Below are positions 1 through 64,000 of a stretch of 64,000 nt of DNA, piece after piece. Below the pieces are notes generated by a model. The model saw only the letters and a list, made by a program, of their open reading frames with translations. It did not search any database and had not been told where the DNA came from. A program made the position numbers and the translations under genes. The stretch is from Pavona decussata (Eukaryota): assembly GCA_977016875.1 (NCBI GenBank), contig CDRNST010000056.1:6324001-6388000 (forward strand), read 5' to 3'. How positions within the stretch are numbered: position 1 is the first letter of the stretch; every line of letters starts with the position of its first letter.

Positions 1-119
1 AAGTTGTTGATTCAAACCACCGTACGTGATCGAACTGTAAACATACGATCCTTTTGCGTGTGTTGAAATCCTATCCTACCCTCATGACGAATGCCGCATA
101 CAGTAGAGAACGGATGTTG

Positions 120-520
120 AAACCGTTCAAACGGTTGTTGCAATTCTTCGAACGGACGTTCTACTAGTTGCTGAATGGATAAAATAAAATAATATTAATG
201 GATACAATTAACCGTTCGAACGGATGCAAGAACCGTTCGAATGGATGCAAGAACTGTTCGAACGGATGCGAGAACCGTTCGAACGGATGCGAGAACCGTT
301 CGAACGGATGCGAGAACCGTTCGAACGAATGTTGCAATTAACTTCGAACGGATGTCAGAACCGTTCGAACGGATGTCAAAGCCGCTCGAACGGATACGCA
401 AACCGTTCGAACGGCTTGTTGAACGCTTTGAACGGATTTTTTTTGGCATTCGAACGGATAACGAACGGTTAACCTCTTCAAACGGATAACCGTTAGTGTC
501 CGTTTTGCCTTTCACGGTCA
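120..520. repeat. 21-bp tandem repeat with palindromic core CCGTTCGAACGG, probably the subterminal array of a non-autonomous DNA transposon
   Basis: AACCGTTCGAACGGATGCGAG units from 210 to ~330, degenerating to ~490. The three overlapping repetitive ORFs here are artefacts of the repeat. Confidence 0.8.
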
Positions 521-539
521 CAATTTTATCAATGCAATA

Positions 540-2488
540 AAACAGATAGTGGAGGAAATCAATGCACAGGATTGCGTTATCGTGGAGGTTTACAAAATCA
601 GGCTAAGAAGCAGAGAGACCTTTACTTTGTGACTGTTTCATTAGAGCAACATTTGACCAAGCTCTTGGAGCGTGATGACATTTGGGCAAAATTTCACCAG
701 TATCTAAATAAACCAAACTCTACAAGTATCAGAGACATTGTTGATGGAACAGTTTACAAGAAATACGAAGTGTAGGATTTCTTGCCAATGAAGATAGTTT
801 ATCTTTACTTTTCAATACAGATGGCATTCCTTTGTACAAATCTCCAAAGGTCCACATTTGGCCTGTTTTTCTTGCAGTAAATGAACTTCCTCCAGAGGAA
901 TGGTTTGCAAAGAAAAACCTGATTCTCTGGGGACTATTACAAGGAAAGGGACAACCAAGGTTTTCAACCTTTTTCGAAGTATTTACAGATGACCTCATCT
1001 GACTTAAGTTCAAAGGGTTCTCTATCATGAAGACGTTCCATCCAAAACTTATGCTGTCACTGGGCACTACTGACTTCCAAGGGAAAGCTCATCTCATGTC
1101 TATGAGTCACCATAATGGTGTCAATGGTTGCAAAATTGCACAGAAGAAGGTTATACGACTAAGCAAGGAAAAGGGCATGTGCGTTGCTATCCATTTAAAG
1201 ACCCTCCTTCTTCATTACGAACAAGTGAAAGTGTAGTAGAGGATTCCCTGACTGCAGTGGAATGTCGTTATATGATGATGTCACTCCATTGGCAAAGCTA
1301 CCTTGGTTTGACCTGGTGCTTGGAATAGTTCCTAACTACATGCATGGTGTGTTACTGAGAGCAACAAAGCAACTTCTTAACTTTTGGTTGGCCTCATCAA
1401 AATTTAAGAAGCCTTGGTTCATTGGACACAAGATAAAAGCTATTGACAAAAGACTAAAAGACACGAAACCACCAGATTTTATACAGAGACTTCCAAGGCA
1501 ACTGGAAACAAGCCGCGCTTATTTCAAGGCATCTGAACTACAAGCGTGGCTGCTTTACTATTCTGTTCCTTATATTATTCCTGTTGCCTAATTGACATCT
1601 TACCTGAAAGATACCTACAACATTTTGCTTGCCTTGTAGAAGGTGTATACATACTGCTTGGAGACAATATAACACCAGATTTACTAGCTTTGGCTAGAGA
1701 TATTTTATCTAACTTTTACAAGAATCACCAAGCTCTTTATGGTGAAAGCAACTGCAGTTTAAATGTACATAATGTTGGAGCTCATTTAGTGACTTATGTG
1801 GAAGCATGGGGGCCTCTTTGGGCATGGTCATGCTTTCCTTTTGAAGATATAAATGGAGCACTACTGGAGAATGTCCATGGGACAGGGAATCAGTGTCGCC
1901 AACTTATTTGGATGTTGTATGCACAAAATAGCCTTCGACTTAACTGTCACCTAATTCCAGACAAGAACATACGATGCTTTGTGGAGCAAATGCTTTCTGC
2001 TGAGAAAAGCCTGCGAAATGTAAAGAGAGCAGTAAACTGTCAAATCGCTGGAGCTCTTAAGAAGTGGAGCGTGAATAATGAGATTTATGAAAAGGCATCT
2101 TTAGTGCTTGACTCAAATAATTTCAATGTGCCAGTTATTTTAAATAGTCATGTCATTTATTCGAGATTTATGAAAAAATAAAAAAAACACTGGATGCGCT
2201 GTTCTAATAGAGGACAATAGAGGAAACTACATGGCCTTTGTTGAATACTTTTTATTTGAAAGTAACCTCAAAGCTGTTTGTGCTGTAATTAAACGCATAA
2301 TTTTAGACTTTGAAAACCCTTTCCTGGTATGTGACAAGCCACGGCACCTCCTCAGAATTGTAGGTGAAGATGATAAGTACACTGTTGTCCCAGCGGAGTA
2401 TATACTTGAAAAAATTCTATATCTTTCTGGCAACCCAAACAACATGTGTGTGGCGAGGGCTCCAAATTTCTGTGGTCATTGTCGTTGA
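540..2488 (+). pseudogene. EnSpm/CACTA (CMC) transposase, frameshifted and 5'-truncated
   Basis: Motifs across frames: DIVDGTVY, LSLLFNTDGIPLYKS..IWPVFLAVNELPP, DFQGKA..HHNGVNGC, NYMHGVLL, FKASELQAWLLYYS, NVH..HL...V..WGPLWAWSCFPFE. Confidence 0.85.
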
Positions 2489-2636
2489 AATTGCCTGTAC
2501 TTTCTGGAAAAAAGGCACTTATTTGCTCCATTCACAGTTTGTAAAGTTTTCACTTTTAACCTTTTATACATAGTGAGAAAAGAGTGGGATCATTATACAA
2601 TAAAAAGCTGGAATAAAGGGAACATTTCTTTTATTC

Positions 2637-2906
2637 TTGTTAAATGTAAATAAGCTGAAAATTATTTCTGGCTTATTCCAGTTTCCTCCAAGAAATAATG
2701 ACTGGCAAAAGCTGTCAATTTCTGGCAACAACTGGCAGTTCCATCAAATTCTAGCTGTTGACAGCATTTGCACAAACTTGCACAAACTGGAAAAACATTT
2801 TCTGTCAAAAAGCTGGAATTTGATTCTGGAACAAACCTGTCAAATTTTAGAAATTTCTGGAAACTTCCAGAAGCTGGCAGAAAGCTAGAAATTCGTTTTG
2901 TAAGGG
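2637..2906 (+). mobile_element. Right terminus of the EnSpm element (subterminal AAGCTGG/TTCTGG repeats, ends ...TTTTGTAAGGG)
   Basis: Short subterminal repeats in both orientations after the polyA signal, ending in GGG (CCC-type terminus known for animal EnSpm). Confidence 0.55.
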
Positions 2907-5455
2907 TTATATGTCCTTTTATCCTCTGAGTTAGTGAAAAAACAACGAAAAAGTATTACATGACTCGCCGAATTTTCGACAGGCTGCATTACATTTTGAG
3001 CCACACATGGCTGACTTCGCACATTGTTTACACTGTTTTCAGCGTTCAGAACGTTCGTATGGTTCAACAGCTGTTATCTAATTAGCATCCAAAACGTTCA
3101 AAAATGGGCGTTTAGTTGGCAGCGTTTCTATTGTTTAGAAAATTTACGTTCCTATCGTTTATAATGTTCACAACCTTCAAAAGGTTTTGATGGTTCATGT
3201 GACGTAGTTGAAATGAGTTTTACACTTGGTGCTTCGCTTTCTATAAATTTTATCTAGAAAAATTTTGGTGAAGGACCCTTGAATCAACTAGCTTGATTAA
3301 CGTTCATTAATAACACAAAGAACAAACTAAAATTTGTAGTTACCAAAGAAAAAGATCTTGAACAAATAAAAAGTCGTTTTGTGAATGTGTTTATTCACGC
3401 TCTTAATTAATAAGGATCGGACTATCTGTCCGATCTTTTTCTCTCAACTTACCATAACTACATCGGAACGTTCTCAAAATAAATCCCTGGAATCCTTCGC
3501 TATTAAAATACATTGTTTCATTCATAAACTTCAAATGCATGCAACACAGCCTTACAGTATCTTGGATTCGTGAAAAACTTCACCAAGCAGCACTACTTTT
3601 TGTTGGCTTTTGGAGTTGAAGTTCAATGGAGCTGGCGGGTGAACCTTGTAAGCATGAAAAAGCCATCCCAAGATAGGTTAATTTGCATTTTTTGACGTGT
3701 CGAGGGTAGTTTTCAGTCAGTGAAAACAAAGTGATGCTTTGTATGTAATTACATGCTAATATTTTTGTCTGAGTTATTTATAAATCTTAGTTTATTTTGA
3801 TCAGTAAAAAGGCCGTTAGTACCAGCTGAGTTGTTGTGAGGAATGTTGAGGTTTTTTGCATAAGCCTCGGCTCTCAGGCGTAAATTGTCTTAATGTTAAT
3901 TAACAGTGGTTACAGCTACAACAATGACTGTTTTTGTTTAACAATTCACAGCCCCCATTAAAATTGTTTGAAAAGGCCAATTGACAATTTCAGAAAGGCA
4001 ACCACAGCTCTTTTTGGCAATTTAAATTTCAGTGAACGAATCCAAACAGATCAAACAGTGTTAACTTGTACAAATTTGACATTGAATCATGTAGGAATGC
4101 AGGAAAAATGCTCCAATTGTTATGCTTCAATGCCTATGACAAGTTGTGCAGTCTTTCGGAAAAGAGCTAATTTTTCTGCATATTTTACTTGAACTCGTCT
4201 TGTTGTTGTTGTTGTCGGCGATGATTTGCTTTGGAAATCACATTTTTCTTAAACCCTGAATAAAGAAACTTATCGACAGAAGAGTTGCCCTGAAACTTTC
4301 ACAATGCTGAAAACTAATCCTTTTCTTTAGGTTGTTAAAATTGTTTAAAAAGGCGAACGGGTCGTATGAAATTTTGGATATAGAATTTTGGCAATTTCAA
4401 TAATTATTGTCAGCTAGAGAAACCAAACCGATCAAACTGTGAACATCACTTGCAGAAATTTGACTTTAAATTATGCAGGAAAAGAATGCAGAAAAATGTA
4501 TGTTTTGCTTTAATATTCACGTTAAGGTCTTTGAAGAAACTTTAAAATTCATGATTTTCATTGTCGAAGATTGCTTTGAGAAGCTTAAAGATTATTTGCA
4601 CTTATCAGTCTCGAGGCAAGTATCTTCTATCATACTGAAAATGGTTTTGCATTCTTTGCGAAAGTGTTCAGAAATGAATCACAAAGTACACCAATTAACT
4701 TACATGTGCTAAGCGATGAATGCTTAAGTTATGGAGTGCATGAGATAAGCTGAAAATATAGAAACGCCTTAATTGTGTACCATATGGCAGAAACTGATTT
4801 CTTTGCTCCCTGAGGCGCGAGTTGATGTTGTTTGGAACCTCTACCACCTGTCACTCAAAAATCTTAGAAAGGAGATATTCCCTGAAATGTGCTTGCTACA
4901 TATAACGTATGGGTAGAAGCTTAATTTTGTTCCAATGATGGCTTTCACAGCAAAAAGACCCACTTCCACAATACAAAGAATAAGCGCAGCCCTGATGGGT
5001 TTCTTTTTTGTTGTTTATTTCGTTGGTATTGTTGGAACGGCATGGCGTAAATGGTTCCCAAACACTAAATCTATTTAATAAACACTTTCACTTTCACTGG
5101 CAGAAGAGTTTTAGAAAAAAGAAGATTGGGTACATATGGTAAAGGTTCCAACTGTAGCTACCATGCAACTGCCCAAGTTTTCATAGGAACGAACCTCTGA
5201 AAGTTAGGCAGATTCTTAAGCCTGGTTCACAAAAGCAACGCAAGCAAGCGCAAATGCAAGCGCAAGCACAAGCACAAGCAAACACGTGTGTGAACAACCA
5301 CAACACAAACGCAAGTGCCAATGCAAGAAATGGAAAATTTTTCATTTCCTTGCGCTTGCGTTTGCATTTCACACGTGTGAACCAAGGCAATGCAAACGCA
5401 AACGCAAGATGACCAACACTCGTTCCATGCCTCTGCAGTTTACGTTCAAACCAAG

Positions 5456-7524
5456 ATGGCGTCTGCATGCGATGAAAAGCTTGCAGAGAGTGAGCGAAAA
5501 TATCCAGTACTTTACGACAAAGGTTGCAGCGGATTTAAAGCAAAAACAAGAAACAACTTGTGTGGAGTGATGTAGCAGGAGAAGTGGGGCTAGAAAATGG
5601 TGTGTCGTACTACACGGAAGAAAATAAGTAATATATAAGCTTACGGTTTTGAAGAAACTGCAACATATTTAAGCTTACCATTTGTTCACAAACACAATAA
5701 AATGGTCAATATTTCCATTCTCTTGAACAGGAGAAGAAGCTAAGACAATGTTTAGGTATCTAAGGAACCGTTATAGTCGGGACAAAAAGAAAGTTGAGGA
5801 AAAGAAGGTGTCCGGTGTTGGGACAAAAGATGTAGAGGAAGCCAAAGTAAGTACCTCAGACCTCTCTCCATTCATGGCATGGCTGGATCCATACGTGAAA
5901 GCAAGGAAAACAAAGACAAATGTCATAAACGTAGACAACAACGAAAGTGAAGAAGAAGAACTGGACGGAGGTGACGAGGTTCATTAGGCTGATGATAATG
6001 AAAGCTCCACCTCAGAGCTCTCAGTCAATAGTGCACCTGGGAAAATTCAGTCTCGCACAACGGGACATCCAAAATACATGAAAAAGGCAAGGTAGGTCAC
6101 GAAAATTGAGTTTAGATAAATTTTCTTCAAAGGAAGTCAGTGCCAACTTAAGAAGTCTTGTAAAAAACCCCATCATATGAAAAAAATGGCCAAACATGCT
6201 CCTAAATGTAGTGTTTAGGAGACTTGTTTGCCATTAGAATCCCATCCCCCCCCCCCCCCCCCAAAAAAAAAAAACAGTAATTTCTTATGTTTACCTGTTA
6301 CAACAAGAATTATTTGAACATTTGGTAGGTATCCAGGCACTGGTACTTTATAATGTGCACTTTGACAAGGTAAAGACTTCAGAACTTGCAATAAAGAGAC
6401 TCTTTAGAAAACTATCAGCACCTCCCCTGCTGCGGACCCTGTGAAGAGATTTTCTTTTGCTGTACAACATTAATATTTAAGTCTTTTTTTGGAACCCCTT
6501 CTCATGCTGCCAGAGGTAGCCGTTTGAGAATGAGCTGTTTACAGCTAGCTAGTCACATGGTTCAAAAGTTGCCATGCTAAAAGGCAAGCAACCCACTGGG
6601 AAACTCAAGAGGAACTGAATTAACATTTGAATAGCTGCAAGCTCTTTGTCTCGCTGTCCCACTGGTTTATGGTCAAAACACCACTAAGACTAAATGCCCT
6701 TGACAAAACGCCCCCAGCAAATAAGGCATAACACCCCCTAATGAAAGCGAAGCTCTAATCATGAGTTTATCAGGCAACTTATCAATCAATTGATATATAT
6801 TGTAGCTTCTCACATTTAGAACAAAGAATGTACATAAATATCCTAATTGTCTCTGGGGGTGTTAAGTCTTATGAATGAAGGGGTGTTTTGACCAGTTATC
6901 ATCCCACTGCATCTGTTACCCTCCAGCATGGTGGATTTGTACCATGTAAACATTCAGGGCCAATTTATGTTGTTCTAATGTTTCTTTATAGCAAATGTTG
7001 TTGACAACAGGGTGGAGGACATGGATGATTTCAACAAATTGAAGATTTTCAAGACATTGGTACCAGCCTGATGTCTTGCAGTAAGGAAAAGCAACAAATT
7101 CAAGAAAGAGATGAAGACACTTTATTTGGGGAACTAATCACCTCGCAACTAAGAAAAATTGGTTTGCCTGATAAACTCGTGATTAAAATGAAAATCAATC
7201 TATTGATATATGACCATCAAGTGAGAGCAAGTACTGCAGTAAAAGACAACTGGGAAAGAAAACACCTCAACTCCAAATATTTCCCACACTATGCAAAGTC
7301 CTCCAATCCTACAGGGTGGTAATCTTAAGCATGGAATTTTTACTGCACCTCACTTTTATACCCCAGAAGGTTCGTCGACTGCTGCTGCAGGTGCTCAAAG
7401 ATTATTTCGTACTTCAAGTCCTGATCTTGACAACCAAAGTACAATGTTTCCTCTTGGTGATTTTTTCCAACAAAAAAACCCAGCTTTTTGGAGGACCTTA
7501 GTAATTGAACCAAACTGTAACTAA
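5456..7524 (+). pseudogene. Harbinger MADF/Myb-SANT DNA-binding gene with BESS-like C-terminal motif; 3 exons (~5456-5599, 5731-6091, 6992-7524)
   Basis: MASACDEKLAES.RKYPVLYDK, F.YLRNRYSR, DEDTLFGELITSQLRKI; GT-AG introns; contains stops and frameshifts. Confidence 0.8.
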
Positions 7525-7896
7525 AGTAGAGAAGATAACCTTTAATAACCCGACACTTCTTTCCTGTTATACAATTTTGTTTATATTGTAACATGACTTA
7601 TGCAGCTGTGATGATGACTGACTACTTTAATCTCAGTATTGAGTTTGTTTATCAGACACGCATGTCAGTGAAGAAAATTGTTGCTTGTTAGGTTCCTTTC
7701 TCCTGCTAAAGGGAATTTTTGAAATAGATACTTTAATTGTGCTATTACCAGGAAAAATAGCTCCAGTTAGAACATTACCATTGTAGCTGAATTTCTTTTG
7801 TTAGTTTTTGAGGCTTTGGACCTCAGCATAAGTCAACTTGAGTTTTTTTACTATGTGACTTCATTTTGTTTGTGAATGTTAAAGTTAAAAGTAAAG

Positions 7897-9759
7897 TTAA
7901 CTTTCAATCAGTGGACCTCTGCTTCTCACATAATCCCATTGCCAGGGGACTGCTCCTTCTCTAGAGACCATATAATTCTTGAAAATCCCCCTAACTTCAA
8001 CAGCAGTCTTCACTTGCCTTGACACTCGAACAAGTGGAAGGGGTCTTAATGCACCATTCTCACCTTCAGCTGACACAATTCTTCTCCATTCCCCTTCTTT
8101 AATTCTTCCTGAACTGTCTTCACTGTCCACAAAACCAGCCGGGCAATAAGCAGCACCATTGGTTTTACGTAGATAGTTGTGCAGACAAATTGCAGCTTGA
8201 ACAATGGCCACAGCAGTTTCCACGCTAGTTTGTATGCAAGTATGTAAAACTCTCCACCTTGCTCAGAGAATGCCGAAGGCATTTTCTATGACTCTGCGGG
8301 CACGGGAAAGTCAATAATTAAAAATGACTTTGTCCTCTGGTATCCCTTTACCTGGATAAGGCCACTGAAGCCATTCTTTTAAGGGAAAAGCCCCCTCCCC
8401 AACAAGGAAAAATGGTAAATGCTGAGTCATATCATTGTCCAGACATTCAGCATCTGGAAGATTCATTTTCCCTCTACGAAACAATTTACGCATTTCTGAA
8501 TTTGTCAAAATGCTGCTGTCATTGTTACAACCATAGTCCCCAATATCCACTAGGGTAAAAACATAATGAGCATCGTATATTGCCAGGAGCACAATACTAA
8601 AGAAGCCCCTACAATTGTGGTACCAAGAACCACTTTTTAAAGGGCATTTTATGGCAACGTGTTTCCCATCGATTGCTCCAACCACATGTGGAAAATTCCA
8701 TAAGTCTTCAAATTGATTAGCAATCTCCTTCCAGTCTGCTTGGGTGTTGGGAGCCCTAACATACGTGCTATGAAGTGTCTCCCAAATGGCACTTCACGTA
8801 CTCTAGAAGAAACAGTGGACTTTGCAATGCGATAGGAGAAAGACATTGACTGTTGGCTGTCACTGTATGCTAGGTAATGAATAGTCATAGTAAGATATTC
8901 AGCGGCACTTATTGGTTCTCTCATGACTGTTTTTGATCTAGTAATACGGGGACCAATGCAGCAAAGTTTCAAACGTTTTGGAGGACATTCTCAGATACCT
9001 GTCAAAAACATAAGAGAAAAAGACATAATTATGTAAATACTTTAAAACACTGTTTTTGTTCTTAGTTTGCACAGAAAACATACAAAATAACTTAAAATTG
9101 TAGCAATATTAGTCACATGGGAGGAACAACATGCACATGCAGAACAACACCAATATTATTTCATCAATAATATTACATCACATTTCCTTTCATTGCACAT
9201 ATGCCACTCATTGACATTCCAATCCTAGCAGTACTGTATGCAAGATGTTTGTCCCATGAACCTAGTTTAATGGCCTTAGCTCCCACGAGTCTCCTGTAGG
9301 TCAGTGGTAGAGTATCCGAACTAGTAATCAGTAGGTCTTAGGTTCGACTCCTGATACACGAACTTGGAATTTCTTTTTCCGAGTTTCCCTGTGTCATTAC
9401 TGAATAATACATAATTCTCAACATCATGGTTAACAAACAAAGATGGTGCAATGCAAGGAAAAGCCAACCTCTGATCACCGCGGTGAAAGAAAGAAGTATG
9501 TCAGTGTTTACTGGAAGAGAGTTAGAGTTGATCTATTACAAGCTTATTACTTACCAAAAGTAGAACTCTCTATCGCCAAGCTGCACTTCTTTCACTAAAT
9601 TATGGTAATCTCCCTGAAGTTGTCTTCGACAAAAGATTTTTCAAACCCAGACACGTCTTGGTCTTTCTCTTATCTGCCTCTGCATTCGACGCCTTTGCCT
9701 TAAAAGACAAAGGCCGAAAACGAAAAAGAAAAACAATCTTAAAACATCTCGTCTGCCAT
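7897..9759 (-). pseudogene. Harbinger (HARBI1/DDE_Tnp_4-like) transposase, 2 exons, intron 9554-8999
   Basis: VGAIDGKHV, SIVLLAI.DA.Y.F..VDIG, FLVG(D/E)GAFPL, ICLHNYL; several frameshifts and stops. Confidence 0.92.
9225..9420 (+). mobile_element. tRNA-derived SINE-like repeat inside the Harbinger transposase intron
   Basis: A-box-like TAGGTCAGTGGTAGA (9297-9311) and B-box GGTTCGACTCC (9341-9351); cloverleaf is degenerate. Confidence 0.7.
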
Positions 9760-10799
9760 CTTTAATCTCGTTTCCAGAGTCCTTCCTTCCCAACTGCTGT
9801 TCTAGGGTAACGCAGACTCTGGTAAAGAGATTGCCGCAATCTTGTCTTCCATCTAAGGGTACTGAAATGCGCGTCTCTATCTCATTCTGCTTGCACTTGC
9901 TCTTGCGTTTGCGTTGCTCATGTAAACCAGGCTTTAAAGCTTAACAACGATGACGGAAAAGGGACCAGATGCGAGCCTTGGAAACCAAATTAATTAACAA
10001 CGTTCTGTGACCATTCTAGTTCCAAGCAAAAAAAATCTTTTAGAATTTCTCGTTTGGAATGCATTTTTTTTACGTAAACTTGTCATGACTCTGCCGTTCA
10101 ACGTCTTTCTAAAGTGTCAGTTTAATTTCTCATGTCAACCTTGCTCAAATGCCCTTTTGCCACTGACAAATCAAGTGAACATATTAAACACATTTAAAGC
10201 GCCAAAAACCCAGAACCATATTCCCTTCATATGACGAGACGGAGACTAGTCACTTTCCTTTGTTGGCAGCCTCGAACTTTTTTTCCCGGTAACTAAAAAA
10301 TCCAAGAGAGAGCTACAAACGCAACGCTTCCAGGCCGTGACACCTGCAGGAAGCTGAAGCGACATGAACATCAGGCTGATGTATATCTTGTGTAAAAGTG
10401 TCAATACGAATGTTGCGTCACCAAACATAACAAAGTTTCAAAATTAATGGTACAGCTTTTTCAATTCAATATTTCAATTATCAATTCAATGACCTTTCTT
10501 ACAATCAGCATTTATGATTACAAGTGACGTTTTATTGGAGGGATATTTGAGGTTGTTAAAATAAAATAAAAAACATATAATAATCATAAAAACGTGAAAG
10601 TCGCGTTGGTTAGAATTCACTTTCCAACATGTTAAAACAGTGACAAACCACGTTAATTTACTATTGGTGAAATATAGCTTTATTTCCCTTTTCCCTTTCT
10701 CTCAACATGGTGACAATAGAAAGTGAACAAACTAACCAATCCCATAAAATATTACAACAAACTTCACATTATGATCACGACCGTTCTCAATTAGCTATC

Positions 10800-11682
10800 A
10801 TATGCTGATTTTTTTAAGATCAACGCCAAGCTCACGAATACTTAACAAGATATACAAATACGCTGTGTTTAACTTCCCAGATGGGAAAAAAGTTGGCACA
10901 GATCCGACAGCCAATGTTTGCGAAGGCTTTAAGTGTAAAATTAAAGAAGGCGCAAACATGATGTTCAGTTGAAAGGGATCAAGAGAATGGGGACTCATCA
11001 TCAAATTACAGGGTAAGTGTTCTTATAAAAACAGGTGATGATCAATTACCCGTGTGTTACAAGAGACTCGTCTTTTATTGTTATGAAGTTGTGTAAGAGT
11101 TCAATGTAAGGTAGAAATGAAACCCATTCTAATTTTCCCAGGAGCAGCAGCTTGTTAACTATCACTCTTGTCTTTTCGACTAGAAAAAATTGTATAAATT
11201 GTGATATTTCAACGGCACTTCAACTTTGATGCTGGACAATCCATAGACGAGCCTCTAAAGTGCTGGGCAGTGGAGAATGAGATGTCCATTCCCGAAATCA
11301 CAGCCAACAGCACTCCGCTACCACAACCACCACCGACAGAAGCATCAGCCCCAACAGTGTCAGCACTACCACCACCAGCACCGTAGCACCATCAGCACCA
11401 ACACTACCACCACCGGCTTCCCCAACACCAGCAACAGCAGCAGCGTCAACAACACCAGCTGACACTGGAGCGGCATCACCACGGATACCATCTTCATCAC
11501 CGGAAACAACACCGCCACTAGCATTTCCTTTTCGCTTACCTCACGTACCTTCTTCCACCATCACACCCACGACCATCCAGACCCTTTTTCAGCAAAAGTC
11601 TTTTACCAACCAAGTTTTACTTAACATTTCAAAAAACTACACACAAATCATTAATAGTATTAACCAAACTAAAACATTTTAA
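10800..11682 (+). pseudogene. Relic of an unidentified spliced gene with a Pro/Thr-rich C-terminus
   Basis: Coding-like segment ending at CAGG|GTAAG (~11012), acceptor TTTTCGACTAG (~11183), Pro-rich frame ending ...NQTKTF*; contains internal stops. Confidence 0.4.
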
Positions 11683-11759
11683 ACCATGGGATCGGAAAAC
11701 TCCCATGGCGCACTGAGATAATCCGTATAACTTGATGTAATAAATCGTTATTTTGGAGT

Positions 11760-13480
11760 TTACTGAACTTTGCTGAGGATTGAAGGATACAACAATTGTT
11801 TTGTTATGATCAAAAGCGTACTATTGTACTTGTAAACATGTTGTGAAGTAACATGTTGTAAATTACTAAACAAAAGGTGGTGTATCATTAATGTAATTAC
11901 AGTTGTATGCAAGTGTTGCCTTGCTTGTCTGCTGTACAAACTGAAACATATGAAGTGGGAGCTACCTGGACTAACAGGTTTGTCTTGTAACTGCAATTTG
12001 TACTTGTTTTCATCTGGAGGGCATGTGAGATGTACAAGATCTTCAGTCTCAGATCTTTTTCTTTTTACAGATTAGCGCCTGTCAATTTCAACTAAATCAG
12101 CACTGCACTCCTGATCTAAAGCTTGAGAAAACCTTCATGTGTTTTGGCTAAACAAAGTATCAAAGTCCAGTGTCTTTCTTGGGGTATCATTAATGACAAA
12201 CTCTTTATTGTTTTCCAAACTTTTCGAACTTCTTTCCGTAACTGTGACACCACCTTAAATAGTGTCTCTTTCAGAGATAAATTTCTTCCCAATTGAGTCC
12301 TCACTCAACACAACACAATGCTGCCTGACAGTAGTGCCATCCAAAGACAATGGATTAGAGCCTCATGGCTCATTTCCCTGCTTAATTTCACAAGGAGTAT
12401 ATTTCCCTTCCTCTGCCTGGCTTCTGGTAGGTGCAATTTAAAAACAGGAGGGTGAGGTGATATCATCAACTGATATGCTTGTGTCAAGTTAATTTTCCAG
12501 CTGGGATACTGTTAAAAACCAGTTCATCCAGGTGTAATATTTGGCAATGGCTGTTCACGTTCATTCTCTTTACTATTCTCACTGAATGAAACAACTAAAA
12601 TGACCGGAAAGTTCTCAACAAGAGATAGCCTTTCATGACGAATTGAGCATGACCCATCACTGTTTGCTTTCAATTGTGAAGAATCGCTTGATCATGTACA
12701 GTGCTCTTCGGGAACTAGTCCTTTTAAAGGCTGGGTCATCACCATGCTCATTTCAGATGAAGAAACACAATCAACACTTACCATGGCAATGCAAATTTTC
12801 TCTTGTGGTGGAGTGAATTTAGAATTACGATAATCACTCCCCTTTACCTTGATCACATGTTCTAGAAAATGTGATGGACCTAAACCTTTGAATACTTCAC
12901 CCTGACTTAACGTCTGCTTTAATTGTTGATGGTTGACCACCATCATTTAATATACTAAAACCACTTTCAATTTCAATTTCAGCCAAATCCTCTTCAGTTG
13001 GATAACTAACACCAGCTTGTTTCTCACTTGACTCAGTTGCTCCAATGGAACCAGTCATTACTTTCTGTTCAGTGTTGTGATGATATGCAGCTGATCCAGT
13101 TATTTGCAACTGTTCATGCTCTAACACCACAGGAGAAACAGAAAGTTGTACATGTAGTCTGTCACTTGATGTTGTGCTATGACATGATGTCATCTCACTT
13201 TGCTGCATTTCACTAGTTTGTGGTGGACAATAGCTTGGCATCCATTCTAGGAGAATTTAAACAGTGCTCTTTTAGCAGAACAAGGTTGCGGCAGCAACCA
13301 AAATGTCCTGATATAGTTTTCAAAAGCCAGTGTCAATTTTTAACCCTTTTGAGTTTTAACCATTGTTGAGAACTTAGCCCCGTCCACTAGGGTTTCTTCC
13401 CGAACTTATAACTAAGACAATCAGTAGAGTCCATTGTGCCACTCCTTTTTAATCTCTTCTGGTTCACGTATCAGTACTCA
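11760..13480 (-). pseudogene. Decayed long Ser/Glu-rich exon of an unidentified gene (repeated in each tandem unit)
   Basis: ORF fragments 12897-13241, 19837-20166 and 11760-11996 join into one low-complexity frame broken by stops and indels. Confidence 0.45.
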
Positions 13481-16400
13481 CCTTTACAACAGACGTGTAA
13501 GAGCTACTCTGAACACACACAAAAAGAACGATTGGTTTTACACTGGTTCATTAACAATCTGATTGGTCGTTGCTAGGTGATAATCAAATAAGGTCAATTA
13601 ATGTCTGTCACTAAAATGTTCATTGTCCCTTTATGTCTAGACTTATTACAAACAACTGTCACCCACGGACACGAAATCATTAAGTTTCCGACACCATGCC
13701 AGTGGCTACAAACCAAATATTTTTAGTGCTCTTTTAATAAGGTTTTATGTTTGCCTTGGCTTTTTAGAAAACTTTGTAACTGCACACTAAGCATTCCAGT
13801 TTTGCCATTATTTTTGTTTGCTCTTTTTTAACAGGGAGAAATGTGTGAATTAGTTTTGGTGAAAAGAAAAAAAACTACGTGTAAAATTTTCAAAGTGAGA
13901 AGCCGTATAAAAGTGGATTTAGTCGTCACATTATTGTCAAAATGTGTAAACACATTGAGTCTGCTGAGTGGGTGGCGGGGGGGGGGGGGGGGAAAGTGGG
14001 GCACAATGACCAAATTGTTAAGCCCATCAGGCTTCTTGTTGGGAAATTCTAAGTGCAGTGTATTCTGAGAAAGGAGTCATGCACAAGTTGTACTTGTGGA
14101 TAAGCTGTACCCAAATTTTGAACGGTTATCTTGCAAAATTCAAACTGAAGTTTTAAACATGGTTGTAGAAACTTAAGCAGTTCTTTAAACTACTTATTTA
14201 TTTTATTTATTTATTTATTTATTTATTCATCACAACATACAATCATAGAAAGTCACAGTGAATAATAAACTAGGATCTTACATAAGTTTAGAGTGAATTA
14301 TAATAGTAAAGACAACGGCAGCAACAGCAGCAGCGTCAACAAAACCAGCTGACACTGGAGCGGCATCACAAAGGATACCATCTTCGTCACCAGAAACAAC
14401 ACTGCCACTACCACCACTACCATTTCCTTTTCAGTTACCTGACGTACCTTCTTCCACCGTCACACCCACGACCATTCAGACCCTTTTCCAGCAAAAATCT
14501 TTTACCAACCAAGTTTTACTTAACATTTTAAAAAACCAGACACAAGTCATTAATAGTATTAACCAAATTAACACATTTTTAACCATGGGCTCAGAAAACA
14601 CCCACGGCGCCCTAAGATAATCGGTAATATTTTATATAATTAATCCTTATTTTGGGAGTTAAGTGGACTTTGCTGAACATTAAAGGATACAACAATTGTT
14701 TTGTTATGATCAAAAGAAAGTGTACTATTGTACATGTAAACATGTCCTGAAGTAACATGTTGTAAATTACTAAACAAAAGGTGGTGTATCATTAATGTAA
14801 TTACAGTTGTATGCAAGTGTTACCTTGCTGGTCTGCTGTACAAACTGAAACATATGAAGTGGGACCTACCTGGACAAACAGGCTTGTCTTGTGACTGCAC
14901 TTTGTACTTGTTCTCATCTGCACGGCATGTAAGATGTACAAGATCTTCAGTCTCAGATCTTTTTCTTTTTACAGATTAGCGCCTGTCAATTTCAACTAAA
15001 TCAGCACTGCACTCCTTATCTAAAGCTTGAGAAAAACTCCATGTGTTTTCACTAAACAGAGTAACAAAGTCCAGTGTCTTTCTTGGGGTATCATTAATAA
15101 CAAACTCTTTATTATTTTCCAGACGTTTCAAACTTTTTTCCGTAACTGTGACACCACCTTAAATAGTGTCTCTTTCAGAGATAAATTTCTTGCCAATTAA
15201 GTCCTCACTCAACACAACACAATGCTGCCTGACAGTAATGCCACCCAAGGACAATGGATTAGAGCCTCATGGCTCATTTCCCTGCTTAATTTCACAAGGA
15301 GCATATTTCCCTTCCTCTGCCTGACTTGTGGTAGGTGCAATTTAATAACAGGAGGGTGAGGTGACATCATCAACTGATATGCTTGTATCAAGTAAATTTT
15401 CCAGCTGGGATTCTGTTAAAGACCAGTTCATCTGTTTAGCAGTCCTTCCAGGTGTAATATTTGGCAGTGCCTTTTCACGTTCAGTCTCTTCACTATTCTC
15501 ACTAGATGGAACAACATTAATGACCGGAGAGTTCTCAACAAGAGATAGCCTTTCATGAAGAATTGAGCATGACTCATCACTGTTTGTTTACAATTGTGAA
15601 GAATACCTTGATGATGTACGGTGCTCTTCGGGAACTAGTCCTTTTAAAGACTGGGTCATTACCATGCTCACTTAAGATGAAGAAACATAATCAACACTTA
15701 CCATGGCAATGACACTTTTCTCTGGTGGTGGAGTGAATTTCGAATTACCATAATAACTCCCCTTTTCCTTGATCACATGTTCTAGAAAATGTGATGGAAC
15801 TAAACCTTTGAATACTTCACCCCGACTTAATGACTGGTATAATTTTTGATGGTTGACCACCATCATTTGACATTTTTAATCTCTTCTGGTTCACGTATCA
15901 GTATTCACTTTTACAACAGGCCCGATAGAGCTACTCTGAACACACACAAACAGACTGCTTGGTTTTACACTGTTTCATTAACAATCTGATTGGTCATTGG
16001 AACAGTACCGCCTGAATCCATATGCACATTGGCACGCGTGAACCGCAAGGGCAGAACGCGTGAAGGCCCGCGCGGTTCACGAGACGAAACCTAGGTTGAA
16101 TATTTCCACTTCCAATTTCAATTTCAGCCAAATCCTCTTCAGTTGGATAACTAACACAAGCTAAGCTTGTTTCTCACTTGACTCAGTTGCTCCAATGGAA
16201 CCAGTCACTACTTTCTCTACAGTGTTGTGATGATATGCAGCTGATCTAGATCTCATTCTAGGAGAATTTAAACAGTGCTCTTTTAGCAGAACGAGGCTGC
16301 GGCACCAACCAAAATGGCCTGATATAGTTTTCAAAAGCCAGTGTCAACTTTTAACCCTTTCGAGTGTTAACCATTGTTGAGAACTTAGCCCTGTCCACTA

Positions 16401-16586
16401 GGGTTTCTTCCTGAACTTATAACTAAGACAATCAGTAGAGTCCATTGTACCACTCCTTTTTAATCTCTTCTGGTTCACGTATCAGTATTCACTTTTACAA
16501 CAGGCCCGATAGTGCTACTCTGAACACACACAAACAGACTGCTTGCTTTTACACTGTTTCATTAACAATCTGATTGGTCATTGCAA

Positions 16587-18091
16587 CAGTACCGCCTGAA
16601 TCCATATGCACATTGGCACGCGTGAACCGCAAGGGCAGAACGCGTGAAGGCCCGCGCGGTTCACGAGACGAAACCTAGGTTGAACATTTCCGGCGGTCAA
16701 AAGGACGAGGCCCAAACACAATAGCATCTTATTGCCTATTGTGAGTTTATTGTTTTGCGTTGAATAGATTTTTTTCTCAAGTAAGCCGCATGAAACATGA
16801 AACGCCGGCTTGAAATGCAGCTGGTCTTTGTAATCGTCGCGTAGGAGACTAATCTTGGACTGCTTTAGGTGCATGGATTTTCACCATCGCGTAATTCAAC
16901 GTACACAAGCCATCCATGCATTTTCTCTAGCCGTTTAAATTCAAGCGGAATTTCCTTAAACAGATCCGGGAAACAGATCGAGCGCGCGATTTGCTTTCCT
17001 ACGATGAATGTTACGTGACCCGCGCGAAATGCGTTACCCGTAATATAATTTAATGGTGACTTCCTCAAGTTCTTCTCGAAATGTTTCAAGTTATATCAAA
17101 ATTTAAAGGAATTCATTACCTTTAAATAAAGAAATATTCTTCCTTTCTTTCAAAAAAAAAATTATCAATGGTTTATTATTTACGTTAATGCGATGCGCTT
17201 TATGTCAGTTTCGAAAAGTAAGCGTCATCTTGTCGGCTTTTGCACGGTGCAAGCGATGTTGTAATTTGCTTCTAATCCATGCTTATGTGTATTTACTTAT
17301 CTTAGCGGCCGAAAAAAATATTTCTGTGTGTACTTTTCTAGTATGAAGAGACTGACGTTTTTACTCGGAAATTCCGACACATGAAAATCGAAAATATGCA
17401 AATCATTCCCATTGAACCTTTTCAATTGCGGCAGGCCGTGCCGTCACAGCTGTTCGTTTGTAGTTTTGCTGACGATAAAGGAAATTATTACGCTTGAATA
17501 CTGCACAAACGCTATTTGACGCTCGGCAAACAAAAAAAAGTTTCATTCGTGGAAAACAAACGAAAACATTACGTATGCAAATTGCGAACGAAATTAATCG
17601 AAGCGTGACAACACTGACAACGCTTCATTCGCCATTTTCGATCAATTCCTTTCAAAAATTTCGAGTTCTGCTGGGATACTTTGATAGCAGATTTACTGAG
17701 CAATAAATAATAAGTTATACGTGAAAAAGTCGAATTTTAACTTCAAAGTCCTTCGTATTGACGTACGCTTTGATCTCAAGTGACAGTAGCTCAAGCCGTG
17801 AGCGATGCATCGATGAGATCGCGAGAGGTGGATGTGGTTTCCATGAAAATCTCTTGGGTAAATGCGACCTGATAACTAACAATGAAACACAAACAAAGAG
17901 CAAACAAAGGCAATTAGGAGCACGAAGACACGGCCATTGAAGAACGCGTGATTCCTTAGGTTTCGTCTCGGTTTCGTCTCGTGCTTCGTTCCTTCCTCTC
18001 GAGGTGGACGCAAGGGCAAAACGCGTGTACTGCCCTTGCGTCCACCTCGTGAAACCCGCGGCTGATGTACATATGGATTCAGGCGGTACTG
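16587..18091. mobile_element. Non-autonomous Tc1/mariner-pogo type element (1.5 kb)
   Basis: TIR CAGTACCGCCTGAATCCATATG / CATATGGATTCAGGCGGTACTG; inserted at the TA that is empty in copies 1 (13574) and 3 (20855); right TA intact, left reads AA. Confidence 0.92.
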
Positions 18092-21000
18092 TACGTGATA
18101 ATCAAAAAATGTCAATTAATGTAGGTCACTAAAATGTTTATTGTCTCTTATTGTCTAGACTTATTATAAACAACTGTCATGCAGAGACACGAAGTCATTA
18201 AGTCTCCGACACCATGCCAGTGGCTACAAATCAAATATTTTTAGTGCTCTTTTAATAAGGTTTTATGTTTAAGTCTTGGTTTTTTAGAAAAGTTTGTACC
18301 TTCACACTAAGCATTCCAGTTTTGCCATTATTTTTGTTTGCTCTTTTTTAACAGGGAGAAATGTTTGAATTAGTTTTGGTGAAACAAAAAAAAAACTACG
18401 TGTAAAATTTTCAAAATGAGAAGCTGTATAGAAGTGGATTTAGTCATCACATTATTGTCAAAATGTGTGAACATTGAGTCTGCTGAGGGGGGTGGGGTGG
18501 GGCACAATGACCCAGTTATTAAGCCCATAAGGCTTCTGGTTGGGAAATTCTGAGTACAGTCTATTCTGAGAAAGGATTCATGCACAAGTTGTACTTGTGG
18601 ATAAGCTGTAACCCAAATTTGAACGGTTACATTGCAAAACATTCAAAATGACCTTTTAAATATGGTTGTAGAAACTTAGGCAGTTCTTTAAATTATTTAT
18701 TTATTTTATTTATTTATTTATTCACCACAACATACAATCATAGAAACTTACAGTGAATAATAAACTAGGATCTTACATAAGTTTAGAGTGAATAATAATA
18801 GTAAAGACAACGGCAGCAACAGCAGCAGCGTCAACAACACCAGCTGACACTGGAGCGGCATCACCAGAGATACCATCTTCCTCACCAGAAACAACACTGC
18901 CACTACCACCACTACCATTTCCTTTTCAGTTACCTGACGTACCTTCTTCCACCGTCACACCCACGACCATTCAGACCCTTTTCCAGCAAAAGTCTTTTAC
19001 CAACCAAGTTTTACTTAACATTTTAAAAAACCAGACACAAATCATTACTAGTATTAATCAAATTAACACATTTTTAACCATGGGCTCAGAAAACACCCAC
19101 GGCGCCCTAAGATAATCGGTAATATTTTATATAATTAATCCTTATTTTGGGAGTTAAGTGGACTTTGCTGAACATTAAAGGATACAACAATTGTTTTGTT
19201 ATGATCAAAAGAAAGTGTACTATTGTACATGTAAACATGTCCTGAAGTAACATGTTGTAAATTACTAAACAAAAGGTGGTGTATCATTAATGTAATTACA
19301 GTTGTATGCAAGTGTTACCTTGCTGGTCTGCTGTACAAACTGAAACATATGAAGTGGGACCTACCTGGACAAACAGGCTTGTCTTGTGACTGCACTTTGT
19401 ACTTGTTCTCATCTGCACGGCATGTAAGATGTACAAGATCTTCAGTCTCAGATCTTTTTCTTTTTACAGATTAGCGCCTGTCAATTTCAACTAAATCAGC
19501 ACTGCACTCCTTATCTAAAGCTTGAGAAAAACTCCATGTGTTTTCACTAAACAGAGTATCAAAGTCCAGTGTCTTTCTTGGGGTATCATTAATGACAAAC
19601 TCTTTATTATTTTCCAGACGTTTCAAACTTTTTTCCGTAACTGTGACACCACCTTAAATAGTGTCTCTTTCAGAGATAAATTTCTTGCCAATTAAGTCCT
19701 CACTCAACACAACACAATGCTGCCTGACAGTAATGCCACCCAAGGACAATGAATTAGAGCCCCATGGCTCATTTCCCTGCTTAATTTCACAAGGAGTATA
19801 TTTCCCTTCCTCTGCCTGACTTGTGGTAGGTGCAATTTAATAACAGGAGGGTGAGGTGACATCATCAACTGATATGCTTGTATCAAGTAAATTTTCCAGC
19901 TGGGATTCTGTTAAAGACCAGTTCATCTGTTTAGCATTCCTTCCAGGTGTAATATTTGGCAGTGCCTTTTCACGTTCAGTCTCTTCACTATTCTCACTAG
20001 ATGGAACAACATTAATGACCGGAGAGTTCTCAACAAGAGATAGCCTTTCATGAAGAATTGAGCATGACTCATCACTGTTTGTTTTCAATTGTGAAGAATA
20101 CCGTGATGATGTACAGTGCTGTTCGGGAACTAGTCCTTTTAAAGGCTGGGTCATTACCATGCTCATTTAAGATGAAGAAACATAATCAACACTTACCATG
20201 GCAATGACACTTTTCTCTGGTGGTGGAGTGAATTTCGAATTACCATAATAACTCCCCTTTTCCTTGATCACATGTTCTAGAAAATGTGATGGAACTAAAC
20301 CTTTGAATACTTCACCCCGACTTAATGACTGGTATAATTTTTGATGGTTGACCACCATCATTTGACATACTAAAACCACTTCCAATTTCAATTTCAGCCA
20401 AATCCTCTTCAGTTGGATAACTAACACAAGCTAAGCTTGTTTCTCACTTGACTCAGTTGCTCCAATGGAACCAGTCACTACTTTCTCTCCAGTGTTGTCA
20501 TGATATGCAGCTGATCTAGATCTCATTCTAGGAGAATTTAAACAGTGCTCTTTTAGCGGAACAAGGCTGCGGCACCAACCAAAATGGCCTGATATAGTTT
20601 TTAAAAGCCAGTGTCAACTTTTAACCCTTTCGAATGTTAACCATTGTTGAGAACTTAGCCCTGTCCACTAGGGTTTCTTCCTGAACTTATAACTAAGACA
20701 ATCAGTAGAGTCCATTGTACCACTCCTTTTTAATCTCTTCTGGTTCACGTATCAGTATTCACTTTTACAACAGGCCTGATAGAGCTACTCTGAACACACA
20801 CAAAAAGAACGATTGGTTTTACACTGGTTCATTAAGAATCTGATTGGTCGTTGCTAGGTGATAATCAAAAAAGGTCAATCAATGTAGGTCACTAAAATGT
20901 TCATTGTCTCTTATTGTCTAGACTTATTACAAACAACTGTCACGCACAGACACGAAGTCATTAAGTCTCCGACACCATGCCAGTGGCTACAAACCAAATA

Positions 21001-22109
21001 TTTTTAGTGCTCTTTTAATAAGGTTTTATGTTTAAGTCTTGGTTTTTTAGTAAAGTTTGTACCTTCACACTAAGCATTCCAGTTTTGCCATTATTGTTGT
21101 TTGCTCTTTTTTAACAGGGAGAAATGTTTGAATTAGTTTTGGTGAAACAAAAAAACTACAGGTAATTTTTTCAAAGTGAGAAGCTGTATAAAAGTGGATT
21201 TAGTCGTCAAATTATTGTCAAAATGTGTGAACATTGAGTCTGCTGAGTGGGGGTGGAGTGGGGCACAATGACCCAATTATTAAGCCCATAAGGCTTCTTG
21301 TTGGGACATTCTGAGTACAGTGTATTCTGAGAAAGGATTCATGCACAAGTTGTACTTGTGGATAGACTGTACCCAAAATGTGAAAGGTTACATTGCAAAA
21401 AAAAATTCAAAATGAAGTTTTAAAGATGGTTGTAGAAACTTAAGGAGTTCTTTAAAATAAACAATCATGTGAATCCTAATAATAATAGTAAAGACAATAT
21501 TTAATGAAGGTAACACCAGAAAAGCTAACAAAGGTTAATTAGGGTGGCCATCGATAAATATAAAATGCAGAATTAAATAAGAAATTTAAGAGTGAAAAAT
21601 CAAGTGATAAGGTAATCGAACAGGTTTAAAATTATGTAAAAAAAGGAAAAAAACCTAAAAATTATCCCGGACTTAATTTTTTTGAACTTGTCTAGACTAA
21701 AGTCCTGTTACAAGAGAACAACTTTATTTTAAATGGAATGATTATTATTTCCCATTTTTTTTTAAAAGCATTGAAAAGTACATCAAAGTAAAAGTACATG
21801 TAATGACTCCTTTCATAATAATTCTCGGAAGATACACATATTTAAGATTAACGTGATGCATGTATAATTCTGATTTCACAGAATCTCCAATAAAACTCGG
21901 GTTAAATTATCTTACTCTTTTCCCCTAAATTTTCTCTTGGTTCTAAAAATGATTAAACGTCTTTAAGGCTCTACTGTACAAATTCTGATTGGAAGGTGGT
22001 GGCAGAAGACAAACAGTTTGGTAAATATCTAAAAGCAAAGAAAAATTAAACTGGCTGAATTGAAAACATGTTTTATCCACAACACACACATTACTCAATT
22101 ACTAAGTAC

Positions 22110-22403
22110 CATTTTGTCTGGAAGTTCATCCAGTTGCTTTTCCATTTCTTCGGGAATAAAAACATTGTCATTGTTCTCTAGTAAGACATTTTGTATTTTC
22201 TTAAAACTGAGAACATTAGCATCAGACTGTAAATCTTCATCATGGAGTAACGTCTTCATTTGCGATAACCTCCAGAGTTCCTGTAGTCTGGCCTGTAAGG
22301 GAGGATAGGTGAAACTGTCTATGATGTCGCTCCCAAACTGTGTGTTTTTCTCACCACCAGCAAATTTGAACTGGTCTATCTTGACCAGAAACTCTACACC
22401 ATC
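22110..22403 (-). pseudogene. Open exon DGVEFLVKIDQFKFAGGEKNTQFG...FIPEEMEKQLDELP; tentatively the C-terminal end of a TPP1/ACD-like OB fold
   Basis: Stop-free frame between acceptor TTTAG (22404) and donor GTAC (~22109); the family resemblance is by eye only. Confidence 0.3.
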
Positions 22404-24559
22404 CTAAATATCAAGTATATCAACTGTTCATTTTGGAGGGTTTGTCTCTAGAGAAGTGTACACTGTAAGTGGTTAATTTGTTCTTGAAGTCAACATTGCT
22501 CAAAATCAGCTCTGTGTTTTACATACAAACAGGAAAGTGTAGTTATTAGTTGTAATTCCAGGTAAATTTAAAAACATTAGCTCAAAAATTTACAGAACAC
22601 TTAACAAAAATAACCAACTAATCATTCATGTTTTGATTAGGTTTTTTCAGCTTTTAAATATAAAATTATGTAATGAGCTAATCGTTAAATAATAGAGCAC
22701 GCAGTATCTTGGAAAATGCTGGGTTCTAATTTCAGTATAGATCGTCATAAATACATATGCACATCTCATATCTTACTTCAAGAGCTTATATTTATGATTA
22801 CACTCCTTCCTGTCCTACAGTTGAACCAATGGAAACAAGCTATTCCAGTGTAAGCCAGAGGTAGTACATGTAGGTGGGTGCCACGGGTACAAAGGATGGA
22901 GGAGGATTGATAGAGTGTATCATAATTACTACATGTACACTTCAGAATGGAAAATGTTCCGTTTTTGATGAAAAGTTAGCTTTACAGTACCAGTCAAATG
23001 TAAGTTGACAGTCAATCAAAACTTGAATGGCACTACTCCATACAATTCCTTATACTACAAGTTAATGAATTACAAAGCTAATTTATGCAAAAGGTTAATT
23101 ATTAACTTCATGTTCATCACCGGAAAAAAACACCACTGTTGCGCCTAGAATTTAATTTATCCCTAAGGAGTTTGCACAGAATTATTTCAGTGTGTTACAT
23201 AAACATTTACATACGGCTGCGTCGGTATATAAGCTAATGTTTTCCAGCTAGGTTATTTTCTTTCTGTCTCAAGTTTGTATTGCGTCATGTTCCGCGAGCA
23301 GGCATATTTCTCAGCTGGGAAGCGTTCTTCGCATTTCATTTTTATTTTCAAGTTTTTTATGGCCACAGTTTAATAAGTATTTCTCTTAGTTGTTTGCTTG
23401 TATATTTCGGTTTGTTTACTTCGCGTAGTTCTTGTTGTTTTGTTTCAGTTTGTTATTTATAATTCCCGTTTTATTTTATTTCAGTTGAATCACTCACTAG
23501 CACACTTGTTTTGGGTTATACGTTATCTTCGTATTTCGCCTTTTACTTCTTCATTAAAACGTTGGAGGTGCATTCAAACTGTGGCATTTTATTTTTGTGT
23601 TCGTGGCGGCGGCAGCGGTTTCGGCCAACCACAACCGCCAATACCACCACCACCACTACCATTTTCTTTTCAGTTACCTGACGTACCTTTTTCCACCATC
23701 ACACCCACGACCATCAAGACCCTTTTTTAGCAGAAGTCTTTTACCAACCAAGTTTCACTTAACATTTTAAAAAACACATATCATTAATAGTATTAACCAA
23801 ATTAACACATTTTTAACCATGGGATCTGAGCTCCAGGGATAGGGATTTGGGGGGGGGGGGGGGGGGAGGATTAGTAGGGAGAGTTTCACACAAGGAAGGG
23901 GAAGGGAGAGGGTTCTTTAAATTTTGGGGGGGAGGGAATATTAGGTGGTCCTTTTCATTTAGGCACTGGGAATAGCTGCAGTTTGGGGGAGATACCTGTC
24001 AATTCGGGGGGGTTTACTTCAGGGACAAATGGAGCTGGGGAAATGGGGAAGCAGAATGTAAGTGTTTCTAGGGGGGTGGAGCGAGGTCTGGTTGGCACTG
24101 GTTGGGTGGGTACAGCAGGGAGGAAAGGTCTCGCTGGGGGTGCGTAGGACGTGTCTTGCTGTATTCTGGATGATGATGATCTTAGCGAAGCCTGCTTTGA
24201 TTTACATATGGGGGGGTTGTCAACAACTTTGGGAAATGCAATGGCCACTGGGGGGATGGGAAGGGGAGCTTCTAATTTTAGTTTGGGTAGGGCAGCTAGT
24301 GAGGACATGGGGGAGGGCCTAAATGTTGGATTGGTGGGAGGGAGCAGGGAGGGCACTTTAGGGGGGCAAAAATAGGGATGGGAAGGGGAGGAACCTACAA
24401 AGGGGCAACTTTTCTCAAGGACAAAATCCGGGAAATATTTTTCTGTCCTCCAACTTAGAAAGTTTTTTTTTTTCAATGGATCAACGTATTGGGTGTATAT
24501 GGAGGGAGGCTGGATAAACTGGCACTGGACAGGGGTCTTTTGGAGAGGGTAAAGGGAAT

Positions 24560-24980
24560 TTATTTTTACGTGTATAAGGGTTTAAATGGACTAGTTGAGC
24601 ATGATATGAACTTTAGAAGACAGCAAGAGCAACATGATTATAATACCAGAACTAAGCTGAATCTCAGACTCCCAAGTGTCACGAGGAATTGGGGCAAACA
24701 ACGGACTACATCTCATGCCATCAAGGATTTTAACTCGCTTAGCCAGGCAATCAGACAATCCGTGAATCTGAATATTTTTAAAGGTAATCTTTTTAAATTT
24801 GTAATTTAAATGAATTTTAATTCCTATCTTGTACATTTTAATAGTTTTTACATATTTAAGATTTTTAATGTCTTTGTGAATTGTGTGTATTTTTGTATTT
24901 TTTAGATTATTTTTGAAAACCATATTTTATATCAAAAAGTCATCTTAATAAAGATTATTATGTTATTTTATTTTATTATT
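24560..24980 (+). mobile_element. 3' end of an L2/CR1-group LINE
   Basis: VYKGLNGL...HDYNTR..NLRLP......GKQR....AIK.FNSL...IR......FK..L, followed by AATAAA and a (TTA/TTTTA)n tail. Confidence 0.8.
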
Positions 24981-25659
24981 TTTAAACATGCCCGAATTTA
25001 CTGGCAGTGATCGCTTTGAACAAACACAGAGTGTCTTGAAATTTTACGTGCGTGTTTGCACGAACGCAAAAAAATGAAAGATTTTTGCCGCTAATAGCAA
25101 ATGTATTGCTTATTTCAATAAAATGTTCTGCTGGAAACGCTTTTTGTTGATTTTTGTGTCTTTGTCAATTCATATATACATCTGAGAAGCGACAGATGAG
25201 TAAACAAAGACAATTTGCATAAGCGGGTCGAAATTTGATACGCCAAAGGTCTTTATCAAAATGCCATGACTTTTAGAAATTTTTCCGCTCAAGTGTGTTT
25301 TTCGAAAAATGAGGTAACCATATTTTACGTCAGAAAATATTTGCTTAATCATTCTAGTTTAATATGCAGTTAATTTTGGAAGCCAACAATATTTCTTTAT
25401 CTACTGCTCATTTTGGTGAATTTTAATGGTGTTGGAAGAATTCAATTTCTGCAAAACCAAGAGAATTGTAGAATTGAAATGTTCAAACTCCACTGTGGCA
25501 ATCACTTCACGGGAAAAACAACTACAAATATGTAGTTTGGAAAGTTGAAGATGTTTATGGCCGCTATCTGAGAGACGGTGAGCCAGTGAACGCATCTGTA
25601 GGGCTTGAGTCTTGCCCTATTTCTAAACAAAGCTATTCAAAGTGCAACGAGCAATGTAT

Positions 25660-25926
25660 GTAAAAACTGGAAGGAAAAACTGTTGCACTTGGCTCTGATG
25701 GAGCAAATGTAATGGTTGGAGAAGTGGGTGGAGTTTATACTTTGGTTAAGAGATATCCCTCACCTGATCAAGGTGCATTGACAAGGCTTTTAAAGAGTTG
25801 GAAGAAGCCAAGGGTATGCTTCAAGGCACATGGAAGCATTACCATTACTCCCCCAAGGCTGTTCGTGAGTTGAAAGAGTTGGCAGAAACTATGCAGGTCA
25901 GGGCCTACAAGGCCGTAAAGGCAGAT
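25660..25926 (+). pseudogene. hAT transposase fragment (ZNF862-like)
   Basis: GSDGANVMVG..GGV, IPHLIKVH(C), WKHYHYSPKAVRELKELA. Confidence 0.75.
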
Positions 25927-26379
25927 TTTTTTTTATTTAACATTACTCTACATATAATAGTAGTAAATGGGTTACATATGTGATAGTTAGCGCCCAGACC
26001 CCTAAGCGGGTGTAAATCCCACATAGGCCCTTGTGGTCAGAGAATCAAATGAGAACGCACATGGTCAACATGTTTGTGTGTTGAGAGGTATATTTTGCCG
26101 TTTCTTGGAACAAAACCAGCCCTCCAAGACTCTGTCGAGGACGAGAGTTACAAAATTGGTGGTCTGTGAGAGGCAATCCCGAAGTAGATCCTGACTTTAC
26201 GTAGGAATGTTCACCAGGTGTCATCGAGTAAGTTGTTTATAGTTTCAATCGAGCGGATGTAGCACTGACAGAAAGTCCCGTTGGAGGGCTAACTTAAACT
26301 GGAAATTTAATTTCAAGGCGATAAACTGTCAATTACTGTGATGCTATCGAGGTAAGAAACCTAAAACTTCTAGAATTGA

Positions 26380-29300
26380 GTGGAGTGTTGCCACGGGATT
26401 TACTGTGAAAACACGGTTATTAGAAATTCAAGATGGCAGAGGAGCTTTAGCTTCAGTTGCGAATTCACACCGAACTTTGTAAAGCAACTGTCGAGGATTG
26501 TGGTGAAACATTTGAAAATAAGCGACTCCGAAATGAAAGACAAAACAAAAATCTCGATTATCAATAAAATTGGAAATGTTATTGAAGAGCAATTAACTAG
26601 CATGGCCGAAGAGGAAAAGGTTGACTTTCTGCAATCTATCTCTGAGATTTTGATTGACTCTCCACTGCCTCTCGAGGGTGTTGATAAGGACATGAGTGAG
26701 TTACTCGTTCTAAAGAAAGAGCTTGAAGCACTTAAACTCATGCATGAGCAGATACCTAAGGAGGCTGGGGTCAAAGAAGCTACTACCAAGGTTGAACAAT
26801 CCCAAGCACAGGTTTATCCACTGTCAGGTTATGGCATGTCCTCCCTCTATTCTCTTGTTGACTCTACAAGTGTACTTAGAAGTCAGTTCAAGATAGTGGG
26901 TCAGATTGGAGACCCAGATCAAAAGGATAAGTTGAATTACAACTCATTGCGGAGACAAATTGATATAGGCGTTGAGCAAAAGTACAAAGACTATGAGATT
27001 GTGGATGGGGTTATTCGCGCCATCAGCCCAGGGCTTGTTTTAAGGAGCTATCTAGAGTCCTTTAAGACCTTGTCTCTTGACCGCCTCAAGAAAATCCTTC
27101 GTAGTCATTATGGGGTTTGGAAAACTACGGAACTGTGCCAAAGTTTAGCATCTATTTGCTAAAGTGGAAAAGAAACACCACAAGCATTCCTGATGAGGAC
27201 TCTTGACCTAAGGAAGAAGATACTCTTTGCAAGTCAAGAAGGAGAGGACTCTCTAAAGTATGACGCAGTGCACACCCAGCAACTCTTTCGTAGGACCGTG
27301 GAGACTGCACTTCGAGATGAGTGTATTAGAATTAAGCTTTCCCCTTACTTGGCCAACCCACTGATTGAAGATGAAGAACTTATTCACCAGCTGAATGTTG
27401 CAGTTTCATCTGAAGAGGAACGGGGCCGATAACAGAAGAACCAAACCAAAGTCAAGCCAGCTTATGTGTCACAGATTGGTAAAGAGGTAGAATCACCAGA
27501 GGTACCTACTGGTAAAGTCTCCACTGTGAAGAAGGATTCTAACCCACCAAACAAGATGAAAACAGAACTTCAAGAACTTAAGGTATCAGCCACCCTTCAG
27601 GACCGTCCACGTGCGGATCGCTGTAGCATTAGTTGTTTATATAAAAACAACTATAAACCATTTATTTTTTAAAAGCTTAATAATTCCAGATTATGGATTT
27701 GAACTAACAAAAACTATTTACTTAAATGTGTTTCGAAATTGGAACGCTTTGTGTAAAAGTACACGTCTCTATAAATCATGTTCCACTCCCGCCAGAAATA
27801 AATGGGGGAAAACAATTAACACTGCATTCGCTTCTCAACACGTTCCACTAGAAAACAGTGTCTCAAATTTTTGACAAGTGCGTTTGTTTCTCTTTTATTA
27901 GCAAATGAAGTTGGGGGAGGCAATAAGTCAACACTCCCTGTCGAAAAGAAGCTCTAGCTTTAAAATCAAAAGGAGTATTAAAATTCACAGATACAGTTTT
28001 GTAGAGGAGATATATGGCATCGCTCTGGCCAAATTTTAGCCAAATTGATTGAAAGGCTGCCGACTTGGAGTTCAAAACGTACGAGCCGATCGGCAAAATT
28101 TGCGTTCGGAGATAAAATAGAAAATACATTTTTGGCAGCATCCTACCTGGAATGAGATTATAACACCTAAATGTTTATTCTGATTGATATCAGAGAGGGA
28201 TCAATTTTCTCTAACAATAGGACTTTGACAGGTAACATGCAACAGGAACAAACTTTCGCTGCAAGCAGCGGGAAATAACTATTTTGCTTCCAGTCAGTTC
28301 AATTACACCGCGTGTGGACAAAAGACAAAATTTGAATTTGAAGGCCAAGAACTGAGGCCCGGTTTATCTCAAACGCTCTACTCTTCTCGGAAAAATTAAA
28401 AACAGAATTTGTCTTGTGCGACGGACAGCTTTTCATTCTCGCACTGGATTCTCCAGGTAGAACCAAGTCCATGCTTAGTCGCTACATTTTCCATGACTTG
28501 GACTCTTCCCTGGCAAAATCGACAAGATACAGACTCGTCCCGTTTCTAAAGGAGCTTTTCGCTCGATACGATAGTTCGACCGCTTACTGTTTTCCACGTT
28601 CCATCAGCAGATGGGGTCGATGAGCTTAATTGGCTTTCTTCTTCTGGCTCTTCAAGCTGAATTTTGGAGCGGCTTGCACTCCTCGAGCCACTTCTCTTGC
28701 CGATAAAATGAGCGTTTGTCGCTCTCTGCCAATTTCGCTCTCGGTTTTGATGAGGAAAACGGACACGATCTTTTCTTTTTTTTTTTTTTTTTGGCGGCAT
28801 TTTCATCGAAACAAACGCTAAATATCTAGGTAAAGGCTATAAACAACACGAAGACAATTCGCACATGTTGCGTCGAAGCACGCACTCAGTTCACGTTACT
28901 AGTTCACAGACACGTTAATTGATATATGACACGGGTATGAATGATCTTGTCAACGATCAATTAAGATAATTAACGAGAAAAAATCTTTTACCCCCGATAT
29001 CTTTCGACAGAAATAATATTTTCTTCTGATTTTTTTTAAAAGAAAGCTCTCAAGCATATCTATTTGAAAACGTTGAAACCTCAAACATGGCGCGAAGGGT
29101 GGCTGATACCTTAAAGCTGAAGTAGAAGCATTGAAGACTAAGGTTAAGAGTAGACCAGGAGCAAACACCCGACCAGGCCGACAGGAAAATATCAGCTGGA
29201 GTTATGGAAGGGGTTGGGGAAGACAACCATCCAAATGCCAGTCCTGTCTTGAGAAAGGAGAAGAACATTGTAATCATTGTTTTAAATGTGGGAGCAATGG

Positions 29301-29388
29301 CCACTATGCTATCGGTTGCCGCCAGGGCCAGTCACCCAGACAGAGATCGTTAAACGAGAGACGGCTACTTGTGCGGGACCAGAAGTAG
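26380..29388 (+). pseudogene. Gypsy gag (interrupted by the Kolobok insertion, several stops)
   Basis: Frame rejoins as ELQELK/AEVEALK when 27582-29114 is removed; CCHC knuckle at ~29278-29319. Confidence 0.85.
27582..29110 (-). mobile_element. Kolobok-type DNA transposon deletion derivative
   Basis: TIR GGTATCAGCCACCCTT / AAGGGTGGCTGATACC, TTAA duplication (27578-27581, 29111-29114), RR..YY termini; minus-strand relic MPPKKK...CRFC...GLGS.W.I.C at ~28330-28806. Confidence 0.85.
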
Positions 29389-31410
29389 CTGAGCCCCCAC
29401 ATGCGTCCCACCGATGTAATTGCTGCACCAAGATAGAAACACAAGTCCCTTTTCAACGCTGTTCCCAGTGCCAGGCAGTGTGGTATTACTCTAGAAAATG
29501 CCAGAAAGAACAGTGGCCTGACCGTAGCTACCGCAAGAAACCATGAGTCATGGCATTTGTTTACATTGTTATCATTTTATCAAGTTGTTATTTGTTTAAG
29601 AAAAGCGGGTAATTTATAAGGCAATCGGCTTATTTAAGTAACAGTTTTCCGTAAGTAACGTTTTTAGTCTTTTGTAGAACTATCTAGAAGTTTCTAGAAA
29701 GCGCGTAATTTAAATAGCGCGTGCTCTTGCCGATCACGACACGATCACAACAGGGCACCAGACAGCGCAAATTAAGTAAAAAGTCAAACTGTTTTAGTTT
29801 TTCCTCACAAGTCACAAGTCGTAAGCAAGTTCAACAAGTTTTAAGTTAACGTTTTAAGTGCAAGAAAGTGCAAGAAAGTTCAAGTAAAGTTCACCAAGCT
29901 ACAGTAGCAACTATCGTTCCAGTTATTCGAAGGCAGCATCAAGGTAAATATTTTCGCTGCTTTTGTTATTACGAGGTAATGTTTCAATTAGCATATGCGT
30001 ACTTCGCGACGCTTGTAACTTAAGTTTTGTTGCTTTGTATCGTTTTTTACTTTCATTTATATCAATGCAAGTCAATGTCACTGTACTTAGCGTTTTCATT
30101 TAGTTGCTTTCATCCAATTGCGTAAACTGTAATTTTTACCTTTTGTTTCGCGTAGCAATTTTTATTCATTTGAGTAATTTGTAAACATTTTAATCTTTAG
30201 TTCTCACGGTGTTGAGAGACAAGTTGAAGTCTATTAAAGGTCTGGAAACATCAGTACAAGAGACTGTGTTCTTTACAAATCGCTGGAGCGACACTGACCA
30301 TTAAAGATTTGCCAAGCAATTAAGGAACTATCAGAGAGAAAACCTAGGAACCACCGAAACAACATTTGTCAGCCACCTGTCACCCACACAGCATGCAAAA
30401 GTTGTCAATTTAATTGGAAGAAAATGTATTGTTAAGTGTTTGCTTAATGATAACAAAGTAACTGTCCTGTGGGACACTGGCACCCAGGTTTCGATAATGA
30501 CAAAAGGCATGCTAGAGGAAAAACTCCCAGGAACAGTGGTGAGGGATATACCAGAACTGATCAGTGTGGGACTTGACCTAACTGCAGGTAATAAAACCAA
30601 GATTCCTTTCCGTGGATGGGCAGATGTGAGGGTGCGTCTTCCTTCATGTGACGGGGAAGTGCAAGATGTGCATGTTCCGTTTCTGATTACAATTGATCGG
30701 TTAGAAATGCCAATATTGGGCAACAATGTTATTGAAGAATTGGTAAGATGTCTTCTCCGGAAGATGAGCCTACACCAGGATTCAACATTTTAAGTGTCTT
30801 CAAAGCAGGATTTGAAGATAGTGATGAGAAGCAGCTGGAAGCCTTGATTAACCTGATACAAGCCCCAACTGATGATTACATTTGCAGTAACCGAACATCA
30901 AAGAGAGACACTGCCATCCCGAAAGGTCAAGTCGTTAATGTGTCGTGCAGGGCCAACACTGGGCCTGTGTCAAGTAAGATGCCAGTACTGTTTGAACCTG
31001 ACGAAATGCCTCAGTGGCCGACCAGTCTCCAGATTTATGAAACGCTGAAGACTGTGAAGAAGGGTTCTGTGTCACACATTGAGATTGAAGTTCACAACAC
31101 AAGTCAACATGACATTGTACTGTCCAACCGCACCCCACTGGGAAGGTTGCAGTTAGTTAAATCTGTTACACCCATGGAAGTTCGATTAGCAAGGGAGAAG
31201 GGGCTGGAACCTCAGTGTAAAGATGACCCACGTACCACTACTGGAGTAGGAGATGAAGTACTTTGCCAGGAGTCAGATAATGTTGTGCCTGAAGTTGACA
31301 TGACTGGCCTGACGAGAGAACATGAGGAAGAAGTACGACGGATGTTAGAAGAAGAGGCTGCATCGTTTGCAAAGAATGATGATATAGGGTGCATGGAAGA
31401 TCTTCAAATG
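29350..31410 (+). pseudogene. Gypsy pol N-terminus: MYND zinc finger plus aspartic protease
   Basis: CNCC..x..CSQCQAVWY(Y)SRKCQKEQWPD|H..IC across the solo-LTR insertion; DTG protease motif in ORF 30440-30793. Confidence 0.8.
29523..30293 (+). mobile_element. Solo LTR (771 bp, BEL/Pao- or Gypsy-type)
   Basis: 5-bp TSD CTGAC (29518-29522, 30294-30298); ends (T>C)GTAGC...GCGACA; TATA-like and ATTAAA signals inside. Confidence 0.85.
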
Positions 31411-31933
31411 GACCAAGGAGGATTGGAACCCAATCCCACAATGCATCACTAATTTGGTGTATCACATGACAAATTCATTTCGCTATAGATTTTTTCGAGC
31501 TTGTGTCTCGCACAGCGGCGCTATTCTGCGGGAAAAAGCTCATTTACCTCCATTGCGTTGACCTTCGGGCACAGGAGTCGATCCAGTTGGATGATTTTCC
31601 GTGTATTAAAGCAAAGGTAGTTCTCGGACACTTCAGTTTTCCTCACAAGATCGCCGAGCGACGGATGTGTGCGTTTGTAAGCCGACGGAAAGTTTTGGAT
31701 CTCCTGAAAGATCCTCGGTCTTCTGTGCTCATCAAGGTTCTAAACAGTTGTGACATTAAGGTGAGTGTAATTTCGATTGTTTTCTTGCAAGTTAAGATTA
31801 CTATCGTACGGTTTAGGTAAAAGGCAATGTAGAATGATGATACAATTGTGAGTTTGAGTTAAAAATTCTTTCAATGAACTCATCTCTTTTCTATTTACAT
31901 GCAATTTATTTGTTCTCCTATTTTATTCCTTTT

Positions 31934-32546
31934 AAGTCAAATGGCCGAACATTAGCAGTGGTGGTAGACTTCCAGGTACTTCAAAATTCCTATCCTGTGG
32001 ACGAAGAGGATCCACTCCCCACTGGACCTTTCTTGGATATTCAAGTGTGTGACTGTAACTACTCACATTTTCACAGTACTGGAAACGTGTTGGTGATTGC
32101 AACAATGCCACGTACGACAACCTATTGGATACTGAATCAAGTGATGACCCCGAATTAGACGAAACTGCCAGTGGTGGTGATTTGAGGAAGGAAGTGTTTG
32201 ATAGTGATGATGACGGAAATGTAAGTAGCTTCAGGTCAAGAAGCATGCCATTGAACTCCGGGTTAACCCCAAGCAAACAAACATCCGGGATAAAAATGCA
32301 ATAATTGTCGAGGCGATTCTGGATTTGGATTGGTCCCGAATAGGTTACATTCCAAAAGAACATATAAGAAAAGTGACTGCAGCGTTAAAGGAAAATGAAA
32401 TAGACAAAGTGGAATTACAGTCTATTGGGTTTATGTTCATCCCGGATATAAATGACTGGTTATATCAACCTTGCATTTTAATTACTAAGTCACATCATTG
32501 GCTACCTACAGATGTCAACTATAAATACAATGACAATCTAGAGTGA
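31934..32546 (+). pseudogene. Spliced relic ending in a HIRAN-like domain, probably a transposon accessory gene
   Basis: NIRDKNAIIVEA...WSRIGYIPKE matches the HIRAN N.xD.NAI...IGY(I/V)P signature; acidic upstream exon ends at GTAAGT (32221). Confidence 0.5.
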
Positions 32547-33304
32547 CTTTGTAAAGTGTAGTGGTGTCTTCACTCGTAACAAACAAAGCACACAACATCA
32601 AATAACAGTTTGCTTACAGTGAATTACAATAATTACAATAATTATTGGAAGTCTTTCATAGCTCCTAAAATGCTTTCTTTAGTAAATACAAATCAATGTT
32701 TTAGCTTTTTTGTCAAAAGTTATCATTTAACGGATGGTATTGATTTCCATGCGTCGGGAAGATGATGATGCCATGCACAAATTTACTTAAGCATAATAAC
32801 TTTGCCACTCTAGGTACCGCTTGGCGAAAAATATTGAAACTCGGCTTACAGTGATCAAAGCACCACGTTTAGGATCTTTTTTGAAAGCTCTCAAAAGAAT
32901 CTTCGTTCACTGATATAAAGAACAGCTTAAAGCATTTTGCGAAGAACTCAAAACCATCAAACGTCTGCAGTGATTCCTTGGAGTTCCTATTGATAACAAG
33001 AACAAAGGAATACTCTTGCAACTTCGCGGCTCAAGGCTGCTTCAGGGTCTTCCTGCAAAGTTCTCACCTTTTTTCAACCGTGTAAAAAACAAACTAATTT
33101 GCATCATTCTTCGTGCCTGCCGAAGTGAATGCCCAAAGGAATAAAGAGAGCCTTCAGGCAACAAAATCCAGCAGAGTCACCCATTTCTCAATGACACACT
33201 TAAATCGGCGTGAAGTTGTAATGTGTTTCATAAAAATTTGGGCAACTTCCAAGACTATTTTGGGCAAATGGTTCACTGCCCCCCCCTGGCAAGAAATTGT
33301 CTGT

Positions 33305-33956
33305 ACGCCTATGACCAACAGTACCAAGATATACGGAAACATGGGATGTTGGTAAGGTACCCAGATACCTGCAGACAATACCTAACTCAGAAGATGTTTT
33401 GTTGAAGGATTTAACATTGAAAACTGTTATGTCAGTATCGCTAGTATCTGCTCAAGGAGGTCAAACAATTCACTACCTTAATCTTGATGACATGATTAGT
33501 TCAGAGACCTCCATTACGTTCATGTTGAAGAAGCCTATCAAGCAATCCAAACCAGGAGTTAAACCATTGGTAGTCAAGTCTAGTTTGTACCCTGTTGACC
33601 CTAGCATTTGTGTGGTCACTACTTTAAGGGCTTACTTAGCTTGCACCATAGATAAACGTGGTGATAATAAACTACTGTTTATTAGTTTCTTGAAGCCTTT
33701 TAAGCCAGTTTCCAGAAGTACCATCAGCAGGTGGATCAAGGCTGTTATGTGCAAGTCTGGTATAAATGTAGAACTGTTCAGACCTCATAGCACTAGGGCT
33801 GCCGCCACATCTAAAGCCAGTGAGAGTTCTATTCCTTTAGATGAGATTTTAGCTACAGCTGGATCGAGCTCATCCTCCACTTTTGCCAGGTTTTACCACA
33901 AACCTATTGGTGCCAACAACAGTTTTGCCACGAGCATTTTGCAGTCTGTAGATTAA
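33305..33956 (+). pseudogene. DIRS-type tyrosine recombinase, C-terminal part
   Basis: PRY..TWDV..V..YL, LTLKT, ICVV..L..YL, LFIS..KPFKPVSRSTISRWIK, FRPHSTRAAATS, TFARFY; catalytic R and W positions mutated. Confidence 0.92.
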
Positions 33957-34029
33957 GTTCTATTGTCTTATAAATATTGTTGTTACATGACATGGTCTCA
34001 TGTGTTATTTTTTCACATGTGTGCAGTGA

Positions 34030-34338
34030 ACTTTGAAGTCTCATGTGAGCCCTCAGTGCGGTGACGAAATAGAATTCAAAAATTAAACGAGACTTACCTG
34101 TAAGTTGAAGTTTGATTGGAATTCTATCTGTCACCAAACACTGAGGGATTACATGCACTCCAGTTAGGCCCACCCTTTTATCAGATAGGATGCTCTCCAC
34201 TGCACACATGGTAGGTGCTTTAAAGACTGAGTTCGCGCAGGCGAAATCCTATCTCGTGTAATCCCTCAGTGCTTGGTGACGGATAGAATTCCAATCAAAC
34301 TTCAACTTACAGGTAAGTCTCGTTTAATTTTTTGAATT
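34030..34338 (+). repeat. DIRS internal complementary region and right inverted terminal repeat
   Basis: ~80-bp near-perfect inverted arms 34073-34153 / 34257-34338 directly after the YR stop, ending in a T-run. Confidence 0.85.
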
Positions 34339-34339
34339 T

Positions 34340-35839
34340 TTTGTAATCTCCCCACTTCCTTAAGCATTCCTTAAAAAATTTATTTAGTGTCTTTGGCAGG
34401 AAATATACATCGTAGTTGCATTTAATTAGAAAGGGGCCACCGAAATCAGCAAGATAGCTATCAAGAAATATTTTCCAAGTGCTATTATGGCTGTCGAGAT
34501 ATTTCTTCATGCACATAAGTCTTTGAGTCCTAATGAGAGTTTCTATATGTGGCATTCGCAATCCACCATTCTTATAGTCGCTTATGAGGGTTAGTCACTA
34601 TATTTTATTTTTACCAGAATTCCAAATGAAGTTAAAAAGAACCGAGTTTACCTGCTTGACAATTTCTTTAGTTAGCGATATTAGTGAGGCGCAGAACATA
34701 AATTTAGGGATTGCGAAGGTCTTGATAATTTGAATTCTACCGATCAATGTTAAGTTTCTCCATCGCCATGCATTGATAGACTTTTAACTTACTTAATTTG
34801 TGTGTGCGTGAGTGTGTGTATGTGTGTGCGGTCAAAGTTAATTACCATAAGTCCATAATGTAATTCTAATATAAGATTAATTATTTTAAGTGAGGAAGCC
34901 TCACTTGTTATAAGCCTCGAGGTTTCTTTCAGGTTTTCTCGCCATTTGTTTTCTGTCATCAATTTTCTTCATTTTTTTCCCATCTGTAAACGTTGTGTAT
35001 ATGGCAAAATAAACATTGTATATTGTACTGTATTGTATTTTCAAAGTTTAGTTCCTGATACTTCTGCAAGTTGTACGTAAAATAAATGCCTAAAATTTTT
35101 TATTGGCTTGTTAAACTTATCAATTCCGATATCGTCTGGCGAATCGTGAAAGCTGTCGAGCCAATACTCCTCTGTTTTCTCTTCATTCAATTTCAAGCCA
35201 GAAATTTCACCAAATCTAAGAGGCCCTTCAGCGAGAAAAAGGACCTTGTATTGCTAACAAAAGTAGTCAGATCGTCAGCAAAGACACTAAGTTTTATCTC
35301 ATGTTTTCTAGCTTTGATTTCTTTGATGTCATTGTTTCCGCGGATAGATATATTGGCGACTTTAAGAGCAATAATGAACAGGTATGGTGACAAAGGATCT
35401 CCCTGTCTAAGTCCTCTTTTGACATCAAAAATATCAGACGTAAAACCATTGTTCATAATACAGCTTGAAATATCCGAGTAATGAACTTTGATCCAATAAA
35501 TAAAAGAATCTCCAAAATTGAAAGCTTTTAGTGTGTTAAACAGATATTTCCAGCGTAAAGAATCAAAGGCTTTTTTGAAGTCAAAAGTTGTCATTAGATC
35601 TGGAATATTGTGGAGTTTTGTGTAATCCATCACGTCATTGATTGATCTAACAGAATCAAAAAACGTATTTGCTTTTACATATGCACATTGGCTTTCATGT
35701 ATTATCTCTGGGAGGACGTTTTCGAGTCTAGTTGCTAAAGCTTTTGATCCAATTTTATAGTCTACGTCCAATAAAGATATCAGTCTACAGTTTTCCACAT
35801 ACCTTATATCTTTGTTTTCTTTTTCAATTAATCGAATAA
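34340..35839 (-). pseudogene. L1/Tx1 LINE ORF2 reverse transcriptase fragment
   Basis: R.ISLLDVDYKI, DFKKAFDS, GLRQGDPLSPYLF, FADDLT, W.WRNLTLIGRIQIIKT. Confidence 0.92.
34797..35040 (+). mobile_element. LINE (L2/CR1-type) 3' UTR fragment inserted in the Tx1 relic
   Basis: (GT)n, AATAAA and a (TATTG)n tail interrupting the RT frame. Confidence 0.6.
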
Positions 35840-36141
35840 CCCTTGCGAAACAAATTCCCAGAAAATTTGGAATTCCTAGGAATTCCTACTAATTCCAAAA
35901 GATGCAAATTAGGATAACTTCACAAGCTTGGACTTTTTGGGAATTTCTTGGAATAGTTTAAAATGATACTGAGAATTATTGTGAATTCTTAGGAATTACT
36001 AACAGTTCCAAGACATGCAAATTGGAATCAACTTACAAACTTGGAAGCTTTGAGAATATCTAGGAATGGCTAAAATACTAAATTGGAATTATTGGGAATT
36101 CCTAGGAATTCGAGAAAAAAAGTGGAAATGGCTGGCCAGGG
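35840..36141. mobile_element. EnSpm-type MITE with GGAATTCCTAGGAATT subterminal repeats
   Basis: CCCT...AGGG ends flanked by AA on both sides; dense palindromic repeats; lies at the junction of two unrelated relics. Confidence 0.6.
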
Positions 36142-36300
36142 AATGTCATCGTTTCCATAACTTATAGATTGCAATGTGTCATTCTCTGGACAAAGTACTT
36201 TCAATAAATCAATGACATCTTTTGCCGCTTCGGTAGTGATACAGTGTCTTGCAATTAATGAAAGAATAGCCATACATGCTTCCTCTTGGGCTGTGAATGG
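36142..36300 (-). pseudogene. EnSpm transposase N-terminal fragment
   Basis: AILSLIARHCIT.EA.KDVIDLLKVLCP.N..L.S. Confidence 0.55.
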
Positions 36301-36583
36301 TGTTCTTGTTCATGATCAGGTTAAGGCCTCCCAAAGCCAGGAAAAGTTCTGCCAGCCATTGCCAATCAATTTAAGGTATTCATTTTATTATAACGTATCC
36401 ATTACACATTTTACATAGTAAATTGTGTGAGCCCAGAAGTATCGAGGGAGCATGCAAGCATTCATCCCACTCGGACGTGTCGAATGAGCGAAGCAAAACC
36501 TGTCTCCATACTCCGTCATCCTTGGTAAATATCATCCTTCACATGTTAAAATCTGATGAAAAGCAAGCACCTGTTAAACTCCG

Positions 36584-37466
36584 ATGACAAGAAAACGACG
36601 CAAGAACAAACGAGGTGAGCGAGGCTCTTTAGAAGTGGAAGAGGAGCTCAGTGACGCCGAACAAAACAACATGGCCGCGAGCGAAGCAGGAGAGAATACG
36701 GACACCACAGAAAATTTGTCAACAGAACCTAGCTTAACTGAAATTAGAGAAGTGCTAGCGAACATTCAAACATCAATAGCAAATACCTTAAAGGAGAATA
36801 AGTTAGTTAAAAAGGAACTAATGGAATTGAAGGCTGCGTACCAGGAAGAAAAGCGCGAGTTAGAGTCTGTGAAAACCTTCCTGGAATCCACCAAGAAAGA
36901 GAACCTCTTGTTAAGAGAAGAGCTAAAGCATACTAAGAAGAAGCTAGCAGATTCGATAGAGGAGACTGACAGTTTAACTGAGGAACTCGACAATTTGGAA
37001 CAATACACAAGAAAGAACTCATGAGAAATTCACGGAGTACCAGAACAAGCATATACAACAACCGAAGAAGTGGTATTAAAGCTAGCAGAAGCACTGAATG
37101 TACACATTCTGTCAGATGACATCGAAATATCGCACACGTTAAACACTCAAAACAAATCCATCATTGTTAAATTTCTAAATCACCAGGTCAAAACTAAACT
37201 GGACAAAAGCAGAACAAAGTTGAGGCACATCAAAGCAGCAGCTTTATTTCCATCTAGAAATTACTCTTCTGCAGCTGGCTGCGAGCCACGTATTTTCATC
37301 AAACCGCACCGATCACCGCCGACGTATCATTAATAAGGCAAATAAAATGAGAAAAGATCAACTCATCCAGAGTACCTGGACTTTAGGCGGAAAAATTTTC
37401 CGTCAAGACAGCACCAGAAGGATCGCCGGTAAGAATTTTTTCGCTTGAAGACTTAGACAATCTTAA
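36584..37466 (+). pseudogene. L1/Tx1 LINE ORF1 (coiled coil plus RRM-like region)
   Basis: Heptad-rich ORF, LDNLEQYTRKNS.EIHGVPE, DIEISH.L, IIVKF, IFI.E motifs. Confidence 0.88.
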
Positions 37467-39261
37467 ATTGGAGTAACTGGGGAAGATTTTGCACTGAATG
37501 GCAGTGCAACTTGAGAGGAGCAAAAGATGCGCATTACATTTACTTGTTTTTATCTAAATTTGGTCCTTTTATGTGTGCCGTTATTTGGACTTGAAATCAC
37601 ATGTCTTAATTTTTTTGCTTACTCACTCAGAAAGCTCCACCATGACATCGATCTCTACATACATAGGTACAACAGTAAATAGGGATCTACTAATTTTTCC
37701 TTATAATTCAAAATTAACAACCAGACGCACACGCTTTAGTCCTAATTTTGTTTTTCTAACCTAATTATTCTATGTTGCATAAATTAAAATTGCTATCACT
37801 AAATGTGCGAGGATTACGTAATACAAGCAAACGAAGAGCAATTTTCTCTCATTTGAAAGCGCAAAAAGCTACCATCTCTTGTCTACAGGAAACGTACTCA
37901 TTGATTGGAGACGAAAAAGTCTGGTCTGCAGAATGGGGTAACAATCTATTTGTTTTCTCACGGCTCTGCGCACTCGAGAGGTGTTTGCATTTTGCAAAAT
38001 CCTTGCTCCACCTCGGTTCGATTATGCAGCATTTCGACGGACTCGGAAGAAAGGCTTATAATTGAAAAAGTCATAATAGATATTTAATATTTATGCTCCC
38101 ACAGATTATGGAGACCAAGATAATTTCATTAAAACAATAAGCAAACACCTAGAGTCGAAAACGGACACTTCAAAAGTCATCATTTCAGGCGATTGGAATA
38201 CCACTCTCAATTCAATTGACAAAAGCGGCAGCCAACCTTGGAAAGCCACAAATTATGGAATGCACTTGTTAGTCTTATGGAAGAAATAAACTTAATTGAT
38301 GTTTATCGACAATTGCACCCCACAACTAAATCTTTTACTTATGAGTCAAAGCCCTTAAAAGTGCGATCGAGAATAGACTTTTTTCTTATTTCTCGTCCTC
38401 TCTCTAATCATGTAAGGAAAACAGAAACCCATAAATCAATAGCACCTGACCACAAATCAATTTATCTGAATCTTGAGATCAAAAATGAATTTAAAAGAGA
38501 ACCTTGCTTGTGGAAGTTTAATAACACCCTACTGGAAGACAAAAATTACAAAGAATTCATCACTATTAAATACCCGCAAATTTTAGTAAAGTATTCTGAA
38601 GTAACCAAACAGCAACTGCTATGGGAACTAATAAAAATGGAACTACGCTCTGAAACTATTAAATATTCAAAAGATAACAGATTTAAATTAAGGAACAAAG
38701 AAGAATTATGATCTTCAAAGCAAATTACAAGAACTTGATCACAAGATTTGCAATGGCGGCGTCTTTGACCATCAATTATTAGAACAATATGAAGCCACTA
38801 AAGAAGAATTAAAAATAATACATGAAACAAGAGGAAAAGAAGCTATGTTTAGATCAAAGGTTAAATGGTTTGAGCAAGGAGAAAAGCCGACTAAGTACTT
38901 TTTTAATCTAGAAAAAACGAATTATGAGAAAAAACTGATTCGAGAAGTAAAATTGGAAAATAGCGAGACAGTGACAGATGAAGTGCAAGTCAGGAAAGAA
39001 ATTGAAGCGTTTGGTGATAAAAGCACCCAGGTGTCTAATTGCAACAATAAATTTGAAGACTTTATTGAAGGTCTTGATATCCCTCAATTAAGCAAAGAGG
39101 AACAAGAGCCTTTGGAAACAGAATTAACCCTCGAAGAATTGAAAGCTGCCTTAGCGTCCTTTGCGAACAATAAGTCTCCCGCGGAAGATGGATTCACAAA
39201 GGAATTTTACGAATTGTTTTTTTATCTCCTTCCTCTGGAGAGATCTACTTAATTCATATAA

Positions 39262-40170
39262 CTAGAAATACGTGACTCGCAAAACCTCGCGAAGCTGAGG
39301 CTGGGTGGAAAACCCTCTTTACTTGTACTGTAGCATCAAATGAGGAGATTACATAAAAGGGGCATGGGATTTTTTTTATGAGCATGGTCTTTTCGTAGTT
39401 CCACAGGCTAGTTTGCGGTTGAAAATCTATTTCTGACGCGATGTAATGTACAAAAGGGCTTGCAGCGCTGTCGTGTTCGATGAAGTTATTTCCCACGGAA
39501 AATTATTTTACCGCGGCCACAAACGTGTAATTTCTTCAATGCAATCTTTCACAAAAAAGATTTCTAAAAGAAAGGGAAAATATTCTGGAGAGATAGTTCT
39601 GTATCCAGTGAATATTGATGAACATTGCAGTTGTAATTTGATCATGCACTCATATTATTTCCGATGTATGCAAATTTTGCTCCACACGACGGCAGACAGT
39701 CTGACATCATTCTGCGGTTGAAAATCTATTTCTGACGCGACGTAATGTACAACGGGCGTGCAGCGCTGTCGTGTTCGATGAATTTATTTCCCACGGAAAA
39801 TTATTTTACCGCGGCCACAAAACGTGTAATTTCTTCAATTCAATCTTTCACAAAAAAGATTTCTAAAAGAAAGGGAAAAGATTCTGGAGAGATAGTTCTC
39901 TATCCAGTGAATATTGATGAACATTGCAGATGAAATTTGATTATGCACGCATATTTTTTCCGATGTATGCAAATTTTTCTCAGACGACGCCAGACAGTCT
40001 GACGTCATTCATACTTTGTTTGCACACTGTTGCCAGGCAACAGCACGGAGACCTTCACGGAAATATATAAACATACATATATATAAATATATGTTCGGCT
40101 CGAATTCGCACGGCTTAGCTCCCGAGCGCGGCCTTCGGCCCGACAAATTTATTAACCTCGCTTTGCGAGG
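39262..40170 (-). mobile_element. Helentron/Helitron2-type non-autonomous element (HINE/DINE-1-like)
   Basis: Inserted at a TT/AA site (host frame LNSY|NEAF rejoins); 5' hairpin CCTCGCAAAGCGAGG; subterminal IR GCTTCGCGAGG; 3' CTAG; AT microsatellite; 299-bp internal tandem repeat (39414-39712, 39713-40010). Confidence 0.75.
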
Positions 40171-40707
40171 AACGAGGCATTTGATAAAGGTGAATTGTCA
40201 ATATCCCAAAGAAGGGGAATATTAACCCTAATACCCAAAGAGGATATTAACTTGACTGATTAAAAGAATTGCCGCCCTATATCTCTGCTCAATTTGGATT
40301 ACAAAATTCTTTTGAAAATACTAACTAAGAGACTGAAACAATTTCTACCAAATTTAATCCACTCTGATCAAACTGGTTTTGTTCGTGGGAGATATATAGG
40401 CCAAAATATCAGCCTTTGAACGACATAATGCAATTTTCAAATAATAAACAACTTCCAGGAATCTTCCTCTTCGTGGATTTTGAAACAGCTTTTGATACCC
40501 TGGAATGGAGCTTTATATCAAAAACTTTAGAAGCCTTTAATTTTGGACCAAATTTTAGAAAGTGGTTCTCTGTACTTCATAACATACAAAGTTCTGTCTT
40601 AAATGGAGGATACACAACTAATTACTTTCAAATATCAAGAGGAGTACGACAAGGATGTCCACTCAGTCCTTCTCTGTTCATTCCTGCAGTGGAACTGTTA
40701 GCATTAA

Positions 40708-41492
40708 AGTGTATATGACACGAAATCTTTTATCAGCTTATTAGGAAGAGCTTTCAAAATGATGAAGAATGGCATTTATTTTATTGCGATAGCATTCTTG
40801 GTTGCCGAGTTATGCAAGATTTAGGCTTATGCAAGTTAGACAACTTGTCAGGTCACAAGACTGACACAAAATGAAGGGAAATCACAAAAAATGGAATATC
40901 TCTTAAGCCTTTTTCTGTATAGAACTGAAACTTTGTAGAGTTGTTATACTCATCACAAAGTTTCATGATATGATCCACTATGACATTTCCATGGCAACAC
41001 AATGGGCTCCAGGCCCTCACCATCCAAAGGATAAAATCAGAGTTTCCCTTCCCAAGAAGCGCTTATTGCTCTTGATGTTTATTCAGTGGGTGTGAGGGAA
41101 TATGGACATAACACAGCACAAGTATAAGAAATTCTGTTTGACTGTGGAGCAATAAATACGGCATTTGTTATTTTGGGAAGGTAGAGGTCTGGTAACGAGT
41201 ACGTTGCTATGGTGACATCATAGCCACTATCACAATGTGTAGTTTTGTCAGCACATCAACCCTGCAAAATTTCAACCCTGTAGATGTAGTATTTGCGTAG
41301 ATATTCCAAATTTTGTGATTTCCCTTCATTTTGTGTCAGTCTTGTGACGTCACAAGTTGTCTAATTTGCATAAGCCTAAATCTTGAATAACTCGGCAACC
41401 AAGAATGCTATCGCAATAAAATAAATACCATCCTTCATCATTTTGAAAGCTCTTCCTAATAAGCTAATAAAAGATTTCGTGTCATATACACT
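40708..41492. mobile_element. Kolobok-type MITE with ~180-bp TIRs
   Basis: TTAA duplication (40704-40707, 41493-41496); AGTGTATATGACACGAAATC / GATTTCGTGTCATATACACT; host frame LLAL|RIR rejoins. Confidence 0.9.
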
Positions 41493-42669
41493 TTAAGGAT
41501 ACGTCAAAGTCCACAATGTAAAGGTATTCATATTCCGGGTGACCAAGAAGTGAAAATTTCACAATTCGCAGACGATACCACTATCATAACTGACAACCTA
41601 GGGTCTCTTAAATCACACCTTCGAATAATCGAGTCATTTGGGAATGCGTCAGGCTTAAAGTTGAATGAAAAGAAAACTACGACAATGTGGTTAGGAACAA
41701 TGAAAAACAACAATTCTAAAGTACTAAGTTTCAAAACCCCGAAAGATCCAATTAGTCTTGGGAACTTTCCTATCGTACAACGAAGAGAAGAATATTAAGG
41801 AAAACTTTATTAAAAGAATCAGGAGAATGAAAGTTAAACTCAACTTATGGCTTTCGAGAGATCTCACGCTCTATGGAAAATCACTACTAGCTAAATCATT
41901 AGGTGTATCTCAATTAGTTTACGTAGCCTCTATGCTTTCTGTCCCAACCAAAATAATTAAAAATGTTCAAAGTGAACTTTTCTCGTTCCTGTGGAAAAAC
42001 AAAAAAGACAAAATAAAGAGAGCGGTCATTTACCAACCCCCCAAGCAGGGAGGACTGCATTTCGTCAATTTTACTATGATGGTTAAATCATTACGACTAG
42101 CCTGGATAAGTAAATTTTTAAGCGATACTAACGACTCATGGAAAGCAATTCCAAATTATTATTTTTCTGATTATGGTGGCCTGCAGTTCCTTCTGAAATG
42201 TTATTACAATGTTAACTTTAGTAACAAAAATATACCTATCTTACATTATTTCTACGAGATTAAGAATATAACTAACATTTTTCCTCACAGTGAATTCATA
42301 TTGTGGAACAATGAAGCAATAACTATTGAAAATAACATGTTATTTTGGAAATCCTGGTTTAATCAAAAAGTCCTCTTTGTGCAAGATATCTTAAATACCA
42401 ATGGAAGCTTTTAACATTTGAGGAATTCCAAAGCAAATTTAAAATTAAAACAAACTTTCTTGAATATTTTCAATTGATGGCGGCAATTCCGTCGGATTTG
42501 AAAAAGAAAGCCCCGATGACTGAAAAAACGGAGCTATCAAATACAACGATGGTGCCAGGTACCCTAACGGATCTCGCTAGCATGCGCTGTAAGCATTACT
42601 ACAAGATAATTAATGAAAGCAATATCATCGAACCATCTTGTATCAAAAAGTGGAAACCTATCTACCCAG

Positions 42670-43988
42670 AAGGATGCAAACGAGTCCAGCGCATGTGTCT
42701 TTCCGACAATCATCTCTTCATTGTGCACAACAGTGGTCTTTCAAAGTTCAGCATGAGGGAAGGGGCCATGAATGGCTCAGTACTTCAGAATGGTAGTGTT
42801 GCATGTAGCAGTGTTCACTCAGTTGCTCCACTGCCAGATGGAAGCATTGTGTTTACTGATCAAGACAGCAGACAGGCAAAGGAACTCCGAAAATGCGGCA
42901 CTGTGGCAGTGATAGCTGGTACAGGAGAAGAAAGCAACAAAAATGGTTCAGGGAGCCATGCTGCGTATGGGCGTATGTACATAAGGGAGCAATGTATTTG
43001 TCAGAGATAGCCAGATTGGTACTGTGAAACTCGTGACAACAATCAGAGGCACTGTTGAGTTTTTAGAAAATCTAGGAAAGTTTTACCGCGCATTCTCAGT
43101 CCATTTTAAACATCAACAAATTGAGAAGCACACACTCAACGAGGCACATCAAATGGTACCGGGCGTTTCCAGCTATTTCATGTCTACGGTTGATGAGGTG
43201 AAGACCACGTTGAAATCAAACCGTGTCACTAACGGCCAAGAAGGTACTATTGCAGCCAAAACTGCAATCTCACTGGAGCTGGTAAAGAAAGGCCTTCAAA
43301 GGCTCGACGCAAATTTCAGCGAAACAAACCCAGAGTATAAGATCAAGCCTGAAGTTTGTCTGACAATACAAGTTGAGAATCTTCACGCCGTGACTAATTT
43401 CAAGCATCCTACACGTACTGTTTTAGACTATGCAAGAGATTTCAGGAACGCAATGCACAAATCTCTGAAACGCACAACAAACTGGGTGGCATACTACTTC
43501 ACCCATCCCCAATCGTATTATCCAGTTCCAGAGAACAAAATTGCTAAACATTCTAAACATGAAGCATTTGCCTGTTAAAACAATGTTCCGAACAACTTTT
43601 CATGCAAGAATGGGCTCAGGAGCACGAGAGAGCTGTGCGGCAATTAACCATCAGGCAAACAACACAAAGCATGCAGCAGGAACTTTGCCATTACATATGT
43701 ATCGGAAAGAGCTACCTGTAGGAGAGAAGATCGCCACACAGTCCACCATCCTTGACAGCAACACGGATGAAGTTAAAAACATTGAAAATAATGATGAACA
43801 GCAATCAGAATATGACTCTGCGTCAGACGAGGAGGATCTCCAAGCTGAAGAAATGGCGAGCGAAGTGGGGAGTGACATGTTTGAAACCAGCTCAGACTCA
43901 TGTGAACTTTTTGTCTAAAACGATCCGCACTAGTCTGGGGAGGACTATCACGTTATCGCACAGAGCACTTTCGTCATATTTAAGGTAA
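42670..43988 (+). pseudogene. NHL-repeat (beta-propeller) protein relic with conserved-looking C-terminal domain, probably TE-encoded
   Basis: SVAPLPDGSIVFTDQDSRQ, VAVIAGTGEE...NG...A, NVFV.DSQIGTVKLV, then CLTIQVENLHA...YYFTHPQSYYPVP and an acidic tail; no introns. Confidence 0.65.
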
Positions 43989-44487
43989 GCAACATTAAAA
44001 ATATAGCAAGTGTTTGTTTAATGAGCTGTTTCTCTAAAATCCATGCCTGCCAGTGTCTGTTTACTGTTGCAGTCAGCTACCCAAAGCTGTCTACCGAAAG
44101 CTGTGACTGAAAAAATGCAGGGATAATCATGACCTCAAAGACGTCACTGGTTGGGAAAAACAAGGGGCAAACCAGACCCTTCCTGTACTTAAACATTAAA
44201 AGTGAATGAATGCGAATACCCATAGTTTATTTGGTGCAATGACACTTGAAAAGCTTGTTGTTTGAGGTTTTTGTAATTTCTTGACTACAACAGTTAACCA
44301 TGAACAGATAGAAACGGTCAGAACTAGGATATATTCAGAAAACATTTTCCCAGAGTATGTGATTTGGGAAATGACATGAACAAGCTATGTGATTCGGGAA
44401 TTTACGAAACATTAGCCCGTGATTCGGGATCCAAACCCCCCCCCCCCCCCCCCTTCCCCCCTTCCCTTCCAGACCCTGCACAAAAAA

Positions 44488-44600
44488 AGCCCAAGGAACC
44501 CGAGAAAACGGCAACACAAAGTAAGCCCAAGGAACCGGAAAAAAGGCAACACAAAGTAAGGCCAAGGAACCGGAGAAAACAGCAATCAGGAAGGAAAGCC
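44488..44600 (+). repeat. ~35-36-bp minisatellite, 3 copies (AAGCCCAAGGAACCGGAGAAAACGGCAACACAAAGT)
   Basis: Direct inspection. Confidence 0.8.
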
Positions 44601-45629
44601 AAGACCTGCAGGTGACACCAACCGATAAACAGAGCCAACAAACAATAATTGCAAATATAACGGGTATGTATATGTATCTGTTGGTGAGGCTGTCCATACC
44701 CCTGAGCCATTAAAAAAAAGAGGCGCCAAATGGCAAGAGTCAGTTTAGATTTTGATTACATGTCATTTATTATATACATACTATTTAACAATTATTCCCC
44801 GCAGTGGAGGTGGCTAGTGCTGGTGTTTTAGTATATACCAAACCAGTAAGATAGAATCCCCAAAATAATTTATTTGTTATCTCTCAGAATCCTGCAAAAA
44901 AGTCTTTCGCAAATACATTGGTGCACTGGGAGGTGAATAGCACATGCTATCCCAACTTTGAGTAGCCAACCAGAGTGCGCAATTATTAACACACTATCCA
45001 CTGGCTTGGTATATACTTACTAATTAACGCCATTATATTATCAGAAATAATATAATTTGCTTTATAGAAATTTATAATGATAACTAAATTGATTTATTAA
45101 TTGAACATTTTAATTATTAAAACATTATTTACAGGATCATATTTTGATCTTGAACTTAAACGTACTAGTGCCGCTTATAAGAATTTATTATTATTACTGC
45201 TGGCCAGTGGATTGATTATTTAATTACTTATATTATATGCTTCATTATGATCATTACCTTATTTCAATTATTTATTAACTGTGATGGGTTTCTATAATAA
45301 TATAGATAGTTTGGTTTATTTTACAAAACATTTCTAGATTTTATAACTTTATATTTTAATAATGAAACATTGTATTTTGATTAGCCTGTTCTGGTGATCG
45401 TTAACTAAAAATAAATTGTTGTTTCAGAGTTAAATTGCCTGTGTTTAATTTACTTAATGAAATTGCTACATTTTGGTTTCACTAGAGGCTAGGACTTGGT
45501 GCCGGACTTGCAACGATGATTTGACTGCATAGATCATGGGCATGCGCATGATCTGCATGCATATATATGTGATATGTCCGGCCAGGTACCATACCAGATC
45601 TGAGATGACCAAGATAAAGTGTAAAAGAA

Positions 45630-45924
45630 TGTGAAACTGAAATTTCACATGTTTACACGTCAATCAAAACAAGTTTCACAAAGTTTTTCACATCATATAG
45701 TCTATACAAAGCAAGATGTGAATTTCCTGTTTCACATAGGTTTATCACAGGTTTCACATAGTTATTCACATCATATCATTAAGCCTAGTTCTACTATGCA
45801 TGATGTGAATTTCCTATTTCACATAGTTTTTTCACATCATCCATGATGTGAAAAAGCAGGTGAAATTTTCGCGTGTCTTTTACATGATCTTCACATGCTT
45901 TTCACATGGTTTACTCCAGTAGTG
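45630..45924 (+). mobile_element. CACTA/EnSpm right terminus
   Basis: Many TTTCACA(T) / TGTGAA subterminal repeats ending in TAGTG (reverse complement of CACTA), directly abutting an unrelated coding relic. Confidence 0.7.
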
Positions 45925-46090
45925 TCAGCAGGGTCTATGACATTCTTAATCACAAATTCCTTACAAGGGGTCACACCTTCCTCAGGAACGACTCTGACTT
46001 TACCCAAATCGAAAAGAGGAAGGCAAGTGCAACAGTGTTTCTTCCGAGTGATTGGTTTTTGGTGGTGAGAGAAGCCAACTGCCAAAACTC
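45925..46090 (+). pseudogene. Sola1-like transposase fragment
   Basis: [21 protein letters not shown]....VF.P.DW..VVR.A. Confidence 0.7.
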
Positions 46091-46094
46091 CTCA

Positions 46095-46513
46095 TCATTG
46101 TGTGGTGGTTTTAAGTGATAGATGAACACGTGTTTATCGTAGTTTAAAATCTGGTTGTGCCTCCGTGCAGTTTATTGATATCATATTTGGAGTACAGTAA
46201 TATTGTCATTCACGAGTAGGTCATTTAGCGAGTGAGGTCATAGCGAGCACGTGATCCCATACTGTTGTTACCCTCACTCCCACCCTAGGGGTATTAGCTT
46301 GGTTTCGAATAAGGCCCAATTGTTCACGTCCATCATTGTGAGGTGATTTTAAATTATATATTTATTTCTTTAGATTAGCTAATTGGTGATCTGTCTCGTA
46401 TGGAGTGTTCTACTCTTTTACAGATTATCCTTATGGCTTTTTTTTCTTTCTTTTTTGTGTATATAGATTTATTGTACCATTAAATTGTAATAAATAAATA
46501 AATAAATAAATAA
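46095..46513 (+). mobile_element. LINE 3' UTR with (TAAA)n tail
   Basis: (TAAA)6 at ~46491-46514 ending a non-coding segment that interrupts coding relics. Confidence 0.5.
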
Positions 46514-46514
46514 A

Positions 46515-46770
46515 GAAACAAGTGTAAAGAACGTGGTTCAAGCAACGCATTGACCAAAACTGGAAAATGCCCAGTCCACTTTATTTATGTTTGGCCGTCA
46601 AGTGACAAAGATAATCGTAGATGGCTTGGCGTGTTATCCTCAGATGGTGGAAAACTTAAGCACAATCATACCAAGCCCGCTGAGCACAAGATATCCAGTA
46701 AAGTGTCAGAAGATATTCAGCAAGTAGTTCATCAAGACATAACCAACACGTCCAAAGATTTATTGAAAGG
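46515..46770 (+). pseudogene. Possible MULE-type DNA-binding (C..C..HxH) exon fragment
   Basis: KCPVHFIYVWP...RRWLG...HNH..P, ends at AAG|GTGTG. Confidence 0.35.
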
Positions 46771-46875
46771 TGTGCTACGTATACATTCATTAATTACGGT
46801 AGTCGAAATTTTACTTATAGTGAAACAATCAAATATGTGAAAGAACATACACCCCACTTTAACTTGTTAAAAGTT

Positions 46876-47135
46876 GAATAAATAAATGTAAATATATCAA
46901 ACATATATTTCGAACTGCAGATGAAAGATCATGCAACTTAAAAAGTTGCCAAAAGAAAGCCTGAAAAAATTCAGGCTTGTATGGGATTCAAACCCATGAC
47001 CTCTTCAAGGCTGGTGCAGTGCTCTTACCAACTAAGCTATCAAGCCAACTGGGAGCTGGTCATATTGTGAGTTCGTAATATACCCGTGAAGGATGAATAA
47101 ATAAATGTAAATATATGAAACACCTTTTGAACTGA
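46876..47135 (-). mobile_element. tRNA-derived SINE-like repeat with terminal direct repeats
   Basis: Minus-strand A box TAGCTTAGTTGGTAAGAGC and B box GGTTTGAATCC; direct repeat GAATAAATAAATGTAAATATAT at 46876 and 47095; second fragment at ~47610-47690. Confidence 0.75.
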
Positions 47136-48309
47136 GGATACAAGACCAAATACCTGGTGGTATCAAAAAACGAAAAAATTTATTTACTTAACAGAATATG
47201 AGTTGTCCTATATGGTTGGCATGACAACGTCGAGAATAAAAAGACACTTAATGTTACTTTACTTATCGCAAAACATATCTTCTCAACAAGCGCATGCGAC
47301 AGCAAGTTAACTTTCGAGAGCTTTCTGATCTGCCTTAAACACCAATTAGATATTATAAAAGAAAGTTACTTAGCAAATAATCAATTTAATAATTTTCTTT
47401 CTGTATTGTAGTTATTATACATATTTTTGTAATACCACTAAATATATTGTTCACCTCATAATTGTACTTTTGTAAATAATACTTCCAGTTTAATCTTTTT
47501 TTTTTTTTGCTACTACATACTTTTCTTTATCGTACTTGCATTGTACCTAGCTTCTTGTTGTGTTTTGTCAATAAAGATCATTTTTAAATACAAAAAACAA
47601 AAATAGAAGAAAGTTCCTCGCAGTTTCTACACAACTTAAGCAGTTGTGAGAAGAAAGCCTGAAAAAAAATTCAAGCCTAATTTTTTTCAGGCACAGGAAG
47701 GTAATTGAAACTATTCTAAAAGCAACAAGAAGTTGAGGACCACAAAAACAGAAGTGGAAATGATGGGAAACTTGGATATTTTACGAAACTAGTTCCAGGC
47801 TCTCTCCAGTCCTCAAAGATATATCCCAATGCGGAATTTTACTTACCACTTGACCAAACTGTGAACCAACCGGTTTTTCCTTCAAATGGTAAACATCCAG
47901 TGTTCACTTCTCTGTACTGGCGCCTAGTCCTTTCTCTTTACCCAAATGCCTGGTTACTTAGCTGCTGTTCATTTCATGGTATAATCCATCTTCAGACCAA
48001 AACGAGTTTCAAAGTTATCGATAACTGCCTTTGAAAATGTAGATGAAATCTTATTAAAAGGGCTTCTCTATTCTGTGATATCGAAATATAGCATCCAGGA
48101 AAGGTATGAAGAGCACGCCTTAACGGTAAAAAGCATTCAAATTTGCTAAATAAGTTCATGAAACAATGTTTTTCACAAAGTAGCGGCATCAAACATCATT
48201 GACTATTTTTAAAGTGTTTAGTTTTTCTTAAAATCAAGTGTCAAAGTTGGGGTTGGGGCTTATCTAAGAGAGCGACTTATACAAAAGTTTGAATTTTCAG
48301 TATCACCCT

Positions 48310-48805
48310 TATTTGAGAGAGAGAAGCACCTGGAAACGGTCATCAGGAGGATTCTTCCCAAAGAAATTGCAGATTCTGTCTGCAAGAAAGACTCCAGGCT
48401 AGCCCATCTTTATGGCCTCCCCAAGACCCATAAAGACAGCTTGTGATGCGGCCCGTCTTGTCTGCAACAGACACATACAACTATGCTCTGGCAAAGTGGC
48501 TGGACGAGAAGTTAAACCATTATCAAGCAATGATAACATGATATCCAACATCTTTCAATTCTCAGAAAAGATCCAACATCTACAAATCGGTGAGAATGAT
48601 TTCCTGGTGTCATATGACATCACAGCCCTATTTACTAACGTACCTTTAGAAGAAACTATTCAGATTTTAGCAAAGAAAAAATTCAATGGGAACTGGTTTA
48701 ACACACACAACTTTAACATCTATGAGGGCGACCTAATCGAGCTGCTTACAATCGCAACCAAAGATCAGCTTTTCCAATTTAACAGTGATTTGTACAAGCA
48801 ATTTG
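48310..48805 (+). pseudogene. Penelope-like element reverse transcriptase fragment
   Basis: LYGLPKTHK...RP.LS....Y.Y.LAKWL, LVSYDITALFTNVP..ETI, FQFN...YKQ. Confidence 0.88.
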
Positions 48806-49470
48806 TACTAGACACCGTCCCCCTAAATATTTCTCGAGGAATAAGCTACCAGCACACTTTCCGGAGGAGTTTGTCCTTGTAAAGGGAAAGTGCTCTGTAG
48901 ACAGTAGAAGGAGAAACGTACCAAGGAAAAGTGTCTTCAGAGAATGAAATTTTTGCGTCATCCTTTGGATCACCAACCTAGGGAAGTCAAGGGTAAGCTG
49001 TCATAATATTATGTTCTAAAATGTACCGATGCTGATATTGCAGGTAAAAATTACTTCAGGAAAAGGAAATGTTTGCTTGCAAATAGGATTTGTATGCCTC
49101 TTCTTCCAAGTGAGTATTTTTTCAGTTCCCTGGGGGTCTGGGACTTGGGGTGGCAGGTATTCACATTTTAGCCGATACCCTTTAGGTATCGTATGCTGGC
49201 CATGTGACCAGGCATCCACGTGAGTGTTACTTCAGTTCATCTTGACGGTGGTTAAAGACATGCTTTTTCATTCGAGGTGAGTTTCATCATTTTTTACCCC
49301 CTTTAGTAGTTTCTCCTGGCTCATTTGTTTTTGCAAGCTAAAAGCTTTTCATCTTCGTTCGATTTGTCTTTTTTTTGGATATCGGTTGGGTTGGATTGTA
49401 GTTTGGTTCCACGTGTGCATAGTCGATTTCACAATTTTTCTTAGGTTCTTTCTCTGGCTTGGTCTCTTCC

Positions 49471-50191
49471 ATGGTTAGCTCACCTCCTGCAGTTCTTATA
49501 TTGGGCCATTCATTTGTTCGAAGTCTAAGTTCAGACCTCTCATCCAATTTCGATGCTCATGCTTCTGAGCATTTTGATCTCGTGGGTGACATCGTGATTC
49601 ACTTGCACGGCGTTAGTGGTCGTACTGTGGAGAAACTTCGCCTTTATGACATAGTAGGGTACGTAGTTCCCGGTGTTGTGGTCTGGTCTTTGTGCGTATA
49701 TTATCATGGTTGGGTGGGAAAATGCTCGGAGATATTAGCTGCATTAAGCTACTCTACAATCCGAGGGTAAATAAAGATTGATGATGATGATGATGATGAC
49801 CTTGGTGTTGTTTCGGCTCTTCGACCTGATATTATTATTCTTGAAATAGGCACTAATGATCTTGTTGATGATCGATGAGGTTGTTGGTTCCGAGATTGAT
49901 GATTTGGTCCAATTGCTCTTCGCATCTTATTCAGTACGTGTCATCGGTGTTTGCGAGGTGATACCTCGTGTTCGCGCGTCGTTCCTTAACGTGGCAGCAC
50001 CGATCCTTAATCAGTATCTAAACGGTATTCTAGAGCTTCGCCCCAATGTTTTTTCCTGGCGTCACAGGGGTTTTAGTAATCCAACTGTCAGTCCTTATTT
50101 GTGCGATGGTGTTTACTTGAACTCTCGCGGTCAGTATTCCCTTTATCGCAGCTATCAGGGAGCCATCTTGAAGGCCCTTCACTTGCTTTGA
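49471..50191 (+). pseudogene. SGNH/GDSL hydrolase (copy A), interrupted by a LINE tail
   Basis: VLILGHSFV, HGVSG, PDIIILEIGTNDL, DGV(Y)LN blocks. Confidence 0.88.
49651..49800 (+). mobile_element. 150-bp LINE 3' fragment with (GAT)n tail
   Basis: AATAAA followed by (GAT)n; ATGAC duplicated; host frame LYD|LGVV rejoins and matches KYDLGVL of copy B. Confidence 0.85.
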
Positions 50192-50307
50192 TCTTCTTTA
50201 TACCTAGGAATTTGAGCTCTCGTGCCTGGAGTTCATTTATTTGTGAGCACCTTAAGGCTCTGGTTATATTTATTCCCTGCGCTCGTGTTGTTCATTCGTG
50301 TTTTATG

Positions 50308-51027
50308 GAGCCCTTGTTGCTCTTGATTGTTTATGTTTTGTTTTAGAGCCCTTGTTACTCAAAGTTGGTTTATGTTGAAGTCCTTGTTGCTCTAAACTGT
50401 TTTATATTAGAGCCCTTGTTGCTCTCAATTTATTTTATATTAGAGCCCTTGTTGATCTCAATTTATTTTATATTAAATTTATTTTATATTAGAGCCCTTG
50501 CTGCTTTCAATTCATTTTATATTAGAGCCCTTGTTGCTCTCAATTTATTTTATATTAGAGCCCTTGTTGCTCTCAATTTATTTTATATTAAATTTATTTT
50601 ATATTAGAGCCCTTATTGCTTTCAATTTATTTTATATTAGAGCCCTTGTTGCTCTCAATTTATTTTATATTAAATTTATTTTATATTAGAGCCCTTGTTG
50701 CTTTCAATTTATTTTATATCAGAGCCCTTGCTGCTCTCAATTTATTTTATATTAAATTTATTTTATATTAGAGCCCTTGTTGCTCTCAATTTATTTTATA
50801 ATAGAGCCCTTATTGCTCTTGTTTAATTTTATTTTATGTTGAGCCCTTGTGGTTCATGTTTCTTTAAATTAGAGCCCTTGTTGCTCTTCGCTGTTTTATA
50901 CTAGAGCCCTTGTTGCTCGCAATTTTATTTTGTTTCATTTCATTTTAGAGCACTTGTTGCTCTCAAGTTATTTTATATTGAGCCCTTGTTGCTCGTGTTT
51001 ATTTGAAATGAGGGCCCTTGTTGCTCT
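50308..51027 (+). repeat. Array of ~20 stem-loop units AGAGC-CCTTGTT-GCTCT with T-rich linkers (33/49-bp period)
   Basis: Direct inspection; AGAGC and GCTCT are complementary. Confidence 0.92.
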
Positions 51028-51215
51028 CAATTTTGTTTTGTTTATTTTATTTTTTGCTCTCAGGTTATTTTGCTTAACATTATTTGCCTTGACAGGCGCC
51101 TGCGGTGACATTTTGTCAGCCATGCCTGTGAAGTTGCTTAGTATATTCAGTGCCTGTAATTTTCCTTAGCAGTGTTGATTCTCGGTTTTCATTTTGTTTC
51201 CTTTTTTATCTGTAG

Positions 51216-52411
51216 ATTCCCCTTCGCTGTTCTCAAAGATCCAAGCGCCCGTCGTCTCAGGCCTTGAAGGCATTAGTAACCTCCCCTCTGCGGCGGGCCA
51301 GAAGGCAGAATCCAGTTGTGGATGGCCACTTGCCATAATCGTCATCTGAACAACAGGCTTCCCTGATGCCGTAGGTTTTGGTATCGGCCTCTTCCGCCAC
51401 ACCTGCTTCAACCCTGGTGGATACTGCCACTACTATTCTCTCTTCACCAGTGTTGGATCAACTTGTATCCCGGGTGAAGGAGGAAGTTACAAGGAAGTTC
51501 CAGCCATTGCTTGACAATTTGGGCTCCTTGTCCCAGCCAGCGCAGACTCCCCACTATGTACCAGCTCCGTACTCCTCTGGGTCCACCTTTCAGCCCACTC
51601 AGGGCCCAGCTTCACAGATCCAGGATGCAGTGGAGGTGCCAGCTGTGCATGACAGGGTCCAATCAGTTTTAGTCTCCCTGTCAGGTGAGCAGCATTTGCT
51701 CCCTGGGACCCAGCGTCCCAATGATGTATTTATGTCTGTCAATTTGCCAATTGGTGCAAAATTCTTCAAAGTGAATTTGTTGATTTTGGCTCTCCTTTGT
51801 TAACCCGGCTTTTGAAGACAAATTTCAAATTACACTCCAACCCTCACGGGAAGGCACCTCCCCATCTCTAGCTCTTGAGCCAGTTAACAAGGCAAAGTAC
51901 TTCAATAGATGTTTGGCTACAGGCTTTTCATGTCTTTGTAGGTATTTTTACAGCACAGTATCCCCATGAGGCCCCAGGCCTCATGAAGTATGGGGCTACT
52001 ATTCATGATCTGGCTGCTAGAGGGCAAAATTGGCGTTTTTACGATGAAAATTTTCGTTTTTTGCACCAGTCTCAGGACACATCTCTCCCATGAGGGACGA
52101 TACATTGGGAATTGTGGCTGAGATCTCAGGGTACTGTTAAGAAATTTCATTCCACCATCTGCGCTGTTAAGTCCCTTGATGTCCCTCGAGTTTATTATTT
52201 CAAGTATCACAAAGGGGGCCATTGCTCAGGATGCTCTTTTAAACACTCATGTTCTAAATGTGATGGCCCCCAAAGGGCCATAAATTGTAATTTTCGTGCC
52301 TATGGAAAAAAAGGTGCTTCAAACTTTCTCAATCAACGAAACAATAAACCCTCCAGCAGCCAGAACCCACTCCAGCCTACCTCCACAAGGGCTGGCTTCC
52401 AACGCCCGTAA
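51216..52411 (+). pseudogene. gag-like ORF1 of copy A
   Basis: Starts (ATG>ATT)PLRCSQRSKRPS directly after acceptor TGTAG; homologous to MPPRRSQRQKRPS of copy B. Confidence 0.8.
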
Positions 52412-53689
52412 ACTGATCCTTTGCAATTTTTTTCTTTCTGGGTATATCCCTTCAGTAGTCCAGCTTTTATCCCATGGCTTCAGGTATGGTTTTTCTTTGC
52501 ATTATGAAGGGCCCCGAGACTCTTCATGCGCTTATCGGTTTGTATTATACTTATGGCGTTTTCAGTGCCCTCACCTTCCCTGGGCGAAACTTTGTATCAA
52601 GGATTTGATTGAGAAATATTTTAAAATAAATGCAGCTATGGGATTTTACCCATAGCCATTTACTCCAGTCATTGAATGTGGTATTTTTGCCCAGTAAACA
52701 TAGCTCAGGCAAGGCAGCATTTTGGGGTTGTGCTAATTATTTGTAAGGGAGAAAAGCCATAAAAAATATTTCAACCTAATTAATTTGTTTTGAAATTTCC
52801 TTTGTCTGGTATTCATTCATCGTAAATGAGAGACAGAATTTAGGGGATGGTTTTAAAACGGGCAGCCATCTTGACCGGAAGTTAAATTATGCGTCACTGG
52901 AAGTAGTCATATTTTTGTTTAAAAGCTTTCATAATACAACATAGTTTCAGAAATTGGTCATTTATTATATTTATAGGCTTTGTTTTTTAAATAATAAAGC
53001 TAGCATTTATACAACTGACGAATTTTAAAGTTTTGTGTTACTCTGTACTAGACCAGAAGATCTTTTCACTCTCACACAAAGTCATTAATGAAATGCAATT
53101 TTAACTCATCACTGCAAAGGTACGACTTTCAGAAAAGCAAACTGAAATGATCATAAACCCAAGAGAGCGGTATGTTGTGTCTCACTATCGGTTATTTTAG
53201 AAAGTAAACATGATTAATTGTTGGGCTCTCTTGTCACTACACAGAAAACCGTTCCGTGGAAATATTTCTTGTTAAAACAAAATGTGTGTTGTAGTTACCT
53301 ACGCTGATCTTCTCAATTTAAAATTTAAAAAAATACCCGATAGCAGAGATACTGTCGAGCTTGCTATATTTCTACCTAAAAAGAGTCATGGTGGCCTGGT
53401 GGGTTCTATTACCCAGAATGCCAATGTCAGTATCATCCTCGCTCCCCCATGTTTGTGTGCTTGTTGGAAAAAGACAATAACGTGATGAAAGAAGTGACGA
53501 AAAACGTGATGATTCTCACTACATGAACTGTAAGTATCGTGAAATGTTTTTTTCTTTTCAATATATAAATAGACACTTGCAAAGACATTGCTGTTAATTG
53601 TTTTAATGTAATGTGTAGTTTACCTTTCTCCTTTTCAAAAAGTGTCTAGGGCAACACCTTTTATTATGTACTTAAATATTAAATACCTA

Positions 53690-56600
53690 AAGATTCTACA
53701 CCAGTTCCAAAGCATCGACACCATGAACAAAGACCAGCTAGGCAAACCGCCTTCGCTAGCGATGTCTTGAACGTAGTCGCATCATTTGAAGAGCATGGGA
53801 ATACTTTTACTGCAGAGAGTAAAGATCTAATAGCAGTTCACACAAAGGATGTCGTAGACGAGACCGATGTTACCACTGTGCAGAATGTTGTCAAGATCGG
53901 GGAGGTCCCATTTAAACATGTTCGTCAAGGAACGATTTATCGACCGGAGCAAGCTGGTAACAGACACCATTAAAAAAAACAAATTGCCAACATTCAATGC
54001 CTCAAGCTAGAAAGTTATCACCAAGGAGAAGGAAAGGATCGGGCTTCTGAAAGAGGATTGTGCCCTTTTCTCTAGACTTTACATCGCATGTCAGAGTTGA
54101 GATGGAAATCTTGAAAGTTTTTTCAATTTGCAAATCATGGCCACCATCCCTTTCTCAAATGGGAAATCTTAGAGAAGGACAGAAGGCAGATCTTGTTAAG
54201 TGTCTTAAAACCATTATAACCCCAGAAGCAGATCAGCCAACACTAGATACAATCATACTGAATGGAGCCATAATCGTTCAGATGCTGCCTCCCGGGACGG
54301 TGCGTACCTTTGAAGAGTACTGTATTTACCCGTGTATAATGCGCACTTATTTTCCCTGAAATTAGCGTCTAAAATTGAGATGCGTATCGTACACGGAATC
54401 CTTTGTTTAGGCCCACACGCGATTTAGCATAACAAAGACACTGAAAGATGCGATATAAGTGGTCTTTAATTTAACAGTAAAACAAACTACCAATAGAAAC
54501 TTAACAACTCTGATCTGTGAATAAATTAAAACCAGTACTTAAATGCAACAGCTGATCAACAAAACAATCCTGGGGATTGGGGAGAAGAAGCCTACTTGTT
54601 TTGGACGCCTTCGAAGCTCACGTGACTGACAGCGTGAAACAGCGATTGCGAGAGAGAATACCAACTTAGCAGTAATTCCCGGCGGATTAACCTCTATTCT
54701 GCAGCCGTTGGAAGTTTCTTTAAGCAAGCCGTTTAAAGATAATGTGAGAAGGAGGTGGATGGCCGAAGGAATCCACGAATTTACCACTGGTGTCCGCCAA
54801 AAGAAGCCATCTGAAGAACTTATTCTCTCGTGGATTGCTGGAGCATGGAGTGAAATTCCAGAAGAAATGATCAAGGCATCATTTCTGAAATGTGGAATCA
54901 CAATCTTGATGGAACAGAAGACCACTTGTTTCATGAGGCCGAGGACAACGACGAACTCAACGACTCATTTGTAAGAGACCTTTTTCAGTCAGACTCTGAG
55001 TCAGAGTTTGAAGGATTTGACATTTGAGCATGAACCGATGAGCCCCGCTGAGTTGAACAGTGATTTTTGAAACTGAGTAGATTTGATTCGCGTAAGAAAA
55101 TTAAGACAGTTAGCATCACGACAGAAACCTTAGTTCAAGGCATTGATTATTATTGTTGTAGCTAAGTAATTTCGTATTTTTTCACAGTAGCTTTTGTGAA
55201 TAGAATTGTAATTAGGCTGTCGTAATTACTGATAGCGGCATTGCTAAACATTATTGTAAACTCCGGTTACTGGTACTTCGCACGTTCATAGAATAAATTC
55301 ATATCCATACGATTTAACCTTCGTTTTGAGTTGTCTTATTTTTATTTTCTGCCAAAGCATGGTCCAAAATTGGGGTGCGTATTATACACGGGTAAATACG
55401 GTACTGCCAGACAGTTTCCAGTCCTCATATTGCAAGACAGCTCCAGTCTGCAAAGCAAGTAGATCTGGTATGGGATGTGTATGGAGAAGGCTCCCCGAAG
55501 AAAGCAGCCCGCGAAAGAAGCGGCACAGGTCAACAGCCAAAAGTCACGTCATCAACGCGAATCCTCTCAGACTGGAAAGGATTCCTTTGTGTTGACTAGA
55601 ATAAGAATGAGCTTTTCCTACTGCTAGCAAACTACGTAGTGTCTATGGAGATACCCGATGACAAGGAGCTGTGTAGCACTTCTGGAGAGAGTGTTTTGTA
55701 ATCCACCAACCGAACGGATTTGACCATGCTGTCACCATGTACCAACGAAGAGGCAGACAAGCAACTGTTGCTACACATCTTGGATGCCAGCCTCCTCGGT
55801 CATCGAAGAGTGGTGATCAGGACCAACGATACAGACGTGGTTGTTCTAGCTGTATCCGTTGTTAGCACCATCCCTGTGGGTTACATACGTTTCAGGAAAC
55901 AACTGAAAAACCTTGCTGCCCATACCATTGCTGCAACATTAGGGCGAGAGAGAGCTTTTGTTCTACCCATGTTCCACGCACTTACTGGATGAGATACAAT
56001 TTCTTTCTTTGCAGGTAGAGGCAAGAAGACAGCATGGGACGTGTGGGGTGTATTTCCCGAGCTTACATCTACACTACTATCCCTGACCTTGTTACCTGAA
56101 GTCATCAGTGACGCTTGCATGGTCGTGATCGAGCGTTTTGTTGTCCTCCTCTATGACCGCACAAGTAACCTAACAGAGGTTAACGAAGCCAGACAAGAGC
56201 TGTTCTCAAAGAAGTCCAGCCCCCAACCAAAGCAGCACTTCTGCAGCACACCAAGCATTCTGTATATCAAGGTGGGTTTGTTTGGGCCCAAGCACTTCTT
56301 AAGCAGCCACTACTTCCAAGCCCTTCTAAATGGGGATGGCAGTACAACGACAATTTTCGGACACCAATGTGGACAACTGTGCCGCATATGAAGGACACAT
56401 GCTGCGAACTGATCCATTGCCGCAGCAAGACTGCGTGTACAGGTCGATGCAAGTGTGTGAAGGCAAGCTAGGCTTGCACAGGCTTGTGCAACTGTGGTGG
56501 CAACTGTAACTACAAAACGTGAATTGTAGCTTCTGAGCAGCATCATCTCTTGTACTTCAAAATAGCATGTGATAATGACAGGCGCTACTTCGAAATATTT

Positions 56601-57337
56601 TTTAAAAAAACTCTTCAGGTTGAATGTGTTGAATGTAGTACTCAGTGAATCTAAAGAGCAGTGGAATTTGAATAAAGGACACATTACAAATTTTTATTTG
56701 TCATTTTCCACGCCTTACGTATGCCAATTTACGCTGAGTTCAGCCAGTTGTTATAATTTTAAGTTCTTTTTTAAGTCGCATATTAAAGAAGAATTCAGTA
56801 GAACGATCCTGAGCAGTCACGTGATTAGTCACGTGACTGGGCACGTGATCTCAAACTGTTATAGATGGCAAAGCAAACACGGTCCAATGTCAAAAGGTTG
56901 CTTATACATGAAAACAGCATCAAAATTTCGAACATTTGCCTCAGCCTCGTTTTCATGCAGCTATGATTTGGAACATGCGCTGTTATAATTTTAAGTTCTT
57001 TTTTAGGTCACATATTAAAGAAGAATTCAGTAGAACGATCCTGAGCAGTCACGTGATTAGTCACGTGATTGGGCCCGTGATCTCAAACTGTTATAGATGG
57101 CAAAGCAAACACGGTCCAACATCAAAAGGCTGCTTATACATGGAAACAGCATCAAAATTTCGAACATTTGCCTCAGCCTCGTTTTCATGCAGCTATGATT
57201 TGGAACATGCGCTGTACGCAGCTCCAGTGCCTAATTTGAGCTGGCTTAAAATATTTACCTTAGGGAGGAAAGTAACCTCACAAAGTTTCATGCTTTTATC
57301 AAAAAACGAACAATTTTGCTCGTTAGCAGCTGGACTA
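53690..57337 (+). mobile_element. Academ DNA transposon, 3' half with right terminus
   Basis: CALFSRLYIACQ, WPPSLS, IILNG..VQ, EEAD..LLLH, RTNDTDVVVL, FHALTG.DT.S.F.GRGKKTAW (XPG/PIN-like), Cys-rich tail to ~56520; ends ...GCAGCTGGACTA; 232-bp tandem duplication 56749-57212. Confidence 0.85.
54320..55401 (+). mobile_element. pogo/Tigger-type element, internally deleted, with DDE_1 fragment
   Basis: TIR CTGTATTTACCCGTGTATAATGCGCAC / GTGCGTATTATACACGGGTAAATACGG, TA TSD; LLVLDAF.AH, VIPGGLTS.LQPL.VS..KPFK; host frame EEY|CQTV rejoins. Confidence 0.93.
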
Positions 57338-60300
57338 TAAGCTTAAACGAGTAGAAAAACGACATGCACTTGAAAATGAACAGCCAGTTGATGGAAAGTA
57401 CACACGCTCAGTTTCCCCTGCATCTCTTGACAATACTGGAGCTTGCTTTTATCTGATGGGTATTGTAAGCTTAATAACCCTTTACACAATGTATCAATGC
57501 TTGGCTAGGATGCTCATGTGAGGAAGTGTGCAGCCATACTTCAGGATCAAACACTCTTGGCAAAACTAAGTACAGGCGACTTTGTAGCACTGGAGGCAAA
57601 GTATCATGCCGTTTGCCTAACATCATTGTATAAAAAGGCGGAGGCAGTCAGAGAAAAAGACGAAGAAGATGAAGTGAATCCAAGACGGCCTGAAGGTATC
57701 ACACTTGCGGAACTGGTCTCATTCATTGAAGTGTCGCGCATGGTCAGTAGTACAGAGCTCCCAGTTTTCAAACTGTCCGAATTTGCTAAAAAAGTACACA
57801 TCCCATTTGGACCAACTTGGTGAACACAAGGACACGCGCTTTCACACTACACAGCTAAAAGATCGCATTCTTTCACATATTCCAGCTCTTGAAGCATACA
57901 AGCAAGGGCATGATGTCTTTCTGGCTTTCAAAAATGATCTTGCCAATGTGCTGCAAAAAGCTCACAAGGAGGACTGTGATGAAGAAGCTATGCATCTAGC
58001 AAAGGCCGCAAGTATTGTTCGCAAAGACATGCTGTCAAAGAAGTATACATTTCACGGATCATTTAAACCGAACTGCCCGGTGAACTCTGTTCCAGCTTGT
58101 TTGGTATTTCTCATCAACATGATGCTATCCGTCCGAACATTGAAATGCAAATGAGCACTTTATCTAGTGCTAAATTCGGTCTTACCCTCTCACATTTGCT
58201 ACAGTACAACAGCTATCATCGCCGCCACAATTGAGAAGTGAAGCAGGAGTGAAGAAACAAGTCTCATGAAACCCCATTACCCATTTATGTAGGGTTATCT
58301 ATTCATGCCAACACCCGTAGTCATTACCTTGTAGAAGCCATGCACACTTTAAGACTTAAAGTGTCTCGTATGACAGAGTTCTTGCCATTTCTACTAATCT
58401 GGGTAATGCTGTTTGTCGTCGCTACCAGGAAGAAAACGTTGTGTCCATCTAATCTTCATTTGGGTTTGTTCACAACGGCTGCTGTCGATAACATTGACCA
58501 CAACCCTAGTTCCACAACTGCGAAAGATTCATTTCATGGAACAGGGATCTCTTTGTTTCAGCACACCACTACTGACATACCTGGCAATTCTCAAGAAGGC
58601 GTAACCATGTCGCAAACCGCAGCTAACACAAAATCTGTGGTCGAGTTACCCGTGTCGTATACTCAAGTTGCACCAGCTGCTCTTCCTAACAAAACCCATC
58701 CAATCCCAGAAACGACTGGTCGACTACAAGAAGACGAAAGCACTGTTAATCACGCCATGGAAAAGGAAATGATCTGACTCGAAGATGTGAGTGACACCAT
58801 TACCAATCAAACAAGTCTGGAGGAAAAGAAAAACGTTTCATGGCCAGCACATCACTCCACTACAGACCGGCAACAAAATACCAGTCCCAGTCTGTCTGTC
58901 ATATCTGCACTTTTGCCTCTTTTCCCGGACCAAGCTAAATCTGTGGCAATGATCTGGCATGCAATGGATGTCATCAAAGCGTCTGTAAACTACCTGAACC
59001 CTGGCCAGGTCCCTGTTATTGCTACGGATCAGCCACTCTTTGCTGTTGCCAAGCAGATACAGTGGACCTGGCCAGACAGTTACAGAGAGCCGAAGTTTGT
59101 CATCATGTTTGGTGGCCTGCACATTGAAATAACCTTTTTAAGTCATTGGTGAGTGGCTGGAGTTAAGTGGAGGACAGCCGCACAGGTGGACGCTAATGTT
59201 GCCTCGGCTGGGACAGCAGAGTCATTCGTGAAAGCCACAAGCGTTACTTGTTCACGCCGAGCACACCACATAACGGTGTCCTGTCTTTATGCGCTGCTCA
59301 AGAAGGCATATGTCAAGTATACAGAGGGCCTAAATGATGGAGATGACACCCTTCTCTTTGATGACTGGTGTAACTAGCAGGTATCAGCGTCACCCCAGTT
59401 CCAGTTCTGGTATACAACCTTGCAGCTTGAGCTTTTGCTGTTGGTCTACCTTACCTACCTTTACATTGATGCCCTCTCCAAGATGTTACCTTGGTTTTTT
59501 GCACTGAACCACACCAACTATGCGCGTTGGCTACCAGTTCATCTTTGTGAAATGTGAGCACTTAAGCAGACAGCCCCAGATGTCTTCTCAAATCTTGTAA
59601 AGGAGTTGTTTACAGTTCACGAGTCCCCGAGAAAGTTCTCAGCTATTGCTATTGACCAGGTGCATGAACAGAACAATGGCATGGTCAAAGGATAAGATAG
59701 TGCAGTTGGTCTGACAGAGAACCACGGAGCTCTTCGTCGATGCATGATTACAGGGCCTGAAATGGCAAGTGGTGAACGAATTTGGTGTGCTTAAAAAGGT
59801 GGCAGCTCTGGGAGAAGATCATCATGAGGTACAAGGAATTTTTTAGGTGTCATTCTTCAAAGATGTCAAATCCCTTGCAGCAGCGATGGAAGATCTAGGT
59901 AAACCCTTCCTGGAAGAAAGTGAAGATCTGATAGTTCTGGACACCAAGCAAATTGCTGGACCACCGGCAGTTACATGTGTGCGTCAGATGGAGGCCCTTG
60001 GTAGGGAACAGTGTAATACCTTCATAACTGAGCATCTCGTGAATCAAAAGAAGTCATTATATGACCCGATAAAGCGAAACAAACTCACTTTGTTCAATTC
60101 ACCTCCACCAAAGGCACAATCTAAGGCAGCACAGCAACTTCCATCCATGAAGAGCGACTGCTCACTTTTTGCCAGGCTGTACATATCCTGCCAAACCAGG
60201 GACAGTGACCTTAATGAATTTTCAAGCATGGGAACCAGGGAAGTCCGCCATCCTTATCACATGGTGATAAATTGCGCCTTTCCAAAAAAGAAGTCTGAGC

Positions 60301-60350
60301 TGTCAGAGTGGCTGCAGGCTAACAATACACCACAAACGGAAGTTCCTATG
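57338..60350 (+). pseudogene. Second Academ transposase (central part), truncated on both sides
   Basis: GDFVALEAKYH..CL, ETPLPIYVG, AAVDNIDHNPSSTTAKDSFHGTGISLFQH, DQPLFA.AKQIQW, MFGGLHIE, WFFALNHTNYARW, DQ.HEQNN, CSLFARLYISCQ. Confidence 0.87.
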
Positions 60351-60973
60351 ACGATACCCCAAGCCCTCCAAAGTGGTTTATGAAACTATACAAATGTAGC
60401 TCAGTTATTTCAGAACATGGCTCCAGATGACGGTACAGAGGAAACATTGGTTGGGGATTCAACCTCAGACCAAAACTCTGATTGGGGTACTCAAGACAAA
60501 CAGGACTGTGCCCTGTTTGCCGAGTCACAACACTTAATTGGCAGCACTTTGCACGATGCTGATGCGATAGAAGTTCAAAGATCAAATGAAACAAACACAA
60601 GTCCCACATTTTAGTCCCTGAGTTGAATTCAATGATTCACAAGGCGAAGGTGATCAAGCAGCTTGCCCAAAACAAAGAGGTGTCTACTGATCGCCTCATT
60701 CGCATCCAACAAGCCCAAGAGCCACAAGAAAGCGAGTCTGACGATGGGGTTGATGTCGATGGTCACAGTAATATTGGACTATGGGACTATGTTGCGTTTG
60801 AAAGTGAGCGGCGATATGATGATGAAAGACCCTACCGCTTTGCCCAAGTACTTCGAATGCGCTGTCACACATCAACAAGGAGCAGAACAGAATGTGGCGA
60901 GCCAGTCAACCTCCAGCATGACAGTGTAAAGAACATACCACTTTTGGTCAAGCCCTACAAAACTGCTCTATGA
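60350..60973 (+). pseudogene. Unidentified coding relic (acidic; VSTDRL.RI motif), possibly a transposase C-terminus
   Basis: ORFs 60417-60614 and 60623-60973; abrupt junction with the Academ relic. Confidence 0.3.
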
Positions 60974-61529
60974 TCAAGTGTTTGCAAGATCCAGTGAAAC
61001 AGGACTGGGGAATGCCACAGAACTAAGTAATATGTTTTGTAGCCAATTGGATTTTGAGTGTTGTAATTTTATATTTCTCACATGCAATTTTCATGAATCA
61101 CTAGCTATTAGATTTAAACAGATAAAATATTTGCCCGCAGATAGAATTTTTATGCCTTTTCCCGCTTTTGTTAGTAATCAATTGGATCGAGTGGTCCTGG
61201 GTCTTGGGGAAGAAGTAATTGGAATAAGGTATAGCCCCGTTTAGATGCTTGTTTCAGTCATATGATCAATATGATCATACCATAGTCATTCGTCTCGGTT
61301 CAGCAGCGGATTAAGACGTGCTTTTGTTCTTTCAAGGTAAGCCTATATAATCCACCGGTTCCCGGTTTTTCCGCTCTATTTCACTCTATTGTGTTCTGAA
61401 TTTTCTTTGTTGGGGTTACGTTCCCCTTCATTGCAATTAGTTACCAATTTTTTCCCCATTTGTTTCGTTTTGCCTTGCTTTATTTCCGGACCGCGTGGCG
61501 CTACGTTAAGCAATTTTTCTGTTGGCGAG

Positions 61530-62123
61530 ATGGAAACTACACTTTCTCCAAAAGTTCTTGTTTTAGGTCATTCTTTCGTACGTCGATTAGCTCATGATCT
61601 TAAGAACGATTTCGATCCGCAAGCCTCTGAGACTTTTAACCTACAGGGGCAAGTCCACGTGCGTTTACATGGCACCGGCGGACGCACGGTCCAGAAATTG
61701 ATCAAATACGACCTGGGTGTCCTTACTGAGTTTGCCCCAAACATTGTTATTCTAGAAATTGGAACCAATGATTTAACTGTCAGTGCACCCGAGGTCGTAA
61801 GTTCCGCTATTGATGATTTTGTTCATTTCCTTCGCTGTTCCTTTGCAGTGAAAATCATTGGCGTCTGTGAGGTCCTCCCTCGTGGAACAACATATTCACA
61901 TGGGTCGGATTTCAACAAGGCGGTGCCGATTTTAAACAATTACCTGCGAGTTGTTTTAGGCGAACAAGAAAGCGTTTTCTGTTGACGCCATGTCGGCTTT
62001 TGCAAACCCAGTTTTGATCCATATTTGCCTGATGGCGTTCACGTGAATTCCGTGGGCCAGTACTGGCTGTATCGCAGCTATCAAGGCGCCATTATCAAGG
62101 CTTTAACAATGCTTGCTAAGTAA
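61530..62123 (+). pseudogene. SGNH/GDSL hydrolase (copy B), intact except for one TGG>TGA stop at 61983
   Basis: VLVLGHSFV, HGTGG, IVILEIGTNDL, LPDGVHVN. Confidence 0.92.
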
Positions 62124-62346
62124 ATTTAGGGCGTTTACGTTTGTCTTTTCCCCTTTGGTACTTCCCCACTCACCCCTTTATTGCTTTTCTTCATTGGTAG
62201 CTAGCGGTTTTTGCCTCATGTTTTATTTAACACTTTATTATACGCATCATGTTTATTTGGGGACCTGTGTTCCCGGTTTCTTTTTTACGGACTTGCTGTT
62301 GCGGCGACCTTTGGTCAGCCATGCTTGTCCATGTTTACATTTGTTT

Positions 62347-63200
62347 AGAGCCCCTGTTGCTCTGTTTTCTTTTAAGTCATTGAGGCCTCGTGTCTCATTT
62401 TTAGAGCCCCTGTTGCTCTGTTTTTATTTTGATTCATTGAGGCCTTATGTCTCATTTTTTACAATGATTAAAGCCCCTGTTGCTCTGTTTTTCTTATGAT
62501 TAATTGAGGCATTGTGTCTCATTTTTTACAATGACTAGAGCCCCTGTTGCTCTGTTTTTATTATGATTCATTGAGGCCTTGTGTCTCATTTGTTACAATG
62601 ATTAGAGCCCCTGTTGCTCTGTTTTTATTTTGATTCATTGAGGCCTTGTGTCTCATTTTTTGCAATGATGAGAGCCCATGTTGCTCTGTTTTTATTTTGA
62701 TTTATTGAGGCCTTGTGTCTCATTTTTTTTATAGTGATTAGAGCCCCTGTTGCTCTGTTTTTGTTATGATTCATTGAGGCCTCATGTCTGATTTTTTTAA
62801 CATGTTTAGAGCCCCTGTTGCTCTGTTTTTATTTCGATTTATTGAGGCCTTGTGTCTCATTTTTCACACTGTTTAGAGCCCCTGTTGCTCTGTTTTTGTT
62901 TGTTTATTTGAGGCATGGTGTCCCATGTCTACCTTTGTTTAGAGCCCCTGTTGCTCTGTTTATCATTTGATTCATCGAGGCCTTGTGTCAAATTTTAACA
63001 TTGCGGCCTTGTGTCGTTTTACATTGTTTAGAGCCCTGTTGCTCTGTTTATCATTTGATTCATCGAGGCCTTGTGTCAAATTTTAACATTGCAGCCTTAT
63101 GTCGTTTTACATTGTTTAGAGCCCTGTTGCTCTGTTTGTATTTGCTTACTTGAGATCTCGTGTATCTTATTTTTTCTTTGTATTGAGCACCTGCTGCTCT
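62347..63200 (+). repeat. Array of ~26-28 stem-loops, ~67-bp dimeric unit: AGAGC-CCCTGTT-GCTCT alternating with GAGGC-CTTGT-GTCTC
   Basis: Direct inspection. Confidence 0.92.
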
Positions 63201-63303
63201 AATTTATTCTCCCCCCCCCCCCCCCCCCTTTTTCCTAGTCGATTATCAAATACCCCTTAGGCCTCTGGGTCTCTTTGCCTTTGTTGTGGTTTTTCTTTCA
63301 CAG

Positions 63304-63762
63304 ATGCCTCCTCGTCGTTCACAACGCCAAAAACGTCCAAGCGAAAAGGCCCTACAGTCCCTTGTCTCCGTGCCAAGCCGTCACCGTCACCATCAGCAAC
63401 CAGAAGGTGACCCTGGTCAAGTGCACGAAGACGGAGTGGGTAGTGAACATAGTGGTGATGCATTGCCTGCGATCAGTGGCAGTGTTTCTCTGCCTGCCTC
63501 ATCCGCAGCTCTCCCTCCTGGTGTACTGAAGCACATCATAGCAACGGTTACGGCTGAAGTCACCAAGAAGCTCGGCGAGACACAGGAGCCCACCACAGAG
63601 GCCCCCGTGGCATCATCTCATGAGGGGGCGGCTGGGCAGGTAGAAACGTCCTTGCAGGGTGCGATTGCCTCTTTTCAATCCTCCCTGGCAGGTGAGGCCC
63701 TGTCTTCCTCCACTTCCACTCAACCCAAGGACATCTTCAGTTCCATTAGCATACCTGCCGAC
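63304..63762 (+). pseudogene. gag-like ORF1 N-terminus of copy B
   Basis: ATG directly after acceptor TTTCACAG; VT.EVT.KL and LAGE...P.DIF.S..IP match copy A. Confidence 0.8.
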
Positions 63763-64000
63763 GCTATTAGATTTAAACAGAATTATGTATTGTTTCTTAC
63801 AGATCGCATAAAACTAAAATTAAAGATTATACGATTCCGTGTCCAGTCATCTATTCAAGAACATTCGATTTCTTTGCTGACCCGTTGGACTACGGGATGA
63901 ATGGTTGATGGTTCCTGTGTACTTTGGCCTGGTGTGGAAATTTGATGCGTAGCCCGATAATGGGAAAAGACGAATTAAAAGGAGCAAAGAAAACCCGGAG

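Follow-up and report, generated by a model that had tools for sequence, protein, structure and literature searches.

Two defective retrotransposon copies in the window, the 64,000-nt stretch of Pavona decussata DNA analysed here, carry a predicted esterase gene and an array of small hairpins in front of gag, placed between a strong splice donor and an acceptor. We consider it likely that they descend from a Ngaro-type element that holds the esterase and the hairpins in a 5' intron, where splicing would work as a switch and the hairpins would mark the unspliced genome. Both copies begin with the 5' repeat and a strong GT donor; an SGNH esterase ORF and the hairpin array follow, then a pyrimidine tract and AG, and finally gag. 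The layout and positions that a first-pass annotation had given for them all hold when re-read in the sequence. The features of element 1 (49066-52763) and of element 2 with its flanking repeats (61104-63781) are the following, where a slash marks a predicted exon boundary.

49066-49276, + strand: element 1, 5' terminal repeat (A1-type leader) and predicted exon 1, homologous to the starts of element 2 and of L001 A1 (AAATGTTTGCTTGCAAATAGG...)
49277-51215, + strand: element 1, predicted GT-AG intron of 1,939 nt, donor GAG/GTGAGT, AG at 51214-15
49471-50191, + strand: element 1, SGNH/GDSL esterase ORF, 37-69% identity in three pieces (tblastn with the element 2 and L001 SGNH)
50336-51030, + strand: element 1, tandem array of 33-nt units (TRF), each with the hairpin AGAGC-CCTTGTT-GCTCT
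51101-51136, + strand: element 1, conserved bulged hairpin motif, TGCGGTGAC...GTCAGCCATGC
51216-52411, + strand: element 1, gag-like region, matching residues 1-274 of L001 gag (tblastn)
52547-52763, + strand: element 1, B-type terminal repeat and 3' end, 71-73% identity to L001 B1/B2 (blastn; 16004-16183, 16496-16664)
61104-61122, no strand: left flank of element 2, 19-bp direct repeat GCTATTAGATTTAAACAGA, exact 19/19 match
61123-61336, + strand: element 2, A1 terminal repeat and predicted exon 1, 94% identity to L001 A2
61337-63303, + strand: element 2, predicted GT-AG intron of 1,967 nt, donor AAG/GTAAGC, same layout in L001
61530-62123, + strand: element 2, SGNH/GDSL esterase ORF, Pfam Lipase_GDSL_2 at E=3.6e-7
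62300-62335, + strand: element 2, conserved bulged hairpin motif, TGCGGCGAC...GTCAGCCATGCTTGTCC
62340-63180, + strand: element 2, hairpin array (TRF, hairpin counts and covariation)
63304-63762, + strand: element 2, first 153 codons of gag, 82% amino acid identity to L001 gag residues 1-161
63763-63781, no strand: right-flank copy of the 19-bp direct repeat

The predicted exon 1 of element 1 ends in TTCGAG, with the GT at 49277 next to it, and its acceptor, a pyrimidine tract with AG, directly abuts gag codon 1, where an ATT at 51216 replaces the start codon. The SGNH ORF, in which the motifs GHSFV, GTNDL and DGVxxN are visible, is disrupted by frameshifts and by ~150 nt of inserted sequence, a putative LINE tail (~49648-49797, with (GAT)n at its end), of which no second copy was found in the window; gag is damaged by in-frame stops and frameshifts, and a C-terminal Cys/His knuckle lies at ~52180-52300. 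Element 1 terminates in ...GCCATAAAA, similar to the ...GGCATAAA of L001, a full-length relative. Element 2 itself aligns to L001 from position 9693 of the latter with 89% nucleotide identity overall and ends inside gag, the homology ceasing at 63764. Its SGNH ORF, for which 99 homologues were found, is interrupted by a single in-frame TGA (61983-61985) and shares 93% amino acid identity with the intact L001 ORF, while its acceptor reads TTTCTTTCACAG/ATG, with the AG at 63302-03 and the gag ATG at 63304. The strong nucleotide divergence between the two copies reported in the first-pass annotation was also observed: identity is 64-77% in the alignable parts only, and at the protein level it is 37-69% for SGNH and 30% for gag, which aligns from codon 1.

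By homology, both elements are defective copies from a cnidarian lineage of Ngaro-type tyrosine-recombinase (YR) retrotransposons. RT and YR are absent from both window copies (tblastn, Pfam), element 1 being, to judge by its sequence, a copy that lost them through internal deletion, and the terminal repeats present in the window are A1 in both copies and one B in element 1. The Ngaro/DIRS-like assignment made earlier, which called for RT, YR and split direct repeats to be confirmed, is borne out by full-length relatives and not by the window copies. L001 has an RT (RVT_1, 2e-8), a tyrosine recombinase ORF and split direct repeats A1...B1-A2-B2, with 97% identity between A1 (9689-9900) and A2 (16230-16441) and 99% between B1 (16015-16234) and B2 (16496-16715), and the family is therefore Ngaro-type. 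The match of L001 to Phage_integrase is weak (0.0077); a tyrosine recombinase 3' of RT matches this family at 2.5e-7 in L007 and is recorded also for L006, which has RVT_1 at 1e-9, and for L008. A1/A2 pairs were found too in L004, L005, L006 and L007. A methyltransferase domain separates DIRS1/PAT from Ngaro, and no methyltransferase family was found when the RT and YR ORFs of L001, L004, L005, L006 and L007 were scanned with Pfam.

The order SGNH-gag(-RT-YR) on one strand was found in 42 fetched loci, on coral or anemone-type contigs of many lineages, with SGNH between A1 and gag in L001 and in 41 further loci. The linkage of SGNH to gag elsewhere, on which the earlier proposal had been made to depend, thus extends to 42 of 45 informative loci, SGNH being missing 5' of gag in only three loci with more than 1.5 kb of upstream sequence. 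The full element is best explained as A1 - [GT-AG intron: SGNH gene, bulged hairpin, hairpin array] - gag - RT/RH - YR - B1 - A2 - B2, a structure predicted from these relatives.

SGNH motifs are visible in both window ORFs, and the catalytic SGNH tetrad is intact in relatives. Among 47 SGNH sequences, blocks I (GHS), II (G), III (GxND) and V (DxxH) vary little or not at all, with G13, H14, S15, G48/50/51, G78, N80, D168 and H171 invariant or at least 90% conserved, and the L001 protein matches Pfam Lipase_GDSL_2 at 1.2e-9. The AF2 model (pLDDT 94.1) points to a flavodoxin-like alpha/beta/alpha SGNH fold; its top Foldseek matches are PAF-AH Ib structures, at E ~1e-8 and TM 0.71-0.75 (~0.74 to 3dt6 and 1wab), beside many GDSL esterases, and PAF-AH Ib is also the top profile match (2e-9), with the LINE ORF1 esterase 4c1b at 2e-5. 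The ORF, of ~197 aa and ~20% identity to solved structures, is predicted to encode a small PAF-AH-Ib-like acyl esterase. With the ES domain of CR1/L2 LINE ORF1p (ZfL2-1, PDB 4c1b) and with PAF-AH Ib it shares the predicted SGNH fold and the Ser/Gly/Asn/His blocks, and with the former also its place in a retroelement; however, the LINE esterase is a domain fused to the RNA-binding ORF1p, whereas here it is a stand-alone ORF. The LINE ORF1p esterase binds lipids (PMC3905857), and by analogy with it the protein might, at low confidence, act on lipids or membranes in the element's cycle.

The splice signals were compared across relatives. In both window copies the predicted donor is the top-scoring GT within 400 nt 5' of the SGNH ATG (GTGAGT in element 1, p=0.01 vs shuffles; GTAAGC in element 2, p<0.01), and lineage after lineage has a strong donor 13-226 nt 5' of the SGNH ATG and an AG 0-15 nt 5' of the gag ATG. 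An AG within 15 nt, preceded by a 15-mer of at least 70% pyrimidine, was present in 21 of 30 distinct gag-ATG contexts, compared with 8.1% of 1,070 control ATGs, and the contexts outside the 21 mostly have the AG at 0-1 nt. The A repeat ends 1-11 nt 5' of the donor in four lineages (6 nt in L001), so that A2 has no donor.

A pair of contigs from a more distant family, with only ~35-45% protein identity to the window families, differs by the predicted intron. L063 lacks exactly the 1,437-nt GT...AG segment of L061 (399-1835; GTTAAG...AACAG), which contains SGNH and hairpins: L063 1-122 equals L061 277-398 and L063 123-971 equals L061 1836-2684, with 0 mismatches over 122 + 849 nt. The break points cannot be shifted, and the only similarity at the junction is 4 nt, too little for a k-mer mis-join. 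Both splice sites are retained in L085, a diverged copy. The intron predicted in the first-pass annotation is thus backed by donor and acceptor conserved across lineages and by exact GT...AG removal in one natural contig pair. Among the contigs inspected, a spliced junction was found in the L061/L063 family only and for neither window family, and five further Logan contigs gave no intron-free junction, all keeping the intron or breaking inside the array; that the window's own families are spliced is what we infer. L063 comes from IMG 3300008016 and could be a rare intronless DNA copy instead of an mRNA, and a vertebrate-style matrix gives the L061 donor GTTAAG a weak score.

Because a related family shows exact intron removal, splicing probably decides whether an RNA makes esterase or Gag. 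No ATG lies between the donor and the SGNH ATG in 13 of 17 loci, while the stretch from the SGNH stop to the gag ATG has 7-27 ATGs, and the switch proposed earlier, in which unspliced RNA makes the hydrolase and spliced RNA makes Gag, fits this AUG layout as a predicted translation. It is from this layout that we infer which protein each RNA would yield. Transcription would start in A1. In the unspliced RNA, the esterase AUG would be the first after the donor and the esterase would be made, gag being behind the esterase ORF, the hairpins and the further AUGs; this RNA would also be the copied genome, since genomic copies keep the intron. Splicing would join the short leader to the gag AUG, now the first AUG, and give the mRNA for Gag, RT and YR. 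The intronic hairpins would tag the unspliced RNA as genome; a coevolving protein of the element, e.g. Gag, would mediate its packaging or the recruitment of RT.

Both the stem-loop structures and the bulged hairpin are located between donor and acceptor. TRF divides the element 2 array into 67-nt units (x8.9, 62401-62996) and 88-nt units (62935-63144), each 67-nt unit holding AGAGC-CCCTGTT-GCTCT and UGAGG-CCUUGUG-UCUCA (one G.U pair). The 5-bp stems vary in pair type (UA/AU/CG, CG/GC/GU) around a conserved 7-nt loop, C-Y-N-Y-G-U-K. Paired hairpin cells amount to 77.8%, compared with 61.9 ± 1.7 in shuffles, and the covariation score is 0.409, compared with 0.182 in shuffles and 0.09-0.14 in slid controls, both values being above all 500 shuffles and all slid controls; the units of one array are copies of one another, and the covariation counts are therefore not independent events. 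In element 2, the + strand has 57 five-bp hairpins; the - strand has 23, and shuffles give 19. No clear hairpin excess was seen in L055, L064 or L057. The bulged hairpin is present in at least 13 lineages, with 6 pairs by RNAalifold, two of them with compensatory changes. Distant lineages have unlike hairpins in the same place: CUGUCA-UGCUUUUUG-UGACAG in L005, UGCGUAU-UUCACU-AUACGCA in L006 and GGUAC-UGUG-GUACC in L061.

That the segment is no working intron in these families, Gag being made by reinitiation or internal entry from full-length RNA, with GT and AG incidental and L063 a one-off deletion or assembly error, seems to us improbable. The want of a junction for the window families, the segment kept in every other inspected contig and the weak L061 donor would agree with it, but the L063 gap runs GT...AG at the predicted sites with unshiftable ends and perfect flanks, lineages sharing only ~30-50% protein identity retain the positions of donor and acceptor, and a complete ORF plus the 7-27 AUGs precede gag in the unspliced RNA. 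Far more remote still is the idea that SGNH and array, present by chance in these two copies, are a host gene that was captured or a nested element in its own right: they occur in the same order and strand in 42 loci of many lineages and samples, lie within the A1...B2 boundaries of L001, show no terminal repeats of their own and have catalytic residues conserved across element lineages, and these points stand against the three loci without SGNH 5' of gag and the position of SGNH after YR, at the other end, in described vertebrate Ngaro elements (PMC9210276).

If the intron is real, the array may serve not as a packaging mark but as a nuclear-export element (retroviral CTE-like) or a splicing brake read by a host factor, which we regard as possible though doubtful. 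Intron-retaining RNA must exit the nucleus for esterase synthesis and copying, the motifs recur, are structured and share a conserved loop, and all structural data are compatible; however, L005, L006 and L061 have quite different loops and stems in the same place, which is easier to reconcile with a coevolving partner encoded by the element than with one fixed host factor. One role does not preclude the other. It is unlikely that the array is a fast-evolving minisatellite without RNA function, or a DNA-level tandem promoter or enhancer like mouse L1 monomers, with hairpins as a by-product. Unit length and copy number do differ among close relatives (33, 67, 88, 107 nt), the array lies on either side of the bulged hairpin depending on the lineage, and the whole array folds well below shuffles on both strands (z=-8.0 and -8.9); yet pair changes are compensatory beneath a conserved loop, G.U pairs work on the + strand only, + strand hairpins are in ~2.5 to 3-fold excess over the - strand in L001, element 2 and L002, and in several lineages unrelated hairpin arrays appear independently at this site.

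An extra SGNH hydrolase ORF is known in Ngaro elements (DIRS order; zebrafish DrNgaro, Xenopus DIRS-53_XT and DIRS-54_XT; PMC9210276, PMC7192593), as the first-pass annotation had stated for some of them, and Ngaro elements are reported to be abundant in Nematostella (PMC4157794). Like described Ngaro elements, the cnidarian family has ORFs for gag, RT/RH and YR along with an SGNH ORF, shows no methyltransferase and bears split direct repeats A1...B1-A2-B2; but SGNH follows YR in the vertebrate elements (PMC9210276), whereas here it precedes gag inside a predicted spliceosomal-type intron, accompanied by the hairpin array and the conserved bulged hairpin, with the gag AUG at the exon junction. 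The literature searched, which did not include Goodwin & Poulter 2004 or Poulter & Butler 2015, holds no description of splicing of Ngaro RNA, and the searchable literature none of an SGNH-in-5'-intron layout, in line with the first-pass annotation, to which no description of the cassette was known.

Drosophila copia and barley BARE1 use spliced RNA for Gag, Ogre and CRR have an intron between ORFs, and retroviral env mRNAs are spliced (PMC3735527 and references cited there). As in these, a spliced mRNA pool would exist beside the unspliced copied RNA, and genomic copies keep the intron; however, their unspliced RNA is the gag or gag-pol mRNA, whereas here gag/pol expression appears splicing-dependent. 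The present element, moreover, is of the YR and not the LTR type, and a whole accessory gene lies in its intron. Retroviral psi lies downstream of the major 5' splice site. The hairpins, as a putative mark of unspliced RNA with a candidate packaging role, would be analogous to it, though not members of its class: as with psi, structured hairpins are found just inside the first intron, hence in unspliced RNA only, but here 10-20 small, nearly identical hairpins follow one another in a tandem array, with a single bulged hairpin in addition.

Re-reading 48.9-52.3 kb and 60.9-64.0 kb, we found all coordinates of the first-pass annotation to be right; the features are listed below.

Features of the two Ngaro-type elements (window positions; in motifs here and in the text, a slash marks a splice boundary)
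near 49066, + strand, start of the element 1 leader, which shares homology with the beginning of element 2
GT at 49277, + strand, element 1 donor, GAG/GTGAGT
49471-50191, + strand, element 1 SGNH-type ORF, broken by a ~150-nt insertion and frameshifts
50336-51030, + strand, element 1 tandem array of 33-nt units
AG ending at 51215, + strand, element 1 acceptor, a pyrimidine tract ending in AG
51216, + strand, ATT in place of the element 1 gag start, aligning with gag codon 1
52547-52720, + strand, element 1 B-type repeat, 73% to the B repeat of the full-length relative L001
~52763, + strand, end of element 1, after gag jumps to the B-type repeat
61123, + strand, start of element 2
GT at 61337, + strand, element 2 donor, AAG/GTAAGC
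61530-62123, + strand, element 2 SGNH ORF, with a single in-frame TGA at 61983-85
62401-63144, + strand, element 2 arrays of 67- and 88-nt units
AG ending at 63303, + strand, element 2 acceptor
63304, + strand, element 2 gag ATG; the copy breaks off within gag at 63762

Since gag passes straight into a B-type repeat, element 1 is an internally deleted copy. The insertion in its esterase ORF (~49648-49797, ~150 nt), a putative LINE tail in the first-pass annotation, ends in (GAT)7, and a second copy of it was not found within the window. Where they can be aligned, the two elements share only 64-77% nucleotide identity, with 37-69% identity in pieces for SGNH and 30% for gag from codon 1; element 2 is 89% identical to positions 9693-12355 of L001. 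A 19-bp direct repeat, GCTATTAGATTTAAACAGA, also flanks element 2 in two identical copies (61104-61122 and 63763-63781), and a target duplication is not expected from YR integration. Element 2 retains its 5' end and stops mid-gag, the opposite of the outcome of a LINE-type insertion.

Pfam searches of all open stretches from 52.7 to 61.1 kb revealed no reverse transcriptase (RT) or tyrosine recombinase (YR), only a DDE_1 (pogo/Tigger-type) transposase fragment between the two elements (54630-54971, E=1e-12), so that the family was identified from its relatives and not from the window alone. The SGNH ORF has 99 homologues of ~190-200 aa, and the closest (93%) lies on the 1.15-Mb contig of L001, where it is followed by gag, an RT ORF (RVT_1 at 2e-8) and a YR ORF. 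L001 carries split direct repeats in the order A1...B1-A2-B2, A1 at 9689-9900 matching A2 at 16230-16441 (97%) and B1 at 16015-16234 matching B2 at 16496-16715 (99%), and no methyltransferase domain was found by Pfam in the RT and YR ORFs of L001 and L004-L007. By the structural definition (PMC9210276, PMC4157794), the elements, which had been called Ngaro/DIRS-like, are thus of Ngaro type through this full-length relative. A cnidarian host fits, as the gag relatives that carry a name are from Nematostella and Porites and a metagenome of the coral Cyphastrea accounts for one of the sample series.

Other features of the relatives were seen outside the 5' region. Directly after the end of A2, a C-rich motif, CC(A/G)CC(C)TCCTCCC, occurs in four lineages (five loci: L001 at 16443, L004 at 13824, L005 at 14068, L006 and L007 at 13827); it forms a purine tract on the opposite strand and may serve as a signal for priming or strand transfer. 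Between YR and B1, L001 has about six repeats of a short motif, (T)AGCAAGGGCGGCTG (15560-15900), which also occurs once within the intron of the relative L002 (~1020). Some contigs look circularly permuted or arranged head to tail: both ends of L075 match YR, and in L028 the leader, donor and SGNH start recur after YR (7347-7648). Either tandem copies or a circular form would fit.

The SGNH ORF of Ngaro elements described so far follows YR (PMC9210276), whereas here it lies between A1 and gag. To see how far this linkage extends, 93 loci were fetched: in 42, SGNH precedes gag on the same strand, the upstream sequence is too short to judge in 46, where contigs usually break in the array, and SGNH is missing in only 3 loci with more than 1.5 kb upstream. 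The proposal that SGNH and gag form a linked cassette, which unlinked copies elsewhere would have contradicted, therefore holds. One locus, L069, has 2.4 kb upstream of gag (1-2420) without SGNH and retains an acceptor-like CCCAG/aATG. About 1.1 kb after its YR (7009-7189) it carries a donor-like AAGTTAAGTATAA and an SGNH start, soon after which the contig ends; this reflects a second element or else a 3' SGNH position.

The predicted splice signals recur across the lineages. In most of them the best-scoring GT before the SGNH ATG is a strong donor (p<=0.07 against shuffles at most loci), as in TTCAAG/GTAAGC, TTCGAG/GTGAGT, ATCAG/GTGAGA, AGAG/GTGAGT, ACAG/GTGAGT and GTG/GTAAGT; the donor AAAG/GTAAGC stands only 13 nt before the SGNH ATG. 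A pyrimidine tract and AG are found 0-15 nt before the gag ATG in nearly every lineage, most commonly as CAG/ATG. A fixed acceptor test was passed by 21 of 30 distinct gag-ATG contexts against 8.1% of 1,070 control ATGs, and most of the contexts that fail still have AG at 0-1 nt from the gag ATG. Gene calls that read through the acceptor end in ...FQ/MPPRR, which is the translated pyrimidine tract plus CAG. In all four full-length lineages checked, A1 ends 1-11 nt before the donor (A1 end/donor: L001 9900/9907, L004 7972/7974, L005 7944/7956, L006 7933/7940), so that the repeat boundary roughly coincides with that of exon 1 and, because the repeat stops before the donor, A2 has none. TATA-like boxes were dropped as evidence, being unconserved across lineages: one lies at 223-231 of L061, a contig of a more distant family, and a perfect TATATAA at 61344-61350, also present in L001, lies 8 nt into the intron predicted for element 2.

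Direct evidence of excision comes from two contigs of that more distant family in a metagenome collection. L061 has the full layout, with a leader, the donor AAACAA/GTTAAGTA (GT at 399), SGNH from 470, an array of hairpins, TTAACAG up to 1835, a single T and the gag ATG at 1837. In the contig L063 (IMG 3300008016), the first 122 nt equal L061 277-398 and the next 849 nt equal L061 1836-2684, with 0 mismatches. L063 thus lacks exactly L061:399-1835, a segment of 1,437 nt that begins with GT and ends with AG, and the break points cannot be shifted even by one base. At the junction the similarity spans no more than 4 nt, an argument against mis-assembly, and L085, a diverged copy of the same family, retains both splice sites. 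These results settle the principle of excision in the L061/L063 family: this intron was at some time spliced out of an RNA, whether L063 is RNA or DNA. No poly(A) was found at the contig ends of the Ga00998xx series, which includes L063 (Ga0099818_1206024). An excision junction was not found for the two families of the window, an all-against-all megablast of the 93 loci gave no second intron-less pair, and an exact-protein look-up of the L063 gag returned the same contig alone. Of six Logan contigs found through gag proteins, one had no usable upstream sequence; no spliced transcript was seen in L002, L003, L010, L011 and L093, where the intron is kept or the contig is broken inside the array.

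The position of start codons bears on what each RNA could encode. No ATG lies between the donor and the SGNH ATG in 13 of 17 loci, both window elements included, nor in the 122-nt leader of L063, and 7-27 ATGs separate the SGNH stop from the gag ATG. From these counts, the first AUG would be that of the esterase in unspliced RNA and that of gag in spliced RNA. The esterase gene itself is maintained, since 47 sequences with a mean column identity of 43% show little or no variation in the SGNH blocks. Its AF2 model has a pLDDT of 94, and the catalytic subunits of PAF acetylhydrolase Ib are the best match by profile (2e-9) and by fold (TM ~0.74). A match at 2e-5 is to 4c1b, a LINE ORF1 esterase, which binds lipids (PMC3905857).

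Within the intron, each array unit of the window and the nearer relatives contains a 5-bp stem with a 7-nt loop, such as AGAGC-CCYTGTT-GCTCT, UGAGC-...-GCUCA, UGAGG-...-CCUCA and CGAGG-CUACGUU-CCUCG or, with G.U pairing, UGAGG-CCUUGUG-UCUCA. In a covariation test on 72 distinct windows chosen on the loop motif alone, 77.8% of cells were paired against 61.9 ± 1.7% in shuffles (0/500 as high) and 33.6-55.3% in slid controls, and the covariation score was 0.409 against 0.182 and 0.09-0.14, respectively, although array units are duplicates within one array and both counts overstate the independent events. The outer stem pair varies between UA, AU and CG and the inner pair between CG, GC and GU. 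The G.U pairs, together with a 2.5 to 3-fold excess of hairpins on the + strand, point to the sense strand. Folding of the whole array was rejected as strand evidence, as both strands fold far better than shuffles. In more distant lineages quite different hairpin arrays occupy the matching position, which suggests a partner evolving together with the element. A second hairpin, TGCGGCRAC-loop-GTY(N)GCCATGCTTGTCC, is conserved in at least 13 lineages and folds as a bulged hairpin with two compensatory pairs. Neither hairpin had an Rfam match in 49000-64000 at E<=1. With its conserved loop, the small hairpin offers a ready candidate for a pair of protein and RNA that recognise each other.

To our knowledge, gene expression in YR retrotransposons and their choice of an RNA for copying are little understood, and the role of the extra hydrolase gene of Ngaro elements is still given as unknown. 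The layout of this lineage is concrete and testable: a single 5' intron containing conserved RNA structures besides the accessory gene, a splice junction at which gag starts and terminal repeats that end just before the donor. It predicts that gag/pol expression needs splicing and that copying needs its avoidance. Most likely, splicing selects between an RNA that is both genome and esterase message and an mRNA for gag-pol, as the first-pass annotation had envisaged, and the unspliced form is the one copied, because genomic copies retain the intron. Removal of the intron would put the gag AUG at the exon junction and make gag/pol translatable, and the hairpins that reside in the intron are the obvious candidate mark of the unspliced RNA, by analogy with retroviral psi. 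We advance only tentatively, as a rather doubtful generalization, that throughout an animal YR lineage the unspliced RNA is a genome that encodes the esterase alone and is recognised through a hairpin array coevolving with Gag, that gag/pol can be translated only once spliced, and that feedback on splicing from Gag bound to the array could set the ratio of the two RNAs.

The proposed arrangement of genome and mRNA is the reverse of the retroviral one. Copia, BARE, Ogre and retroviruses also hold spliced and unspliced pools with different fates, but there the unspliced RNA is the gag mRNA (PMC3735527). Splicing-dependent gag/pol, as proposed here, is a different solution to the conflict between translation and replication than that of retroviruses, copia and BARE. 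In the literature that was searchable, we came across no account of Ngaro elements with a 5' intron, an SGNH gene inside an intron or arrays of hairpins.

These elements can be misread in anthozoan genome annotation and in repeat libraries: in Porites evermanni, the deposited gene model P0206 fuses gag to the C-terminal esterase half, and annotation pipelines appear to mis-join their parts. Elsewhere in the window, a 156-aa ORF just upstream of element 1 (48412-48882) matches RVT_1 weakly (E=0.039) and is probably what is left of a different retroelement. A 232-nt tandem unit is present in two copies at 56749-57215 and holds repeated GTCACGTGA(C/T) motifs with CACGTG cores.
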